A stretch of 64,000 nucleotides of DNA from a candidate division FCPU426 bacterium. GTDB taxonomy: Bacteria; Oederibacteriota; Muellerivitia; Muellerivitales; Muellerivitaceae. The position numbers and the translations under genes are program-made. Where the stretch lies: assembly GCA_963719085.1 (NCBI GenBank), contig CAVRAL010000004.1:354196-418195 (forward strand). Direction: 5' to 3'. Positions 1 to 64,000 of this stretch are shown here, in pieces (the stretch's first letter is position 1; the number at the start of each line of letters is the position of its first letter). The notes below the pieces were generated by a model, which had not been told where the DNA came from, searched no databases, and worked only from the letters and a program-made list of their open reading frames with translations.

Positions 1-379
<379 letters not shown>

Positions 380-429
380 TTATGAGCCCGCCCCGAAAGG
401 AACAGGCGCACCGTTTTCTTGATGAAGCC

Positions 430-1242
430 TTAAGCCGCCGAACCCTCCCTCACTTCATCCTCATGCGAGTGGACAGCCCCGCCGATGTACACCATGGAAA
501 GCATCATAAAAACAAAAGCCTGGATGAATGCCACGAAAATGCCGAAAACCACGATAAAGATCCTTAAAAGAAAGGGGAAAACTGAAACCACTTTCATGGA
601 AAGGGGCCCAGCCCAAAAATCAACCGCCAACAAAATGAGCACCGCCAGAAGGATTTCTTTCGCCAGCATATTGCCGAAAAGACGCATGGTCAGCGAGAGC
701 GGCTTGACCAATTCCCCGATCAAGTGGATCAAGGGCATCATCAATAAGAGAAAAACCGAGACCAACCGGAGTGTTATTTTTAAAAAAAAAGGCGCTTTAG
801 GGTCGACCTTGATCGGAGGCGGCAAAAAATGGGAAAGGTAACCCAAGAAACCTTTTTCCTTAAACCCGAGAATATGAACGGAAAAAATCACGATCAACAC
901 CATGCCCAGATTCACGTCGATCCGGCTGGTGGGCGACATCAATCCGGGCACCAAACCCATCAAGTTCGAAAAAAAGATAAAAAAGAACAGGGTAAAAAAA
1001 AGCGGAAAAAAGAAAGCCGTGTGCCGGCCCAGTTGAGCCTCCGCCAGGTTCCAGACGAAGTCCATGGAGATCTCCACGAAATTTTGAACTCCGTGAGGCA
1101 CCCATTGGGGGCGAAACCGGGCCCAGCTGAGAAGAAAAAACAAAATCGCGAAGCTGACCAGGGATAGGGTCCAGCAATTGATCAGGTTGGTGAATCCCCA
1201 AAAATGGACCGGGATCACGATGGGGGTGAGGGCCTTTTCCAC
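430..1242 (-). CDS. atpB: ATP synthase F0 subunit a
   Basis: 270 aa, polytopic membrane protein, signature ...LSLTMRLFGNMLAKEILL... typical of subunit a. Operon position between atpI-like and atpE. Confidence 0.9.
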   Translation of the reverse strand: MEKALTPIVIPVHFWGFTNLINCWTLSLVSFAILFFLLSWARFRPQWVPHGVQNFVEISMDFVWNLAEAQLGRHTAFFFPLFFTLFFFIFFSNLMGLVPGLMSPTSRIDVNLGMVLIVIFSVHILGFKEKGFLGYLSHFLPPPIKVDPKAPFFLKITLRLVSVFLLLMMPLIHLIGELVKPLSLTMRLFGNMLAKEILLAVLILLAVDFWAGPLSMKVVSVFPFLLRIFIVVFGIFVAFIQAFVFMMLSMVYIGGAVHSHEDEVREGSAA

Positions 1243-1417
1243 GAAAAACCTTTCGTCCAGAAATCAAAAACGCCCCGAAACTCGGCCGATGCCGGGCGGC
1301 GCCCGTTTAACGAAAAAATCAGCTAAAGATGTTCTTGGAGCGGGGTTAGTCTAATGTTTCGAACCGGGAGGGTCAACCCTGACTGAGTCCGATTTTCAGG
1401 CCCTCGGGGCCCGTTTT

Positions 1418-1789
1418 TCAGGAAATTTTCGGGGGATTTCGGCGGCGCCAGGCGGCGGTCAAAAGCACCGCGAGGCACCAAAAGTAACCGAGGCAAGCGC
1501 CGAAAAAACAATCGGCTGAGAAACGCCAAAAGACCCAACAGGCTAAAATAAAAAAAGTCCAGCGCGCCAAGTTGAAAAACCAAAAAAAAGCCAGCCCCTT
1601 ACGAAGATCGCCCGAGAGGGTCTTTTCGGTCAACCGTTCCAGCCCCCAAAAATTAACTAAAGCGGCCAGCGTGCCGAATAAAACGCCCAGGCCTAAATCC
1701 CGGTGCCCCCCGAGAAGCGCGCCGACCGCTAAAACCGCGCCCCCCAAAAGTCCGAAAACCCCGACTTTTTGGTTTCTAAAAAGGCTCAT
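1418..1789 (-). CDS. ATP synthase protein I-like small membrane protein
   Basis: 123 aa, ~4 predicted TM helices, immediately upstream of atpB. Overlapping alternative-frame ORFs 1323..1583 and 1572..1829 are judged spurious. Confidence 0.5.
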   Translation of the reverse strand: MSLFRNQKVGVFGLLGGAVLAVGALLGGHRDLGLGVLFGTLAALVNFWGLERLTEKTLSGDLRKGLAFFWFFNLARWTFFILACWVFWRFSADCFFGACLGYFWCLAVLLTAAWRRRNPPKIS

Positions 1790-2025
1790 GACGCGGGCGG
1801 CTTTATGTTTTCATTTTGAATTTTTTTAAGTTCGACGAAGAGCGTGTAATAACCAGCCACGATGCCAATCAAGGCCCCGACGATCAAAATCCAATCCCCG
1901 CAATGGAAAAGTTTTTGGGCGCCCCAACCCAATCCCAGCCCGGCGAAAATGGAAAAAGCGAAATTTAGCCCGAGGAGGGAGAGTCGTAAGAGATGGGGGC
2001 GGCCGGATAATTTTCCCTTGTCCAA
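1786..2025 (-). CDS. AtpZ/AtpI-family small membrane protein (putative F0F1-ATPase-associated subunit)
   Basis: 79 aa, two hydrophobic helices (LLGLNFAFSIFAGLGLGWGA / ILIVGALIGIVAGYYTLFV), first gene of the atp F0 cluster, 4-nt overlap with the atpI-like gene. Confidence 0.55.
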   Translation of the reverse strand: MDKGKLSGRPHLLRLSLLGLNFAFSIFAGLGLGWGAQKLFHCGDWILIVGALIGIVAGYYTLFVELKKIQNENIKPPAS

Positions 2026-2291
2026 GTGCCATCCTTTTCAATGTGGAAAGCCGCCTTGATATAAGCTCCCTGGGGCGGCAGGAGTTTCTCAACTTTGGGC
2101 CGGTCTTCCTTCACGATGACGAGCCCTAAGCCGCAGTCATCCTGAATATCCCGGGGCCGGGGAATCAACTTAAAGCGAAAACGGCTTTCCTTTAGTACGG
2201 CCTCGGCGTGCATGGTCTCGTGGGTGGTGTGAAAAAGCAGGATGAAATGCTTGTCCGTCAGCTCGTAACGGCCCGTTGAGGAAGAAGCCAC
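1965..2291 (-). CDS. DUF3343-family protein
   Basis: Core FILLFHTTHETMHAEAVLKE...FKLIPRPRDIQDDCGLGLVI matches the DUF3343 pattern as recalled (hydrophobic strand - THxAxxAExxLK - LIPxPRxISxDCG). The C-terminal 20 aa overlap the atpZ-like start, so one of the two starts/ends is probably shorter. Confidence 0.5.
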   Translation of the reverse strand: MASSSTGRYELTDKHFILLFHTTHETMHAEAVLKESRFRFKLIPRPRDIQDDCGLGLVIVKEDRPKVEKLLPPQGAYIKAAFHIEKDGTWTRENYPAAPISYDSPSSG

Positions 2292-2292
2292 G

Positions 2293-2793
2293 TCAGGTGT
2301 TGGAATTGGGGCCCGGCAGGTCTTTGAAATCCGTGGGCGTAAGGTTTTCCAGGAATTTCTTGAACTCGCTCATTTCTTCCTTGTACTTTTCCTTGTCCAC
2401 GATCGTGGCGTTGATGACCACCTTTTCAGCCACGAAAATCGGGGCGTCGCACCGAAGGGCCAAGGCGATGGCGTCCGAGGGCCGGGCGTCGACCTCGTAC
2501 TTTTCCCCCGATTCGGTTTCCAAAAAAACCCGGGCGAAAAACGTGTTTTGATTGATGTCGTTGACCAGGACCTTATTGACCTTGCCGCCTAAAATCTCAA
2601 TGACATTTTTCAACAAGTCATGGGTCATGGGCCGGGGCAGGGTCTGCTCGTTGAGCTGGATGAAAATCGCCGTGGCTTCGGCCACGCCGATCCAAATGGG
2701 CAGATAGCGCTTTTCTTCCTCGTCGGTGAGGATCACGGCGGGGGTTTTTAAATTGGGGTCGACGGCGATCCCGCGCACTTTCATTTCGATCAT
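2293..2793 (-). CDS. bifunctional nuclease (BFN / DUF151) family protein
   Basis: 166 aa. MIEMKVRGIAVDP...PAVILTDEE..RYLPIWIG..EA.AI...L......PRPMTHDLL is the conserved BFN N-terminal pattern. Confidence 0.75.
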   Translation of the reverse strand: MIEMKVRGIAVDPNLKTPAVILTDEEEKRYLPIWIGVAEATAIFIQLNEQTLPRPMTHDLLKNVIEILGGKVNKVLVNDINQNTFFARVFLETESGEKYEVDARPSDAIALALRCDAPIFVAEKVVINATIVDKEKYKEEMSEFKKFLENLTPTDFKDLPGPNSNT

Positions 2794-2902
2794 GGGTTAA
2801 ACTCCGTTCACGTTCACGAACCAAAGCTGGAAAAGGATGTGAGCTGATTATAGGGGCCGCGCCCAAGGCTTTCAACGACCCGGCCCAAAAAAGGACCGCT
2901 TG

Positions 2903-3484
2903 TCAGGACTTTTGGGTGGAATTTTTAAAATCAATCTCGGCGAAAATCTGGGCCTCAAAACCCAGTACTTCGGCCTTTTGCCGCCAGCTTCCCGCGGGGA
3001 GCCCCGCCTTCACGCAGGTCTGGTCGAGGAACATTTCCCGGTTCCACCCGTAATCCATGGCCACTTGGGGAAGCAAAAGTCCCGACCGGTTTCCTTGGCG
3101 CACGATGAGACCGTGGATTCCCAGCTTCACTTTTTCCGGATTCAAAGGTTTGGGCAGGGTCAAAACGGAGATCTCGATTTTCACCCGGGCCAATTCTTCC
3201 AACCGCAGCATGGGAAAACGCGGATCGTGAAGGGCCGCGCCCACCGCCGCTTCCTGGATCGCCTCCACCAAGGGCTTGTTCGGATAAGGAAACCCGATAC
3301 AGCCCCGGAGTTCCCCGTCCATCCAAAGTGTCACGAAAGTTCCCCGCTTTTCCCTTAGGAGCGGCGAGAGTGATTCCACCGGCGGAAGCTTCCGCCCTTT
3401 CTGCAGGGTCGTCTGGATGGCGTTGCGGGCCAAATCCAAAAGCAGTTTTTGATCTTCTTCTTTCACCATTTCCGCAGGATTCAC
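2903..3484 (-). CDS. amrA: AMMECR1-domain protein (AmmeMemoRadiSam system protein A-like)
   Basis: 193 aa. Conserved ...GTFVTLWMDGELRGCIGFP... and ...AALHDPRFP... AMMECR1 motifs. Confidence 0.8.
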   Translation of the reverse strand: MNPAEMVKEEDQKLLLDLARNAIQTTLQKGRKLPPVESLSPLLREKRGTFVTLWMDGELRGCIGFPYPNKPLVEAIQEAAVGAALHDPRFPMLRLEELARVKIEISVLTLPKPLNPEKVKLGIHGLIVRQGNRSGLLLPQVAMDYGWNREMFLDQTCVKAGLPAGSWRQKAEVLGFEAQIFAEIDFKNSTQKS

Positions 3485-3519
3485 CGAAATCTCCTTAAGA
3501 TTGGCTCAGACCCTAAGTT

Positions 3520-4353
3520 TCACCGGCAAAAGGCCACGGCGGCGTATCCCACAACCCGGGACTTATCCTTCGTGACGTCGCCTGAATTACGATAATTCAA
3601 CAATTGGATTTTTTGGGCTTTTTCGTGAGCCGCCCACTTCACCAGCGCTGAAAGCGGCTCCGGGCCGCAATGGGTGCAAAAATAATTGGGATGTTTTTCG
3701 GCCAGAATTTCCCGATGGACGGCCTGAATTTCCACCTCATCCCCTTTTAAAAGGGCCGCCAAAAAACGCCGGTCCGCTTCCACCGCCGTCGCGTAGTCGG
3801 GGTAATGGGAAAGATCCGAGGAGGCCACCAATAAAAAAGGCTTTTGGCGCCCTAAGGCTTTCAAGGCCCGAACCAAGGGCGCCACGGTGGCCGCCTGGCC
3901 TTGGCCCGTAATCAGCGGCACCACCCGGGCCCCGGGGCAATAGCGGCGGATCAGGGGAAAATGAACTTCCACCGAATGTTCCCGCGCGAAAGCCGGCTCG
4001 AATTGGGAAAAAGCCTTTTCTTGACCCAATAGAAACTCGCAGGCCTCTTGGTCCACCGGCAAATCACCCAGGGGCGTTTCCACCGCCTCGCCCGCGAAAA
4101 GGGCCACGCCGGGAAAACGAACCGAATGACTGGGGCCCGCCACCACGATGGTTTTAACGGCCCGGGTCAGCGAGCGGTAGCCCAAGGCCGCGAGCGCGCC
4201 GGAATAAACATAGCCCGCGTGCGGCAAAAGAAATCCCAAGGCCTCGCCGGGAAGTTTCGGGACCGCGATGGTCTCGAAGGTTTGAAAAAGTTTTTTAAGC
4301 TCCGCCGGTTCTCCGGGATAAAACTGTCCGCCAACCACGGAAGGCAGTCTCAT
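3520..4353 (-). CDS. amrB: MEMO1-family protein (AmmeMemoRadiSam system protein B-like)
   Basis: 277 aa. GGQFYPG..., LLPHAGYVYSG, VVAGPSHS motifs of the Memo/dioxygenase-class-III fold. Adjacent to and co-oriented with the AMMECR1 gene. Confidence 0.8.
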   Translation of the reverse strand: MRLPSVVGGQFYPGEPAELKKLFQTFETIAVPKLPGEALGFLLPHAGYVYSGALAALGYRSLTRAVKTIVVAGPSHSVRFPGVALFAGEAVETPLGDLPVDQEACEFLLGQEKAFSQFEPAFAREHSVEVHFPLIRRYCPGARVVPLITGQGQAATVAPLVRALKALGRQKPFLLVASSDLSHYPDYATAVEADRRFLAALLKGDEVEIQAVHREILAEKHPNYFCTHCGPEPLSALVKWAAHEKAQKIQLLNYRNSGDVTKDKSRVVGYAAVAFCR

Positions 4354-4386
4354 CGGCGGATCGAACCCCAGGGAGCCCGCACAACC

Positions 4387-4959
4387 TTAAGCCTTCACCA
4401 ATTTCAGGATCTTGTCGCGGGTATAGGGCCAGGCGCCCTCCGGAATCACCGGCAGCGACCCGGCGGTAAACATGGAAGTTTCCAAGGGAACCCAGGACTT
4501 GCACCCGTCATAAGAAGGCTTGTGGGGTAAATCAAGCGGAACGGGCAAGGCGTAAACCCGGACCAGAAAAAGATAAAGCCCTTCCCACTCGTCGTAATGA
4601 AATCGCTTTTGGACGGCTTCTTCGCTTAAAACCGTGAAAGGAATGAGCCGCCGGCAAATTTCCCAATCCGTCACCTTTTCCACGGCTTCCGCCATGGCGT
4701 AAAGCCGAAAATGGATGCGTTTGACGTCTTTATGTTCCCTCTCGATGGCCGCCAGACGCGGCCGCCAATCGGGCTTGATGGCCTCGGGTGTTTGGTGCTC
4801 GAAGGTGGGATAAAGGAAAAACTCCGGATGTTCGGGCTTGAAATGGCCGCCCTCTTCCGCGATTCCGCCTTTTCGAAGCAGAATCGTCTGTTTTCCCTCT
4901 TCCAGGGCCTTGATGACCGCGGCCCATTCTTTTAACGCGACATTATTTTGAAGTTTCAT
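4387..4959 (-). CDS. hypothetical protein, DUF1802-like
   Basis: 190 aa soluble protein (KEWAAVIKALEEGKQTILLRKGGI...FFLYPTFEHQ). Family assignment is from memory only. Confidence 0.45.
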   Translation of the reverse strand: MKLQNNVALKEWAAVIKALEEGKQTILLRKGGIAEEGGHFKPEHPEFFLYPTFEHQTPEAIKPDWRPRLAAIEREHKDVKRIHFRLYAMAEAVEKVTDWEICRRLIPFTVLSEEAVQKRFHYDEWEGLYLFLVRVYALPVPLDLPHKPSYDGCKSWVPLETSMFTAGSLPVIPEGAWPYTRDKILKLVKA

Positions 4960-5004
4960 AGGAAATTGATTATGTGGATTTCTATTTGAACTTTCAAGGA
5001 CAAA

Positions 5005-5877
5005 TCAGGAACGGGCTAAAAGAATAATTCCGCTCAAGGCCAACAGGGTTCCGCCTAAAACTTTCGGGGCTTGCGAAAAACGAATTTCCTTGAAAACCAA
5101 AAGCGACCAAGCCGCGTAAACCAGCGAGTTGGCGTTCACGATGGGAACCGCCCGGGACAGGCCCAAAAATTGGATGGCCAAAAGAAAAAAGGCCATTCCC
5201 CCGACCCAAAGCGACGCCGAAAGAAATCCAGCCAAGAGACTTTTCGCCGCTCCCCCATTCCCCTTTTGAAAAGGCCACAGAACAAAACCGGGAAGACATC
5301 CTCCCAAGGCCAAACCGCTTAAAAAGGTAAGCGGCGGCAGGGCCGAAGCCGGGTCTAAAAGCGGGGCGATTTTGATGGGCACAAAATAAGCGCCCCAAAA
5401 TAAACCGGCGCCCAAGGCCAGGGGCAGGCCGTTTCTCAGGTTTTCGGCCTTCGGTTCGGCGGGCTCCGCGATGGAAACCAACCAAGCCCCGGCGAAAAGC
5501 AGCAGGCCTCCCGCCGCGATCAGGCTCAAGGCGCCCGGCCCCGAGCCTTCTTTGAAAACGATGATTCCGATGAGAATATTGATGAACGTATTCAGGCTAA
5601 AAAGCATCGTGCCCTTCGCCAGGCTGATTCGCTCCAAGGCGGCGTTCGCCATCAATTGGCCGCCCGCCCATAACAAACCGGATAAAAGCGCCAAGGCGAA
5701 GGCCATCGGATGGGCCGCCAGATTGACCAAGCCTCCCCGCAAAAAGAGAAGGTCCATGACCAAAATGCCCAGGGCCATAAAGGGAAAAAAGGAAGCGCCC
5801 TTGGCGGCGGAAAAACGCACCGGCACCATATAGCTGCCCAAACAAAGAAGCGCCGCGAAAGCGTAAAACAATGCCAT
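5005..5877 (-). CDS. DMT-superfamily (EamA-like) membrane transporter
   Basis: 290 aa, ~10 hydrophobic helices, two-halved internal repeat architecture typical of EamA-like proteins. Confidence 0.55.
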   Translation of the reverse strand: MALFYAFAALLCLGSYMVPVRFSAAKGASFFPFMALGILVMDLLFLRGGLVNLAAHPMAFALALLSGLLWAGGQLMANAALERISLAKGTMLFSLNTFINILIGIIVFKEGSGPGALSLIAAGGLLLFAGAWLVSIAEPAEPKAENLRNGLPLALGAGLFWGAYFVPIKIAPLLDPASALPPLTFLSGLALGGCLPGFVLWPFQKGNGGAAKSLLAGFLSASLWVGGMAFFLLAIQFLGLSRAVPIVNANSLVYAAWSLLVFKEIRFSQAPKVLGGTLLALSGIILLARS

Positions 5878-5892
5878 GATTTTCCTTTGAGT

Positions 5893-7254
5893 TCAGCGCT
5901 GGGGCGTGGGCGCCAGAATGGCGGAAACCCGCCGCAGTAAAATAAACCCCACCACCCGCATCACCAAGATGAGCCCGATCAAAGCCGTGGGCGACACATG
6001 GCCGTAGATAAAAGAGGAAAAAGATCCGGCCACGAGAACGCCAATATAAACAAAGGCCGTGGAGGCGGCCACGACTTTCGCCCTTTCCTTCTCATCGATG
6101 ATGCTCATCCAAACCGCGGTGCTGACCGAGGCGTAAAGCGACCCGCCCACCGCGCCCAGGCTGGCGGACAAGAGGCAGCCGATCAAAAGTCCGCTGGAAC
6201 CGGGCGTGATCCAAAGCAAAAGCGCCATCGCGCCCACGCCAAAAAGCTGGTCGAAACCAAGGATTTTCACGATCTGTCTTTCCGACAAATTCGGCATGAG
6301 GAAAAAAAGCATGAAGAAAGCCACATAGGCCGAACCTTGGGTCAGGATGGAGAGGTAGGAATCCCGAAGCCCCAGGTACCGCGCGTAATAAAGCGAGGCG
6401 TAAATGGCCCAGGTGGCGATGAACCATTCATCGATCAAACGCGAGGATAGGAAAAGAATCCAGCCGGGCTTTTTCAGGTATTTGCGTAAAGTGAGGACAT
6501 ACTGGCCTAAACCTTCCTTTAAAATCCGCGCCCAGGACCCCGGGGGCTTCTCATAAATTTCCGATTGGGGTAAAAGCCGCCAGCGCAGCGCGATGCCGAC
6601 CGTCACCGAGCCGAAGAAAAACCAATACATCCCATGGCAAGCCGGGCCCAAGCCCATTTTTTCCACCCAAAGCCCGCCCAACAATGGGAAAAAAAACAGG
6701 AACGGCGCCAAGTTGACCAGTTGCAACACCGTATAGACATATCCGCGTTTTTTAGCCGAAAGGTCCTCGGCCAAAAGGCATTGGTAAGGAGGCAGGGATA
6801 GGGCATTGGTGGCGATAAAAAAGATCGCGGCGATGCACCACCATTTGTTGTGGGCCAGGGCCAGACACAACGTGTACCCGCACCAGGTAAAGATGTCAAA
6901 AGTGATGAGGGCCCGCTTGCGGCCCCAAACATCCGAAAAGTAGCCGCCCAGAAAAAAACCCACCAGCCCCACGGCCTTCATCAAAAATTGGTAAAGACCC
7001 ACCTCGGTCTCGGACAATCCCAATTGCACCATATAAAGACTCAGGTAAGGAGCGACCATGCAAAGGCTGATGGTCCAAAGCACGCCGGCGTAAATGGTGA
7101 CGGATTGCCGGCGGGGCATGCTTAAAAACATACGGCGGGTTTTTAAACCATGCCGCCCGATCAAAAACATCGGCTTATCCAAAAGAGCCGCGTTCCATTC
7201 CCCGCCGATGGAACGGGCCAGGGAGCGCAAGGCGGAAAAAAGAGTCAGGATCAC
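5893..7254 (-). CDS. MFS transporter
   Basis: 453 aa, 12 predicted TM segments, GRKRAL-type loop motif (DVWGRKRALIT) between TM2 and TM3. Confidence 0.75.
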   Translation of the reverse strand: MILTLFSALRSLARSIGGEWNAALLDKPMFLIGRHGLKTRRMFLSMPRRQSVTIYAGVLWTISLCMVAPYLSLYMVQLGLSETEVGLYQFLMKAVGLVGFFLGGYFSDVWGRKRALITFDIFTWCGYTLCLALAHNKWWCIAAIFFIATNALSLPPYQCLLAEDLSAKKRGYVYTVLQLVNLAPFLFFFPLLGGLWVEKMGLGPACHGMYWFFFGSVTVGIALRWRLLPQSEIYEKPPGSWARILKEGLGQYVLTLRKYLKKPGWILFLSSRLIDEWFIATWAIYASLYYARYLGLRDSYLSILTQGSAYVAFFMLFFLMPNLSERQIVKILGFDQLFGVGAMALLLWITPGSSGLLIGCLLSASLGAVGGSLYASVSTAVWMSIIDEKERAKVVAASTAFVYIGVLVAGSFSSFIYGHVSPTALIGLILVMRVVGFILLRRVSAILAPTPQR

Positions 7255-7384
7255 AAAGCCGCCTTAACCGGTTTAATCACTCGACAGCCAAAATAAGCCA
7301 CTTCGATCGACCCGAGAAATCTAACTCGGAAGGTTGATTATTCTATTCGACCGGGAGGCTTTCAACCCTTTTGTTCCAATCCTA

Positions 7385-8536
7385 CTAAACAGCCTGAAAC
7401 TTCCTTCGAATCCACCGGTTGGCGGGCGTTTCAAAGAAATGAAAAGACAGGGCCGCCACCGCCGTTGAGACCGCCGCGAAAATCGGGAACGAAAAATAAA
7501 TGTTCCCGCCCATCAACCGGGGCGACAGAAAATAAAGGACGGTCGTATGAAAAAGATAATTGCCATAGCTGTACTTGCCGGGAAGCGAGAAAATCCAAAA
7601 AAATTTCGACTCCAACCACGGGAGATTCAAGCCCCCCAAGAGGGCCAGGGCCAGCGCGGCGGCGGCCGACCAGGGGGCGTAAAAAGAATCAAAAAGTTCC
7701 GCGCTGGAAGTCGTCCAAAAAACCACCGCGAACCCGGCGAAGCCGATCAAGGCCAATCCCAAGGACCAACTGGGCCTAGTGCGTAAACCCGGCCCCCAGT
7801 TTTTTTGTAAAAAGTAAAGGCCGATGCCCAGCCCGATTTGATCGAAATAACCAAAAGATCCCCACTTCCAATCGAAACCATTATCCAAGGGCTGTTGAAA
7901 CACGAACCAACGCCAGCCGAATCCCAGGGCCAACAACGCCCCCAAAAAGAAACCCAGGTTCCGCGGCCGCTTTAGGAAATTTAAAATCAGGGGATAAAAA
8001 AGATAAAACTGCTCCTCCACCGCGAGCGACCAAAGCACGCCCCAATGGAGGCTGATGTCTCCCCACCGGTTCAAACTCCAGTAAGCCCGGGCCCAATTGA
8101 AAGCGAAAAATAAAAGCGGCAGCCAAAAAGTAAGGTCGCCGGGGTGCTTCGGCAGGTGAAAACAACAGGCGAAAAGCAGGGACGATTTTTTTAAAAAGAT
8201 CCAAAAGCAAAGCCCGATCAGGATATCCAAAACCAACAACGGGACAATGCGCCCGACCCGGTGGGCGTAAAACCGGCCCCAACCCGCTTTAAAAGCGCCC
8301 CCGGGCGCTTGGTCTAAGATACGGGTGATCAGAAATCCCGAGATCATAAAAAAGACCGAGACCCCGTAAGCCCCGTTCCGTTGCAAATGGTCCCAAATCT
8401 CCGGCAAGTCTTTTTGGGGGTCCAAAAGCCAGGGCGTGGAATGAAGCGCCAGCACCGGCAGAATCGCCAAGGTTCGCGCCAGGTCGATCACTTGAATATT
8501 ATGAGCCGGTGTTTTAACCAGGGGGCGGGGGAGCAT
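7385..8536 (-). CDS. acyltransferase family 3 (OafA-like) integral membrane protein
   Basis: 383 aa. N-terminal LDILRTLAILPVLALHS...GVSVFFMISGFLIT matches the acyltransferase-3 signature. Confidence 0.75.
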   Translation of the reverse strand: MLPRPLVKTPAHNIQVIDLARTLAILPVLALHSTPWLLDPQKDLPEIWDHLQRNGAYGVSVFFMISGFLITRILDQAPGGAFKAGWGRFYAHRVGRIVPLLVLDILIGLCFWIFLKKSSLLFACCFHLPKHPGDLTFWLPLLFFAFNWARAYWSLNRWGDISLHWGVLWSLAVEEQFYLFYPLILNFLKRPRNLGFFLGALLALGFGWRWFVFQQPLDNGFDWKWGSFGYFDQIGLGIGLYFLQKNWGPGLRTRPSWSLGLALIGFAGFAVVFWTTSSAELFDSFYAPWSAAAALALALLGGLNLPWLESKFFWIFSLPGKYSYGNYLFHTTVLYFLSPRLMGGNIYFSFPIFAAVSTAVAALSFHFFETPANRWIRRKFQAV

Positions 8537-8545
8537 GGAGGCGCT

Positions 8546-9310
8546 TTAAAAATTAAGGGATAGGATTTTTATTTGGCGCTCAAGCTGTTCCATTTGCCGG
8601 AAGCATTGGTAATAGGGGTCCGCCAAGTAAGCGTAATGCTCATGTTTGCCCGGTTGGCGTTCCGCCAAGGCTAGGCCTTCCAAAAAGGCCGAATTTCGGA
8701 CTTTTTCAAGCTCCAAAATAAAATCAGTTTCTAAAAAATGCTCGTAAACCAGAATTTTGCCCAGGTTGCGCTCGATCCGTTCGCGTTGGTGCTTCAAATA
8801 GTCGTGCCAATGGTCAAAGCCCAGAAAGCTCAACCGCGCGGACCCCGATCCGGGTTTTATCTTCTCGAAAATCTTGAAAAAATCATCATCCGTAGGCTTC
8901 TCAATATTGCACCGGTGCTCCGCTCCCGCCAAGGCCGTATCGAAAATCTGTTTAGTCTGGGTAATGATTTCCTTTAAATAAGGCACCACCACCCGGCTCA
9001 TATTGCGTTGGTTCATCCGGTCCGGGTAATAAATGGTCAGTAGATAAAAGAAAAAAGAGGCGATATAGGTGAGGGAAAGTCCGGCCACCAGTTCGGTATG
9101 GTCCTTCTCATAAAGCCAGGACGATACTCCTAAAAGCAAAACTAAAAACCAATTGCGCCGAAGGAAAACCCCAATCTCCCAGGCGATATTGCGCAGATGG
9201 CGTTTCACGAGGCTTGTCCCGGTTCCGGAATTTCGCGGATCATCACAATGGCGTCTTCCAAATTGTCGCTGTAATACTGTTTGCGGATGGCGATTGAGCG
9301 AAACTGGCAT
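8546..9310 (-). CDS. hypothetical protein with two N-terminal TM helices
   Basis: 254-aa ORF. The first ~35 codons overlap rimI, so the true start is probably internal. No recognisable domain. Confidence 0.4.
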   Translation of the reverse strand: MPVSLNRHPQTVLQRQFGRRHCDDPRNSGTGTSLVKRHLRNIAWEIGVFLRRNWFLVLLLGVSSWLYEKDHTELVAGLSLTYIASFFFYLLTIYYPDRMNQRNMSRVVVPYLKEIITQTKQIFDTALAGAEHRCNIEKPTDDDFFKIFEKIKPGSGSARLSFLGFDHWHDYLKHQRERIERNLGKILVYEHFLETDFILELEKVRNSAFLEGLALAERQPGKHEHYAYLADPYYQCFRQMEQLERQIKILSLNF

Positions 9311-9660
9311 TTTTCATAGAGCGCCTGGGCCGCCTGGTTTCCCGCCCGCACTTCCAAGGTGGCCAGGCGGGAGCCCCGCTTGGCCGCGAATTCCACACAG
9401 CGCTCGATCATTTCTTGGCCTAAACCCTTACGCCGAAAGTCGGGGCCGATGGCCAAGTTGATGATATGGGCTTCCTCGGGCGCCTGCCAATAGCCCATAT
9501 AACCGGCGACCCTTCCTTCCACTTCCACCACAAAATAATGCGCCAGGGGCCGGCGCAGTTCTTCCTCAAAAAGCTCCTTGGACCAGGGCGAGGGCATCGA
9601 AGCTTTCTCGATTTGCGTCACTTGGTCCAGGTCCACTTCCAGCATGGGTCGAAAAATCAC
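9205..9660 (-). CDS. rimI: ribosomal-protein-alanine N-acetyltransferase
   Basis: 151-aa GNAT fold (RRKGLGQEMIERC). Classic tsaE-tsaB-rimI neighbourhood. Confidence 0.85.
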   Translation of the reverse strand: MIFRPMLEVDLDQVTQIEKASMPSPWSKELFEEELRRPLAHYFVVEVEGRVAGYMGYWQAPEEAHIINLAIGPDFRRKGLGQEMIERCVEFAAKRGSRLATLEVRAGNQAAQALYEKCQFRSIAIRKQYYSDNLEDAIVMIREIPEPGQAS

Positions 9661-9740
9661 GGAAAACCTTTCGTCACGGGAACAATGATAAACGCGGATA
9701 AACGCGGATAATAATTAAAAAAATCCAAGAGAAAATAATT

Positions 9741-9860
9741 GGTTGTTCATCCGCGTGCATCTGCGTCCGCGTCGCTTCTCCATATAGTTGTTAAGGGAGA
9801 GCAACATTGTCCCGGGTGTCTTTAACTACGATATGGAATCCCGGGACATCATTGTAAATG
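9741..9860. repeat. conserved intergenic element, copy A (upstream of rimI); homologous to 52800-52890
   Basis: ~65 nt at ~80% identity with 52807-52866 (ctgcgtc..ccgcgtccgcgtcgctt[ct]tccatat..agtt..a.gggagagc[ag]acattg.ccc). Followed in copy A by a 13-bp-stem hairpin (acattgtcccggg...cccgggacatcattgt). Confidence 0.5.
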
Positions 9861-9869
9861 TTTTTGTCC

Positions 9870-10553
9870 TTATTTTTCGTCGACCGAAGGCGGCCGAAGA
9901 TAGAGCGGATGGAGATTTTCCAAGGTCGGCCGCTCCCCCGCCTGCCAGTGCCGATAGGCCAGCCGGGCCACGCTCATGGCGCTGGGTTGATGCAAGGCGG
10001 TGAAAGCGAAGAGTCCTTGGGCGCCCAAAGCCTCCCGAATTTCCCGCTCATATTTTAAAGCGCCCGGACCCACGATCCAGGCCCGTCCTTTAAGCTCGGC
10101 CAGCAATTGCTCGGGCTTCAGTATCCGCGGCGGGTCCAAAGGCCGGATCTGGTCCGGATCAATCAGGTAATGCCCCACGTAACACTCCCCCCGCTGGGCG
10201 TCAATCAGGGCCAGGGCCTCGCCTTGCAGTTCGGCGTTTCGAAGGTTCTCCGCCAGCGCGTCCAAAGTGGGTATGCCAAAAGCCAAAAGGTTCGAGGGAA
10301 GGCAAAGCCCCTCCGCCGTGGCGATGCCCACCCGGATGCCGGTAAAACTGCCCGGCCCGACCGCCACCGCCACCGCGTCCAAGTCCTGGGGCCCGGCGCC
10401 CTTTTGGGACAAAAGCGATTCCATGGCCGGGATTAAGGTGACCGAGCTTTCCCAATCCGCCGGCAGATGCACCTCGGCCAGTTCCTCGCCGGTGATGAGG
10501 TCCAGCAGCGCGACGCTTGAAATTCGGGTGGAGACTTCTATAGCGGCCAGCAT
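9870..10553 (-). CDS. tsaB: tRNA threonylcarbamoyladenosine biosynthesis protein TsaB
   Basis: 227 aa. Inactive Kae1/YeaZ fold (ALLDLITGE...VAVAVGPGSFTGIRVG). Confidence 0.85.
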   Translation of the reverse strand: MLAAIEVSTRISSVALLDLITGEELAEVHLPADWESSVTLIPAMESLLSQKGAGPQDLDAVAVAVGPGSFTGIRVGIATAEGLCLPSNLLAFGIPTLDALAENLRNAELQGEALALIDAQRGECYVGHYLIDPDQIRPLDPPRILKPEQLLAELKGRAWIVGPGALKYEREIREALGAQGLFAFTALHQPSAMSVARLAYRHWQAGERPTLENLHPLYLRPPSVDEK

Positions 10554-11011
10554 TTAAGAATCTCCTCGAGTCGGCTTTGACAGTCCGGATGGACCGCTTC
10601 TAAAATAATCCTTCTTTTTTCCTCGTCTAAAATTTCCAGGAACAATTTCAAGGTTTTCGGGGGGAACAGCTTGGGAAACTTGTCGCCCCATTCCACCACC
10701 GTCACGCCGCCCCGCTCGACCCATTCACCCCATCCCAGGTCCTCGACCTCGGCGGGTTTGCTCAAACGATACCAGTCGAAATGATAAAGCGGCACGGCCG
10801 CGGGATAAATATTTTGAAGGTTGAAGGTGGGCGAGGTCACCGGCCCCGCAAAGCCCATTCCGGAGGCCAGGCCCTTCACGAAATGCGTTTTCCCCGCGCC
10901 CAAAGGCCCGATCAAATTCCAAACTTCCCCCGGCTTCGCCCCGCTTCCCACCAAGCGGCCCAATTGAAAGGTCTCCTCGGGGGTTTCGATCATGAAACTT
11001 CCGGTCAGCAA
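10538..11011 (-). CDS. tsaE: tRNA t6A ATPase TsaE
   Basis: 157 aa. P-loop GPLGAGKTHFVKG and SPTFNLQNIY...LYHFDWYRL signature. 16-nt overlap with tsaB. Confidence 0.85.
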   Translation of the reverse strand: MLTGSFMIETPEETFQLGRLVGSGAKPGEVWNLIGPLGAGKTHFVKGLASGMGFAGPVTSPTFNLQNIYPAAVPLYHFDWYRLSKPAEVEDLGWGEWVERGGVTVVEWGDKFPKLFPPKTLKLFLEILDEEKRRIILEAVHPDCQSRLEEILKCWPL

Positions 11012-11036
11012 TGGTTTTTCCTTGGGAGTTGGATTC

Positions 11037-12065
11037 TTATGATTTCGCGGGGAAATGATCGAACCCCCCCGACTTGAGGGGTTTCACTTGGCCGGTACGG
11101 GTAATAAAAGTGACGCCTTTGGCTTTGGGCACCACGCGCCCAATGGCCTTGACCGAATCCCCGGTCTGGGAGGGCATTTTCTGGACGACGTCGGATATTT
11201 TCGTCAAGGGCACGGTAAAAAGCAGTTCATAGTCTTCCCCGCCGTTCAGGGCGAACTCGATCGGGTCCAGTTTGCGCTCGGGGCAAAAATGAAGCAGGGA
11301 GTCCGAGAGGGGCAAGGCTTCCTCGTGAATTTCAATCCCCACGCCCGAGGCCTCGCACAAATGGTGAATTTCGCTGGAAAGCCCATCGGATAAATCAATC
11401 GCCGACGAGGCCGCTTGATGGGTTGAAAGATAACGGCCCGCCACGAACCGGGGAATGGGGGTCAAATGGCGTTTGATGAGCAGTGACTCCGCTTCTTTGC
11501 CCTTGGACGAGGGATGAAGAATGGCTTCCAAACCCGCCGCCGAATCGCCCAAGGTTCCTGTCACGAAAAGCGCGTCCCCGACTTTGGCGCCCGATCGTTT
11601 GAGGGCTTTGCCGTTTTCCACTTCCCCGAGCAAAGCCACGTTCACCACGAATTGGTCCGCGCCCACGGTGTCGCCCCCCACGATCTGAACCCCAAACTGC
11701 CCGCCCCAGCCCTTCATCCCTTCGTAAAACGATTCCAGAAACGCCAGCTCGAAATTCGGCGGCACCCCCAAGGAAACCACCGCCGCGGTGGGCTTGGCGC
11801 CCATGGCGGCGCAATCGCTGATATTGACGGCCAGCGTTTTGGCGCCAAGCTCCCAAGCCGAAATATATTTGAAATCAAAGTGACGGCCTTCCACCAGCAT
11901 GTCGGTGGTGAAAACCATCTCATGGCCCGCCGAGGGTTTTAAAATAGCCGCGTCATCGCCTATACCTAAAATGACTGATGGATTTTTGGCCTTGAGCGCG
12001 GCCTTTATTTTATCGATGAACCCAAACTCGCCGACCGATTCCAAAGTCTTCTTTTTATCCGTCAA
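11037..12065 (-). CDS. thiL: thiamine-monophosphate kinase
   Basis: 342 aa. GDDAAIL...DMLVEGRHF...NISDCAAMGAKP AIR-synthase-related fold. Confidence 0.85.
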   Translation of the reverse strand: MTDKKKTLESVGEFGFIDKIKAALKAKNPSVILGIGDDAAILKPSAGHEMVFTTDMLVEGRHFDFKYISAWELGAKTLAVNISDCAAMGAKPTAAVVSLGVPPNFELAFLESFYEGMKGWGGQFGVQIVGGDTVGADQFVVNVALLGEVENGKALKRSGAKVGDALFVTGTLGDSAAGLEAILHPSSKGKEAESLLIKRHLTPIPRFVAGRYLSTHQAASSAIDLSDGLSSEIHHLCEASGVGIEIHEEALPLSDSLLHFCPERKLDPIEFALNGGEDYELLFTVPLTKISDVVQKMPSQTGDSVKAIGRVVPKAKGVTFITRTGQVKPLKSGGFDHFPAKS

Positions 12066-12080
12066 GGCTTCTTCCTTTTA

Positions 12081-13286
12081 TTAAGTCGTGTAGCGTCCGT
12101 TGATGTCGATATAGCCGTCGGTCAAGTCACAGGTATAAACCGTCGATTTTCCCTTGCCCAGCCGCAGATCCACCCGGATCGCGATTTCTTTTTTTTGAAG
12201 GATGCTTTTAAGCTTGGCCCGCGACCACCCCTTCTTGGGGGCCCCATCGTAAAGCCGGTAGCCTCCAATAGAAACCATGGCCTTAAATTCATCGACCGCC
12301 GCGCCCGAATAACCCACCGCCGTCAGGATACGGCCCCAATTGGGATCGGCGCCGAAAACCGCGGTCTTCACTAAAGGCGATTTCGCCACCGCCATGGCGG
12401 CCAAAAGCGCCTCCGCGTCACTTTTCGCGCCGGTGATCTCCACCGTCACAAACTTGGTCGCGCCTTCCCCGTCCCGAATGACGGCTTGGGCCAGATCCAG
12501 GCAAACCGCTTGAAGGGCCTTTAAAAATTCTCGGTAATCGGCGCCGCCCGCCCGCGTGATGGGCTTGGAACCGGAGGCCCCGTTGGCCAAAACCACCACG
12601 GAGTCACTGGGCGAGGTATCGCCGTCCACCGTGATTCGGTTAAAACTCATGGCCGTCGCTTCCCGGAGCGCTTGTTTCAAGACCGGCTTGAAGATGGAGG
12701 CGTCGGTCAGCACATAGGCCAACATGGTGGCCATATTGGGATGGATCATGCCCGAACCCTTGGCGAATCCGGTCATCCAGGCGGGTTTGCCGCCGGGGAA
12801 AAAAGCCCGGGCGCTGGTTTTGACCACCAGATCGGTCGTGAGAATGGCCCTGGCGAATTCAGGCCCGCCTTCGGAATGAAGCGCGGCCGTCCCTAAGGCG
12901 ACGCCTTTTCTAATTTTGGGCCGGGGCACGGGCACCCCGATGACGCCGGTGGAATGGACCAAAACCTCCTGGGGGGAAATTTTTAAACTTCGCGCGGCCC
13001 ACTTGGCCGTATCCGCGGCGTCCCGGTAGCCCTGCTTGCCCGTCAAATCATTGGCGTATTTGGTGTTCACCACCACAGCCTTAAGTGATTTTCCTTTTTT
13101 TAAGAGTTCTTCCGTCCGCCGGGCCGGGGCCGATTTGACCGCGTTGCGGGTGACCATGCCCGCCCAAACGGCGGGGCGGCTGGTATAAAGAAATCCCATA
13201 TCCAATTGGGAGTTGCTTTTGAGCCCCGCGTGCACACCGGAGGCGAGAAAACCCAATGGCAGGGGAAAGGGAGTAGAAGTCTTCAT
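12081..13286 (-). CDS. argJ: bifunctional glutamate N-acetyltransferase / amino-acid acetyltransferase
   Basis: 401 aa. ATMLAYVLTDA autoprocessing site and overall ArgJ fold. Confidence 0.9.
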   Translation of the reverse strand: MKTSTPFPLPLGFLASGVHAGLKSNSQLDMGFLYTSRPAVWAGMVTRNAVKSAPARRTEELLKKGKSLKAVVVNTKYANDLTGKQGYRDAADTAKWAARSLKISPQEVLVHSTGVIGVPVPRPKIRKGVALGTAALHSEGGPEFARAILTTDLVVKTSARAFFPGGKPAWMTGFAKGSGMIHPNMATMLAYVLTDASIFKPVLKQALREATAMSFNRITVDGDTSPSDSVVVLANGASGSKPITRAGGADYREFLKALQAVCLDLAQAVIRDGEGATKFVTVEITGAKSDAEALLAAMAVAKSPLVKTAVFGADPNWGRILTAVGYSGAAVDEFKAMVSIGGYRLYDGAPKKGWSRAKLKSILQKKEIAIRVDLRLGKGKSTVYTCDLTDGYIDINGRYTT

Positions 13287-13396
13287 ATGGATTCCTTGTT
13301 GGCGAGGATCGGTGATCAGGCATTGTAGGCTTTGACAAAAAACGTGTCAAACCCGTACCATTGGACCGTTTTCAGATTCAAAATCTTAAGCAAACC

Positions 13397-13505
13397 TTTT
13401 CACCGCCAAGACGCCAATTTCGCCAATAGCAACAAAAGACTCAATTTCGCGGGATTTTAATCACCATCCATTATTTCGCTTTTCTTGGCGTCTTGGCGGT
13501 GAAAA
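13397..13505. repeat. MITE-like repeat copy 1: 20-bp perfect terminal inverted repeats ttttcaccgccaagacgccaa / ttggcgtcttggcggtgaaaa flanking ~65 bp
   Basis: Seen directly; related copies at 41320-41400 and 51572-51677. Confidence 0.6.
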
Positions 13506-13538
13506 CTTGTTTTAGCGCGTTTTGATAAAAAGGAGCCT

Positions 13539-14190
13539 AATGAAACTCGATGCCGTGTTGTTTGACCTGGACGGAACCCTCATCGACTCAAAAAAAGACA
13601 TCGCCGCCGCGGCCAACGCCGCCCGGATCCATTTCGGCATGCCCGCCCTTCCCTTGGAAGTGGCGACGGGGTTTATCGGCTGGGGCATTGATCATTTGAA
13701 TAAAAAGGCCCTGGAAACGGATGACCCCCAAAAACTGGCGGAAGGACTCGCGGTTTTGCAGGACTATTATCGGGAACATTGTGTCGACCTGACGGTCGTC
13801 TTTCCCGGCGTCTTCGAGTTGTTGAACTACTTAAAAGACCGTGGAATTAAAATGGGCCTGGTCTCCAACAAACCCCATGAGTTCACTTTAATCACTTTGG
13901 AAAAACTCAAATTAAGCCCTTACTTCGGCGTGGTCTTTGGCGCCGACGCCACCGAGTTTAAAAAACCCCATCCCGGGCCCTTGCGGGAAGCCTTAAAAAA
14001 GCTGGGGGCTTTGGCGGAAAACTCCGTCATGATCGGCGACTCGCCGGTTGACGCCCAAGCCGCCCAAGCCGTCCCCATGCGGGTGGGATTAGTGACCCAT
14101 GGATTTGTGGACCCGGTCTATCTCAAGGAAGCAAAACCGCAATGGGAAGTCAGCTCTCTGCTGGAATTTATCGGTCTATTTCAAAGCTGA
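13539..14190 (+). CDS. HAD-superfamily hydrolase (phosphoglycolate-phosphatase-like)
   Basis: MKLDAVLFDLDGTLIDS motif I (DxDGT), GLVSNK motif, C-terminal IGDS..D motif. aaaggag RBS 8 nt upstream of the ATG at 13539 (the ORF track's 13522 start is an upstream non-ATG alternative). Confidence 0.8.
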
Positions 14191-14288
14191 CGAATCCCGC
14201 ATGCCTACGAGCGAAGCGAATTGCGGGAGAAGTCATCTCTCTGCTGGAATTTATCAGTCTATTTAAATAAAAGACCGGCTCATCTAAT

Positions 14289-15716
14289 TTAAAAAAACGC
14301 GCCAAAGGAAATGCCGCCCTCAAAACCGCTCAAGTCCATCCCTAATGGACGGGAATTGGGCGCGGGCGTGGAACCATCCGGAAGCACGGTAATGGAATCC
14401 TGCCCGTTAATAGGATTTGGGGCCATTTCCAAAGTGCCATGGCCGTTGGGTTGGGGGCTGTTGATATAGGTGGCGTTTCCGGTGAATTGGGTGGGCGAGG
14501 CGAAATTGTAGGCGAAAAAGGGCGTAATCACAAAAGTATCGTCCAAATGCAAATCCGCTCCCGCCTTAAAAAGCGCCCCCACACTGGTGCCCGAATAGGT
14601 CCCGGAAACCTTGGTGGCGTTCCCGGAAACCGTATCCGTTGAGTTGTAATCAATCGAGATGGGCTCCATAAAAGGCGCCACTAAAATAAAAGGCTCAAAG
14701 CCCCCGGTAAAAATCAAATACTTCAAACTGAAGCCGATCGATAGGGCGCTGATCAAGGAAGACTCCACGTGCGAATCGCTTCCGCTTTGGTTGGAGACGC
14801 TGTCGGAAGCCGCCCCCACGGGAAAAAAGGAAAAGGGAATCCCAATTTGAAGATTTTTGGTTAATTTCAACACCGGTTCCAGCCCCACGCGCAGGCCGCC
14901 TTCGGGCACCGAACCCGTAAAGCTGAAGGTCGGATCCGAAAGCTGTTCTTGTTGGGCCGCGTTTTGCCAGGTCTTCGCGTTGGTCTCAAAGTCGCTCAAA
15001 TTTACCAGGTCAAAAGCCGGCTCCAAATAACCGCCGAAGGGTTTGTCGATGGTGGTGCCCGAGACCGGAGCGCCCGGCGCCATGCCCGAGGCGCTCAATT
15101 GGGCGTCCACCCATAATTGGTCCGCCGGCTGCAGCCGGCCCCGAAGTTGATAAGCGTAATAAGCCACCGGCGGGTCAGGATGCAGATAATTATATTGGTC
15201 CAAGGCGACGGCCCCTTCCTTAAAATTTCCAATCTGAACCTGGGCCAACCCTAAATATTGGTAAGCGTCCGCGTCTTTGGGTTTGGCCTGGATGTCGTTT
15301 TGAAAATAAGGAATCGAGGCGGCGTATTGCTTTTGGTTATAAAGCGCCACCCCTTGCTGAACCAGGGTGGGAGTGGCGGCCCGCGCCGCGCCGATGCGCG
15401 CTTGAAGCGATTGGACGAAAGAAGCTAATTGGGTGTTGGAAGGCTGGAGCGCCTGCAATTTACGGTAATCGGCCAAAGCCTCGGCATACTGGCCCAGGGC
15501 ATAGTGGCAATTCCCGGAACCCATCAGGGCCGCGGGGTCCTGAGGATCCGATTGAAGGGCCAGCTCGTAATATTCCTGGGCCTGGTCATAAACGCGGGAG
15601 TGGTAAAGTTGAAGGCCCGCGTTGTCGTATTCGGTCGCGGCGGAACCATAAACCTTCGAGCTTAAAAACGCCGCTCCCGTGAAAAATAAAAAAAATAAAT
15701 AAACCAACGGCTTCAT
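14289..15716 (-). CDS. TPR-repeat protein with C-terminal outer-membrane beta-barrel-like domain
   Basis: 475 aa. Signal peptide, ~200 aa of TPR repeats, then ~240-aa Gly/Ser/Thr-rich beta-strand region ending ...GGISFGAFF (canonical OMP C-terminal aromatic signature). Confidence 0.65.
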   Translation of the reverse strand: MKPLVYLFFLFFTGAAFLSSKVYGSAATEYDNAGLQLYHSRVYDQAQEYYELALQSDPQDPAALMGSGNCHYALGQYAEALADYRKLQALQPSNTQLASFVQSLQARIGAARAATPTLVQQGVALYNQKQYAASIPYFQNDIQAKPKDADAYQYLGLAQVQIGNFKEGAVALDQYNYLHPDPPVAYYAYQLRGRLQPADQLWVDAQLSASGMAPGAPVSGTTIDKPFGGYLEPAFDLVNLSDFETNAKTWQNAAQQEQLSDPTFSFTGSVPEGGLRVGLEPVLKLTKNLQIGIPFSFFPVGAASDSVSNQSGSDSHVESSLISALSIGFSLKYLIFTGGFEPFILVAPFMEPISIDYNSTDTVSGNATKVSGTYSGTSVGALFKAGADLHLDDTFVITPFFAYNFASPTQFTGNATYINSPQPNGHGTLEMAPNPINGQDSITVLPDGSTPAPNSRPLGMDLSGFEGGISFGAFF

Positions 15717-15760
15717 AGTCGCGTCCCCTCTTCAAAGATAAGACGATTATATTCAAGTTT

Positions 15761-16582
15761 TTAACTTTGGGCGTTTTCCCGGCCCAAAATCGCTTTTTTG
15801 CGCGCGCTTCCCCAACGGTATTCCCCCAAAACCCCCGTCTCCCGGATGACCCGGTGGCAGGGAATCAGATAGCCGATCGGATTTTGCCCCACCGCGCTTC
15901 CCACGGCGCGGGAAGCCCCCGGATTTCCCACATAGCGGGCCAAGTCGCCGTAGGAAACGAGCGCTTTTTCAGGAACACGTAAAAGCGCCTCCCATACCTT
16001 GATCTGAAAAGAGGTGCCCGTTAAAAATAAACGAAGCTTTTGCTTTTTCCGGCCGAATAAAAGTTTTCCGGTTTTTTTCGCCAGGCCCGGGTTTGGCTTA
16101 AAAACCGCGGCGGGCCAGCGTTTTTTCAATTCCGCCAGGGCCGGCTTCAAGCCCTTGGCGTCCAGGAATAAAAGTCCGCACAAGCCCCGCGGGGCCAAGG
16201 CCAGCACGCACTCCCCAAACGGCGACTCACAGGTCCCAAATTCAATGGCCAGGCCCCGGCCCCGGTTTTTGTAATCGCCGGGCGTCATGGCCTCCACGGA
16301 GACCAACAAATCGTGAAGGCGCCCGGGGGAGGTGAGCCCCGACTCAAAGGCGGCGTCCAAAACATTTTTGGATTCCAAAAGTTTTCGTTTGGCGTTTTGG
16401 GCGCTTAAATATTGGGAGAATTGTTTGGGGCTGACGCCCGCCCAACGGCGAAAGAGCCGTTGAAAATGAAAAGGGCTCAAACCCGCTTCCTTGGCCAAAC
16501 GGTTTAAAGGGGGATTCTCCGCGTAGTGGTCGGCGAGATAACGGATGGCTTTTTCAATTCGGATGTAATCGGCTGGATTCAC
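15761..16582 (-). CDS. ada: bifunctional Ada-like protein: AraC-type HTH + O6-methylguanine-DNA methyltransferase
   Basis: 273 aa. N-terminal AraC HTH (LSPFHFQRLFRRWAGVSP). C-terminal MGMT active site ...IPCHRVI... with the helix-turn-wing. Confidence 0.8.
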   Translation of the reverse strand: MNPADYIRIEKAIRYLADHYAENPPLNRLAKEAGLSPFHFQRLFRRWAGVSPKQFSQYLSAQNAKRKLLESKNVLDAAFESGLTSPGRLHDLLVSVEAMTPGDYKNRGRGLAIEFGTCESPFGECVLALAPRGLCGLLFLDAKGLKPALAELKKRWPAAVFKPNPGLAKKTGKLLFGRKKQKLRLFLTGTSFQIKVWEALLRVPEKALVSYGDLARYVGNPGASRAVGSAVGQNPIGYLIPCHRVIRETGVLGEYRWGSARKKAILGRENAQS

Positions 16583-16673
16583 GATAGAGCCTCCGTTGGT
16601 TTCAAGAGGCTACTTTAGGCTTGGGCGCGCTTCGCTTCCACCCGGTTCTTGCGGCGAACAACCCCGAAGGGGG

Positions 16674-16934
16674 TTAGGGCCGCTCCACTTCCTCGACCCA
16701 AACATAAAGCCCGCGGTCTTTTTTGGAAACCGATTTCAACGGAGGGATGCCAACCACCTTGGCCTTTATTTCCTTTTGAGGGAAAAACAGGAGCAATTCC
16801 TCGCCGCCCGAAAGTTCCAACGAGGGTTTGACGGGCTGTCCTTGGAAAAGGACCCGGTGGGCCTCACAAAGCCTTTTGGCCGTCATGCGGGTTTTGGTGA
16901 ATCCCATCAGTTTCAGGAATAAATCAATCCGCAT
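16674..16934 (-). CDS. S4-domain RNA-binding protein (Hsp15/YlmH-like)
   Basis: 86 aa. MRIDLFLKLMGFTKTR...A..L is the S4 fold start. Confidence 0.55.
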   Translation of the reverse strand: MRIDLFLKLMGFTKTRMTAKRLCEAHRVLFQGQPVKPSLELSGGEELLLFFPQKEIKAKVVGIPPLKSVSKKDRGLYVWVEEVERP

Positions 16935-16949
16935 GACGGCCCGCAGGGC

Positions 16950-18746
16950 TTATTTATCCATATAAAAGCGGAGTCCGGCGATGGTTTTCAACCCTGAAAA
17001 GTCCACCTGGTATCCCGGCAAGCTGTAGCCCGCCAGGCCGCCCTTGACCGTTGGATTGATCAACAAACGGCGGTAACCCACGCCCAAATCCAAGGTCCAG
17101 GTTTTCTCGTCGTCCAGGAATATTTCCAAGTCCGCCCCCAATTGGCCGCCCAAATTGGAACCGTCCAAATAAAGGGTTCCCGAATGGGCCCCGCTGAAGA
17201 CCACCGAATTGCCGAACAAGAAGTAATAACCGCCCTGGGCGTAAAGATCCAGGTTCAGGCCGTTCACCAAAGGCAAGAGGAACCGCGGTCCGGCGATCAA
17301 GCCCAAAGCGTTTTCCTGCCAAGTACCTTTGGTCGAGGTGGAGTCGGTGACGTTCTCGTCAAACTTATCCATGACTTGAAACAAAGCGCCCAACTGAAGT
17401 TGGGAATCCACGGTAAATTCCACCCCCAAGTCGCCTTCCAGTCCCATGGGCAATCCCTGGCCCACGTTGGTGCCCGGGGTATAATTTTGCGCCAAGTCGC
17501 CCGTACCGGCGAACCAAGGCGAGAGACTTAAATCCAGAGTCACATTGCCTTCGTCGGGCAAGGGGGAATAAATCGGAACCTTCTCAACCGACACCGAATC
17601 GCTGGACACCGCGGAAACCGCCGAAAGGCCCGAGGACGAGTCCGTGACCGGGCCCGCGGAGACCGCCGGGGTTGTGGTATTCGCCGAAGCGTCCACCGGT
17701 TGGGCGGCCAGCGCGGGCGCCGCCGCGTTCAAGGAATCGTAGGGCAAGGCCGTGTCCGAACCGGCGGTGAGGTCTTTGCTGTATTGGACATAAACTTTTT
17801 TCTTCAGCGATTCCACCCAGTCCTTCAAGGCCTGGTCTTGGTTGGTCTTGCGCAATTGGTCCTTGATTTCGGACGCCACCGAGGCGAAGTCCGATTGTCC
17901 GCGCGAGAGCACCTTGACGATATAAATGCCGTCGGCGCCCGAAATCAGGGAAAGCCCCCCCACGGGGGTGGCGAAAACGCCCTTGGCCAACTGCGGTTCC
18001 AGCTCGGACTTGGACACTGTGCCGATATCCCCGCCCTTATCGGAGGAACCCTGGTCCTCGGAATATTTTTTCGCGGCTTGGGCGAAATCAGCCCCGGCCT
18101 TCAGTTGGTCCAAAACCTGCTGGGCCTGTGTCCTGACTTCCTTCACCACATCGGGTTTGGCCCCGGGCGAAACGCGGAACAAGATGATGCAAAAATGCGC
18201 CTGATCAAAATCTTCCGTGTGCTGGGTGTAATACTGCTGGGCCTGGTCATCCGACACCACCAAGCTGTCGGGAAGATCGGATTGTTTTTGACGCAGCATA
18301 TGCTGGGCCTTCAACCGCCGGGCCAACTGGCTGCGGAGGTCTTGTTTCAAATCGTCCAAACTCAACCCCTGCGCGTCCAAGGCCTTGTCGAACTCCACCT
18401 CAGTGGCGTAACCCTTTTTCATCTCGTCGATTTGCTCGTCCACCGAGTGGTCGATCTCGGCGTCCGGAACCTCAATTTTTTCGTTGTCGGCCTCGGTGGC
18501 CAGCGCGACCTCCTCGATAAAACCGTTCAACACGTCCTGCCGGGCCTTGGCGTACTCGGGGCTCTTGGCAGCGGGCGTCTTTTGTCCCTGGCTTTGAAAA
18601 TAGGCCTGGATGGACTCTTCCAACTCGCCCTGGGTCATGGTTTCCTGGTTCGCCACCACGGCGATTCCGTCAATCAACTTGGCCCAAAGGGGCGCGGCCA
18701 GAAACGAGACCGCCAGCGTGAAGATCAAAGCTTTCTTATTTATCAT
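16950..18746 (-). CDS. SurA-like periplasmic chaperone / parvulin PPIase with C-terminal ~260-aa beta-rich extension
   Basis: 598 aa. Signal peptide, SurA N-domain, parvulin domain (HFCIILFRV...GGDIGTVSKSEL...), Ala/Ser/Thr-rich linker, then alternating-hydrophobic beta-type segment ending GLRFYMDK. Confidence 0.75.
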   Translation of the reverse strand: MINKKALIFTLAVSFLAAPLWAKLIDGIAVVANQETMTQGELEESIQAYFQSQGQKTPAAKSPEYAKARQDVLNGFIEEVALATEADNEKIEVPDAEIDHSVDEQIDEMKKGYATEVEFDKALDAQGLSLDDLKQDLRSQLARRLKAQHMLRQKQSDLPDSLVVSDDQAQQYYTQHTEDFDQAHFCIILFRVSPGAKPDVVKEVRTQAQQVLDQLKAGADFAQAAKKYSEDQGSSDKGGDIGTVSKSELEPQLAKGVFATPVGGLSLISGADGIYIVKVLSRGQSDFASVASEIKDQLRKTNQDQALKDWVESLKKKVYVQYSKDLTAGSDTALPYDSLNAAAPALAAQPVDASANTTTPAVSAGPVTDSSSGLSAVSAVSSDSVSVEKVPIYSPLPDEGNVTLDLSLSPWFAGTGDLAQNYTPGTNVGQGLPMGLEGDLGVEFTVDSQLQLGALFQVMDKFDENVTDSTSTKGTWQENALGLIAGPRFLLPLVNGLNLDLYAQGGYYFLFGNSVVFSGAHSGTLYLDGSNLGGQLGADLEIFLDDEKTWTLDLGVGYRRLLINPTVKGGLAGYSLPGYQVDFSGLKTIAGLRFYMDK

Positions 18747-19725
18747 TCGAATCCTCCAAGGTAACTCCTAAAACGGGGGCCAAATCCGGGTTAATCCGGA
18801 TCACGGACCTGCGCTTGAGATCCAACATCCATTGGTCGAACCGCAAGTCCTGCTCTTCTTTTAAAAGTGAGTCGTGAATCGTCAAACGGACTTGGGCGAA
18901 ATCCTGCATTTTCCGGGGCTCAAACCCGACCAATTGGAAAAGATGATAGCCAAAATGGTCGTGAAAAGGTTTGGAAATCTGTCCCGGCTTCAGACCCCGC
19001 AGTATCTTTAAATAAGGATCAGGCACGTACTCCACCGGCATCTCGCCCCAATCCCCGCCCTGGGATTTGTCATCCGCCAAGGACAAGTCCGACGCGACTT
19101 TGGAAAAATCCTCCCCGGCCTTCAGGCTTTTTAAAGCCTTATCCAAGTCCCCGTGTTTTTGAACGATCAAGTGAAGCGCCCGCACGGACTCGGGTTTCCA
19201 ATAGTCCCCCAGGTGGGACCAATAGTAGTCCTCCACTTCCTGGGGCGTAATCTCCACCAACGCGTTGACATCCTTGTCGACTAGTTTGGCCGCCAGCCTT
19301 TCCTGAAGCAGTTTCCGCTTCCAAGCTTCCTGGCTCACGCCCTGAACCTTGAGGATGTCCAAAAAGTCATCGGGCATTTGGTCAAACGCGGCCTGCACGT
19401 CCTGATTCCACTCTTTTTGAGTCAGCTTCAACCCTTCCTTTTGGGCCTCCTGCACCAGAAGCCTTCGGTCCACCACTTGATCAAACAAACGCCGTTTGAT
19501 GGCCCGCATCTGGCCCTCGGAAACCGCGCTGTAGTGGATGGCCATCAGCCGAAATTCGGTGTCGAACTCCGCCAGCGGCACAGGTTCCCCGTTAATTAAA
19601 ACGGCGACCTTGTCCGGCGGCACCTTGGGACTTTTAAAATCGACGGTGGATTCGCAGGCGCAAAGACCCAAGCACAATCCCAGCGCTAAAAAAGAAAAAC
19701 CGGAACCCGGTTTGAGAAAGGACAC
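18736..19725 (-). CDS. PpiC-type peptidyl-prolyl cis-trans isomerase lipoprotein (PrsA/SurA-like)
   Basis: 329 aa. Lipobox LGLCLGLCAC, SurA N-domain plus parvulin domain (VRALHLIVQKHGD...GGDWGEM). 11-nt overlap with the downstream surA-like gene. Confidence 0.75.
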   Translation of the reverse strand: MSFLKPGSGFSFLALGLCLGLCACESTVDFKSPKVPPDKVAVLINGEPVPLAEFDTEFRLMAIHYSAVSEGQMRAIKRRLFDQVVDRRLLVQEAQKEGLKLTQKEWNQDVQAAFDQMPDDFLDILKVQGVSQEAWKRKLLQERLAAKLVDKDVNALVEITPQEVEDYYWSHLGDYWKPESVRALHLIVQKHGDLDKALKSLKAGEDFSKVASDLSLADDKSQGGDWGEMPVEYVPDPYLKILRGLKPGQISKPFHDHFGYHLFQLVGFEPRKMQDFAQVRLTIHDSLLKEEQDLRFDQWMLDLKRRSVIRINPDLAPVLGVTLEDSNDK

Positions 19726-19743
19726 CGGTTCCGGCCTGACGGC

Positions 19744-20487
19744 TTACTTGGAGCTGGCGGCGGCCGGCGGAGCCGAGGCCGAAGGCGCCAAAGCCTGCTG
19801 GCTGGGCGAAAGGGTGGCCAGGTACTTCTGGATCACGGCGTCCTTCGGTACCACCGGCATATTGCCTTGGAACTGGGCCAAAAGCTTGTCCGCTTGCAGG
19901 CGCAGCTTAATCTGTTGCTTCACCTTTTCGTAAGGCGGCACTTGCTGGCCGGCCTTTTTGGCTTGCATGGCGTAAAGTCCATAGCTGTCTCTTATATCCT
20001 TTTCGCTCACGACCACGCTGTCCACCAGGCCGGCGGCGAAATGCTGGGACAACAGCATCTTGGTATAGGCGTCCTTGTAGTTTTTCTCCAACCGGTTGAC
20101 GGTGGCCTGGTCTTTTTTCAACTTGTCCTTGATCTGCCGGAGTTGAAGGTCGGCTTGGACCAATTGGGTTTGCATGGCTTCGTCAAACTTGGGATCGCTG
20201 TAATTGGCTTTGCGAAGGGCGCTCAGGACCACGTCCTGGTCTTCCAGGCTTTGAAGCACCTCACGGGCCGTATCGGCGTTGTCCGGATCAATGGGTTGGG
20301 GGGAAAAGACCCGCAGCAAGTCCATTTGAAGCATCCAATCGGAAAAGGTGATATTGGTGTCGCCCACGGTGGCCACCACGTCATGGCCGGAAATTCCGGG
20401 GACTCCGGTTTTATCGCAAGCAACCCCGGCCAAGGCTAAAAAACCGGCGGCGAGGATGAAAAAAAACGCTTTCATTGGAGAAGACAT
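19744..20487 (-). CDS. SurA N-terminal-domain lipoprotein (chaperone-only paralogue)
   Basis: Start moved to the ATG at 20487 (MSSPMKAFFF...) with GGGAG RBS 5 nt upstream. Lipobox LALAGVAC. SurA_N-like helical domain, no parvulin domain. Confidence 0.6.
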   Translation of the reverse strand: MSSPMKAFFFILAAGFLALAGVACDKTGVPGISGHDVVATVGDTNITFSDWMLQMDLLRVFSPQPIDPDNADTAREVLQSLEDQDVVLSALRKANYSDPKFDEAMQTQLVQADLQLRQIKDKLKKDQATVNRLEKNYKDAYTKMLLSQHFAAGLVDSVVVSEKDIRDSYGLYAMQAKKAGQQVPPYEKVKQQIKLRLQADKLLAQFQGNMPVVPKDAVIQKYLATLSPSQQALAPSASAPPAAASSK

Positions 20488-20827
20488 AAAACTCCCTTTC
20501 TTAAACGGCTTAATTTCGGTCGGCGAAGAGGCGGTATCGTAACATGGGCCCCGGGGGGCCGCAAGGGCGACTTCCCCAACCGCCGGAAACACCCGCCGAA
20601 TCAACAGTAAACCTGAACCAATCCCGCGCGCAAAGACCCCGCCGGCCTGATGACCCAGGCCAAACGGACGGGACCTATCGCCCTCAATGCATTATTTTTA
20701 ATTGAAGGGCGGTGCGCCAAGACGCAAAGGAAGGAAAATGCCTTTGATTTAAACAGAATATTTGCTTTTAGTTTTCTTAGCGTCTCAAGCCACATTCAAA
20801 AACTAATCAATGGCTGGTTGTTTTGGT

Positions 20828-23800
20828 TCAGTTTACGGCTAAATCCTTAAGCAGTTTTTGGACGGACGCCAGGCGGCCTTCGGGGCCCTCCTCGCCTTTG
20901 GAAACCCGGAAAGAAATGGAGCGCGCGTCGTTGGGCGAAAACCGGATCCGGGTGGGCGGCCATTGTTTCATCCATTTCTCAATCCGTGAAACGGCCGGCG
21001 CTAAATCCGGATGCCATTGAAGAAACACCCAGCCCCCTTGGGCTTCCAACCGCTGAATCCCCAACGCCTTCACTTCGGGCCGCAGGGCGGCGATGCGCAT
21101 CAAGGTTTTCGCTTCCTCGGGCGGTTCGCCGAAGCGGTCTTTTAATTCATTCGTGATTTCACGCAGTCCCGCCTCATCCTGGGTTTCCACCAGCCTTCGG
21201 TAAAACTCGATCTTCACCGCTTCCTCAGGGATGTAGTCCTTCGGCAGGTAGGCGCTTAGGCCCAGGGAAAGCACCGGCGTGAAATCCAGCGGTGTTTCCT
21301 CACCCTTCATCTGGGCCAGTTCCTGGGACAACATGCGGCTGTAAAGATCAAACCCGATCGAGTCCAAGGTCCCATGCTGCTGGGTACCTAAAACATTTCC
21401 CGCCCCGCGGATTTCCATATCCTTCATGGCGATGTGCATGCCGGACCCCAACGACGAGAATTCTTGGAGCACTTCCAAGCGTTTTTGCGCCAACTCACGC
21501 AGGGTCAAGTGCCGGGGATAGAAAAAGTAAGCGTAGGCTTGGCGGTTCATGCGGCCCACCCGGCCCTTGAGCTGGTGCAGTTGGGACAGGCCGAAAAGAT
21601 CGGTACGCTCCACGATCAGCGTGTTCACATTGGGCATGTCCAGCCCCGACTCGATGATCGAGGTACAGACCAGCACATGATATTCCTTGTCCACAAAATC
21701 CATCATGATCGATTCCAGCTCGTGCTCGGAAAGCTGTCCATGGGCCACGGCCAGCTTGGCCTCGGGCACCAGCTTATGCAGCTGGTCGGCGATGCGTTCG
21801 ATGTCGCGCACGTGGTTGTGGACGTAAAAGACCTGGCCTTCCCGGTTCATTTCCCGCCGGATCGCCTCCGCTACCAGCTTGTCATCCATGGGCCCGACCT
21901 GGGTGGAAACCGACAGGCGGTTTTGCGGCGGCGTGTCGATGATGGAAATTTCCCGGATGCCCGACAGCGACATATGAAGCGTTCGGGGGATCGGGGTGGC
22001 CGTCAGCGTGAGCACGTCGACATCCGTCTTGAGCGACTTGAGCTTTTCTTTTTGCGACACGCCGAAACGGTGCTCCTCGTCGATGATCAAAAGCCCCAGC
22101 CGGGCGAACTTAATGTCTTTGCCTAAAAGCCGGTGGGTTCCAATGACGATGTCCGCCCGGCCTTCCCGGACGTCCTCCATGGTTTTTTTAACCTCGGAGG
22201 CGCTTCGAAAGCGCGACAGCATTTGAATATTGATGGGATACTCGGCCATGCGTTCTTTAAACGTGTTGAAATGCTGCTGGGCCAAAATGGTGGTGGGCAC
22301 CAAAACCGCGACTTGTTTTTTGTCCTGCACCGCCTTGAAGGCCGCCCGCATGGCCACTTCGGTTTTTCCGTAACCCACGTCCCCGCAAACCAACCGGTCC
22401 ATGGGCCGGTCGCTTTCCATGTCTTTTTTCACGTCCTTGACCGCGTGGTACTGCCCGGGGGTCAGCTCATAGAGGAAGGCGTCCTCAAACTCGTTTTGCC
22501 AGGGCGTATCCGGCGGCAGGGGTTTCTTTTTGATCATCTGCCGGGTGGAATAAAGCGCCATCAGTTCCCGCGCGATGGCCTCGATCTCGCGGCGCACCTT
22601 GGCCTTGGTCCGGCCCCATTGCTCATTGCCGAGCTTGGAAAGGACCGGCGACCCTTCGGCGCCGATATAGCGCTGAACCAGGGCGATCTGGTCCGTGGGC
22701 AGGTAAATCTTCTCGGAATCGGCGAATTCCAGCTGGATGTATTCCCGGGTCACCCCGTCAATCGTCAAGGGCGTCAAGCCCCGGTAAAGGCAGATGCCGC
22801 AATCCACGTGGACGGCCCAATCCCCCAGGGCCAATTCGGAAAGCGACGACAAGGGTTTTCCGCCCGCGATCGCCCTTTGGCGCCGGTGGCGGCCGCCCCG
22901 GTAACGCCGGAACAAATCGTGGTCAGGAATCACCACGCGTTTGATCTCATCCAGAATGAAGCTTTGCTCGATCTCGCCCAAGAGCATGGAGATCTGCGCG
23001 TTGCCCTTCGGGCTCAATTCGGCTTCTTGCAAGAGCTCGGTCAATCTTCCCTGCTCGCCTTTGTTGTGGCACCACAGCGTAACGTGAACGCCCTCCGCCA
23101 GCCATTTTTTGAGGTCGGCGGTGAAGGTGGCGAACTTGCCGTAATAAGGCGGCAGGCTTCTCCCCGGCACCCGGACTAAATTTTTAGGCGTTTCACCGAA
23201 TAAAAGCTGGTCCAACTGGCCTAGGGCCGCCGCGCGGCCCGAGGCCAACACTTTCTTCCAGTTTTTCAAATCCCCGAACATCTCTTCCACCGGATAAAGG
23301 TCCGACCCTTCTTCCTCGGCTTGGCGGGCGCAAGCGTCGAGCAGGCCTTGAAGTTCCTCAGCCTTGCGCTCGATCGCGACGGGTTCCACCAAAATCAAGC
23401 GGCAATCCTCGGGAAGATAATCAAAAAGGCTCGCCCGCTCGTCGAAGGCGCCCAAGGCGTGCCAGGGCCAGCTGGGAAAGCGTCCGGTTTGAGCGAAAAG
23501 ATCCAGCGCGGTTTGGGCCCAACGGGATTCTTCCCGCGCTTTTTCTTTGAGCGCCCTTTCCAGTTTTTTGCGGACCACGGGTTCCAGCACCAATTCATGC
23601 GCCGGAAAAACCCAGACGTCATTCAGCTCGCCGCTGGAGCGCTGGCTTAAAAGGTTCAGCGGCCGCACCGAGGTGATCGTGTCGCCGAAAAGTTCCAGCC
23701 GCACCGGGCCCGAGGGCGATCCCGGCGAGGCCAAATCCAAAATCCCGCCCCGCATGGCGAATTGTCCCGAGGAAACCACCTGGCTCACGGCCTCATAGCC

Positions 23801-24316
23801 GAGGGCGACAAGTTTTTCCTTGAAGTCCGGCGGAATGTCGCCGTCTTTTTTCAAGATGATGATTTTGTCCATCCACTGCTCGGGCGGGAGCGTGTTTTGC
23901 AGCGCGCCCAAAAGCGGGGCGATGACGATTCCCGGCGAGTTTTGCTGGAGTTGATAAAAAGCTTTTTGACGCTCGCCGATCAGCTCCGCGTCCGGCTCCT
24001 CCACGTCCCGGGGCAACACTTCCCAGGCCGGGCACAAGGCGAGTGAAACGCCGGGCATCCAACTGGCCAGATCGTCCCGAAGGATGTCCGCCTCTTCCCG
24101 GGTAGCGGTTAAAAGCACCCAGGGCTTTTTTTCCGAAAGTTTTTCATAGGCCCAAGCCAGAAAAAAGGATTTCGCCGATCCCGGCAGCCCCTGTAAAAGG
24201 GTCAGCGGTTTTCCTTTTTTCAACGCGTCCAGCGCCGGCTGAGCGTCCAGCCAGTCGAGTTTTTCAAAGGCAAGCGTTCCCGGCATAGAAAGCCGGGCCG
24301 CGGATTCAGAAACCAT
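20828..24316 (-). CDS. mfd: transcription-repair coupling factor
   Basis: 1162 aa. UvrB-homology N-terminal region, RNAP-interacting domain, DEAH-box (LLIIDEEHRFG) superfamily-2 translocase, TRCF C-terminal domain. Confidence 0.95.
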   Translation of the reverse strand: MVSESAARLSMPGTLAFEKLDWLDAQPALDALKKGKPLTLLQGLPGSAKSFFLAWAYEKLSEKKPWVLLTATREEADILRDDLASWMPGVSLALCPAWEVLPRDVEEPDAELIGERQKAFYQLQQNSPGIVIAPLLGALQNTLPPEQWMDKIIILKKDGDIPPDFKEKLVALGYEAVSQVVSSGQFAMRGGILDLASPGSPSGPVRLELFGDTITSVRPLNLLSQRSSGELNDVWVFPAHELVLEPVVRKKLERALKEKAREESRWAQTALDLFAQTGRFPSWPWHALGAFDERASLFDYLPEDCRLILVEPVAIERKAEELQGLLDACARQAEEEGSDLYPVEEMFGDLKNWKKVLASGRAAALGQLDQLLFGETPKNLVRVPGRSLPPYYGKFATFTADLKKWLAEGVHVTLWCHNKGEQGRLTELLQEAELSPKGNAQISMLLGEIEQSFILDEIKRVVIPDHDLFRRYRGGRHRRQRAIAGGKPLSSLSELALGDWAVHVDCGICLYRGLTPLTIDGVTREYIQLEFADSEKIYLPTDQIALVQRYIGAEGSPVLSKLGNEQWGRTKAKVRREIEAIARELMALYSTRQMIKKKPLPPDTPWQNEFEDAFLYELTPGQYHAVKDVKKDMESDRPMDRLVCGDVGYGKTEVAMRAAFKAVQDKKQVAVLVPTTILAQQHFNTFKERMAEYPINIQMLSRFRSASEVKKTMEDVREGRADIVIGTHRLLGKDIKFARLGLLIIDEEHRFGVSQKEKLKSLKTDVDVLTLTATPIPRTLHMSLSGIREISIIDTPPQNRLSVSTQVGPMDDKLVAEAIRREMNREGQVFYVHNHVRDIERIADQLHKLVPEAKLAVAHGQLSEHELESIMMDFVDKEYHVLVCTSIIESGLDMPNVNTLIVERTDLFGLSQLHQLKGRVGRMNRQAYAYFFYPRHLTLRELAQKRLEVLQEFSSLGSGMHIAMKDMEIRGAGNVLGTQQHGTLDSIGFDLYSRMLSQELAQMKGEETPLDFTPVLSLGLSAYLPKDYIPEEAVKIEFYRRLVETQDEAGLREITNELKDRFGEPPEEAKTLMRIAALRPEVKALGIQRLEAQGGWVFLQWHPDLAPAVSRIEKWMKQWPPTRIRFSPNDARSISFRVSKGEEGPEGRLASVQKLLKDLAVN

Positions 24317-24472
24317 GACAGGAGTCCTTTTTTATTTTTAGGCCCAACGCCAACAAGGGTTTTTCATCCGGCGAAGGACAAAAAACCCTGAGGATTCGTT
24401 CAATTGCGGAAAATAATGACCGGGGCCAAAATAAAAGTCAATAAAACCTTCCCGGAAATCGGGCGCTGAAAC

Positions 24473-24511
24473 AAAAAAGCGCCGGGACGTTCAAGTCCCG
24501 GCGCCTTCTTC
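24473..24511 (-). terminator. rho-independent terminator downstream of the zf-HC2 mini-gene
   Basis: Minus strand reads gcgccgggac-ttgaac-gtcccggcgc followed by ttttttgtttc (10-bp GC stem plus U-run). Confidence 0.7.
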
Positions 24512-24533
24512 TTCAATCAAATCCCAAATCCGG

Positions 24534-24689
24534 TTAATCTTGGTTAAAAGCCGGCACTAACGTCAAAAGAAAAATACATTCCGGACAAACCAACATATGG
24601 GACTCAACTTCGGCTTTTTCGGCCTCCGTCAATTTTCCCAGCCGGTAAAGGTTCAATTGCTGTTTGATTTCTTCGCATTCGGATCCCAT
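24534..24689 (-). CDS. zf-HC2-type (anti-sigma-factor-like) zinc-finger mini-protein, 51 aa
   Basis: Manual translation MGSECEEIKQQLNLYRLGKLTEAEKAEVESHMLVCPECIFLLTLVPAFNQD* fits the zf-HC2 consensus C..ϕ...L..Y..G.L...E...VE.H...C..C. GAGG RBS ~8 nt upstream. Below the ORF-track length cut-off; followed by a terminator. Confidence 0.55.
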   Translation of the reverse strand: MGSECEEIKQQLNLYRLGKLTEAEKAEVESHMLVCPECIFLLTLVPAFNQD

Positions 24690-25023
24690 AACCGCGCCTC
24701 GCTTTCCGACACATCAGCGTCCAAAGGTATTCGCCTGCAAGCGAGTGAGTTAAGTTAACTATAAAGAGGTGCATCATCTGTGCCAATAAGGAAAACGAAG
24801 AACCTTTTGTTTTTAGACATTTTTAGGTTTAACTCAAGAGCCCTTTTTCCCAGTAAATCGCGATTTTAGGTTTCATTTTTAGTCCCAAGGGCCAAAACAA
24901 AGGCTAAAAAGCTGTATAAAATTTGCCTAAAGTCCTGGTTTCCGTCAAAAAAAGGACGGCGAGCCGGCTTCGATTTATTTTAGAAATAGGTTCAAATACC
25001 GCATCCTCCAAGAAAGTTGTTCG

Positions 25024-27165
25024 ATGAAATCCTCCGCTCCTGAAAACCCACTCTCACTGCTCAACCGCGTCTTTGGATACCCTTCCTTTCGCGGGCAGCA
25101 AAAGGCCATCATTGAGCACGCGCTCGGCGGAGGCTCTTGCCTGGTGCTCATGCCGACCGGCGGCGGAAAAAGTCTTTGCTATCAAATCCCGGCCATCCTT
25201 CGGCCCGGCCTGGCCTTGGTCATTTCACCCTTGATCGCCTTGATGCAGGATCAAGTGGACGCCCTCCGCGTGAATGGCGTGTCCTGCGCTTTTTACAATT
25301 CCACCTTGGACGGAAGGCAAAAAGACGGGATTCGCCGGCAGGCCCAGCGAAACCAGTTGGACCTGCTCTATGTCGCGCCCGAGACCCTCAACACGCCGGG
25401 TTTTCAAAATTTTCTTCAAGATCTTTCTTTGAGCCTCATCGCGGTGGACGAGGCCCATTGCGTCTCCCAATGGGGCCATGACTTCCGGCCCGATTATCTG
25501 CAAATCGCCCGGCTGCGGGAGCGGTTCCCCCAGGTCCCCTTGATCGCCTTGACCGCCACGGCGGACCCGCAAACCCAAAAAGAAATCCGCGAACGGCTGG
25601 GATTGGCGCGGGACCCCGTTTTTTCTTCCAGCTTCGACCGTCCGAATATCCGGTACCAGATCACGGTAAAGGACGGAGGGCGTGATCAGCTTTTGGATTT
25701 TATCCAAACCCAGCATCCCGGCCAATCCGGCATCGTGTATGTCCTCAGCCGCGTGAACACGGAAGAAACCGCCGCGTGGTTGTCCCAAAAGGGCGTCCCC
25801 GCGCTTCCCTATCACGCCGGGCTGGACGCCGCCTTACGGCGCGGCCACCAGGGGCGTTTCTTACGGGAGGAGGGTCTGGTCATGGTGGCCACCATCGCCT
25901 TTGGCATGGGCATCGACAAACCCAATGTGCGTTTCGTGGCGCATTTGGGAATTCCCAAAAGCGTGGAAGCCTATTATCAGGAAACCGGCCGGGCCGGGCG
26001 CGACGGGGAACCCGCCTCGGCTTGGATGGCTTATTCGTTAAACGACGTGGTGAAGCTTCGGCACATGATCCTGGGCGGCGAGGCCGCGGAAGCGCACAAA
26101 CGCCTGGGCGGGCAAAAGCTCAACGCCATGCTGGGCCTTTGTGAAACCGCCCGCTGCCGACGCCAAGCGCTGTTGGCTTATTTTGGCGAGGCGCATTCGG
26201 GCGGCTGCGGCGGCTGTGACAATTGCCTTCAACCGCCCAAAACCTGGGACGCGACCCTGGCCGCGCAAAAAGCGCTTTCCTGCGTTTACCGCACCGGCCA
26301 GCGCTTTGGCGCGGGCCATTTGATCGATGTTTTGCTGGGCAAAGAAACCGAAAAGGCCCTCAGTTCGGGCCATACCCAATTAAGCGTTTTTGGCGTCGGT
26401 AAAGAATTCGAGAAAAGAAAATGGGACTCGGTTTTTCGTCAGTTGGTGGCCGCGGATTATCTCGACACGGATTTGGAGGGGTACGGCACTTTTAAGCTGA
26501 ATCAAAAGTCCTGGGCCGTTTTAAAAGAGGGTCAAAAAGTCCTCTTGCGGGAGGATCCGCCTCCCCCCAAAACCAAGCGAGATTCCCGAAAGGAAAAATC
26601 ATCGTCGAAGCCATCGGCGCCTTTGTCCGCGGGATCCGCTTCCCTGTTTGAGGCGCTTCGGTCCCTTCGTTTGAGCCTGGCCAAGGAACAAAACCTTCCG
26701 CCTTACGTGGTTTTCCACGACAGCGTTTTGCGGGAAATGGTTTCCCGAAAGCCCGGATCTTTGAACGAATTCGCCCAGATCCCAGGCGTGGGCGAGGCCA
26801 AACTCAGGCGTTACGGCCCCGCTTTTCTTCAAGTTTTACTCCAGGCGAAATCCTCCCTCGGCGATGAAGCCAGCGGAACCACGATGGAAACCTGGGAGCT
26901 TTTCCGAAAAGGCCTGGACGTGAACGCCATCGCCGCTCAACGGAATCTGACTCCGGGCACCATTTGGAGCCATTTGGGCCAACTGATAGGGGATCAAAAA
27001 TTGCGCGTCGAGGACGTGGTGGGGCTGCCCCCGGGGGAACTGGCGGTCTTAAAAGCCGCCTTGGTGGATTCAAAAGGCAAACTCAAGCCGGTCTTTGAAA
27101 AATTCGCGGGGAAATACACATACGAAATCATTCGATGCGTCCAGGCCGGGCTCACCGAAAATTAA
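25024..27165 (+). CDS. recQ: ATP-dependent DNA helicase RecQ
   Basis: 713 aa. Helicase motifs ([29 protein letters not shown]), RQC Zn-binding cysteines, HRDC domain, extra C-terminal HTH-like domain. Confidence 0.95.
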
Positions 27166-27196
27166 AAGACGACTCTGAAGACCGATCAGCGCAATT

Positions 27197-27865
27197 TTAC
27201 CGGGTGACGGAAAAAAGGGAAAAGACCAGCCAAATGGCGCAGGCGGAGCCGATGGGCACCGTCAAATTGTCATCGACCTCAAAAGAAAAAAGCTCGATCA
27301 AGGCCCCCGCCACGGCGCTCACAAGCGCGATGCGCCAATCCCCGATCAAAGCCCAGGCGATGGCGAAGGCCACCGCGAAAAAGGAAAAAGTCCCTTCCGC
27401 CGACCGGCGGAAAATTTTCAACCTCCCAAAATAAAGGCCGCCTAATTCAGCCGCCGTGTCCCCCAGGGATAAAAACAACATGGCCGTAATGGCCACCGTG
27501 CGGGGAAAAAGAAAAACCACCAGGGAAAAAGCGAAACAAAGAAAAGTGGCGCCATTGAACTTATTTTGCTCGGTCCGGCGGATCAAGACGGAAAAAAATT
27601 TCATGAACTGGGAGTTGAACCGCTGGTCGTTTAAACGCAGCCAATCCAGGCAAAAGAAAGCAACAAAAGCCGAGACTAAAATCCAAAGCAGGGTGCGCCG
27701 CAGATCGGCCTCGCTTTGATGCAGCGGATTATAAAAATAAACCAAGGGGGCGATCGAAGCCGAGACCACGTGATAAACCTTGCGGAAGGCTTGAAAGGGT
27801 TTGATTTCCCGCTTTTTTTTAACGGGCGGGTCCGGCACCGCTGATGGGTTTAAGGTCGTTTCCAA
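27197..27865 (-). CDS. CTP-transferase-1 family membrane protein (CdsA / dolichol-kinase-like)
   Basis: 222 aa, 6-7 TM helices. C-terminal ...LSLGDTAAELGGLYFG... resembles the CDS/dolichol kinase catalytic region. Confidence 0.5.
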   Translation of the reverse strand: METTLNPSAVPDPPVKKKREIKPFQAFRKVYHVVSASIAPLVYFYNPLHQSEADLRRTLLWILVSAFVAFFCLDWLRLNDQRFNSQFMKFFSVLIRRTEQNKFNGATFLCFAFSLVVFLFPRTVAITAMLFLSLGDTAAELGGLYFGRLKIFRRSAEGTFSFFAVAFAIAWALIGDWRIALVSAVAGALIELFSFEVDDNLTVPIGSACAIWLVFSLFSVTR

Positions 27866-27898
27866 AATTGAAGTCCTTTGAGTGGAGCCACCATAAAA

Positions 27899-28555
27899 TC
27901 ACGGCATCTTCGATTTTTCCAGAAAATAAGTCAAATGTTCCAATTCAGACGCCAGGTCCACTTCCCGCACTAGCACCGACTTGGGAACCGTGATGAGACA
28001 GGGCGCGAAATTAAGAATGGCCCTGATTCCGGCGTCCACCAAAAGCTCGGCCGCCCGCTGGGCCTGGCCGGCCGGAACCGCCAGCACGGCGATTTCTATT
28101 TTTTTATCCCGGATCACCTGCCGCAAGGACGGGGTGGGCCAAATTTTAACGCCCTCCAGTTCCCAGCCCACTTTGGAAGGATCCACGTCAAACGCCGCCT
28201 CGATCCGAAACCCGGCTTTGGAAAAACCGCCGTACTGGAGCAGCGCCATTCCCAAATTACCCGCGCCCACCAAGGCGATCCGCCAGGCCTTATGAAGCCC
28301 TAAAATTTCACGCATCTTGCCCTGCAGCGTTTTGAGGTCGTAACCCACGCCGCGCTGGCCGAATTGGCCGATGGCGGCCAGGTCTTTTCGCACCTGGGCC
28401 GGATTCATGGCGGAAGCCTGCGCCAATTCCCGAGAAGAAACCACGCCGCTGGAGCGGGCCTCCAAGGAAGCGAAGCTTCGCAGATAAACCGGCAATCGGG
28501 CGATGGTCGGTTCCGGGATATTTTTTCGGGTTTTAGGTGTTTTTTTCAGGGGCAT
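27899..28555 (-). CDS. rex: redox-sensing transcriptional repressor Rex
   Basis: 218 aa. N-terminal wHTH (IARLPVYLR), Rossmann GxGxxG (ALVGAGNLG). Confidence 0.85.
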   Translation of the reverse strand: MPLKKTPKTRKNIPEPTIARLPVYLRSFASLEARSSGVVSSRELAQASAMNPAQVRKDLAAIGQFGQRGVGYDLKTLQGKMREILGLHKAWRIALVGAGNLGMALLQYGGFSKAGFRIEAAFDVDPSKVGWELEGVKIWPTPSLRQVIRDKKIEIAVLAVPAGQAQRAAELLVDAGIRAILNFAPCLITVPKSVLVREVDLASELEHLTYFLEKSKMP

Positions 28556-28579
28556 TTTTTCTCGGACTCGGGGGATTCC

Positions 28580-29050
28580 TCACCACTCGTCCAGGGTTTC
28601 CTTTTGGGAAAAGACACGCTGCTCTTCCAAAAATTGGGCGCGCCGGCTGATCGCTTCTTTGCTCTTTTGCTTCAAGGCCGCCAGGCTGAAGGGTTTTGCC
28701 AGATAATCACAGGCCCCTTGTTTCAAGGCGTCGATCCCCACCGAAAAAGAGCCATAGGCCGTCATGATGATGACAAAAATGCGTTTGTCCCGCATCTTTA
28801 AGTACTGCAAAAGCTCCAGGCCCGTCATTTCAGGCATCCGCATATCGACCAGCGCCAAGTCATAAGAATGCTTGCGCTGAAGCGCGATGGCCTGGGTGGC
28901 GCTGGTGGCCGTGTCCACCCGGTATCCCAAGGGCGTCAGGCTCTTTTGGATCAATTGGGTGAAATCCGCCTCATCATCCACCACCAACACATGGGCCTTC
29001 CCCGCCGGTTTTTTCCGAGGCTTGCGCGCGTTTTTTTTAATCCGAGTCAC
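28580..29050 (-). CDS. response regulator, receiver domain only
   Basis: 156 aa. VLVVDDE...D..M.MPEMTGLELL...K CheY-like fold. Confidence 0.8.
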   Translation of the reverse strand: MTRIKKNARKPRKKPAGKAHVLVVDDEADFTQLIQKSLTPLGYRVDTATSATQAIALQRKHSYDLALVDMRMPEMTGLELLQYLKMRDKRIFVIIMTAYGSFSVGIDALKQGACDYLAKPFSLAALKQKSKEAISRRAQFLEEQRVFSQKETLDEW

Positions 29051-29068
29051 GAGGAATCCCCTTTTCTT

Positions 29069-30424
29069 TCAGGCCTTATTATAGTCCATCGCCGGTTTGG
29101 ACGAGTGGCCTTCCCGTGGAAAATCCAAGGTGAAAACCGTGCCTTCGCCCACCCGGCTTTGAACCCCGACCTTCCCGCCATGCTCCTCCACGATCCGCTT
29201 CACAATGGCGAGCCCCAAGCCCGTGCCCCGGCCGAAACTTTTGGTGGAGTAAAAGGGCTCAAATATGCGCCTCAAAACCGCCGGCGCGATCCCTTTGCCG
29301 TTGTCCCGAACGGTAATTTGCAAGGTGCCTCTTTCATCCTGGGCGCTCAAGCGAACCGCTTGATAGCGGAACTTGGACGTCACGGTCACCAACCCGTCCT
29401 CTCCCACCGAATCCACCGCGTTTTCCACCAGGTTTAAAAGGACCTGGAAAATCCCTTCCGGGTAGGCCATTAAAGTCGGGAGCTTGGGATCCAGGTCCAA
29501 GATCAACCGGCCGCCGGCTTTTTTAAGCTTGGGCTCCACGGCCTCGGCCACGGCCCGAATAATTTCGCCTAGATCAACCGGTTTTACCTCGGACAGGCTT
29601 TGGCGGCTGTAGTCTAAAATGCCGCGGACCGTCTTGATGGCTCGGTCCACATATTGTTGGATTTTCAAAAGCGTGCGGTAGGACTTGGTGTGTTTGGGGC
29701 TTTCTTCCATGAGCAGTTCCAAGTTGCCCGAAATCAATCCCAAGGGTGTGTTAACCCCATGGGCGATGCGGCCGGTCAATTCCCCTAGTTGGATCAATCT
29801 CCGTTTTTGCTCCAAATGTCTTTCCCGAATCCTTATTTTTTCCTCACGGCTCCAAACCTGCCGCATCAAAAGGACGCAGACCGCCACCATGAGGAGGGAA
29901 AAAGAAAACCACCGGATGCCTTGCTCCCAGTAAAAGGTCCGCTGCTGGGCGATGGGTTCGGCCTGAATGAGCGCCGCGAAACGGTTCATGTGGGCGGACT
30001 CAAAAAGTTGCGGGATTTTTTCAGTGAAATCGAAATAAAAAGAACCCAAAAATAGTCCGGCGCATAAAGGCAGCACCCCCCAATTCAATTGGGGCGGAAG
30101 CACCAGCACCGCGCTGACCAAAATCAGGAGAAATAACGGAAGGTAATAACTGGCGGGGCCACCCGAAATGCCCACCCAAGCGCTTAAAAAAACACTGTCC
30201 AAAATAAAAACAAAAGGCAAAAGCAAAGCCGCCAGCTGTTTGGACCGGCCCAAAAGCGCGAAAAGCAAACTGAAGATTGCGGCCACTAAAAGGATAAAAC
30301 AACCCGCGGCGGCCTGAATGCCGGTTTCCACGGAAAACAGCAGGACTCCCAGCAGAATAATGCAGAGGGTCCGGGTGCGGATCAGGGATTGATAAACCTG
30401 GTGGTAGGTTTCTAAGGAAGCCAT
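29069..30424 (-). CDS. membrane sensor histidine kinase
   Basis: 451 aa. ~6 N-terminal TM helices, HisKA H-box (IAHGVNTPLGLISGNLELL), HATPase_c G-boxes (RDNGKGI, GTGLGLAIV). Confidence 0.8.
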   Translation of the reverse strand: MASLETYHQVYQSLIRTRTLCIILLGVLLFSVETGIQAAAGCFILLVAAIFSLLFALLGRSKQLAALLLPFVFILDSVFLSAWVGISGGPASYYLPLFLLILVSAVLVLPPQLNWGVLPLCAGLFLGSFYFDFTEKIPQLFESAHMNRFAALIQAEPIAQQRTFYWEQGIRWFSFSLLMVAVCVLLMRQVWSREEKIRIRERHLEQKRRLIQLGELTGRIAHGVNTPLGLISGNLELLMEESPKHTKSYRTLLKIQQYVDRAIKTVRGILDYSRQSLSEVKPVDLGEIIRAVAEAVEPKLKKAGGRLILDLDPKLPTLMAYPEGIFQVLLNLVENAVDSVGEDGLVTVTSKFRYQAVRLSAQDERGTLQITVRDNGKGIAPAVLRRIFEPFYSTKSFGRGTGLGLAIVKRIVEEHGGKVGVQSRVGEGTVFTLDFPREGHSSKPAMDYNKA

Positions 30425-30460
30425 AGCCCCTCGCTTGGGTGAAGAACTTTTTTTAAAATC

Positions 30461-30781
30461 TTACCGAAGGCTATCGTCGATCCATTTCAAATAGGCGGGG
30501 CTCCCCAGTTCCACCGGCAAGGCCATAATTTCACAAACTTCATAGGGATGATTTTCACGGATTGTCTTGGAAAGCTTGGCCCATTGGGACTTTTGGCTTT
30601 TGATGATCAAAAGCTCTTCTCGGGCTTTTTCGACCTTTCCCTTCCACCAGTAAAGACTGCGCGCTCCCGGCAATCGGGTGACGCAAGCCGCCAATTTCCG
30701 CCCCACTAAAAGCTTCGCCAATTTTTCGCTGGCCGCTCGGTTAGGCGTGGTGACTAAAACCAGAATTGCCTTCGATTTCAC
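30461..30781 (-). CDS. cutA: divalent-cation tolerance protein CutA
   Basis: 106 aa. PII-like fold, conserved ...SLYWWKGKVE...E... CutA1 pattern. Confidence 0.75.
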   Translation of the reverse strand: MKSKAILVLVTTPNRAASEKLAKLLVGRKLAACVTRLPGARSLYWWKGKVEKAREELLIIKSQKSQWAKLSKTIRENHPYEVCEIMALPVELGSPAYLKWIDDSLR

Positions 30782-32005
30782 TTAGTTTCCCGAATCCGGA
30801 TTCAGATCGTACTGTTTTTCACCCTCCGCCGTTTTCGTGACTTTCATCGGCGCGGCAGCCGCGACTTGCTCGCGGCTGCCTGGAAGCGCGAAGACCTTCA
30901 TCCCATCCGCCACGTCCACCATTTCCGCCAAGCGGTTTTTAGTCAGAATTTCCAGCCGACGGGCGATTGAGATCATATCCAGACCCATGAAAGCTTGAAG
31001 ATCGGAATTGGAAGCCACCGCCCGACCGGATTTGGCCAGGAAATAAAGAAGCTTTTTACAGACCAGGTCCAGTTTTAAATGCTCATTGACCGCCTCAAAA
31101 AGATCTTGGAACTCTACCCGCTCGCCCCGGCGCGTGAACCCCCGGTACATGCCCTCGGAGAGTAAAAAAAGAAACCGCCGGGGGTTTCCATCCGACAGCG
31201 CCAAGCTCAAGGTAAGCGCCTCCGGCTCTAAAAAACTTTCGGCGCCGCCTTTAAACCCCGCCTGTTGAAGCCGCAGGTTGAGCAATTGCCGCAATTGATC
31301 CCCGCTGAAACGCTCGACCAGGACGATATTTTTAAATAATCCCAAAACCGTCGGCTCGGCTCCTTCTTTCACCACCAGCCCCACCTTGGCGTAAAACTCC
31401 TCTTGGAGCGAAATAGCGAAGCCGAAATTGGGAAGTTCCAATAAAGGTTTGAGCTCTTCCAGTAATTGGAGGGTGCGTTCCGAGCGGGTCAAATGCTGAA
31501 CCCGGTCTCCCTTGATCTTTTCCAGATCGTCCACAAAAACCAGAAACGGCTTTTTCGAACGAGCGGCGATGGATTTAATCAACGAAAGAAGCGTGTTTTT
31601 GGAGAGGGATTCCTCTTCCACCCGGCGGCTGATTTCTTTCAAATTCAAGCCCGGCACCTTGGGAACCTGAACCAAAATTTCCCTTAAAAGCTCCGAGAGA
31701 AAATAACGGGCATCGTCCAAAGGAACGCCGATGCTGATGCGGTGGTAGGAAGAAGGAACCTGGTTTTGAAGCACCTGCAGAAGGCTGCTTTTGCCCATGC
31801 CCGGCTCCCCGGCCACGCCCACATTGCCCAGGGAAAAAAGCGCGGAGCTAAGCCGGTCGATCAAGGCTTCCCGGCCCATGAAATAATCCAAATTGTGTTT
31901 TTGAAGCGCCAGGGTGGTAAAGGGATCAACTCTGAGGCCAAAATGCCGATAAGCGGTCGCAGGCCCCTTTGAGACTCGGGAAATTGTTTTTGTCTTTTTC
32001 TTCAC
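30782..32005 (-). CDS. ExeA/GspA-like AAA+ ATPase
   Basis: 407 aa. N-terminal YRHFGL..DPF...LDYFMGREAL..L...L...G..GVAGEPGMGKSSLL matches the ExeA-family N-terminus as recalled; Walker B FVDDLE. Confidence 0.55.
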   Translation of the reverse strand: MKKKTKTISRVSKGPATAYRHFGLRVDPFTTLALQKHNLDYFMGREALIDRLSSALFSLGNVGVAGEPGMGKSSLLQVLQNQVPSSYHRISIGVPLDDARYFLSELLREILVQVPKVPGLNLKEISRRVEEESLSKNTLLSLIKSIAARSKKPFLVFVDDLEKIKGDRVQHLTRSERTLQLLEELKPLLELPNFGFAISLQEEFYAKVGLVVKEGAEPTVLGLFKNIVLVERFSGDQLRQLLNLRLQQAGFKGGAESFLEPEALTLSLALSDGNPRRFLFLLSEGMYRGFTRRGERVEFQDLFEAVNEHLKLDLVCKKLLYFLAKSGRAVASNSDLQAFMGLDMISIARRLEILTKNRLAEMVDVADGMKVFALPGSREQVAAAAPMKVTKTAEGEKQYDLNPDSGN

Positions 32006-32023
32006 GTGCCGCTCCTTAAGGAA

Positions 32024-33061
32024 TCAACGTCCCAGGGACATCTTTTCCCCGACCACGGCGAAAGGTTTTTGGAAACCCGATTTGCCCTTGACCTCGACCG
32101 GGGGCAGGGCCTGGAGCTCAAAATATTTTTCCGCGGCCTGGGCCATTTCCTCGTTCACCAATACCTGGCCATGCTTAGCGATGCCGCAAAAGCGGGACGC
32201 CAAATTAACCGTATCGCCGATCAGGGTAAATTCCATCCGGGCGGCGGATCCCAGGTTGCCCACAATAGCCTCGCCCGCCGTGATGCCGATGCCCAATCCG
32301 ATGGAGATAGGCTTGCTGTAACCGACGGCAAAACCCCGGTTGAGGGCCTCGAAACGTTCCTGCATGCCGAGCGCGGTGCGCAGCACCTTCGCGGCGGCCT
32401 CGCCCTCATTGCCATAGGGCCGGTGGAAAAAAGCCAGGATGGCGTCCCCGATGTACTTGTTAATGTCCCCGCCATTTTTTCGGATGACTTCTTCCATGGC
32501 CGTGAACATCTCATTGAGGATATCCACCGTCTCGTCGGGCCGGATCGTTTCGGTCATTTTGGTAAAACCCCGGACGTCGGAAAAAAGCACGTAAACCCGC
32601 TTGAGCTCGCCGCCCAATTCAGACTTGGCCGCCATCTTGGCGGCCTGGTCGGTGACTTTGGTTCCCACGTATTTTTCCAGGACTTGGTTGGCCTCCAATA
32701 ATTTGGCCGAAACCGAGGAATAACCTTGCCCTACCTGGTTCATCAGCTTGATTTGCTGGGACTTAAGCTCCCAAGGCGCCAAACTTTTGAACGGCTGATA
32801 ATGGAAGGGAAGGATTTGTTTTTCGAGGAGAAAATTTTGGAACTCCAACAACCATCCGGCTTTTTGGCGCCAGGCGGTAAAAAACCAAAAAAAAGATAAA
32901 AAACCGAAGGTCAAAAGACCCATCGGCACGGGCAGGTTCCCGTCGCTGGACAGCGCCGCCACGGACACCCCCGCCCCAATACTCAAAAGTAAAAGCAGGG
33001 AAACGCGCAGAATCAATTCTTTAACTGATCCTATAAATTTATCTTGGGAGCTGGCTGGCAT
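32024..33061 (-). CDS. membrane-anchored class III adenylate/guanylate cyclase
   Basis: 345 aa. Two N-terminal TM helices, then CHD domain (VLFSDVRGFT...KYIGDAI...VGNLGS...TLIGDTVNLASR). Confidence 0.8.
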   Translation of the reverse strand: MPASSQDKFIGSVKELILRVSLLLLLSIGAGVSVAALSSDGNLPVPMGLLTFGFLSFFWFFTAWRQKAGWLLEFQNFLLEKQILPFHYQPFKSLAPWELKSQQIKLMNQVGQGYSSVSAKLLEANQVLEKYVGTKVTDQAAKMAAKSELGGELKRVYVLFSDVRGFTKMTETIRPDETVDILNEMFTAMEEVIRKNGGDINKYIGDAILAFFHRPYGNEGEAAAKVLRTALGMQERFEALNRGFAVGYSKPISIGLGIGITAGEAIVGNLGSAARMEFTLIGDTVNLASRFCGIAKHGQVLVNEEMAQAAEKYFELQALPPVEVKGKSGFQKPFAVVGEKMSLGR

Positions 33062-33082
33062 AAAAAACCTTTCCGCGGATCG

Positions 33083-34513
33083 CTAGACGTTTGTCAGTTC
33101 TTCCCCCGCTTGGCGCAATTTGACCAGCCCTTCCGGGCTATGGGATTCCATGTAGCAGCGCATCAAGGGTTCGGTGCCGGAAAAACGGACCATGAGCCAA
33201 TCGTCATTTTCCAGAATAAACTGGGTTCCGTCCTTGGCCACCACCTGCTTGACCTTTTGCCCGGCGATCTCCGAGGGTGGATGGTCCTTGAGCTTGGCCG
33301 TCATGACTTCTTTCAACCCTTCTTTGAGCTTAATGTTCAAGCGGTCCCCGTAAATGGGGCCGTATTCCTGATAAAGATTCTTCAAGATGCCCGCGAAAGT
33401 ACGGCCTTCCTGGGCCATGACCTCCACCATCAGCAAATTCGCCAGGATGCCGTCCTTCTCGGGGACATGGCCATGGACGGTCAAGCCTCCCGATTCCTCG
33501 CCGCCGATGAGGATGGGTTCCCGTCCCATGATTTCGGCGATGTACTTGAAACCCACGGGCGTTTCCCGCAAGGGGACATTGTGCTTTTTCGCGATCGTGT
33601 CGATTAAATGCGTGGTGGGGACCGTGCGCACCACCGCGCCTTTCCAAGGCCGGGTTTTAATCAGGTGTTCCAAAAGGATGCAAAGCACTTCGTTCGGGGT
33701 GATGTAGGTGCCGTCCGAATCGAGTATTCCAAAACGGTCCGCGTCCCCGTCATTGGCCAGCCCCAAGTGCGCGGGCCAAGCCTTCACCTGTTGGATGGCC
33801 TCGGTCAATTCTGAAGCTCCCGGTTCGGGATGGTGGCCCGCCCCCCCGAAAAAAGGATCCCGGTTCGCGTGGAGCACTTTGACATTGACTCCCGATTCTT
33901 GGAGCAATTGATCGATATAGCCGGAACCGTTGCCGTGCATCAGGTCGAGCACGACCTTCAAGCGGCCCTTTCGGATGACATCGAATTGAACCAGTTCGCG
34001 GAGCCGGGCGAAATAAGCTTCCTTCGGGTCAATGGGAATGACCAACCCCTTGGCGTCAGCCTGTTCGTAAGATATCTCAGGGATGGGCCCGCCCTTTTGG
34101 GCCAGCGTGGCCGCCAAGGTTTCCAATTCCAGCGTCACTTGGACGGGCGCGGGTCCGCCGTCGGCGCCGTTGAATTTGAGCCCCTGATAGGCGTAGGGGT
34201 TGTGGCTGGCGGTGAAATTGATTGATCCCGCCGTTTGGCGGCGGATCAGCTCGTAGGAAACCGTCGGTGTGGGCGTGCCCACGGGGCATACATAAGAGAC
34301 GATGCCATGTCCGGCCAAGACCTGAATGGTCGCCTTCATGAACTCCTCGGAAAGAAACCGGTAATCCCCCGCCACCAAAAGGCCCTTGGACGTTTGGTTG
34401 GTTTTTTGAAGGTGTTGGGCGATGGCCGCCACGGCGATCTTGACGTTGGCGAAGGTAAAATCCTCCGCGATAATCGCCCGCCAGCCTGAAGTGCCAAACG
34501 TTATCTTATTCAA
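33083..34513 (-). CDS. phosphoglucomutase/phosphomannomutase-family enzyme
   Basis: Conserved N-terminus KITFGTSGWR, active-site serine loop FTASHNPYAYQGLKF, metal loop. The start is ambiguous: TTG at 34513 (MNKITFG...) or the ORF-track TTG at 34552. Confidence 0.8.
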   Translation of the reverse strand: MNKITFGTSGWRAIIAEDFTFANVKIAVAAIAQHLQKTNQTSKGLLVAGDYRFLSEEFMKATIQVLAGHGIVSYVCPVGTPTPTVSYELIRRQTAGSINFTASHNPYAYQGLKFNGADGGPAPVQVTLELETLAATLAQKGGPIPEISYEQADAKGLVIPIDPKEAYFARLRELVQFDVIRKGRLKVVLDLMHGNGSGYIDQLLQESGVNVKVLHANRDPFFGGAGHHPEPGASELTEAIQQVKAWPAHLGLANDGDADRFGILDSDGTYITPNEVLCILLEHLIKTRPWKGAVVRTVPTTHLIDTIAKKHNVPLRETPVGFKYIAEIMGREPILIGGEESGGLTVHGHVPEKDGILANLLMVEVMAQEGRTFAGILKNLYQEYGPIYGDRLNIKLKEGLKEVMTAKLKDHPPSEIAGQKVKQVVAKDGTQFILENDDWLMVRFSGTEPLMRCYMESHSPEGLVKLRQAGEELTNV

Positions 34514-34628
34514 AGGACACCTCGAAACCGAAAAAGTTGAATAAACGATCAAGTGTTAGTCCCGCGCGACTTGGGTGAGCTTGCGAACCCTGCGCGGGGC
34601 CTGAAGTGCCAAACGTTATCTTACTCAT
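34506..34628 (-). CDS. possible 40-aa leader mini-ORF that duplicates the pgm N-terminus (MSKITFGTSG...)
   Basis: aggag RBS 9 nt upstream of the ATG at 34628. First 10 codons come from a 26-bp direct repeat of the pgm 5' end. Its TAA stop overlaps the TTG/AAT/AAG start region of pgm. Confidence 0.3.
   Translation of the reverse strand: MSKITFGTSGPAQGSQAHPSRAGLTLDRLFNFFGFEVSFE
34561..34598. other. GC-rich palindrome (cccgcgcgac...ctgcgcggg) between the two copies of the 26-bp pgm-start repeat
   Basis: 8-bp perfect stem plus extensions; related in form to the palindrome at 14196-14229. Confidence 0.5.
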
Positions 34629-34727
34629 TTTCAAAAATCTCCTAGTTTGCGGATATGAAAAATTCTTTCGGATGCCGCGCGATTAATCGGGATGTGAAAA
34701 AAGAAGGTCCGCCGCCGGAAGTTAGGA

Positions 34728-37229
34728 TCAGCCCTGCCATTTCTTGATCTTGTCCACGTAAGTGGCGACCAAGTCCTTGGCTTGTTTCTCGTTCTCGGCT
34801 TCCGCCGTCACATGGAAGATCGCCCGATCGGCGTCCGGTAAAATCATGACCGTCGAGCCGTTTTTGCTGATTTTGATGCCGTCGATCAATTCCCGTTTCT
34901 CATGGGCCGTGTCCTCAATCAAGTGGCGCATGATGGTGCCCTTCATTTCCCAGGAGCAGGGCACGGTTTGGGACAGAGCCATATTTTGGGGGATCGTCTT
35001 CAGGAACTCCGAGACCGGCTTTCCTTCCCGCGCGATGAATTCCATGATTTTAGCCGTGGACATCATGGCGTCCATGAAGGGCGCGAATTGCGGGAAGATG
35101 AAGCCGCCGTCGGGCTCGCCGACGAAAGCCACGTCCTTTTGGGTGGCCGCTTCCATGAGCGAATAATAATTGATACGGGTGCGGTGAATCGTGCCGTGGT
35201 TGGCCTTGGCCAATTCGTCCAGTTTGTGCGAGCTATTGACCGGCACCACCACCTTGGCCCCCTTCTTTTGGTTGAAGGCGTAAAGACTCAGCAAGGCCAA
35301 AAGCTCGGTTCCGGTGAGCAAATGCCCTTTCTCATCAACGAGGAAAATCTTCTCGGCGCCGGCGTCAAACAACACGCCGAAATTGGCCTTCAAGGTCGGC
35401 ACGATATCGGACAATTGCTGCAGGGCCGCCTGAAATTGCTCCGGCGTCTTGGTGAGTTTGGTCTCATCCATATAGGCGTTCAAGGCCACCACTTCGCAGC
35501 CCAGCTTGCCCAAGAGCGAGGGGAAAATAGGCGCGGCGGCGGAAAAAGCGTAGTCAATGACCACTTTCAGCCGCCGCTCCGCGATGGCCTTGGTGTCGAG
35601 GGCGTCCAAAAAGCCCTGGTGATAATATTCCAAAACCCGGTGCGGAAAATTAAGCTCGCCGGTTTCTTCCATGGTGGCCCGCCGGAAATCTTCCCGGTAA
35701 AACCAATTCTCAATTCCCTTTTCCTTGGCGGACGACAGGGCCAAACCCCGGCCGTCAAAAAACTTGATATCGACGAATTGGGGATCAAAGGGGCTTTTGC
35801 GGGTATGAAGGCCCCCCGCGTCGGCGAGTTTAGGCACGGCGTAGCGCGCCACCGAGATGGGCATGTCCTGCAGGTCATGCACATTGACGCCCGAGGATAA
35901 AATGCCGGAAATGAGCGCCCGGTTGATCATGCGGCTGGTTTTGTGGATGTCGCGGGCCGTCAAGATGGTGGAACCCTTGGGCAAGGAAGCGCCGTACGCG
36001 GCGCCGAGCTTGCTGGCGAACTCGGGAGTGATGTCGATGCCCGACATGCCGGTGACACCGTGCTGTCCGAAAATCGACCGGGCCCATTTGTCGCCCCAAA
36101 CCAGCGACGTGGAAAGATGCGCGCCGTCCTCGACCACCTTGTTGGGCCAAACCTTGACGCCGGCCTTGATGACCGATTCTTTCCCGATGGTGCAGTTGTC
36201 GGAGATGATCACGCCCTCGAAGATGGCGGCTTTTTCCTGCACATCGGTGCCGGAAGCGATCACGCACTCGCGCGCCTGCACGCCCGCGCCGATGGCCACG
36301 TTGCGCCACAAGATGACGTTAGTTAAAACCGCGTCCTCATCCACGTGGCAGTCGTCGCCCAGCACGCTGTTGGAAATTTCGGCGTTCTTGCCGATGTGGC
36401 AATTACGGCCCAAAACCACCGCGCCGGTGAGCTTCGCCGTCGAGTCGATGGTGGTTCCTTCGCCAGCCCAAATTTCTTTTCCGATTTTGTTCAGGCGCGA
36501 CCCGGGAATTTTGACGTCCACCTGGCCCGCGAAAACATCCTGATGGGACCAACGGTACTGATCCAGGTTCCCGATGTCTTTCCAATAACCCTGGGCGATA
36601 TAGCCGAACAGCGGAAGTTTTTCCCGGAGCATCAGGGGAAAAAGATCCTTGGAAAAGTCGAACTCGGTTTTCTCGGGGATGAGGTCCAATACGTCCGCGT
36701 CCAAAATATAAATACCCGTGTTCACGGTATCGGAGAAAACCTCGCCCCAGGTGGGTTTTTCTAAAAAGCGCTCAATCCGCCCAGCCTTATCCGTGATGAC
36801 CACGCCGAAAGCCAAGGGATTTTCCACCCGGGTCAGGATCATGGTGGCCTTCGCCTTGTTTTCCTCGTGGAACTTAATGGCGGCGGTCAGGTCAAAATCC
36901 GTGAGCACGTCGCCTGAGATAACGACAAAGCGTTCTTTGCCGATCATGGATTGGCAGTTCTTCACCGAGCCGGCCGTGCCCAGGTCGCTTTCGGCGGCTT
37001 TATACTTCATTTGAACGTCAAACTGGGTCCCATCCTGAAAATACTCGGCGATGACCTCGGGTTGGTAAAAGACCACGCTGGTGATGTCGGTGATTTTATG
37101 TTTCTTGAGAAGATCAACGATGATCTCCATGATCGGACGGTTCACCATGGGAATCATCGGTTTGGGCAGATTGATGGTTAAAGGCCGCATACGGGTTCCG
37201 AAACCGCCCGCCATAATGACAGCTTTCAT
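34728..37229 (-). CDS. bifunctional sugar-1-phosphate nucleotidyltransferase / phosphohexomutase
   Basis: 833 aa. N-terminal NTP-transferase (MKAVIMAGGFGTRMRPLT), left-handed beta-helix hexapeptide repeats, C-terminal alpha-D-phosphohexomutase domains. Confidence 0.8.
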   Translation of the reverse strand: MKAVIMAGGFGTRMRPLTINLPKPMIPMVNRPIMEIIVDLLKKHKITDITSVVFYQPEVIAEYFQDGTQFDVQMKYKAAESDLGTAGSVKNCQSMIGKERFVVISGDVLTDFDLTAAIKFHEENKAKATMILTRVENPLAFGVVITDKAGRIERFLEKPTWGEVFSDTVNTGIYILDADVLDLIPEKTEFDFSKDLFPLMLREKLPLFGYIAQGYWKDIGNLDQYRWSHQDVFAGQVDVKIPGSRLNKIGKEIWAGEGTTIDSTAKLTGAVVLGRNCHIGKNAEISNSVLGDDCHVDEDAVLTNVILWRNVAIGAGVQARECVIASGTDVQEKAAIFEGVIISDNCTIGKESVIKAGVKVWPNKVVEDGAHLSTSLVWGDKWARSIFGQHGVTGMSGIDITPEFASKLGAAYGASLPKGSTILTARDIHKTSRMINRALISGILSSGVNVHDLQDMPISVARYAVPKLADAGGLHTRKSPFDPQFVDIKFFDGRGLALSSAKEKGIENWFYREDFRRATMEETGELNFPHRVLEYYHQGFLDALDTKAIAERRLKVVIDYAFSAAAPIFPSLLGKLGCEVVALNAYMDETKLTKTPEQFQAALQQLSDIVPTLKANFGVLFDAGAEKIFLVDEKGHLLTGTELLALLSLYAFNQKKGAKVVVPVNSSHKLDELAKANHGTIHRTRINYYSLMEAATQKDVAFVGEPDGGFIFPQFAPFMDAMMSTAKIMEFIAREGKPVSEFLKTIPQNMALSQTVPCSWEMKGTIMRHLIEDTAHEKRELIDGIKISKNGSTVMILPDADRAIFHVTAEAENEKQAKDLVATYVDKIKKWQG

Positions 37230-37433
37230 GGAAACCCCTGGGAGAAGAGAGTGTGACTCGAGCGGGATTATTTTACTGAATTCCTCCTCAAAATAGAACT
37301 TTTCTATTGAAGGGGTCTGGGTAAAATATCGGCTCTTTTACCCGTTTGTAATTTGGGCCCGCGAGCCTTGCAATTTTCCGCCTGAAAATCCATTTTATCC
37401 CCATCCCTTTGACCCGATGGAAGGAGCCTTGTC

Positions 37434-38789
37434 ATGAGTTTTTCCGAACAAGACGTCTTGAACGCCCTAAAAGCGGTGAAAGACCCCGATCTGCACCAGG
37501 ACATCGTGTCCCTGGGCTTCATCAAAAACATGGTCCTCGACGGGGGCCGGGTGGACTTTGAGATCGAAATGACCACCCCCGCCTGCCCGGTGAAGGACTC
37601 CTTCCAAGCCCAAGCCGTGGCGGAAGTGAAAAAAATAGTGGGCGTGTCGCAGGTGAACGTCAAGATGACCTCCAATGTCAAACAAGCGCCCACCGGCATC
37701 AAAAACGTCAACATGCCCTCGGTCAAAAACATCATCGCAGTGGCTTCGGGTAAAGGCGGCGTTGGGAAAAGCACCTTGGCCGCCAACCTGTCGCTGGCCC
37801 TGGCCAAATCCGGGGCCAAGGTGGGACTGATGGACGCCGATGTGTACGGCCCCTCGATTCCCCGCATGCTCGGCGTCATCAACCGCCAGCCGGACCAGGA
37901 TCCGGTCTCGAAAAAAATGATTCCTTTTGAGAAACACGGCATCAAATTCATGTCCATCGGAATGCTTCAAGAAAGCGACACGGCGCTCATTTGGCGCGGC
38001 CCCATGGCCAGCAAAATGGTCCAACAATTTTTAGGCGGCGTGGAATGGGGCGAGCTGGATTATCTTTTAATCGACCTGCCCCCGGGCACGGGCGACATTC
38101 AATTAACCCTCACCCAGTCGGTCCCTTTGGCGGGCGCGGTCATCGTGACGACGCCCCAGGACGTGGCCCGCACGATCACGCAAAAAGGGCTTCGTATGTT
38201 TCAAACGGTTCACGTGCCCATCATCGGTATCGTGGAAAATATGAGCGGTTTCGTATGCGGCCATTGCGGCGAAGTGACTTATATTTTTAAACAAGGCGGC
38301 GGCAAAAAGATGGCGGAAGAATTGATGGTGCCGTTCCTGGGCGAGGTGCCCTTGGAACCCGTGATCGCCGAGGACGGCGACGCCGGCGTGCCTTCGGTGG
38401 CGGCCCATCCGGAAGCTTTGTCCGGCAAGGCTTACGACAAGATCGCCATGCAAATGGCGGCCCAACTTTCCATCATCAACAACGCCACCACCAACGTCAC
38501 CAGCCGGCCGCAGACCGTGGACACCCAAGATCCCCAAGTCACCGTCATCACCTGGGACAACGGCAAGGTCGCGCGTTATCCCAACCGGTATTTACGAAGC
38601 CAGTGCCCCTGCGCCCAATGCGTGAACGAGCTCACCGGGGAACGGATGATCACGCTGGATTCGGTGGACCCCGCCGTCCGGCTGGTGGGCGTGGACCCCG
38701 TGGGGCGCTATGCCCTTCATTTTCAGTGGTCCGACGGCCACGGCACCGGCCTTTATTCCTTTAATACCCTTTTAAAACTCGGCGAATAA
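37434..38789 (+). CDS. apbC: Fe-S cluster carrier ATPase ApbC/Mrp with N-terminal DUF59 (MIP18-like) and C-terminal DUF971 domains
   Basis: 451 aa. DUF59 N-term, deviant Walker A (ASGKGGVGKST), CxxC Fe-S motif (GHCGE...), C-terminal DUF971-type Cys cluster (QCPCAQC). Confidence 0.85.
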   Translation: MSFSEQDVLNALKAVKDPDLHQDIVSLGFIKNMVLDGGRVDFEIEMTTPACPVKDSFQAQAVAEVKKIVGVSQVNVKMTSNVKQAPTGIKNVNMPSVKNIIAVASGKGGVGKSTLAANLSLALAKSGAKVGLMDADVYGPSIPRMLGVINRQPDQDPVSKKMIPFEKHGIKFMSIGMLQESDTALIWRGPMASKMVQQFLGGVEWGELDYLLIDLPPGTGDIQLTLTQSVPLAGAVIVTTPQDVARTITQKGLRMFQTVHVPIIGIVENMSGFVCGHCGEVTYIFKQGGGKKMAEELMVPFLGEVPLEPVIAEDGDAGVPSVAAHPEALSGKAYDKIAMQMAAQLSIINNATTNVTSRPQTVDTQDPQVTVITWDNGKVARYPNRYLRSQCPCAQCVNELTGERMITLDSVDPAVRLVGVDPVGRYALHFQWSDGHGTGLYSFNTLLKLGE

Positions 38790-39013
38790 AACCCTCCAGC
38801 CATGACCCTTCGCATTTTCAAGTAGAAGTTGATAATGGTTTTCAATATCATATGTTTCCCCTGGCTTGGCGATGGGACGTTAAAAACAAAATGATCCACG
38901 TCATACAGGCTTTTTAAAAACGGCTTTAAGTTAAACGGCTGGCCCTCTCGGACAACGAAGAAAAGGCGGCGCGAATTTAGGGATTTACCGAATCCTCGAC
39001 GGAAAGGTTTTCC

Positions 39014-40819
39014 ATGCATTTCCCCATGCTTTTAGTTTTTGGATTTATCGCCGGCGGCACCATTTTGATCGGATTGCCCATCGGACGCTTTAAAGGCTTT
39101 AACCCCACCCTGCGGGCCTCCCTGAGCATGTTCGCGGCGGGCATCCTGGTTTTTTTATTGGTGGAAATCATGGGAGGCGCCTGCGGCCAAACCGCTTCCG
39201 CGCTTCGGGACTTCACCGCCAACCCGGTCTCCGCGCTTTTATTGGTTCTGCTCCTCGTCATCGGTTTTTTCTTGGGCTTCGTGGGGCTGGTGAGCGTCGA
39301 GCAAAAACTAATCCGTTCCGCCGATCCCCTGAACCCCCAAAACCTGTCCCTGATGATCGCCATCGGCATTGGCCTTCATAACTTAAGCGAAGGGCTCGCC
39401 ATCGGCCAAGCCTTTGCCCAAGGCATGAACGGCCTGACGGTAAGCCTCATCCTGGGTTTCGCCTTGCACAACGCCACCGAAGGCTTCGGCATCATGGGCC
39501 CCGTGGTTCGGGCCGGACAAACGGTTTCTTGGGGCCGTATTCTGCTTTTGGCCGCCATTGGCGGCGGCCCGACCTTTGTGGGAACCCTCTTGGGCAGCCT
39601 TTGGACTTCGCCGTTCCTTTCCGTGCTGGTTTTGGCCATGGCCGGCGGCGCCTTGCTCTATGTATTGAAGGAACTATTGAACGGAGCCCGCCGGGAAACG
39701 GCCCAGGTGCTGGTCATGACCACCTTGGTTTTTGGTTTCACCATCGGCTGGGGCACCGAAGTCGTGGCGGACATTTCCCAAAGCTCACAAACCGCCGTGG
39801 AAGCCGACGGGGATAAAATAGCCTCTTCCGCCTCGGTTTCTGGGCCCGCCCTCAGCGCCGCCGAAGCCGCCGCCCAAGACCAAACCTCCAACGCCATGCT
39901 CCACGAGCAAGCCATGGCGCCTCAAACGCTTTCCGATGGAACTAAGGAATACGATTTGACCGCCTCGGCTTTTCCCTGGGAAGTTTATCCGGGCGTGAGG
40001 GTCATGGCTTGGGGATACAACGGCGAAGTCCCGGGCCCCTTGCTTCGGTGGAAAGTCGGCGACAAGGTTAAGATTGTGGTGAAGAATAATCTTCCCCAAG
40101 CCACCACGGTTCATTGGCACGGCCTGGCGGTTCCCAACGCCCAAGACGGCGTGCCCGGCATTACCCAAAAGGCTATCCCGCCTGGCGGCCAATATGTCTA
40201 TTCCTTTAAAGTCACGCCCCAAATGGTCGGCACCCATCTTTATCACACCCACGTCAACGACGATTTCCAGATGGATAAAGGACTGCATGGAGTCCTCCTC
40301 GTGGACCCGGCCGCGGGTGCCAAGCCCGCCGTTGACGCTTTATACGAGATCGCCTCTTTCAAAATCGGCGGTTCGGACAATGAAAATGTCTTTACCTTGG
40401 ACGGCAAGGCTTGCCCCGAAGCCCCGGCCCTGCGGGTTTCCAAAGGCTCCCTCGTTCACTTGCGATTGGTGAACGCCAGCGCCGAAGAATCGCACGTCAT
40501 GCACCTGCATGGCTACAGCTTTCAAATCGTGGCCTTGGACGGAAACCCCTTGGCCCGTCCCATCGTGGCCAACACGGTTCACTTGGCGCCGTCCCAAACC
40601 GCCGATGTGGAATTCATCGCCAACAATCCCGGCATCTGGATGTTCCATTGCCACATCCTAGATCACTTAATCAATCCCGGCCCCGCCGGAGACGGGTCCG
40701 AGACTGAAATCGCCGATATGGGGGGGCTGATGACCTTCGTGGAAGTGGTTGATTGGAAAAATCCGAAGTCAGATTATTTGGCCGCCGGCGCCGTCACAAG
40801 CGAAAGCATCTGCCGCTAG
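39014..40819 (+). CDS. ZIP-family metal permease fused to a two-domain multicopper oxidase
   Basis: 601 aa. Residues 1-~260: 8 TM helices with the two ZIP signature helices GLHNLSEGLAIG and ALHNATEGFGI. Residues ~300-601: cupredoxin domains with Cu ligands HWHG, HTH, HLHG, HCHILDH. Confidence 0.75.
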   Translation: MHFPMLLVFGFIAGGTILIGLPIGRFKGFNPTLRASLSMFAAGILVFLLVEIMGGACGQTASALRDFTANPVSALLLVLLLVIGFFLGFVGLVSVEQKLIRSADPLNPQNLSLMIAIGIGLHNLSEGLAIGQAFAQGMNGLTVSLILGFALHNATEGFGIMGPVVRAGQTVSWGRILLLAAIGGGPTFVGTLLGSLWTSPFLSVLVLAMAGGALLYVLKELLNGARRETAQVLVMTTLVFGFTIGWGTEVVADISQSSQTAVEADGDKIASSASVSGPALSAAEAAAQDQTSNAMLHEQAMAPQTLSDGTKEYDLTASAFPWEVYPGVRVMAWGYNGEVPGPLLRWKVGDKVKIVVKNNLPQATTVHWHGLAVPNAQDGVPGITQKAIPPGGQYVYSFKVTPQMVGTHLYHTHVNDDFQMDKGLHGVLLVDPAAGAKPAVDALYEIASFKIGGSDNENVFTLDGKACPEAPALRVSKGSLVHLRLVNASAEESHVMHLHGYSFQIVALDGNPLARPIVANTVHLAPSQTADVEFIANNPGIWMFHCHILDHLINPGPAGDGSETEIADMGGLMTFVEVVDWKNPKSDYLAAGAVTSESICR

Positions 40820-41099
40820 GACTAACGCCGCTAGCGGGCCGCCAGAACATTAAATAGCGTCAATGCGGCCCGCTACCCCTAAAATTCGGCAAGCATTTGG
40901 GGATTACCTTGAATTTTTTTGCCCAATAATTTAGCCCCCCTTTAAATTTGTGTCGAAACCAGGGCACTAAAAACCCCGCAATCCGCCGGGTTACTCTTTT
41001 ACCCTGATTTAACAATTCCCACCGCTTCAAGCGTCCCGCCACGGCGTATAGTTTTTATATCAATTCAAGTTCAGCGCAAGAGGCCGAAAGAGGTGCGAG

Positions 41100-41303
41100 A
41101 TGTCCACCACTTTGAAAGCTTCACTCATCCGGAAAGCCATCCGGGACTACAACTACAAATATGACGCCGTTTCGGGTTTAAAAGAACTGATGTGGCGATG
41201 CTCCAAATGCGGTGAGTTGGTGCATCGAAAGGATGGGTTGCCGGAAAAATGCCCCTCCTGCGGGGCTTCCCGGCTTGAGTTTTCGCTGGTCGAAGAAGAC
41301 TAG
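41100..41303 (+). CDS. small zinc-ribbon (rubredoxin-like) protein
   Basis: 67 aa. Two CxxC pairs (CSKCGE ... CPSCGA). Confidence 0.5.
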   Translation: MSTTLKASLIRKAIRDYNYKYDAVSGLKELMWRCSKCGELVHRKDGLPEKCPSCGASRLEFSLVEED

Positions 41304-41319
41304 AAGCCACTTCAAAACC

Positions 41320-41400
41320 CTTTCACCACCAAGGAAGGCAAAACGAATATTTTGATTGGAAAAAATATTTCTTGGCATCTTGGTGCCTTGGCGGTAAAAA
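41320..41400. repeat. MITE-like repeat copy 3 (shortened): ctttcaccaccaagg ... cttggcatcttggtgccttggcggtaaaaa
   Basis: Inverted arms plus internal aaggaaggcaaaa-cga-a-tttt block shared with copy 2. Confidence 0.5.
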
Positions 41401-41403
41401 AGT

Positions 41404-43302
41404 CTAGTTGGCTAAGGCTTTTTTGAGAAAGTCCTCGGCGGATAAAAATCCCACCGTGCGTAGGTCCTTGTGTTCCTGCCCATCCGCTCCCACGAAAATC
41501 AGCGTGGGAACGCCCATGATGCCGTAGCTTTTTTTCAGCGTTTCCACCGGCCCTGAGCTGTACTGGGTCAAATCCGCCTTCAATAAAATCCATTGCTTCA
41601 AGGCCTCATGCACCCGGGGATCCGAAAAGGTTTTAATCTCCAGTTCTTTGCAAGGCAGGCACCAGGCCGCGGAAAAGTCGATCAAGACGGGCTTGCCTTG
41701 TTTTTGAGCCTGGGCTAATAGGTCGGCGCTGTAAGGGACGAAGGGCAATTCGACCGGCTTGGGCCAGATCAAAAAAACGACCAGGCCTAAAACCGCGACC
41801 AAGGTTCCAAAAACCCGCTGGAAGGCTTTAAATCCGGTCCCCACGCCTTTTCCGGAAAAAAACCAGCCCAGCAATAAACCCGCCGCGATGAGGTAGGCCG
41901 GCACCAGTCCCCGGCTCCAGGCTGGGGGTAAAAGCGGGTTGAGAAAATAAAGCGGCATCCCCAAAAGCACCATCCCAAAAATCTTTTTCACCCAGACCAT
42001 CCACATCCCGGATCTGGGCAGTCTTTGAATTTCGTTTGAGAAAAAACCCAGCCAAAGATAAGGGAAACCCAGCCCCAGCGACAAGGTGAAGAACAAAATG
42101 AATCCCAAAAAGGGATCGGCCTTGGCGGCCACGAAGGTTAAAAGCCCGATGGAAAAAGGATCCACGCAAGGCGCGGCCACGATTCCAAAGACCAAACCCA
42201 TTCCCAAAGCGCCCACCCAGCCTTGGGCCTTGCCGCCGGCCACCTTATTTAAAAGCCAGCCCGGCGCTTGGATTTCATAAAGGCCGAACATGGAAAAGGA
42301 CAAGGTCACCAGAAGAATCGAAATGCCCGCCAAAATCAGGGGCGATTGAAGGGTCGACCCTAAGATGCGCCCGGTCAAGGCCGCCGTCACGCCCAGCCCC
42401 GAATAGGTCACGGAGATTCCCACCACATAGGCCAAGGCTTTGGCGAAAACCGCTCCCGGCTTCTCCGCTTTTTGGCTTCCAAAATAAGAAACGGTTAAAG
42501 GGATCATGGGATAAACGCAAGGCGTCAGGTTTAACGCCAGACCGCCCAAAAAGATCAGCGCGAAGGTAATCAGAATCCCCTTCTCCCTGAAAAATTTGGC
42601 GATGATATTTTCGGATCCGGCCGCGCCGGTTTGGGCGGCCAAGGCGCTTTTAAAAACATCCTCGTGAAGTGGAGCGACCGGCGCGCTAAGCCCCGCGGCT
42701 TGGAGCGGGATGCCGCCCGAGACAACGGCGGGCGCCAAACAAACTTGGTTATTACAGGCCTGGATTCTTAATTGAAAAGGCAGCCTAAGGGCGCCAATGG
42801 ATAAATTATCTTTTAACTTAACATCGGCGAAAAGCGTGACGCTTTGCTCATAAACCGAGAAGGCTTCCGTCAAACCACCTAAAGCCTTTTTTTCGCCCTC
42901 GGGAAACCGGACCGCCACCAGACTGGCAGGAGCGCCAGCACTGAGCGAAAAGGTCATAGGAATAAAACCATCGGGCAAACCGGACGCGGCGTTGACATGC
43001 CAACCGGATTGAATTTTAACCACCACCGCTATCGTTAAAAGGGTTCCCGAATGCACGGGGGCAAGTGAGGCGTAGCCCATGGCTTTCACCACGGAAGCGC
43101 TGTTCATCATGGGTTTGGCGTTTACGGGACCCGCCGAGAGCAGGCTGAGGGCCAGAAGAAGACACGAAACGGTTTGAACGATTTTGTTTTTCATATGCTG
43201 AGAATACCCGATTTCAGGCCTTGAGGTTACCCAGGCGCTGAAAAATCCTGAACTTCCAGGGAATACACTTAGGGATTTTAAAGATTCCGAAATCGCGGAC
43301 AA
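41404..43302 (-). CDS. dsbD: thiol:disulfide interchange protein DsbD
   Basis: 632 aa. Signal peptide, N-terminal Ig-like alpha domain, central 8-TM domain, C-terminal thioredoxin domain with WCLPCK. Confidence 0.85.
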   Translation of the reverse strand: MSAISESLKSLSVFPGSSGFFSAWVTSRPEIGYSQHMKNKIVQTVSCLLLALSLLSAGPVNAKPMMNSASVVKAMGYASLAPVHSGTLLTIAVVVKIQSGWHVNAASGLPDGFIPMTFSLSAGAPASLVAVRFPEGEKKALGGLTEAFSVYEQSVTLFADVKLKDNLSIGALRLPFQLRIQACNNQVCLAPAVVSGGIPLQAAGLSAPVAPLHEDVFKSALAAQTGAAGSENIIAKFFREKGILITFALIFLGGLALNLTPCVYPMIPLTVSYFGSQKAEKPGAVFAKALAYVVGISVTYSGLGVTAALTGRILGSTLQSPLILAGISILLVTLSFSMFGLYEIQAPGWLLNKVAGGKAQGWVGALGMGLVFGIVAAPCVDPFSIGLLTFVAAKADPFLGFILFFTLSLGLGFPYLWLGFFSNEIQRLPRSGMWMVWVKKIFGMVLLGMPLYFLNPLLPPAWSRGLVPAYLIAAGLLLGWFFSGKGVGTGFKAFQRVFGTLVAVLGLVVFLIWPKPVELPFVPYSADLLAQAQKQGKPVLIDFSAAWCLPCKELEIKTFSDPRVHEALKQWILLKADLTQYSSGPVETLKKSYGIMGVPTLIFVGADGQEHKDLRTVGFLSAEDFLKKALAN

Positions 43303-43373
43303 TCCGATGGGCCGCGATTTCGTGACGGCCCTATAAATATGAAAAGCTGATCTTTAGCTTTTCCAACCTTCCG

Positions 43374-44444
43374 TCAGACCGCCCGGCTTGTGGACTCCCG
43401 CACGATCAGCTCAGATTGCAGGGTGGTGGCCTTTTGCTCGATCGTTTCTTCGGCCATGATCTGGGACATCTTCTGGGCGGCCAAGCGGCCCATTTGGTAG
43501 GCCGAAAAGGAGACCGTGGTCAAAGCCGGTTGGTGATAAACGGCTTCTTCCATATCATCAAACCCGATCACCGAAACATGCTCGGGAACGTTGGAGCCCT
43601 TCATCTTTAAGGCCCGGATCGCCCCGATGGCCATTAGATCGTTGGCGCAAAGGATGGCGCTGGGACGGCGCACGGCGGTCCATATCTTTTGGGCCGCGCG
43701 GTATCCGCCCTCTTCCTCGAAATCACCATCGGCCACCCAATCGCTTTGAAAGTCCAACCGGTACTCCGCCAGGGTTTCCTGGAAAGCTTGAAACCGCTCC
43801 AACGCGTTGGTGGCCGTCATGCGGCCGTTGATCATACCGATACGCTCATGGCCCAACGCCACCAAATGCTTGATGGCCATCTTGACCCCGCCCTTGTTAT
43901 CGAGTCCCACATAGGGCAAATCTTCCTGGCCCGTGATTTTGCCGTTGATCAAAACAAAAGGCACATTGGCGTCGGAAAGTTCCCGGATTGACGCGTCGGT
44001 CGACCAGGCGTTTAACACGAACATGCCGTCCACACTGCCATCGCCCAGCAAGGCCCGGTAAGAAATCTGGGCTCGGGCTGTTTCATTCAGCGGATGGAAT
44101 AGAAGCCGGTAATGCTTTTCAGCGGCCACTTCTTCCAAGCCTTCCATGATTTTGGTGAAAAAGGGGCTGCGGAAGATGGTTGTATGGTGCGGCGCGATGA
44201 CCCCCCAGATGCTGGAGTGCTTTTGCCTTAAGCGGCGGGCATGGGCCTGGGGTTTGTAGTGCAGGTCCTTAATGGCCAATAGCACCTTGCGCCGGCAATC
44301 CTCGCTGACCCACTTTTTATTGTTGAGGACCCTGGAAACGGTCCCAATGGTGACTCCAGCGTGTTTGGCGACGTCTTTAATGGTGGCCACGGTAACTCCT
44401 AAAAACAAAAGGGGATGATTAAAATTTGACGGTATTCTAGTCAA
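43374..44444 (-). CDS. LacI-family transcriptional regulator
   Basis: HTH ATIKDVAKHAGVTIGTVSRVLNN plus periplasmic-binding-protein-like sugar-binding core. True start is probably ~50 nt inside the ORF. Confidence 0.85.
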   Translation of the reverse strand: MTRIPSNFNHPLLFLGVTVATIKDVAKHAGVTIGTVSRVLNNKKWVSEDCRRKVLLAIKDLHYKPQAHARRLRQKHSSIWGVIAPHHTTIFRSPFFTKIMEGLEEVAAEKHYRLLFHPLNETARAQISYRALLGDGSVDGMFVLNAWSTDASIRELSDANVPFVLINGKITGQEDLPYVGLDNKGGVKMAIKHLVALGHERIGMINGRMTATNALERFQAFQETLAEYRLDFQSDWVADGDFEEEGGYRAAQKIWTAVRRPSAILCANDLMAIGAIRALKMKGSNVPEHVSVIGFDDMEEAVYHQPALTTVSFSAYQMGRLAAQKMSQIMAEETIEQKATTLQSELIVRESTSRAV

Positions 44445-44565
44445 CTCAAAACGTGAAATACCAGTGTTTGGAAGGATTTAATTGAAAGGTTTGTGATAAA
44501 AATTTTCAGCCCTGTCAGAATTTATAAAGGGAAAATAAGAAAAAGGTCCGTCCCATGAGTTAGGA

Positions 44566-45546
44566 TTAATTGGAAGTTAAGCTTTTTTCAGTTAATTCTT
44601 TTTGATCGAAAGCGACTGAATAAAAGCCTTTAGAATCCGGTAAAAGTTGTTTCCCCCCCTGAAAAAGACCAAGGGTCGTGGAACTCTTTTCGTCCGGAAA
44701 CTTCATCCGCAAAACCACTTGGGGCGGGAAATGATCCGGCAAACTCCAGGTCCATTGAGTCTGACCCGCGCTTTGGACGGGAATAGTCTTCTCGAAAACC
44801 TTCTGGGCCTTCCAATAGGCGCCCACGGCTGAAAAGGTCTCAACCCAAATATCCTTGGCCTGTAAAGCGTCCAATATCTGGTTAAAAACGACTGTCTTGA
44901 TGGGCTGATAACCCCAAGGCGTGCCTTCCAGCCCGTGGATCATGAAGACCATCCAAGCCCCGGAGCTAAAGTCTTGGTCGATCCATTGTTGATAGACCGA
45001 GACCGGGGTATCGGTCATGGTGGTTTGCGAGGGGATATTAAACCAATCCGGCTCGCTGTCCGGCTTCATATAGTAGGTCCCATAGCCGCCCCGGGCGATA
45101 AAGCAGTTCTGCTGAACCCATTTCAAAACCCCGGGTGTGATTTCGGTATAGGGATAAGCGTAGCTATAAATGGGAATGCCAAAAGCGTTTTGAAGCACCA
45201 CTTGGGCTCCCGCCACTTGGGATTGTTCCTGCCCGGGATTTAAGCCCGCTGGATGCAAATGATCCAGGCTGTGGTTGCCCAGCTCATGGCCGGCCTTGAA
45301 GGCTTGGCGCCACTCATCTTTTTCGTCCGTGCGGTTGGCGATCAAAAAGAAGGTTCCATGCAAGCCCCGGCGGTTGAGCTCAGGGATCGCCACGGCTAAT
45401 TGGGAAGGATCGCTGTCGTCAAAAGTCAGCGAAGCGGCGGCCTTGTGACCGTTCCACGGGGCCACCTGGGGCAAAGGCAAGGTCGACTGGGCATGGACTG
45501 AAACCGCCGCGAATAGTAATGCCGTCGCTAGTATGATTTTTCGCAT
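44566..45546 (-). CDS. secreted polysaccharide deacetylase (NodB-homology) family protein
   Basis: 326 aa. Signal peptide, LTFDDSDPS (TFDD motif), HGTFF, GNHSLDH NodB motifs, plus ~120-aa C-terminal domain. Confidence 0.75.
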   Translation of the reverse strand: MRKIILATALLFAAVSVHAQSTLPLPQVAPWNGHKAAASLTFDDSDPSQLAVAIPELNRRGLHGTFFLIANRTDEKDEWRQAFKAGHELGNHSLDHLHPAGLNPGQEQSQVAGAQVVLQNAFGIPIYSYAYPYTEITPGVLKWVQQNCFIARGGYGTYYMKPDSEPDWFNIPSQTTMTDTPVSVYQQWIDQDFSSGAWMVFMIHGLEGTPWGYQPIKTVVFNQILDALQAKDIWVETFSAVGAYWKAQKVFEKTIPVQSAGQTQWTWSLPDHFPPQVVLRMKFPDEKSSTTLGLFQGGKQLLPDSKGFYSVAFDQKELTEKSLTSN

Positions 45547-45655
45547 CCATCGATCTCCGCTTAAAACTGTACTAGAATCCGCCCGGCACCCGGCTTCGTT
45601 ATAAAACTACGCCGGGCAAGGGTATACTATCCCCAATTCCCATTCAAGGACAGCC

Positions 45656-46714
45656 ATGAATTCTTTTGAAAAGGCCGAAAATTTCCGGTCCCGGTCGCGG
45701 TTTAAAGAAGCTGAAAAGGTTTACCGACAAATCCTTAAAACGACGGGTTTGGATTTCGCCGAAAAAGCCGAGGCCCTTTTAGGCTTGGGCGATGTCGAAA
45801 GAATCCAAGGCGACTTCACCGAGGCGCTTTCCCACTATTCTTCCGCTTACAAAATTTTACGCGCCCAAGACCCCGCGGCCGCCATGGACGCCAAGGTCGG
45901 CTGGGCCCTGGCCGCCCGGGCCGTGGGAAGACCGAAAGAAGCTTTGGTGGAGCTTCAAAAGGCCCTACGCTTTTACCAAAAGCAAAAAGACGCCTCCGGC
46001 GAAGCCTTTGCCCATTGGGCTTTAGGCGGCACCTTGCGGATCGCCGGCAAAATGAGCGAAGGCCTTCAAGAATTATTGATAGCCTTTAAACTTTTTAAAA
46101 AACTTAAAGATTTGGACGGCACCGCCTACACCTGCTGCGCGCTAGGCGGAATCTACCGGATGTTGGGAAATTACGCCCTTTCCGGAAAATATTACCGGGA
46201 AGCCAACCGCCGGATGCGAAAGCAAGATGATGTTTTCGGAACCGCCTATTCCTACTGCGGTTTAGGCAACGTGGAACGCATGGCGGGCCGTTTTAAATCC
46301 GCCCTGCCCTTTTATCGAAAAGCGGAGAAACTTTACGGCGCCATCGGTGACAAGGTCAGCTACGCCTATACCCTTTGGTCCATCGGAACGGCCTACAAGA
46401 TGATGGGCCTGCATTATCCCCAAGCCCATTGGGCTTTTTACAAAGCGGACCAGTTATTTAAAAAGACCGGCGATACTCGGGGACGGATCTACGCGTTGCT
46501 GGGCTTCGCCGAATCTGAATGGCTGCAAGGCCACACCGCCAAAGGCAACGCCTATTGGAAAGCGGCCAAGCAGATTGCGGATAAGAGTGACTTTGGTTGG
46601 GAAACCCTGCATGTGGAATCTTTGAAGGATGGCCGGGTGAAAAACCTGTCCAAGCGCTACCAAAAAGCCGGATCGAAGTTTTGGCCTACCCAATTGCCGG
46701 TAAATTGGCCTTAA
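45656..46714 (+). CDS. TPR-repeat protein
   Basis: 352 aa. ~8 tandem 34-residue repeats with W/A-LG-Y-A-F-A-P pattern. Confidence 0.7.
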   Translation: MNSFEKAENFRSRSRFKEAEKVYRQILKTTGLDFAEKAEALLGLGDVERIQGDFTEALSHYSSAYKILRAQDPAAAMDAKVGWALAARAVGRPKEALVELQKALRFYQKQKDASGEAFAHWALGGTLRIAGKMSEGLQELLIAFKLFKKLKDLDGTAYTCCALGGIYRMLGNYALSGKYYREANRRMRKQDDVFGTAYSYCGLGNVERMAGRFKSALPFYRKAEKLYGAIGDKVSYAYTLWSIGTAYKMMGLHYPQAHWAFYKADQLFKKTGDTRGRIYALLGFAESEWLQGHTAKGNAYWKAAKQIADKSDFGWETLHVESLKDGRVKNLSKRYQKAGSKFWPTQLPVNWP

Positions 46715-46809
46715 AAGCCGAGCAATTTAAAACGGTCACATTAAAAAAATTCGGGAATTTGCTGGGCGATTTCAAAAGCCTTTTGTTACTTTTAGGATCA
46801 ACGGATTTC

Positions 46810-47715
46810 TCAATTCGCTTTTTCATATTTTATAAATTTGTAACCATCCCCAACAGTTTGAATGCCATAAAGACTTTGTGTCCGACGGTTGACAAACAAA
46901 GGTCCGGCGAAAAGCCTGTGCCTGAAGTTCATACTTAAGGGACCTTCGATTTGGACCAAAAAGTTAAAATTCTTATCATATTTTTGGGTCATGGAAGACG
47001 TCGAGTATGGCAAGGTGGTCGAATAACGGTATCCATCTCCCCACATTGTTTTACAAATCCACACATAAATATTTCCCATTTCATCAATGGCGGCATAATT
47101 ATAAAACTCGTAATGCTGAGGTAAGTTTTCCATATGAATGGTTTTATCTTCATTTTTAATTTCTTCTTCAAAATCACCTTTAGCTCTTGGCGCAGTTGTG
47201 ACATTCAAGCCGACAAATGATTTCACCGAGCTTAGTGGTTGTGATTGCTTCAATCTCCTGAGAATTTTGCCACTGGTTTCAGAATAAGCAGTTCCGTCTC
47301 TCAGCACTACCGAATCGTCAAATCCCGAATCATCAAGAAAAGATTCCAATAATTTTCCATCACTTCCAAACCAATAGCATTTGGCCCTTTGAAAATTCCA
47401 AATCAAGAACGCTCCATCGTGATCAACGGAAATACGATATTGAATCCCGACTACTTCGGGCCAAAGAATGGTTTTTTTGAGTTTTCCTTGTTTATCAAAA
47501 ATACTCACAATTCCACGAGGCGGATCGCTCAAGCTATAATCCAAACTATATAAGTTATCTTGATCATCGAATTCCCAAGCTTGGTATGTAAACGCCGATT
47601 TAGGCAACGAGAACAGTTCTTTTGGCACATAGGTTTCTTTAGTTTCACAAAAAGAGACTGTATTAAGCAGAAGCAAGAGAACAAAGAAACTTAATTTCAG
47701 AAGGATGTTTTTCAA
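46810..47715 (-). CDS. secreted hypothetical protein in a low-GC patch
   Basis: 301 aa. Signal peptide MKNILLKLSFFVLLLLLNTVSFC, aromatic-rich, no recognised domain. Local GC clearly below the genome background. Confidence 0.5.
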   Translation of the reverse strand: MKNILLKLSFFVLLLLLNTVSFCETKETYVPKELFSLPKSAFTYQAWEFDDQDNLYSLDYSLSDPPRGIVSIFDKQGKLKKTILWPEVVGIQYRISVDHDGAFLIWNFQRAKCYWFGSDGKLLESFLDDSGFDDSVVLRDGTAYSETSGKILRRLKQSQPLSSVKSFVGLNVTTAPRAKGDFEEEIKNEDKTIHMENLPQHYEFYNYAAIDEMGNIYVWICKTMWGDGYRYSTTLPYSTSSMTQKYDKNFNFLVQIEGPLSMNFRHRLFAGPLFVNRRTQSLYGIQTVGDGYKFIKYEKAN

Positions 47716-47782
47716 AAAGTTCTTTCTTTGTTAAGAATTTGAACTCATCTACTCGTTTTAGTCGTAACGAATTTTATTAAAT

Positions 47783-48502
47783 CTAAATCTTTAAAACACC
47801 CTTCAAAAACTCTTTCACGGCTTTGTAGCTTTCTTCCGTGATCTGGTGCCCCATCTTAAATTCCTTCAAAACCGGGTTGTAACCGGCTTCCTTGAGGGCT
47901 TTCAGCGCTTTGCGGGAGCCTTCCACCGGCACGACGTCATCCTCAATGCCATGCACTAAAAGAATCGGCGTCTCAAAGGACGCTTCCGCCCGCATCAGCG
48001 TTTCCCAGGAATCGGGCATATAGCCGCTCATGGAGACGATCGCGGAAATCTTGCCTTTATAGTTAAGCCCGGCCTCCAGCGACATGACGCCGCCTTGGGA
48101 GAAGCCCATCACGACCAAAGGATTTTCTTTTTTTTCTTTTCCCGGCGCCGGGCGCAAGTTGGGATCGCTTTTGAACCGGTCGAAAACCTTGAAAAGATAT
48201 TCCCGGCTGTCGACCAAGTGCCGGCGGTCATGGGCCTGAAAATCGTACCAAGCCAAGGCTTCCGGCGGATAACCCGGTAAATGCATGGGCGCGTCCGGAA
48301 GGGCGAACCGGCAGCCATCCAGGTGAAAAGCCTGGCAAAGCGCGGCCAGGTCTTCCCCGTTGGTTCCTAATCCATGCAGGGTGACCAAAACCGGCGCGCC
48401 CGGCGGAACAATGGGCGGGTCCAAGATCAAACAGCGATGGCGGTCAATGGTCACTTCAGAAAAAATCACGAGCGCTCCTTGTTCATGGAAATCAAAACCC
48501 AT
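47783..48502 (-). CDS. alpha/beta-hydrolase (phospholipase/carboxylesterase family)
   Basis: 239 aa. Nucleophile elbow GFSQGG, C-terminal His motif. Confidence 0.75.
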   Translation of the reverse strand: MGFDFHEQGALVIFSEVTIDRHRCLILDPPIVPPGAPVLVTLHGLGTNGEDLAALCQAFHLDGCRFALPDAPMHLPGYPPEALAWYDFQAHDRRHLVDSREYLFKVFDRFKSDPNLRPAPGKEKKENPLVVMGFSQGGVMSLEAGLNYKGKISAIVSMSGYMPDSWETLMRAEASFETPILLVHGIEDDVVPVEGSRKALKALKEAGYNPVLKEFKMGHQITEESYKAVKEFLKGVLKI

Positions 48503-48566
48503 TGGGCCGTGGAAAAGCTTCCGCTGATTGGATTTTATGAAATCGGCCGAAGAAGAAACAGAACTT

Positions 48567-50090
48567 TTATTTAAGAAGGATGACTTTTTGAACTTGATGG
48601 CCCGAGGGGCTTTGGATCAGGATGAAATAGACGCCATTGCCGACGACCAATCCTTGATCGTTCTTTCCATCCCAAGTGTAAGTGTAGGACCCCTTGGTTA
48701 ATGCCGCGTTGAGGATCCTACGAACCCTTTCACCCGTGAGGTTGAATATCTCAACCTTGACTTGTCCCGCTTGGACGACTTGGACTTGAAGCGTCAACCC
48801 CGAACCCGGAGTGAAAAAATTGGAACTCAGGCTTAACGCCACCCCGGGAACCGGCGTCGGGGTCGCGGAAACAACCGGGATCGGGGTCGGCGTTGGAGCC
48901 GGGGGTGTATTCGTCGCGGTGGGGTTGGGGGTAGCTACCACCGGGGTATGCGTGGCCGTGGCGGTAACGGTAGGCGTCGGGGTTTGGGTAAAGGTCGCCG
49001 TCGGGGCCGGAGGCGTGTTGGTCGCGCTAGCGGTCGGTGTAATCGTGGGCGTGGCGGTCGGCGCGGTAATGACCTGACCATTCGGGTTAGCGATAGCCGC
49101 GCTATTGGTGAAACCCGTGCAAACAATCCCTCCGCTGGGCACGGTAAAAAGACAAGTGGAGTTGTTGGCAAAACCAGCGGTGGAGATATTCACCGTCACA
49201 TAAATGATGTCACCCGTATTGATGTTCCAATTGTAAGCGACACCGCCGTCAGTCCAATTCGGGGAGGCGAAAGACAGCGGTCCCAGATAGACCGCCGTTG
49301 CCGGATCAAAGTTCCCACCCCCCGGCTGGTCCCACACCTTGACCTGGGAAATGTCATTGTTGCCCGCCGTGCCTCCATTGGTGACCTGAAGATCCTGGAA
49401 CAAGGCGGTTCCGCCGCCGGCTACGGTGACTTTGAGTCCCAGCACCGGATTGTTCACGCTTCCCGGCGCCAAGTTGGCTGAGGCAATACTTTGGTCAGTG
49501 ACACTCGTGACGTTCGAATCGAATACGACCGTTCCCACGTTCGGATTGGAAACCTGCGCGTTACCCAAAGTCCCCGTGTTTAAAAAGGAAACGCCGGAAG
49601 AAACAATCCCCACCCCCGCTGTTTCATTCGGCCCCAGGTCCGTAACCGGAATCGGGTTGGTTCCCATATCCAAGGTCATGAAATAGTAGCCCGCGCCGAC
49701 CGTGAAGGGAAAATTGAAGACTGGCGCGCCATTGTCAGGCCCGTTTTGCCATTGAAAATGGTCGATCGCCGGCGGACTTCCTACCGACACAGCTGAACCG
49801 GGGGAAAACACCGAGGAAGACGGCTGATACCAGATATTGACGTTCGAGAGGTTGTCACCGCCCCCGATCTGGGCGGAACCGTTATCGAAGATCGTCACGC
49901 TTTGCCAGTTATCAGAGCCCGATCCCGTGAATTGAAATTCCAGGGCGAGGTTGTTCTTCGAACCCAAGGCCCAATTGGCCGATGGAACGGTGATGACATT
50001 GATACCCGTCACCTGGGCTAAAGCCGGAAGCGCGGCCGCCCAAGACAAACCCAGAGCCAATAGGAAAAAACGGGGCAAAAAACGTTTCAT
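48567..50090 (-). CDS. secreted protein with Thr/Pro-rich linker and T9SS-type C-terminal sorting (FlgD-Ig-like) domain
   Basis: Start moved to the internal Met giving signal peptide MKRFLPRFFLLALGLSWAAALPALA. (TPT)n linker. Last ~80 aa ...VKVEIFNLTGERV..L.........YTWDGKNDQG..VGNGVYFILIQS... match the Por/T9SS CTD pattern. Confidence 0.65.
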   Translation of the reverse strand: MKRFLPRFFLLALGLSWAAALPALAQVTGINVITVPSANWALGSKNNLALEFQFTGSGSDNWQSVTIFDNGSAQIGGGDNLSNVNIWYQPSSSVFSPGSAVSVGSPPAIDHFQWQNGPDNGAPVFNFPFTVGAGYYFMTLDMGTNPIPVTDLGPNETAGVGIVSSGVSFLNTGTLGNAQVSNPNVGTVVFDSNVTSVTDQSIASANLAPGSVNNPVLGLKVTVAGGGTALFQDLQVTNGGTAGNNDISQVKVWDQPGGGNFDPATAVYLGPLSFASPNWTDGGVAYNWNINTGDIIYVTVNISTAGFANNSTCLFTVPSGGIVCTGFTNSAAIANPNGQVITAPTATPTITPTASATNTPPAPTATFTQTPTPTVTATATHTPVVATPNPTATNTPPAPTPTPIPVVSATPTPVPGVALSLSSNFFTPGSGLTLQVQVVQAGQVKVEIFNLTGERVRRILNAALTKGSYTYTWDGKNDQGLVVGNGVYFILIQSPSGHQVQKVILLK

Positions 50091-50119
50091 GACACTAAGC
50101 ATATCACGTCTCCAACAGC

Positions 50120-51496
50120 TCAGTACCTGAAGAAAACCAATGTTTCCAATAGGAACGAGGGCAAAAGAAAAGGAATCGCCCAAACCAAATATCCCCCAAA
50201 AGACGGCATCTTAACGCCGGCCTTTTGCGCCACGGCCTTCACCAAAAGATTCGGGCCGTTGCCGATGTACGTCAGCGCTCCCATAAAAGACGCCCCGCAG
50301 GAGATGGCGATGAGCGCCTGGGGGAACCGCTCGGCTAATTCGTTGAGATGATTGGGCCCAATTCCCTGCCGGCTGGCGGCCAACACGCAAAAGTTTAAAT
50401 AGACCGGCGCGTTGTCCAAGATACTGCTGATGGGACCGGCGGCCCAAAAAAATTGCCAGGCTTTCGTCAGCGGCAAAAATTGTCCCTGAAGGGCTAAAAG
50501 CCCCAGCAAGGGAATCATGGCCCCAAAGATGCCGAAAAAAAGGATCGCCAATTCCAGGATGGGCCGGAAGTGGAACTGGTTTTCCCGATGGATCCGTCCG
50601 AGAGTGGTTTTATAGGAGACCCAGGCGGTCAGGCCCATAAAAAAAATCTGGAAAATTTTCGAGGCGTCTTCAGCGCCCGTTTCCCCGAGCGATGGCGTTA
50701 AAGCCGGGACCAGCCCATAACCTGAAAATAGAATCCCGCCGACGATCAAGAACAGCCACCCGATATTCTTCCACCCTTCCAATCGAAAAGGCGTGTTGGC
50801 TTTTAATCGTACGGCCGTTCTTTTTTCCCGCTTCAGGAACCACTTATCCGTCAGGTAAAAACAAATCAGCAGCAACCCCACCCAAAAACCAAAGGCGGGA
50901 ATCAGATGGAGATTCCAGAAAAAGGGCACCTGTTTTAAAAATCCCAAATAAAGCGGCGGCCCGAGCGGCAAAAAAGCTCCCGCGTTGGAAACGATGAAAA
51001 TAAAGAAAACCACCAGGTGGACTTTATCCTTACGTGCGCGGTTGGAATGAAGAAAGGGACGGATCAAAAGAAGGCTGGCCCCGGTCGTTCCCAACAGGTT
51101 GGAAAGCAGGGCCCCGCTTAAAAGAAAAAGGCTGTTGCCGCCCGGCGTTCCGCTGGGCCCGCCGGAAAGCCGGATGCCTCCGCTCACCACGTAAAGGGAA
51201 GCCATCACCATCACGAAGGCGGCGTAGTCCAGATAGGTTTGAAAAACCCGGTCCCAATCGCCCGACACCCCAACATAAACCCCAATCCCAAGAAGGGCGA
51301 AAAAACCACTGACCATGATCTGGCGGGACGGTTTTTCCCACCAACGGGCGGTTTGGGACATAAAAGGTAGCAGGATCAATAGAACCAGTAAAATACCGAG
51401 GGGCGCCGCGTCCCGGGCTATTTCAAAAACGCTCAAGGTGGATGAAGGGAGGGTGCCCATCAGCTTGGCCTTTCCAAAGACAGTTTGAACCGCCAA
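50120..51496 (-). CDS. ion-transporter-superfamily (ArsB/NhaD-like) permease
   Basis: 458 aa, ~12 TM helices. Two re-entrant-loop motifs SNAGAFLPLGPP and IGNGPNLLV typical of the IT superfamily. Not an Amt-family protein. Confidence 0.6.
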   Translation of the reverse strand: MAVQTVFGKAKLMGTLPSSTLSVFEIARDAAPLGILLVLLILLPFMSQTARWWEKPSRQIMVSGFFALLGIGVYVGVSGDWDRVFQTYLDYAAFVMVMASLYVVSGGIRLSGGPSGTPGGNSLFLLSGALLSNLLGTTGASLLLIRPFLHSNRARKDKVHLVVFFIFIVSNAGAFLPLGPPLYLGFLKQVPFFWNLHLIPAFGFWVGLLLICFYLTDKWFLKREKRTAVRLKANTPFRLEGWKNIGWLFLIVGGILFSGYGLVPALTPSLGETGAEDASKIFQIFFMGLTAWVSYKTTLGRIHRENQFHFRPILELAILFFGIFGAMIPLLGLLALQGQFLPLTKAWQFFWAAGPISSILDNAPVYLNFCVLAASRQGIGPNHLNELAERFPQALIAISCGASFMGALTYIGNGPNLLVKAVAQKAGVKMPSFGGYLVWAIPFLLPSFLLETLVFFRY

Positions 51497-51571
51497 GACG
51501 TCCCGCTAGCCCGATTTCGGGCTAACCCTGCGGGACAGTGCCACCCCCATTAACTTTTTTACGGAGGGGCG

Positions 51572-51677
51572 GCCGCCAAGTCCGCTAAGGAAGGCAAAAA
51601 AACGACAATTTTTTCGATGCCTCTTTGAGATAAGTCCTTTGCTTTTCTTGGCGGACTTGGCGTCTTGGCGGTGAAAT
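51572..51677. repeat. MITE-like repeat copy 2: gccgccaagtccgc ... cttggcggacttggcgtcttggcggtgaaa
   Basis: Inverted arms ~65 bp apart; the right arm carries an extra tandem gacttggcg unit. Confidence 0.55.
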
Positions 51678-51703
51678 AGGTTTTTGTTAGAAGGCTTTTT
51701 AAC

Positions 51704-52264
51704 TCAGTGTTCGTAACCGTCGAACCGGGGCATCATGACGAATTTGCGCCAATCCCCGCCATGGGCGTGGACCGCGTACATTTCCTTGGCGTTGAACTTT
51801 TCGGGGGGAAACACATACACCCAAGCCTTCACCTTTTCGCCTGTGGCCGAAACCGTCACTTCGCGTTCCACCCGAAGAAGCCGACTGGACTCGGGAGCGT
51901 CGGGCCGAAATCCTTCTTGCGCGTCGATCAAAGCCAGTACATGCTCTAACTTGTTGAAAGTCATGACTTCCCCGTAAACTTTGGATGGGGGCGGCGCGAC
52001 CGCTGTGGCGGCGGCGGTTGCTGGAGCGGAAGCAGGCGCTACGGGAGCCGCGACTGGGGCCGCCTCTTCCAACAAAAGGGGCAAACCCGTGGGCAGTTGG
52101 TACAGTTTTCCGGCAATCTCGGCCCGGGCCCAGGTGCGGACGAAACGGGCGATCTCTTTATGCTTCACCGCGTCTTTCAAAAAAACGTCATAAACGAAGA
52201 TCGAGTCGGAAGGGGTTGGGTCACTCACGCAATCCTCCAAAAAATGGCTTTTCCAACGGGACAA
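51704..52264 (-). CDS. gamma-glutamylcyclotransferase (AIG2-like) fold protein with internal Ala/Pro-rich linker
   Basis: 186 aa. IFVYDVFLKD...H start and ...GEKVKAWVYVF end fit the GGCT pattern; ~30-aa AP-rich insert. Confidence 0.45.
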   Translation of the reverse strand: MSRWKSHFLEDCVSDPTPSDSIFVYDVFLKDAVKHKEIARFVRTWARAEIAGKLYQLPTGLPLLLEEAAPVAAPVAPASAPATAAATAVAPPPSKVYGEVMTFNKLEHVLALIDAQEGFRPDAPESSRLLRVEREVTVSATGEKVKAWVYVFPPEKFNAKEMYAVHAHGGDWRKFVMMPRFDGYEH

Positions 52265-52332
52265 TCCCGCGGAAACAGGCGAGGGCTATGGTACTAAGAG
52301 GAAGGTTGAAAATCCAGAATCTTTGAGGAGGC

Positions 52333-52716
52333 CTAGCGGGCTCCGGCGATTTTTCGGTGTTTGCGGTCGTCGTCCTGCATGGAAATGGCCTTGAGGCCCC
52401 GTTCCCCGGTGCGGATACGGATGGCGTCTTTTATCTCGGAAATAAAGATCTTACCGTCCCCCATCTCGCCCGTATGGGCGCCCTCAATAATGGCGTCAAT
52501 AACGGATTCCAGATGTTTCTTTTCCACCACGATCTCGAGTTTGATTTTAGGGAGAAAACTCACGCGCAAAGAATCGGGCCAGCCGGAATGGAGGCCCTTC
52601 TGCCGGCCATGCCCCGCCATTTCGGTGACCATGACGCCGGGATAACCGATGCTTTCCAATTTTCGTTGGACCGAGTCCAGTTTATCGGGCCGGACAATCG
52701 CTTCGATCTTAAACAT
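52333..52716 (-). CDS. PII (GlnB/GlnK-family) signal-transduction protein, paralogue 1, with C-terminal extension
   Basis: 127 aa. MFKIEAIVRPDKL...GYPGVMVTEMAGHGRQKG...KIFISEI PII fold. ~20-aa basic tail. Confidence 0.8.
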   Translation of the reverse strand: MFKIEAIVRPDKLDSVQRKLESIGYPGVMVTEMAGHGRQKGLHSGWPDSLRVSFLPKIKLEIVVEKKHLESVIDAIIEGAHTGEMGDGKIFISEIKDAIRIRTGERGLKAISMQDDDRKHRKIAGAR

Positions 52717-52799
52717 ACCAACCGCCTTTATTCAAAAACCTTTTTACAGTGATCAATGCGGATAAAAGCTGATAAAAAGCGACTCCATCCCATGTTTTC

Positions 52800-52890
52800 C
52801 AAAAATCTGCGTCTATCCGCGTCCGCGTCGCTTTTCCATATCATAGTTAGGGGAGAGCGACATTGCCCCAGGATACCATTGCTCAAATGC
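52800..52890. repeat. conserved intergenic element, copy B (upstream of PII paralogue 1); homologous to 9741-9860
   Basis: See copy A. Includes a short stem gtcgct/agcgac whose counterpart in copy A pairs only via a U-G wobble if transcribed (minus-strand reading). Confidence 0.5.
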
Positions 52891-52987
52891 CTTTTGGTTT
52901 CGTCAAAAGTTCTTATAAAACTTGGAGGCCGGCCTTGGCCGGGCCAGCCCCGCAAGTCCCTGCAGGTGGAGAGGAGAGAGAGAAGGA

Positions 52988-53329
52988 TTACGAAACGACT
53001 TTTTCGCCCTCTTCCCCACTGCTGATCTTATAAGCCTCTTCAATACCGTAAACGAATATTTTTCCGTCCCCCACTTGCCCCGTGGACCCGCTTTTAAGGA
53101 TGGCCTTGATCAATTTCGGCGCGTCCTTGCTGGTGGTCACGATTTCTAATTTCAGTTTCGGCAACAACTCCACTTTATACTTGCGCCCCCGCCATTGCTG
53201 GGTGATGCCCTTTTGCTTGCCGTGACCCTCGACCTCAGTCACCGTAACCCCGCCGTACCCGGCCTCTTCGAGCGCGGCTTTGACTTCCTCGAATTTCTCC
53301 GGACGGATGATCGCTTCAATTTTTTTCAT
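52988..53329 (-). CDS. PII (GlnB/GlnK-family) signal-transduction protein, paralogue 2
   Basis: 113 aa. MKKIEAIIRPEKFEEVKAALEEAGYGGVTVTEVEGHGKQKG...GKIFVYGIEEA, canonical length. Confidence 0.85.
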   Translation of the reverse strand: MKKIEAIIRPEKFEEVKAALEEAGYGGVTVTEVEGHGKQKGITQQWRGRKYKVELLPKLKLEIVTTSKDAPKLIKAILKSGSTGQVGDGKIFVYGIEEAYKISSGEEGEKVVS

Positions 53330-53703
53330 TTTGGTCCCTGACCCTCACCCCGATGATCTCTAGGCCTGCCCTAGTAATATACCCCACCGTTCCGTAAAAA
53401 TCGGCTTAGCGCGTCCACCGCCGGGAAACCTTCACCCGCGCCATCCGGGGACCCAGCCCCAACCAAACCTTAAACCAAAAAACGAGACGATCCCAATCCA
53501 TCCATGTATTCATAAAAGATCTCCCTCACCGTCATTTCAATCTTTATAAAAGCAAGACTTATGCCAGCAACGTCACTTGATTTTGTTTCGTTTTTATTTG
53601 TTTAAGTTCGTTTTCGCATTAGCGAGAAAACCGGATTATTGGTGGGGTTCTACAATTTCGTATAAACCGAGATGGTAAAAACGAAGGTTGAAACGGGGCC
53701 TAA

Positions 53704-53740
53704 AATAAAAAAGCCCCGGCGGGAAACCCGCCGGGGCTTT
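53704..53740 (-). terminator. rho-independent terminator after the porin gene
   Basis: Minus strand reads aaagccccggcgg-gtttc-ccgccggggcttttttatttt. Confidence 0.65.
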
Positions 53741-53759
53741 GAACTGCTTTCAGCTAATC

Positions 53760-54902
53760 TTAGAACACAAACGCGGTCGACAAAGTCGCCGTCAACTGAT
53801 CGGCGCTGTTGCCACCAAAGGAACCAGCTCCGGCTCCCGGAACGACGCCATTGACTAATTCGTAGTCATAACGGCCTTCCAAGGAAGTCGTCCAAGCCGG
53901 GGTAAAGGCATGGGTCAAGGTCAAAGTAGCTTCCCGACCTTCGTCGGTTTGACCAGCGCCCAAATTATAGAGGCCCAAACGACCTTGGATATCCTTGAAC
54001 TCCTCAACGCGAAGAGCCGCAGACCAGTCGCTGGCAATAGTGTACTTGCCATAAAGAGCAACGCCCCAATAATCGGCCGAGGTGTAGGACTTACCGCCGA
54101 CGCCGGTGAAGGTGCCACCCGCGTCTTGGGCGCCGTATTCGGCATCCAAAGCCAAGGCAACGTCAGAAGCGGCGTTGTAATCAATGATGGCTTCCGCAAC
54201 ATAGGCGTCATTGCGGTTGGAACCAGTCAAGCCGGACACCGAGCCCGGGCCGTCAATGGCGTTCACAACGACTTTCCAGGTGCTGTTCGGGGTCCAAGCC
54301 AACTCGCCGCCGAAGGTTTGCGCATGGAAACGAGCCGTAAGGGTCGAATTCCAGCCATCCGTGGCATAGGCAGTGATCGACAGGGTCGGATCAATCGCAT
54401 AGCCCACAGACAGACCTTGGTTCCAAACCGGGATGTAACCGAACAACAGCGAATGGCTGTAGTTCCAGTTGCTTTCAGCTTCCACCACTTCATTACCCAT
54501 CCAGGTCGTGAAACGGCCACCGGTCAACGTCCAAGCTCCGGTCGTGTACTGGGCATAAGCCTGCAAAACGCCCAAGTTCGTGCCACCCGGCAAAGCCAAG
54601 CCAGCAATGTTGCCGCCATCGACATAAGCCAATTCCACCACACCCGAGGCAGCACCTTGGGTAGCGGTAATTTTGGTTTCAGCCAAGCCAATGGAATAAG
54701 AGCTGTCAACGCTGTTATACCAGTAGCCCAGATTTCCAAAATTTCCCAACTTCTTAGCCTGGTTAGTGAAGTTGTACGTGTAGTACGCGTCCACCAAACC
54801 GTCGACCTTCACGGTCGGGGCAGCCGTATCGGCCAAGACGGGCGCGAAGCCCATCAAAACCAACGAGGCCACTAAAGCCAAAGCCTTAATCGTCTTATTC
54901 AT
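53760..54902 (-). CDS. outer-membrane porin (beta-barrel)
   Basis: 380 aa. Signal peptide ...GFAPVLA, alternating beta-strand pattern rich in G/Y/T/N, C-terminus ...LSTAFVF. Confidence 0.7.
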   Translation of the reverse strand: MNKTIKALALVASLVLMGFAPVLADTAAPTVKVDGLVDAYYTYNFTNQAKKLGNFGNLGYWYNSVDSSYSIGLAETKITATQGAASGVVELAYVDGGNIAGLALPGGTNLGVLQAYAQYTTGAWTLTGGRFTTWMGNEVVEAESNWNYSHSLLFGYIPVWNQGLSVGYAIDPTLSITAYATDGWNSTLTARFHAQTFGGELAWTPNSTWKVVVNAIDGPGSVSGLTGSNRNDAYVAEAIIDYNAASDVALALDAEYGAQDAGGTFTGVGGKSYTSADYWGVALYGKYTIASDWSAALRVEEFKDIQGRLGLYNLGAGQTDEGREATLTLTHAFTPAWTTSLEGRYDYELVNGVVPGAGAGSFGGNSADQLTATLSTAFVF

Positions 54903-55430
54903 CGCTTCCTCCTAGAAAAATTAAAACTACTTATTCTCCACTCTCTCCACCAACCATCTTTCTGAACTTCCATCAGGGACAGAAAGAAGCCCTACATGAC
55001 CATGGGTTATAGCAGAGCAAAGCCTATGCCAAAAGGGGTTTGTTAACGATTTGTTAAAAAAATATGAATTAGGGCCCTTTTCGCCCTTTGAAACACCCCC
55101 TTTTTGCTGGGAAAAATGGGCTTTCCCTTCGATTATTGTCCACTTCTACAATTTTGTTTTTTAAGCGTTTTTTACGCTTCCTTTACGCCTGATCCAACTG
55201 CTTTTTCAAAAAAACTTCCAAGACCCGCCATTTCCGGTTACCCACCACGAAGCCAACAATCACTATGAACCTCGATAACCAGCTGACAAATTCAGCTTTG
55301 GTAATCGTCATCCTAAGCTTGTTGCTGACCCAAGGATCTAATTTTTAGAGTCATGCCCCATATTTGATATACCGGCCTAATCCAAGATTACTATTAAAAT
55401 GAACCCCGAAGTAAATAAGGCTTAAATATG

Positions 55431-55460
55431 AAAAATCGGAGAAGCGAAAGCTCCGATTCG
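55431..55460 (+). other. hairpin (aatcggag-aagcgaaa-gctccgatt) ~70 nt upstream of the island ATPase gene
   Basis: 8-bp perfect inverted repeat inside the AT-rich island leader. Possible operator or attenuator. Confidence 0.3.
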
Positions 55461-55528
55461 AAATATTTTTCAAGAATACCAGGTGCCATACAATAGTTTT
55501 TAGCACTTATTTCGTTGGGAGTTTTGAC

Positions 55529-56863
55529 TTGATAAAGTCTTTAAAAATAGAAAACTTTAAAAGTTTCGAAATATACACGATTCATTTTGATCGTTTGAAT
55601 TTATTAGTCGGCGGCAACAACTGCGGGAAAACAACTATTTTCCATGCTTTACAATTTGTTTTTTGGTGCGTGGAACAAACAGCAAATATCGATGATGACA
55701 GTGTTACTTTTTTAAAAGCACAAGTAAGTGAAATACCAGTTATTCCATACTTTAATCAACGCGACATCTTCCACAAACAAAAAGTTCGCAAAGGAAATGC
55801 GCCTGCTCGAATTCGGCTGACAGTTGAAACAGACGTAGCTCCTCCATTGACCTTTGTTATTTATCCTGCTTTTAGTAGGAACTTACTTGTTAGCGGCGAA
55901 AGTAAAACAATAACTCGCAAACAATATGATGATTTAATAAAAGTCAAACCAACATATATTCCAGGAACTATAGGTATAACCGTTAAAGAAGATTTATACC
56001 GGGTTGTAGCGCAGGAACGAATGATTGCCGACGGAAGACAAAATCAAGTTATCCGTAATCTTGTGTTTCGTTTAAAAAACAACGATAAAGGCGGGGACGA
56101 ATGGCATGATTATGTCGACGTAATGAAATCACTATTTTTGCTTAGCGGAATTGAAATTCCTTTCAACGAAAATAGGGACGAATGGCTCACTGCAATTTAC
56201 AGCGAGGGCGATTGTAAATTCGATTTTGTTTCTGCGGGTTCCGGATTTTTGCAAGCGGTTAATCTTTTAACATTCTTATTTTTGCACGAAACAAAAGTGG
56301 CCTTAATAGACGAACCAGACTCACATATGCACGAAGATTTACAAAAGTTAACTCTCGATAAATTAGACCAGTTATCCAAGAAAAAAAACATACAACTTGT
56401 AATCGCTACACACAGTCCTACATTCATTGATGCTGCTGGCCTTCAAAATGTGATCGTAATTGACAACAAACTGCCGCTACCTTTAAAAGCTCAAAATGCT
56501 GAGGATCTATTTCCGATGCTAGGCGATAGAGGTCTAGCCATGCCACCAATGAAAGTAATGGACACTTTAAAATCCAGAAAAGTTTTGTTTGTTGAAGATT
56601 ACGAATCAGATTTTCAAGATTTTTTGAACGAATTGGGCGAGGTTTATAAACCCGGTTTCAAAGCAAGAGTTAAAGATTTGACGGTTATTAGCACAAAAGG
56701 AATTACTAGTAGTTGGCCGTTCGAAGCCATTGCTTGCTTTGAAAAACTGCTTGGAACGAAAATTGATTATGTTTACGTTTCGGATAGAGATTTTCATACA
56801 GACGAAAACGTACTCGAAAGAGAAGCGCGGGCTCGCAAGGAGAAAAAAACATTTTCCATTTAA
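55529..56863 (+). CDS. OLD-family-like ABC ATPase with C-terminal TOPRIM-like motifs (probably the N-terminal ~440 codons of a longer gene; see next feature)
   Basis: TTG start with GGGAG RBS. Walker A LLVGGNNCGKTTIFHAL, Walker B/D-loop ALIDEPDSHMHEDL, H-loop LVIATHSPTF. Then VLFVEDYESD (TOPRIM Glu) and YVYVSDRDFH (DxD). ~35% GC versus ~59% background. Confidence 0.7.
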   Translation: MIKSLKIENFKSFEIYTIHFDRLNLLVGGNNCGKTTIFHALQFVFWCVEQTANIDDDSVTFLKAQVSEIPVIPYFNQRDIFHKQKVRKGNAPARIRLTVETDVAPPLTFVIYPAFSRNLLVSGESKTITRKQYDDLIKVKPTYIPGTIGITVKEDLYRVVAQERMIADGRQNQVIRNLVFRLKNNDKGGDEWHDYVDVMKSLFLLSGIEIPFNENRDEWLTAIYSEGDCKFDFVSAGSGFLQAVNLLTFLFLHETKVALIDEPDSHMHEDLQKLTLDKLDQLSKKKNIQLVIATHSPTFIDAAGLQNVIVIDNKLPLPLKAQNAEDLFPMLGDRGLAMPPMKVMDTLKSRKVLFVEDYESDFQDFLNELGEVYKPGFKARVKDLTVISTKGITSSWPFEAIACFEKLLGTKIDYVYVSDRDFHTDENVLEREARARKEKKTFSI

Positions 56864-56913
56864 ACCGCAGAAATCGCGAATCCTACCTACTCTCGCCGAT
56901 TATTCTTTCTTCA

Positions 56914-57381
56914 GTGTTGTCAAAAAAGTGGACTGAAAAAAATCCAGGCAGAAAAAACGACTTTTATACAACTGAAAGATTGAATAAATTCGTGATAGAC
57001 GTCGCAAAAGAACTTGAGGAAGGAACAAGAACGAAATTCACGATTTCTCATGACCCCGAATTACGAGGGGATGCCAAACATAAAACCGAGATTCTTCAAA
57101 AACTAAATGAATACTTCAAAAAAGAGTACTCTGAAAAAATTCAAAATAATGAGTTGCCTTACAAATTGCTAGACGCAAAAGAAACTTTGAAAAAAATACG
57201 AACAACAGTTTCTCAGGAATTTAAAGTTTCTTTTTCTGATAAGGAACTATTAAGTCATTTTAAAGTTTCCGATATACCAGAAGAAATAAAAATGATTATC
57301 GATAAAATATTGGAGATGTATCCCGGCAGTAAAGACCTCTCAGAAAAAATGACTGCATCAGAACAAAAAAGACTTTTTTAG
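56914..57381 (+). CDS. 155-aa ORF (GTG start), probable C-terminal part of the OLD-like gene
   Basis: Its reading frame is open upstream back to 56788 and overlaps the 3' end of the ATPase ORF in the -1 frame. One extra A in the A7 run at 56843-56849 fuses the two ORFs into ~620 aa. Confidence 0.5.
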   Translation: MLSKKWTEKNPGRKNDFYTTERLNKFVIDVAKELEEGTRTKFTISHDPELRGDAKHKTEILQKLNEYFKKEYSEKIQNNELPYKLLDAKETLKKIRTTVSQEFKVSFSDKELLSHFKVSDIPEEIKMIIDKILEMYPGSKDLSEKMTASEQKRLF

Positions 57382-57416
57382 TCGGCAGTGAAATTCGGAA
57401 ATTTTCTTAGTGGTTT

Positions 57417-57845
57417 TTAACGGGATTTTTTGACTCGTAGAAGTTTTCGTCTTTTTAAAATCCACTTCTTCCAAAGTGGATCTTTCCATAATTTCTTAAG
57501 CTTTATTGAAACCTTACGTTTTGAATATCTCGAGTGCTTTACCCCAAGCGCAAGTGTATTACCTTTTAATTGTTTTCTTCGGAGCTGAATAATCGAAGAA
57601 CTTTTATTTAATTTTATCAACTTTCGTCTCAAATTATCCCTTGCTTCTCTTTTCAGCTTTAGTTTTTTTCCCTTTGTATTTACATTCCCAATTTTTAAAA
57701 ATCCAATCTTTTTCCTAACTTCTAAACTATGAATATATTTTAGTCTGTATTTCCGCTTATACTCTTCCACACTTAATTTGTGCTTATTAAGATGCGTTCC
57801 AGTTAAAGTTTTAAATATGGCTTCACATTCATTACATCGAATCAC
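57417..57845 (-). CDS. MucR/Ros-type zinc-finger protein with Lys/Arg-rich C-terminal tail
   Basis: 142 aa. CNECEAIFKTLTGTHLNKHKLSVEEYKRKYRL aligns with the Ros/MucR zinc finger C-x2-C-x9-10-H-x3-H followed by (T)PEEYR.KW.L. The remaining ~100 aa are >40% K/R. Confidence 0.6.
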   Translation of the reverse strand: MIRCNECEAIFKTLTGTHLNKHKLSVEEYKRKYRLKYIHSLEVRKKIGFLKIGNVNTKGKKLKLKREARDNLRRKLIKLNKSSSIIQLRRKQLKGNTLALGVKHSRYSKRKVSIKLKKLWKDPLWKKWILKRRKLLRVKKSR

Positions 57846-58116
57846 GATTAGTAATCCCGTTTTCTATTAAAAATGCTTGAAGACGCTCTGAAATCATAGA
57901 TATTTCTTCTATGGACAACTTACCTCTGTTTAGACATGCGATTATTTCTAGAGTTAGAGGCCCGATTAAGGAGTGATAAATAAAGGTAAAGCGCTCTCCT
58001 TTTTCCTCTTCGGTTCGTGGATCCAAAAGTCGTTCCGGCAACACAATATTATTTATAACTTGTGGTTCTAAATAGATACTCAAAGCATAAAAAATGTTTT
58101 CTATGTCTTTTTTCAT
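57832..58116 (-). CDS. hypothetical 94-aa protein, translationally coupled (14-nt overlap) to the MucR-like gene
   Basis: ATG with AGGAG 13 nt upstream; low-GC. No recognisable motif. Confidence 0.4.
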   Translation of the reverse strand: MKKDIENIFYALSIYLEPQVINNIVLPERLLDPRTEEEKGERFTFIYHSLIGPLTLEIIACLNRGKLSIEEISMISERLQAFLIENGITNRDSM

Positions 58117-58310
58117 TATTACTAATATCTCCTAAAATTATTCCTAAATGCTTTATTGAATCTTCGCAAATAAATCAGTTTCACCTTCAATCCCCCGCTT
58201 AAGCGACTTCCCTATTTAACAATAATTTTCATTCCGCCAAGGGATTTCCAATTCCAAAACGTCTATAGTATTGCCCCTCGCCGCTTATTTTGAATCAACC
58301 GGAGTTTTAC

Positions 58311-59135
58311 GTGAATTTTCGCCAACTGGGGATCATCGCCTGGGCCTTGACCACCCTTAGCGCGCAGGCATCCCCTGTCGCCACCCAGCCCCACGTTTCG
58401 GTGGAACTGATCAGCCAAACCTCCACCCTTCAACCGGGACAGCCCGTCACGCTAGGCTTTCACTTTAAGATCGACCATGGCTGGCATCTTTATTGGTCCA
58501 ACCCGGGCGACTCAGGCCTGGCGCCCGAATTTATCTGGTCCCTGCCCGAAGGCTTTTCGGCCCAGCCGGTTCTTTGGCCCACTCCCCAGAGGCTGGCCGC
58601 GCCCTCTTTAATGGACTACGGGTACAAAAGTGACGTGCTTTTCATGGTGCCGGTCCAGGTTCCGGCGGACGCCCATCCGGGGGAAATCATCAATTTTTCC
58701 GTTTTGGCCCGCTGGCTGGTTTGTAATGAAATCTGCATTCCGGGCCGGGTCACGCTCAGTTTGAAAATGGTGGTAAAGCCCAAAAATCCGGGACCCTCCA
58801 AAAGGGCCAAGCTTTTCATCGCCGCTGCGAAAACACTGCCCCTGCCCTGGCCGGCTTCCTGGAAAGCCCAAGGCGCCTTGGACGATAAGGCCTTTCATTT
58901 ATCCGTGACCACAAGTGAAAAACCTTTGGATGCCTGGTTCTTCCCTTTGAACCCCAATCAAATGGATAACCCCGCTCCCCAGAAATTCCATTTGGCGGCC
59001 CATACCTTTCACCTGACTTTAAAACGGTCCGATCAGCTCACGACGGACGTCCAAACCCTCGACGGATTGATTGTTTTGAAAACAAAAAACGGGGCCAAAG
59101 GTTATTCATTGACGATTCCCCTGTCGGCGCAATAA
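58311..59135 (+). CDS. periplasmic DsbD-alpha-like (DsbC/ScsB N-terminal-type) domain protein
   Basis: GTG start with GGAG RBS gives signal peptide MNFRQLGIIAWALTTLSAQA. ...DHGWHLYWSNPGDSGLAP... and CNEIC Cys pair resemble the DsbD alpha-domain. Confidence 0.55.
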   Translation: MNFRQLGIIAWALTTLSAQASPVATQPHVSVELISQTSTLQPGQPVTLGFHFKIDHGWHLYWSNPGDSGLAPEFIWSLPEGFSAQPVLWPTPQRLAAPSLMDYGYKSDVLFMVPVQVPADAHPGEIINFSVLARWLVCNEICIPGRVTLSLKMVVKPKNPGPSKRAKLFIAAAKTLPLPWPASWKAQGALDDKAFHLSVTTSEKPLDAWFFPLNPNQMDNPAPQKFHLAAHTFHLTLKRSDQLTTDVQTLDGLIVLKTKNGAKGYSLTIPLSAQ

Positions 59136-59164
59136 TCTATTTTTAAAAATTGAAGGAGAAGACC

Positions 59165-59791
59165 ATGAAATCATTCCATCCAATCTTGAGGTTCCTGGTT
59201 CTGGCGGCCTTTGCCGTGAGTGGAAGCGCCTTTGCCGCGGCGGTCGGCCAACCCGCGCCCAGCTTCACCACCGTCGACACCAACGGAAAACCGGTGATGC
59301 TGGCCAACCTCAAGGGAAAAACCGTGGTCCTGGAATGGCACAATCCGGATTGCCCCTTCGTTAAAAGCCAGTACCAGGGCAAGATGCAAAAACTGCAAAA
59401 AAAATGGACTAGCCAAGGCGTCATCTGGCTTTCGATCAATTCTTCCGCTCCCGGCCTGGAAGGATCCGTGGACGCTTCGGAGGCCAACGAGGACGTGAAA
59501 TCAAATCAATCCAACGTGACCGCAACCATTCTGGATCCCACCGGCAAAATCGGCCACGCTTACGGGGCCAAATCAACGCCTCATATGTTCGTGATCAATC
59601 CCAAGGGAATTCTGATTTATAACGGCGCCATCGACAACGCGCCTCTGGAAGACGCGGTGTCGGACAAAACGCAAAGTGGGGCTCCCTATGTCAATTACGT
59701 CGATCAGGCTTTGACCCAATCCCAAGCGGGCCAGAAAGTCACCACGCCTTCCACCGCCCCTTATGGATGCGGCGTGAAATACGTCGACTGA
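59165..59791 (+). CDS. periplasmic thioredoxin-fold (redoxin-like) protein
   Basis: ATG at 59165 with AGGAG RBS 6 nt upstream (MKSFHPILRFLVLAAFAVSGSAFA signal). ...VVLEWHNPDCPFV... thioredoxin-like active-site region with a single Cys. Confidence 0.55.
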   Translation: MKSFHPILRFLVLAAFAVSGSAFAAAVGQPAPSFTTVDTNGKPVMLANLKGKTVVLEWHNPDCPFVKSQYQGKMQKLQKKWTSQGVIWLSINSSAPGLEGSVDASEANEDVKSNQSNVTATILDPTGKIGHAYGAKSTPHMFVINPKGILIYNGAIDNAPLEDAVSDKTQSGAPYVNYVDQALTQSQAGQKVTTPSTAPYGCGVKYVD

Positions 59792-59819
59792 CCGTTCCTC
59801 TTTAACCCGCCAAAAAAAT

Positions 59820-59852
59820 AGGCCCCGGGAAAACCCCATGGGCCTTTTTTAT
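59820..59852 (+). terminator. rho-independent terminator after the thioredoxin-fold gene
   Basis: aggccccggg-aaaa-ccccatgggcct followed by ttttttatttcc. Confidence 0.65.
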
Positions 59853-59954
59853 TTCCAAGTCAAAAAGCGCGAACTTACGCTTGAGTTATTTAAATCGAAA
59901 GATAAAATCGGGGAACTATCGGGAAGCCCATCCAGCCGGTTTTCAAGGAATCCT

Positions 59955-60239
59955 ATGCCAAGCTACAAAGTCTCCCACATTAAAGTTCAGGGCGTGGACC
60001 TGGTGATTGTGTTTGTACCCCATTCTTTTCCGGTCGAGGGACACCGGGCCCAAAATGAGGCCATCTTGGAATTGGAACGAAGGACCAAATTCCTGGGTTG
60101 GGCGGGGAACGTGGTTCCGGTTTGGAAAAACGACAACGGTACCACGGGTTTCATCGCCCCGGAAAGCCAGCACCCCTTCTTTAAAAGCGTGTCGTTTGAT
60201 TCGCTCGCCAAAAACATCAACAAAGAATTGTCCTGGTAA
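59955..60239 (+). CDS. hypothetical 94-aa protein
   Basis: ATG at 59955 with AAGGA RBS. The ORF-track start at 59838 lies inside the upstream terminator, so it was moved. Confidence 0.4.
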   Translation: MPSYKVSHIKVQGVDLVIVFVPHSFPVEGHRAQNEAILELERRTKFLGWAGNVVPVWKNDNGTTGFIAPESQHPFFKSVSFDSLAKNINKELSW

Positions 60240-60248
60240 TTCCGCGCC

Positions 60249-60866
60249 TTACTTCGCCAATTCGGCGCTGGCGGTGACGCCGCCGCTCCAATCCTGGTTC
60301 GGGTCGTAGGCGTTCAGGCGGCCCAGGTCCTTTTGTTGGCGCGGCTCCACGCGGATCCATCCGTCATCCAAATCCGCATCCATATTCACCAGGGTCGTGG
60401 CGCCAATGCGCACGTCCACAATCTTGTCCGAACTGTTGAAAACCAGGTAGCTCACGCCGTTGTTGGCGTCGTCCTGCTCAAAAAGAACACCCGGTAAATC
60501 GGCCGAACACCAGGCGGCGTAATTGCGGCCGGCCTTACTGGAAGCCGAGGCCCCCGGCCGCGCGCAAGAAGGCGTGGGAGAACCGGAAGGAGTTAAGGCG
60601 GGTGTCGCTTCAGGTGTCGCGGCCGGATTGCTGACGTCGTCCCCCGGAACCGGGGTCGGCGTGGAATCGGCATTCGATATCACCGTGGCAGTGGACGCGG
60701 GGGTTGGTTCCGGCCCGGTTTGGGCCCAAAGCAAAGGCATTCCGGTTCCCAACGCCAGGGTCAAAATCGCGGTTTGGATTATTTTTTTCTTTCGCACAGC
60801 GCCCTCCCCGTCTTCCCGTTTCTTTTTCAATTGGCCACCCTCATTTAGACGCTTCCCCCGCCCCAA
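60249..60866 (-). CDS. secreted hypothetical protein with Pro/Thr-rich N-terminal region
   Basis: Signal-like segment KKKIIQTAILTLALGTGMPLLWA (true start is probably internal, near 60785). No known domain. Confidence 0.45.
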   Translation of the reverse strand: MGRGKRLNEGGQLKKKREDGEGAVRKKKIIQTAILTLALGTGMPLLWAQTGPEPTPASTATVISNADSTPTPVPGDDVSNPAATPEATPALTPSGSPTPSCARPGASASSKAGRNYAAWCSADLPGVLFEQDDANNGVSYLVFNSSDKIVDVRIGATTLVNMDADLDDGWIRVEPRQQKDLGRLNAYDPNQDWSGGVTASAELAK

Positions 60867-60875
60867 ACCGGACGG

Positions 60876-62801
60876 TCATTCATGGTCATCGTCCTTCGGT
60901 GGTATTTTGGAAAACCAATAGCCCGAGTAAAAAATCCGGGTCCGCCCTCGATTGTCTTCCGCCCGTAAAGTTCCCCCATCCCCGTAAAAAAGTCCCGGGA
61001 CGGTGGCCTCCTGGTCGGAAAGCGGCAAAAGCGCCACCCGGTAATCTTTTTCTTTAAGGTCAAAAGCCGGCAGGGAAACCTTCATCTCCACCGTTAAAAA
61101 CCCATCGCGTTCGGTTAAATGCAGGGTTTGAAACTGAAGCAAGGGCTCTGGGTTTTCTTCCATATAGTCCCCTTCCCGCGCTTTCCAAGCCGCGGGGATC
61201 GGCGCCGCGGATATTTTTTGAAGCGGCAACACAAAAGACAATCCGCCCAAGAGCGCGACTTGTTCGTGGCCGATGACGGCGAAAGAAAGCGGGTATTGGG
61301 GCAGGTCCACCGGGAACAAAAATAAGAAAACCAAATGCGGCACGAAGGTATCCTCGGCCACCGGCAAAAGATCCACCCGGTAACCGGTGAACTCCGCCGA
61401 TAAGTGGTTGTCCTGCCGGGAAATGCGGACCAATTGGCCCAGGGCCGAATAGTCCCCGGTATCCTTTTCCAATTCCTCGGTCGGCACGGGCACCAAGGGC
61501 GGCATGGTGACTTTTGGCTTTTCCAAGTTCATGGGGGCTCCGGTCTTAGCGCGCAGCATCAGTTTCAAGGCCCGGGCCACCGTCTCGCCGGCCAATTTAT
61601 CCGCCTCATTGCTGTTGGCTAAAAAAACCACGCCCAATTTTTCTTGCGGCAGCACGGCCACCTGGCTGGTATACCCCGGATATTCCCCGCCCCGCCAAGC
61701 CGCGGCTTTGGCGCCTTCCACCGAAATCCCGCTTAAACGCCAGCCCAACCCGAAAGACTGTCCGAAATCCAAGGGCAATCCTTGAAATTGGGGCTTCCAC
61801 ATTTGCGCGACGGTTTTACGGCTGAGGGGGGCGGGACCGCCGGAAGTTTTCCCTGCCAATATAAATTGCAGAAACTTGGCCATATCGTTGGCGCTGGAAA
61901 TCATTCCAACCGCCGGAACATCCCGGTACCGCGGAACCTCAAAAAGGTTTCCACCGCGGCAACCGGGGGCCAGCGTCCTCGTGGAATCCAAAGCCCCGCC
62001 AAAGGAAGAAGAACTCATCCCCAGAGGCTCAAATACATCTTTTCGCATGGCGTCCGGAAAACTTTCTTTTTTCTCAACCTCGATGACCCGTCCCAAAAGA
62101 TCGTAATCGACGTAAGAGTACTTATAGAGCGTTTGGGGCGGCGCGACCATATAGTCGGACTGGAGCCCCTTCACTAAATCCGACAGACTGGGAGAAGGGT
62201 CGCCCCACATCCCCCGGTAAAAAAAGCCGGGCAGGCCCGAATGCTGGGCCAGTAAAGACCGCAAGGTGATGGGTTTCGTGTTTTTAAACCGGGTATGAAT
62301 CGAAAAACCGGGCAAGGCCAAAGGATCTTCCAAACCCACCATATGGGCCTGAACTAGTTTCATCGTTTCCACCGCGGTGAAAAGTTCCGATGTCGCCCCC
62401 AAACGATAACGTGTGTCTTCCGTGGCCGCTTCATGGGTCACCGGGTCGGCTTGACCAAATCCCTTGGCCCAAACGATTTTTCCCCCATCGACCAGCGCCA
62501 CGCTGAATCCCTTAACGTTGTCCTTCCCGACTTTATCCAGCAAATAGGCGTTCAGATTGGAGACGGCCTCCGAATAATCGGCATGGGGATTAACGGTCGG
62601 CGTCGCGGTGACCGTAAAGGTCGCGGTCAGCTGAGGCGTGGGCGGCAAAGTGGGAAGCGCCGTCATCGGAAGCGGGGTTCCGGATGCGGTGGGAGTGACG
62701 CCCGCTGATTGGGCAAAAAGCGGGGCTCCGGGGAAAAACATCAAAAACCAAACGATGTTTTTGTTCATTTTAAGGAATCCTGAGACTCGGGATGGAACCA
62801 A
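60876..62801 (-). CDS. beta-lactamase-fold (class C / PBP-like) protein with degenerate catalytic motifs plus ~200-aa C-terminal domain
   Basis: 641 aa. Signal peptide. Fold-typical ...GFSVALVDGGKIVWAKGFG...YRLGATSELFTA... but SxxK reads SELF, YxN reads YSY, and no clear KTG. Confidence 0.65.
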   Translation of the reverse strand: MVPSRVSGFLKMNKNIVWFLMFFPGAPLFAQSAGVTPTASGTPLPMTALPTLPPTPQLTATFTVTATPTVNPHADYSEAVSNLNAYLLDKVGKDNVKGFSVALVDGGKIVWAKGFGQADPVTHEAATEDTRYRLGATSELFTAVETMKLVQAHMVGLEDPLALPGFSIHTRFKNTKPITLRSLLAQHSGLPGFFYRGMWGDPSPSLSDLVKGLQSDYMVAPPQTLYKYSYVDYDLLGRVIEVEKKESFPDAMRKDVFEPLGMSSSSFGGALDSTRTLAPGCRGGNLFEVPRYRDVPAVGMISSANDMAKFLQFILAGKTSGGPAPLSRKTVAQMWKPQFQGLPLDFGQSFGLGWRLSGISVEGAKAAAWRGGEYPGYTSQVAVLPQEKLGVVFLANSNEADKLAGETVARALKLMLRAKTGAPMNLEKPKVTMPPLVPVPTEELEKDTGDYSALGQLVRISRQDNHLSAEFTGYRVDLLPVAEDTFVPHLVFLFLFPVDLPQYPLSFAVIGHEQVALLGGLSFVLPLQKISAAPIPAAWKAREGDYMEENPEPLLQFQTLHLTERDGFLTVEMKVSLPAFDLKEKDYRVALLPLSDQEATVPGLFYGDGGTLRAEDNRGRTRIFYSGYWFSKIPPKDDDHE

Positions 62802-62930
62802 TCAGGCGCGCTTTTTTCGTCCATGAGCCATTTTAACTTTTTTGAGCGGGAGTTACCTTGAAAATAGATTCTATCTCGAAAACGGGCTTTAGGGAAAAGC
62901 CAAACGCCAGACCATGATTTCTCGAGTTAT

Positions 62931-63995
62931 TTAAAAATGATAGGTGAGATCCATCGCCAAACGAAGCCCGCTTAAATCCATGACTAATTTCCGCGCGGCC
63001 GCTACTTGGGCTTGCGTGATCCCAAAATTGGCGTAGTCCGCGCTGTTATTAGGCACAAAATTAATGACATTCAACCCGCTATTGGGATCATTAAACATCA
63101 TCAATGTTCCCGGCACGCCGTTCCGGGCCGACACCACCGCGTCCGTATAGGTTCCGGTAAAGTTTGTCGCGTAGCTGTATTGATAGCCGCCCTTGAACGA
63201 CAAAGCCAATCCGCCTCCCAAATCCATCGCCGCGCCCATTTTGAGGGAGGCGTCAAAGGCGGTCGCGTTCCCGGTGTCGCCCGTTTGATCCGTTGACGGA
63301 GTATTTCCCGTGTTTTGCTCGGTTTGAGTCAATTGGGCCGTCATCGGCTGGACGCCGGCTCCCCCTTCCAGGAAAAAACGGGCACCCTCATTAGCTGTCT
63401 TAAAAAAATAAAACCGGGAAAAAACGTTAAGTTCCAAGGAACTTAAGTTCCGTTGCCAATCATGAGAATATTGCGGATGAACGTCGGCCGCGTCAAAAAT
63501 AAAAGGCGTGAAGGCCCAATAATCAAAGTTCAATCCCACATCGAGGTTTGACGTCAGGGGATAAAAAGGGGCGACTTCAAAAACCACGGCGTTATCGGGA
63601 CCCGAGGCATGGAATCGGTATTGATCGGCGGGATTGCCCGCTTGTAATTGGGCGTAATGAAAATTGAGGTAAGCCTGATTCGAGTTGAAGTCGGCCAAAT
63701 TGAAAAAGGCCAATTCGGTGGAGATCCGGGCCCCAAAAATACCCAAAGGAATGGTGCACTCTCCCGAAGGCGCGGGAAGGGTCGGGCTGGCAGTGCTGGT
63801 TCCCAGCGTTGGCTGGGAATCGCTGAAATCCTCCGCCGAGGGGGTGGGTGTGTTCACCAAGCCGGAGGTTAAAGAAGACGGAGTAGGCGCCGAAGCGGGA
63901 AGCGTCATCGGCTCGCCCGCGGGAACCGGCGTTTGGGCTTCCAAAAAAGAAGCGCTAAGCAGAATCGAAATAATTGAAACGATTACCCGGACCAT
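62931..63995 (-). CDS. secreted outer-membrane beta-barrel-like protein
   Basis: 354 aa. Signal peptide MVRVIVSIISILLSASFLEA, Pro/Thr/Ser-rich linker, amphipathic beta segments, C-terminal ...LTYHF. Confidence 0.5.
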   Translation of the reverse strand: MVRVIVSIISILLSASFLEAQTPVPAGEPMTLPASAPTPSSLTSGLVNTPTPSAEDFSDSQPTLGTSTASPTLPAPSGECTIPLGIFGARISTELAFFNLADFNSNQAYLNFHYAQLQAGNPADQYRFHASGPDNAVVFEVAPFYPLTSNLDVGLNFDYWAFTPFIFDAADVHPQYSHDWQRNLSSLELNVFSRFYFFKTANEGARFFLEGGAGVQPMTAQLTQTEQNTGNTPSTDQTGDTGNATAFDASLKMGAAMDLGGGLALSFKGGYQYSYATNFTGTYTDAVVSARNGVPGTLMMFNDPNSGLNVINFVPNNSADYANFGITQAQVAAARKLVMDLSGLRLAMDLTYHF

Positions 63996-64000
63996 GCTTC

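What the first reader, a model, noticed from the sequence alone, without database searches (positions are those of the whole stretch)
39014..40819. Single polypeptide fusing a ZIP-family metal permease to a periplasmic two-domain multicopper oxidase
The N-terminal 8-TM module has the two ZIP signature helices (HNLSEG / HNATEG). ZIP topology places the C-terminus outside the cytoplasm, which is where a Cu-oxidase domain must fold. The C-terminal ~300 aa contain the four MCO His-rich copper-ligand motifs HWHG, HTH, HLHG, HCHILDH. Coupling an MCO (ferroxidase/cuprous-oxidase chemistry) covalently to a divalent-metal permease is reminiscent of the eukaryotic Fet3-Ftr1 oxidase-permease pair. It is not a standard bacterial architecture as far as I know. 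It could channel an oxidised or reduced metal (Fe, Cu, Mn) directly into or away from the transporter.
Basis: partly seen in the sequence, partly recalled or inferred. Interest (0 to 1): 0.65.

Follow-up and report, generated by a model that had tools for sequence, protein, structure and literature searches.

The report
Iron-regulated ZIP permease fused to copper oxidase
One gene really does encode a ZIP-type metal permease joined to an outward-facing two-domain copper oxidase; it sits behind a conserved iron-repressor (Fur) site, so it is most likely an oxidase-coupled iron-uptake device built on a different permease from the yeast Fet3-Ftr1 system.

Summary
ORF 39014-40819 (+) encodes 601 aa: an 8-helix ZIP permease (aa 1-254), a low-confidence tether (aa 255-280) and a two-domain multicopper oxidase (aa ~305-580). 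All six ZIP metal-site residues and all copper ligands are intact.

It is not an assembly artefact. At least 80 protein clusters share the ZIP-MCO order and 10 have the reverse MCO-ZIP order. They come from seven or more phyla and include finished genomes.

Hydropathy and the positive-inside rule place the oxidase outside the cytoplasm.

New evidence:
- A Fur box (16/19, the only such site in 64 kb) overlaps the promoter-like hexamers. It is the one conserved block in the intergenic region of orthologues.
- In another relative an 18/19 box heads a hemP-exbBD-tonB-receptor-ZIP-MCO gene string.
- Reverse-order fusions follow a DtxR/IdeR-type repressor gene.
- The same ZIP clade is also fused to cupredoxin, cytochrome c and cupredoxin+DyP peroxidase. 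This is the partner set of Ftr1/EfeU iron permeases.

Best reading: an iron-starvation-induced, oxidase-coupled ZIP uptake system. The metal and the direction of coupling are inferred, not shown. The closest published case is the adjacent MCO1 and ZIP genes of ammonia-oxidising archaea. I rate it a new variant of a known kind, interest about 0.6.

The parts
38831..38849 (.). Fur-box-like operator GATAATGGTTTTCAATATC, inside the conserved 23-nt footprint TGATAATGGTTTTCAATATCAT
   Evidence: 16/19 (minus strand) and 15/19 (plus strand) to GATAATGATAATCATTATC. It is the only site with 3 or fewer mismatches in 64 kb, and 0 of 100 shuffles give any. It is the only conserved block in the intergenic alignment with L001 and L008.
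38809..38856 (+). Two overlapping sigma-70-like promoter candidates (TTCGCA-16-GATAAT and TTGATA-16-TATGTT) that overlap the Fur box
   Evidence: Consensus scan, 9/12 matches each. These are pattern matches only, not shown to be functional.
39001..39007 (+). Ribosome-binding site GGAAAGG, 6 nt before the ATG
   Evidence: Read directly from the sequence.
39014..40819 (+). ZIP-MCO fusion gene, 601 aa plus stop codon
39014..39775 (+). ZIP permease domain, aa 1-254. Eight TM helices at about aa 5-23, 35-53, 75-93, 113-131, 139-160, 174-194, 200-218 and 230-250, topology N-out/C-out
   Evidence: Hydropathy and K/R distribution, Pfam Zip, BbZIP profile and fold matches.
39377..39394 (+). TM4 metal-site motif HNLSEG (H122, N123, E126)
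   Evidence: Invariant H, N, E and G in 58 of 58 ZIP-MCO sequences. Aligns to HNLPEG of BbZIP.
39467..39484 (+). TM5 metal-site motif HNATEG (H152, N153, E156)
   Evidence: Invariant in A3. Aligns to QDVPEG of BbZIP. HNxTEG is the signature of this ZIP clade.
39776..39925 (+). Extracytoplasmic tether and N-terminal helix of the oxidase module, aa 255-304. It includes the near-invariant A-D-G-D motif (aa 264-267, nt 39803-39814) and the helix aa 282-296
   Evidence: pLDDT is below 50 for aa 257-274 and above 90 from about aa 281. ADGD is conserved in 53-57 of 58 sequences. Its role is unexplained.
39926..40318 (+). MCO cupredoxin domain 1, aa ~305-435, with HWHG (aa 367-370, nt 40112-40123) and HTH (aa 411-413, nt 40244-40252). 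These four His serve the trinuclear centre. There is no Cys, so no type-1 site in this domain
   Evidence: Pfam Cu-oxidase_3 at 132 bits. Compare YHTH here with YHCH in 2zwn and 3g5w.
40319..40753 (+). MCO cupredoxin domain 2, aa ~436-580, with H494-x-x-H497-x-H499 (nt 40493-40513), H545-C546-H547-x3-H551 (nt 40646-40666), a conserved 17-residue loop INPGPxG(D/E)GS, and the probable axial M569 (nt 40718-40720)
   Evidence: Pfam Cu-oxidase_2 at 93.8 bits. Conservation counts.
40832..40875 (+). 11-bp GC-rich inverted repeat 13 nt after the stop codon, a possible transcript end with no U tract
   Evidence: RNA fold gives -26.7 kcal/mol but a z-score of only -1.36. This is weak evidence.

Best explanation
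The gene encodes an inner-membrane ZIP-family divalent-metal permease. Its C-terminus emerges on the outer face of the membrane and continues, through a flexible tether, into a complete two-domain multicopper oxidase.

Shown:
- the architecture
- the intact ZIP binuclear metal site
- the full set of copper ligands
- the outside location by topology rules
- the recurrence of the fusion in both domain orders
- a conserved Fur-type operator over the promoter-like hexamers

Inferred:
1. Fur represses the gene when iron is sufficient, and it is expressed under iron starvation.
2. Three chains associate through their oxidase domains, because the trinuclear copper centre of two-domain MCOs forms between subunits.
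3. The oxidase takes electrons from Fe(II) at the type-1 copper near H551 and passes them to O2.
4. This oxidation is coupled to iron entry through the attached ZIP. That would be a ZIP-based analogue of the oxidase-permease systems Fet3-Ftr1 and EfeUOB.

I cannot say whether the ZIP carries the oxidised product, or carries Fe(II) while the oxidase gives selectivity or protection.
For: Architecture and topology.

The fusion is under selection as a transporter:
- 80 ZIP-MCO and 10 MCO-ZIP clusters all keep HN..EG twice.
- H122, N123, E126, H152, N153 and E156 are invariant in 58 sequences.

Iron link:
1. The Fur box at 38831-38849 scores 16/19. It is unique in 64 kb and 0 of 100 shuffles produce one.
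2. It is the only conserved block in the intergenic region across window, L001 (83% id protein) and L008 (71% id protein, FCPU426 MAG).
3. In L004 (73% id) an 18/19 box follows TTGACA and heads the same-strand gene string hemP/YdiE-like, exbB, exbD, tonB, TonB-dependent receptor, ZIP-MCO.
4. In 1.07 Mb of fetched loci, boxes of 15/19 or better occur in only 10 loci. Eight of these lie upstream of these genes: L001-L004, L008, the Nitrospirota ZIP-cytochrome c gene (L089), and two Bacillota lipoprotein homologues of the oxidase (L044, L048; box at -122 in both).
5. Six reverse-order MCO-ZIP loci have a DtxR/IdeR/MntR-family repressor gene directly upstream, with TTAGG-N-CCTAA-type boxes at its promoter.

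Coupling logic: the same ZIP clade (HNxxEG / HNxTEG) is also fused to type-1 cupredoxin, cytochrome c, a thioredoxin-like domain and cupredoxin+DyP peroxidase. Apart from the thioredoxin-like domain, this is the partner repertoire of Ftr1/EfeU permeases.
Against: - No enzymatic or transport data exist.
- ZIPs are known to carry divalent cations. Fe(II) oxidation would remove the usual ZIP substrate, so direct hand-over of Fe(III) would be unprecedented for this fold.
- Fur-family boxes can also serve Mn regulators. The DtxR-family neighbours score slightly better against a Thermus-type MntR model than against DtxR, and both scores are below cut-off.
- No Fur or IdeR site was found upstream of the Kyrpidia, Alicyclobacillus, Deinococcus or actinobacterial genes.
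- Bacillota members carry Met-rich inserts typical of Cu(I) binding.
- The only published expression data for a MCO+ZIP pair show mild induction by copper limitation in an archaeon (PMC7785015).
- Relatives that keep only one TM helix, or have degenerate ZIP motifs (P0074, P0080, P0084), show the oxidase can function without the permease.
- Gene neighbourhoods are otherwise not conserved.
Confidence: 0.5

Rival explanations
1. Copper acquisition. The oxidase converts Cu(I) to Cu(II), the only MCO metal product that is a divalent cation, and the ZIP imports it. This is the mechanism proposed for the adjacent MCO1 and ZIP genes of ammonia-oxidising archaea.
For: The published hypothesis, and mild co-induction of MCO1 and its neighbouring permease under Cu limitation (PMC7785015). 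The MCO1+ZIP pairing is conserved in archaea (PMC5817080). Bacillota ZIP-MCO members carry Met-rich inserts, e.g. MKMNMDGMDMKMG, and most members have His-Met in the loop next to the type-1 His. The chemistry fits a divalent-cation permease.
Against: The window protein has no Met-rich insert and has Glu rather than His-Met in that loop. Its promoter carries a Fur box, not a CueR, CsoR or CopY site. No copper regulator, chaperone or ATPase appears among 150 neighbouring ORFs of 26 fused loci. Homology to the archaeal pair was not tested.
Confidence: 0.17
2. Gatekeeper or ligand-oxidising model. The ZIP imports Fe(II) or Mn(II) as usual. The tethered oxidase does not feed it. Instead it either removes harmful or competing reduced metals (Cu(I), excess Fe(II)) at the mouth of a promiscuous permease, or oxidises phenolic or catecholate chelators to free bound iron.
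For: It is compatible with the Fur and DtxR-family regulation and with ordinary ZIP chemistry. The oxidase is structurally closest to laccase-like two-domain MCOs. Oxidase-only relatives with a single membrane anchor or a lipoprotein anchor exist, and some are also behind Fur boxes. The long, poorly modelled tether argues against rigid channelling.
Against: It does not explain why fusion to a ZIP arose in both orders, nor why the ZIP clade repeatedly acquires redox partners of the Ftr1/EfeU type. Substrate preference is untested.
Confidence: 0.18
3. Manganese system. The ZIP imports Mn(II) under MntR/Fur-family control and the oxidase acts on Mn(II), or on Fe(II) that competes with it.
For: The DtxR-family neighbours score best against a Thermus-type MntR model, 121-137 bits. 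Some databases label homologues 'manganese oxidase'. Fur-like boxes control Mn uptake genes in some bacteria (established knowledge).
Against: The MntR scores are far below the model cut-off of 350. The operators next to those regulators resemble IdeR/DtxR iron boxes. L004 places the gene with hemP, exbBD-tonB and a receptor, a typical iron context. The 'manganese oxidase' labels are automatic.
Confidence: 0.08
4. The ZIP part is only a membrane anchor, or a route for loading copper into the oxidase, for a laccase-type enzyme whose job is unrelated to metal uptake.
For: Close homologues (59-66% id) replace the ZIP by a single helix that resembles ZIP TM8. Three long homologues have lost the ZIP motifs. 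Gram-positive hosts need anchoring for extracytoplasmic enzymes.
Against: The six metal-site residues and many glycine and proline positions of the ZIP are invariant across 58 sequences down to 53% identity. They are also kept in the independent reverse-order fusion. An anchor would not be constrained like this. Oxidase-only relatives still need copper without a ZIP.
Confidence: 0.06
5. Assembly or frameshift artefact joining two adjacent genes.
For: None found. Reads could not be examined.
Against: A continuous ORF with no compositional break. The same colinear fusion occurs in 80 or more clusters, including complete genomes, with conserved motifs (ADGD, LHE) inside the junction region.
Confidence: 0.01

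Closest known systems
Adjacent MCO1 (two-domain multicopper oxidase) and ZIP permease genes of ammonia-oxidising archaea (Kerou et al. 2016 as cited in PMC7785015 and PMC5817080)
   Same: The same two components, a two-domain MCO and a ZIP permease, are genetically linked. The same idea applies: an extracytoplasmic oxidase prepares a metal for a ZIP. The comparison with Fet3-Ftr1 is made explicitly in PMC7785015.
   Different: There they are two separate genes in archaea, and copper is the proposed metal on the basis of a mild response to Cu limitation. Here it is one polypeptide in bacteria, with Fur or DtxR-type (iron/manganese) regulatory signals. Whether the bacterial domains are orthologous to the archaeal pair was not tested. 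Neither system has been characterised biochemically.
Fet3p-Ftr1p (yeast) and the bacterial oxidase-dependent iron transporters EfeUOB and FtrABCD (OFeT family, TC 2.A.108)
   Same: An iron-regulated extracytoplasmic copper or haem oxidase is paired with a membrane permease. The partner repertoire (MCO, cupredoxin, DyP peroxidase, cytochrome c) is mirrored by the fusions found on this ZIP clade.
   Different: The permease is a ZIP (8 TM, H-N-E binuclear site), not an Ftr1/EfeU protein with REXXE motifs. The oxidase has two domains and is presumably trimeric, not the three-domain monomer Fet3p. The components are covalently fused. Transport of Fe(III) by a ZIP is unknown.
ZupT and BbZIP (bacterial ZIP transporters)
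   Same: The 8-TM fold (TM-score 0.64-0.75 to BbZIP) and H-N-x-x-E-G motifs in TM4 and TM5. ZupT is a broad-range Zn/Fe/Co/Mn importer (established knowledge).
   Different: It is not a ZupT orthologue (43.8 bits against a cut-off of 252). It belongs to a distinct clade with HNxTEG in TM5 and carries a 350-aa extracytoplasmic redox enzyme.
Two-domain multicopper oxidases mgLAC (2zwn), Nitrosomonas europaea blue copper oxidase (3g5w) and Arthrobacter MCO (3gdc)
   Same: Best sequence and fold matches (E 1e-38 to 1e-40; TM to target 0.76-0.83). The same domain packing implies a trimer with inter-subunit trinuclear centres.
   Different: Those enzymes have the type-1 Cys in domain 1 (YHCH) and none in domain 2. 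Here it is the reverse: YHTH in domain 1 and HCHILDH in domain 2, as in SLAC-type enzymes (from memory). A conserved 17-residue loop separates the type-1 His from the likely axial Met. Those enzymes are soluble, and this one is tethered to a transporter.
CueO / CopA-PcoA cuprous oxidases
   Same: A periplasmic MCO acting on a metal ion. Some ZIP-MCO relatives have Met-rich segments.
   Different: They are three-domain, Tat-exported, copper-induced and not linked to a permease. The window protein has no Met-rich segment and no copper regulatory context.

Membership tests
ZIP (Zrt/Irt-like protein) transporters, Pfam PF02535 / TC 2.A.5 | Match to the family profile above the curated threshold | tested here: met
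   Pfam Zip 39.7 bits for the whole protein and 42.3 bits for the domain alone, against a cut-off of 35.1. All 16 diverse family members pass.
ZIP (Zrt/Irt-like protein) transporters, Pfam PF02535 / TC 2.A.5 | Eight transmembrane helices with both termini outside the cytoplasm | tested here: met
   Eight hydrophobic segments and eight long helices in the model. K/R residues cluster in alternate loops 1-2, 3-4, 5-6 and 7-8. This is a prediction only, with no experimental topology.
ZIP (Zrt/Irt-like protein) transporters, Pfam PF02535 / TC 2.A.5 | Metal-binding residues of the binuclear centre in TM4 and TM5 | tested here: met
   H122-N123-x-x-E126 and H152-N153-x-x-E156 align to HNLPEG and QDVPEG of BbZIP. 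They are invariant in 58 of 58 sequences.
ZIP (Zrt/Irt-like protein) transporters, Pfam PF02535 / TC 2.A.5 | ZIP fold | tested here: met
   The model has pLDDT 89 and pTM 0.83. The nine best PDB matches are all BbZIP (prob 1.00, TM 0.64-0.75), and the next hit has E above 0.01.
ZIP (Zrt/Irt-like protein) transporters, Pfam PF02535 / TC 2.A.5 | Divalent metal transport | not testable with these tools
   Needs uptake assays.
ZupT orthologues (NCBIfam NF003243) | Score above the equivalog cut-off | tested here: not met
   43.8 bits against a cut-off of 252, although the alignment spans 9-257 of 266 profile positions. It is related to ZupT but is not a ZupT.
Two-domain multicopper oxidases | Two cupredoxin domains of the MCO type | tested here: met
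   Cu-oxidase_3 at 132 bits and Cu-oxidase_2 at 93.8 bits. Fold matches to 2zwn, 3g5w and 3gdc.
Two-domain multicopper oxidases | Eight His ligands of the trinuclear centre plus His-Cys-His of the type-1 site | tested here: met
   H367, H369, H411, H413, H497, H499, H545 and H547 for the trinuclear centre, and H494, C546 and H551 for type 1. All are invariant in A3 except H545, which is Gln in 11 of 58 relatives.
Two-domain multicopper oxidases | Axial ligand four residues after the second type-1 His | tested here: inconclusive
   The usual position (+5) is Gly556. The conserved M569 (57 of 58) lies 18 residues after H551, beyond a conserved loop. Coordinates of the model were not available to measure distances.
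Two-domain multicopper oxidases | Homotrimer with inter-subunit trinuclear centres | not testable with these tools
   Inferred from the same domain packing as the trimeric 2zwn and 3g5w (rmsd 1.7-2.2 Å). No multimer modelling was possible.
Oxidase-dependent iron transporters (Fet3-Ftr1, EfeUOB; TC 2.A.108) | Permease of the Ftr1/EfeU family with REXXE motifs | tested here: not met
   The permease is a ZIP. No Ftr1/EfeU family hit was found. It is therefore not a member, only a functional analogue.
Oxidase-dependent iron transporters (Fet3-Ftr1, EfeUOB; TC 2.A.108) | Extracytoplasmic oxidase partner (MCO, cupredoxin, DyP) | tested here: met
   An MCO is fused here. Sister fusions carry cupredoxin, cytochrome c and cupredoxin+DyP.
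Oxidase-dependent iron transporters (Fet3-Ftr1, EfeUOB; TC 2.A.108) | Iron-responsive expression | tested here: inconclusive
   Predicted from a conserved Fur box and from DtxR-family neighbours. There are no expression data.
Oxidase-dependent iron transporters (Fet3-Ftr1, EfeUOB; TC 2.A.108) | Ferroxidase activity coupled to uptake | not testable with these tools
   Needs enzyme and uptake assays.
Fur regulon | Fur-box match at the promoter, conserved in orthologues | tested here: met
   16/19 in the window, overlapping the promoter-like hexamers. 16/19 in L001-L003, 17/19 in L008 and 18/19 at the head of the L004 gene string. It forms a phylogenetic footprint.
Fur regulon | Fur binding and iron-dependent repression | not testable with these tools
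   No fur gene lies in the window. Needs EMSA and expression data.
Archaeal MCO1+ZIP gene pair | Orthology of both components to the archaeal proteins | not tested
   No archaeal sequences were retrieved. The link rests only on shared domain types.
CueO/CopA-type cuprous oxidases | Three-domain MCO with a Met-rich Cu(I) site, Tat export and copper-responsive control | tested here: not met
   Two domains, no Met-rich insert in this protein, no signal peptide (N-terminal ZIP), and no copper regulator nearby.

The most novel reading that the evidence does not exclude
A whole clade of ZIP transporters (signature HNxxEG in TM4 and HNxTEG in TM5) works as redox-coupled permeases. An attached or adjacent extracytoplasmic oxidase (two-domain MCO, blue cupredoxin, cytochrome c or DyP peroxidase) oxidises Fe(II) at the membrane surface, and the ZIP takes up the product or is gated by the reaction. 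That would be an independent reinvention of the Fet3-Ftr1 / EfeUOB principle on a different transporter fold. It would also mean that ZIPs are not restricted to simple divalent-cation uniport.
Probability: 0.25. Interest if true: 0.8.

Novelty: new variant of a known kind. Interest (0 to 1): 0.62.

Why it matters
ZIP transporters are studied from bacteria to humans as plain divalent-metal importers. A conserved, widespread fusion to a copper oxidase suggests some ZIPs are mechanistically coupled to redox chemistry outside the cell. That has so far been described only for Ftr1/EfeU-type iron permeases. Three things support the coupling: the fusion occurs in both orders, it is iron-regulated, and sister fusions carry cupredoxin, cytochrome c and DyP peroxidase.

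The single-polypeptide form is a convenient experimental handle. One gene gives both partners in fixed stoichiometry. This makes the untested archaeal 'MCO1+ZIP' uptake hypothesis, and the Fe-versus-Cu question, directly testable by heterologous expression.

It also bears on how uncultured soil and peat lineages (FCPU426, Eremiobacterota, Acidobacteria) obtain iron.

Tried and rejected
- A single-sequence search of the ZIP part against PDB found nothing. A family profile was needed.
- Gene-neighbourhood look-ups for six fused relatives showed no conserved partner genes. The window's own synteny (Mrp/ApbC, rubredoxin-like ORF, DsbD) is kept only in close relatives. I therefore did not use it as functional evidence.
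- Contexts of the ZIP-cytochrome c, ZIP-cupredoxin-DyP and stand-alone ZIP genes were likewise uninformative, apart from the Fur box in L089.
- Upstream regions of the proteobacterial genes (L005, L011, L012) share a palindrome (GCGAATG...CATTCGC) that matches the Fur consensus only 11-12/19. Kyrpidia and Alicyclobacillus share TGACT-N5-AGTCA near the RBS. I could not assign either to a regulator.
- The IdeR-box consensus scored only 13-14/19 in the Eremiobacterota loci, although TTAGG...CCTAA repeats are visible.
- The TonB-dependent receptor of L004 could not be typed as siderophore, haem or copper specific.
- The helical C-terminal domain of the large Acidobacteria ZIP-cupredoxin-like family looked EfeO/imelysin-like to the eye. 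It gave no Pfam, NCBIfam or PDB sequence match, so that idea is unproven.
- Four literature searches found no paper on the fusion. The Kerou 2016 paper is not in the library.
- The hairpin after the stop codon is not significantly more stable than shuffles.
- I first counted P0134 and P0155 (593 aa) as ZIP-MCO by length. Motif checks showed they are not.
Full report
**1.

The window contains a continuous ORF at 39014-40819 on the + strand, 601 aa, with an ATG start. A GGAAAGG ribosome-binding site lies six bases upstream. There is no compositional break across it.

- HNLSEG (aa 122-127) and HNATEG (aa 152-157) in the N-terminal half
- HWHG (367-370), HTH (411-413), HVMHLHG (494-500) and HCHILDH (545-551) in the C-terminal half

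Pfam gives Zip at 39.7 bits (cut-off 35.1), Cu-oxidase_3 at 132 bits and Cu-oxidase_2 at 93.8 bits.

**2. The ZIP assignment is secure.**

The single sequence finds no solved structure. A profile of 16 ZIP domains of the family does hit the Bordetella ZIP structures (8j1m, 5tsa and others) at E 4e-9 to 8e-9. In that alignment HNLSEG falls on HNLPEG and HNATEG on QDVPEG, the two halves of the binuclear metal site. All 16 members pass the Pfam threshold.

An AlphaFold model of the domain has pLDDT 89.1 and pTM 0.83. BbZIP entries are its nine best PDB matches (TM 0.64-0.75), followed by a sharp drop.

The protein is not a ZupT orthologue: 43.8 bits against a cut-off of 252.

**3. Topology.**

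Eight hydrophobic segments (aa 5-23, 35-53, 75-93, 113-131, 139-160, 174-194, 200-218, 230-250) coincide with eight long helices in the model. Lys and Arg cluster in loops 1-2, 3-4, 5-6 and 7-8. The stretch after TM8 is acidic.

This gives N-out/C-out, the established ZIP topology, so the oxidase lies outside the cytoplasm. The reverse-order relatives start with a signal peptide and end with the ZIP. That places the oxidase outside as well.

**4. The oxidase.**

The C-terminal ~300 aa are closest to the two-domain MCOs mgLAC (2zwn), the Nitrosomonas europaea blue copper oxidase (3g5w) and 3gdc. Sequence E-values are 1e-31 to 1e-40, TM to target is 0.76-0.83, and rmsd is 1.7-3.4 Å.

All eight His of the trinuclear centre and the type-1 His-Cys-His are present. 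Unlike 2zwn and 3g5w (YHCH in domain 1, no Cys in domain 2), this protein has YHTH in domain 1 and HCH in domain 2. Its blue copper therefore sits in domain 2.

The usual axial position is Gly. A conserved Met569 follows an unusually long, conserved 17-residue loop, INPGPxG(D/E)GS.

The domain packing equals that of trimeric two-domain MCOs, whose trinuclear centres form between subunits. The active unit is therefore presumably a trimer carrying three ZIP domains. This is an inference.

The tether (aa 257-274) is modelled with pLDDT below 50, and the full-length pTM is 0.59. No fixed docking of oxidase on permease can be claimed. The tether nevertheless contains a nearly invariant A-D-G-D motif (aa 264-267), which I cannot explain.

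**5. It is not an artefact, and the fusion is selected.**

Among the 120 best database homologues:
- 80 have the ZIP-MCO order (48-96% identity, full length)
- 10 have the reverse MCO-ZIP order
- 26 are short oxidase-only proteins
- 3 are full-length but with degenerate ZIP motifs

Hosts include candidate division FCPU426 (the closest named relative, 71% identity), Steroidobacteraceae and Alphaproteobacteria. They also include Alicyclobacillus, Kyrpidia, Aneurinibacillus, Deinococcus plasmids, Actinomycetota, a verrucomicrobial methanotroph and many Eremiobacterota. Several are complete genomes.

All 90 fusions with recognisable ZIP motifs keep both HN..EG motifs. In 58 aligned ZIP-MCO proteins, down to 53% identity, the six metal-site residues are invariant.

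Two domain orders, both compatible with an outside oxidase, are classic evidence for functional coupling.

The short oxidase-only relatives keep a single N-terminal helix that resembles ZIP TM8. The oxidase can therefore work without the permease, as a membrane-anchored enzyme.

**6. Regulation points to iron.**

*Fur box in the window and its orthologues.* The 225-bp gap upstream of the gene contains GATAATGGTTTTCAATATC at 38831-38849, which matches the Fur consensus 16/19.
- It is the best match in the whole 64-kb window and the only one with three or fewer mismatches. None of 100 shuffled windows had any.
- It overlaps two promoter-like hexamer pairs.
- In the alignment of this intergenic region with those of an 83%-identical orthologue (L001) and the 71%-identical FCPU426 orthologue (L008), the 23-nt block TGATAATG(G/A)TTTTCAATATCAT is the only conserved stretch.

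*L004.* In a third relative (L004, 73% identity) the gene is the last in a same-strand string: hemP/YdiE-like, exbB, exbD, tonB, TonB-dependent receptor, ZIP-MCO. An 18/19 Fur box sits just downstream of a TTGACA hexamer at the head of this string.

*Survey of all fetched loci.* Across 1.07 Mb, boxes of 15/19 or better occur in only ten loci. Eight of these lie upstream of genes of this kind:
- L001-L004 and L008
- a Nitrospirota ZIP-cytochrome c fusion (16/19 at -37)
- two Bacillota lipoprotein homologues of the oxidase, with a box at -122 in both

*DtxR-family neighbours.* I took a census of 150 neighbouring ORFs from 26 fused loci. The commonest families were the three domains of DtxR/IdeR/MntR-type repressors. 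They occurred in six loci, always directly upstream of a reverse-order MCO-ZIP gene. TTAGG...CCTAA repeats lie at the regulator's promoter.

No copper or zinc regulator, copper chaperone or copper ATPase turned up.

**7. The ZIP clade repeatedly acquires redox partners.**

A profile search of the fused ZIP domain against 1.84 billion representatives found 308 at E of 1e-30 or better. Nearly all share HNxxEG / HNxTEG.

Besides stand-alone ZIPs of 250-300 aa, the close hits include ZIPs with C-terminal extensions:
- a type-1 cupredoxin with His, Cys, His and Met ligands
- a CxxCH cytochrome c
- a CxxC thioredoxin-like domain
- cupredoxin plus DyP peroxidase, in two clusters at 61% identity, so not a one-off

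MCO, cupredoxin, DyP peroxidase and c-type cytochrome are the partners known for Ftr1/EfeU-type iron permeases (Fet3-Ftr1, EfeUOB, FtrABCD; established knowledge).

**8. Most likely mechanism.**

Together these results support an iron-starvation-induced uptake module. In it, an outward-facing copper oxidase is coupled to a ZIP permease. It is a functional analogue of oxidase-permease iron uptake, but not a member of that family, because the permease fold differs.

The steps that are shown and inferred are listed in the best explanation.

The weak point is chemical. ZIPs carry divalent ions, and oxidising Fe(II) removes the normal substrate. There are three ways out:
- the ZIP accepts the nascent Fe(III), which would be unprecedented
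- the oxidase acts as a selectivity or protection device, or destroys chelators, beside an ordinary Fe(II)/Mn(II) importer
- the true substrate is Cu(I), whose oxidation yields a divalent ion

The third is the hypothesis published for the adjacent MCO1 and ZIP genes of ammonia-oxidising archaea (PMC7785015; the pair is tabulated in PMC5817080). Met-rich inserts in the Bacillota members fit copper, but the window protein lacks them and has acidic residues instead.

**9. Novelty.**

Public databases call these proteins only 'multicopper oxidase domain-containing protein', 'zinc transporter ZupT' or 'putative manganese oxidase'. Five full-text searches found no description of the fusion. The library does not cover all journals.

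The nearest published idea is the archaeal two-gene pair, which is untested. I therefore rate it a new variant of a known kind (oxidase-coupled metal uptake), with moderate to high interest. The value lies mainly in the family-wide pattern and in the testability of a single-polypeptide system.

Noticed in passing
Proteins P0288-P0393 (e.g. P0361, P0289, P0155); no window coordinates: A large family, 98 of 113 clusters in one search, mostly Acidobacteria/Pyrinomonadaceae, about 590 aa. It consists of a ZIP, a Cys-less cupredoxin-like domain, and a ~240-aa helical domain with invariant EGH, KHAxHPxHE, EY and ExQD motifs. The helical domain has no Pfam, NCBIfam or PDB sequence match. It may be an unrecognised metal-binding (EfeO-like?) domain.
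   Followed up: partly
P0129, P0168 (L089 6001-7182); P0140, P0158, P0166; P0175; P0177 (L088 5493-7568), P0286: The same ZIP clade is fused at its outside C-terminus to cytochrome c, to a blue cupredoxin, to a TlpA-like thioredoxin domain, and to cupredoxin plus DyP peroxidase. The Nitrospirota ZIP-cytochrome c gene has a 16/19 Fur box at -37.
   Followed up: partly
L044 2700-4430 (Bacillus sp. EB600): An IMEF-cargo plus encapsulin (Linocin_M18) iron-storage pair sits behind a perfect 19/19 Fur box at 2756. It is next to a Fur-box-preceded 455-aa lipoprotein two-domain MCO (5560-6927) that is related to the window's oxidase domain.
   Followed up: partly
L019 2585-7164; L017 421-3310; L007 9821-10855: Oxidase-only relatives with a single TM8-like anchor, and one MCO-ZIP gene, lie directly next to one or two PF04185 phosphoesterase (acid phosphatase / phospholipase C family) genes. 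The association is unexplained.
   Followed up: no
window 39803-39814 (aa 264-267): An A-D-G-D motif is conserved in 53-57 of 58 sequences, inside an otherwise variable, low-confidence tether between ZIP and oxidase. It could be a metal relay or a subunit contact.
   Followed up: no
P0058, P0069, P0071-P0078, P0081, P0039, P0063: Actinobacterial, Deinococcus and some other ZIP-MCO proteins have QCH instead of HCH. They thus lack one of the eight trinuclear-centre His ligands.
   Followed up: no
window 37434-38789 (+), 41100-41303 (+), 41404-43302 (-): The flanking genes are an Mrp/NUBPL-type Fe-S carrier ATPase fused to a DUF971/GBBH-like domain, a 67-aa rubredoxin-like protein (DUF7130 + RUBY_RBDX), and a DsbD-type thiol:disulfide transporter. 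This synteny is kept only in close relatives (L001-L003, partly L008).
   Followed up: partly
L006 ~7960-7990; L022 ~5960-5990; L013 ~5940-5970: Kyrpidia and Alicyclobacillus ZIP-MCO genes share a palindrome TGACT-N5-AGTCA immediately before the ribosome-binding site. L005, L011 and L012 share GCGAATG...CATTCGC. Both are unassigned operator candidates.
   Followed up: no
window 21743-21818 (+): ARAGORN calls a 'tRNA-His' with the non-standard anticodon ATG. It lies inside, and antisense to, the 1162-aa ORF 20828-24316 (-), so it is probably a false positive.
   Followed up: no
window 55529-56863 (+): A 444-aa AAA_15/AAA_21 (OLD/AbiEii-like) ATPase, possibly part of a defence system.
   Followed up: no
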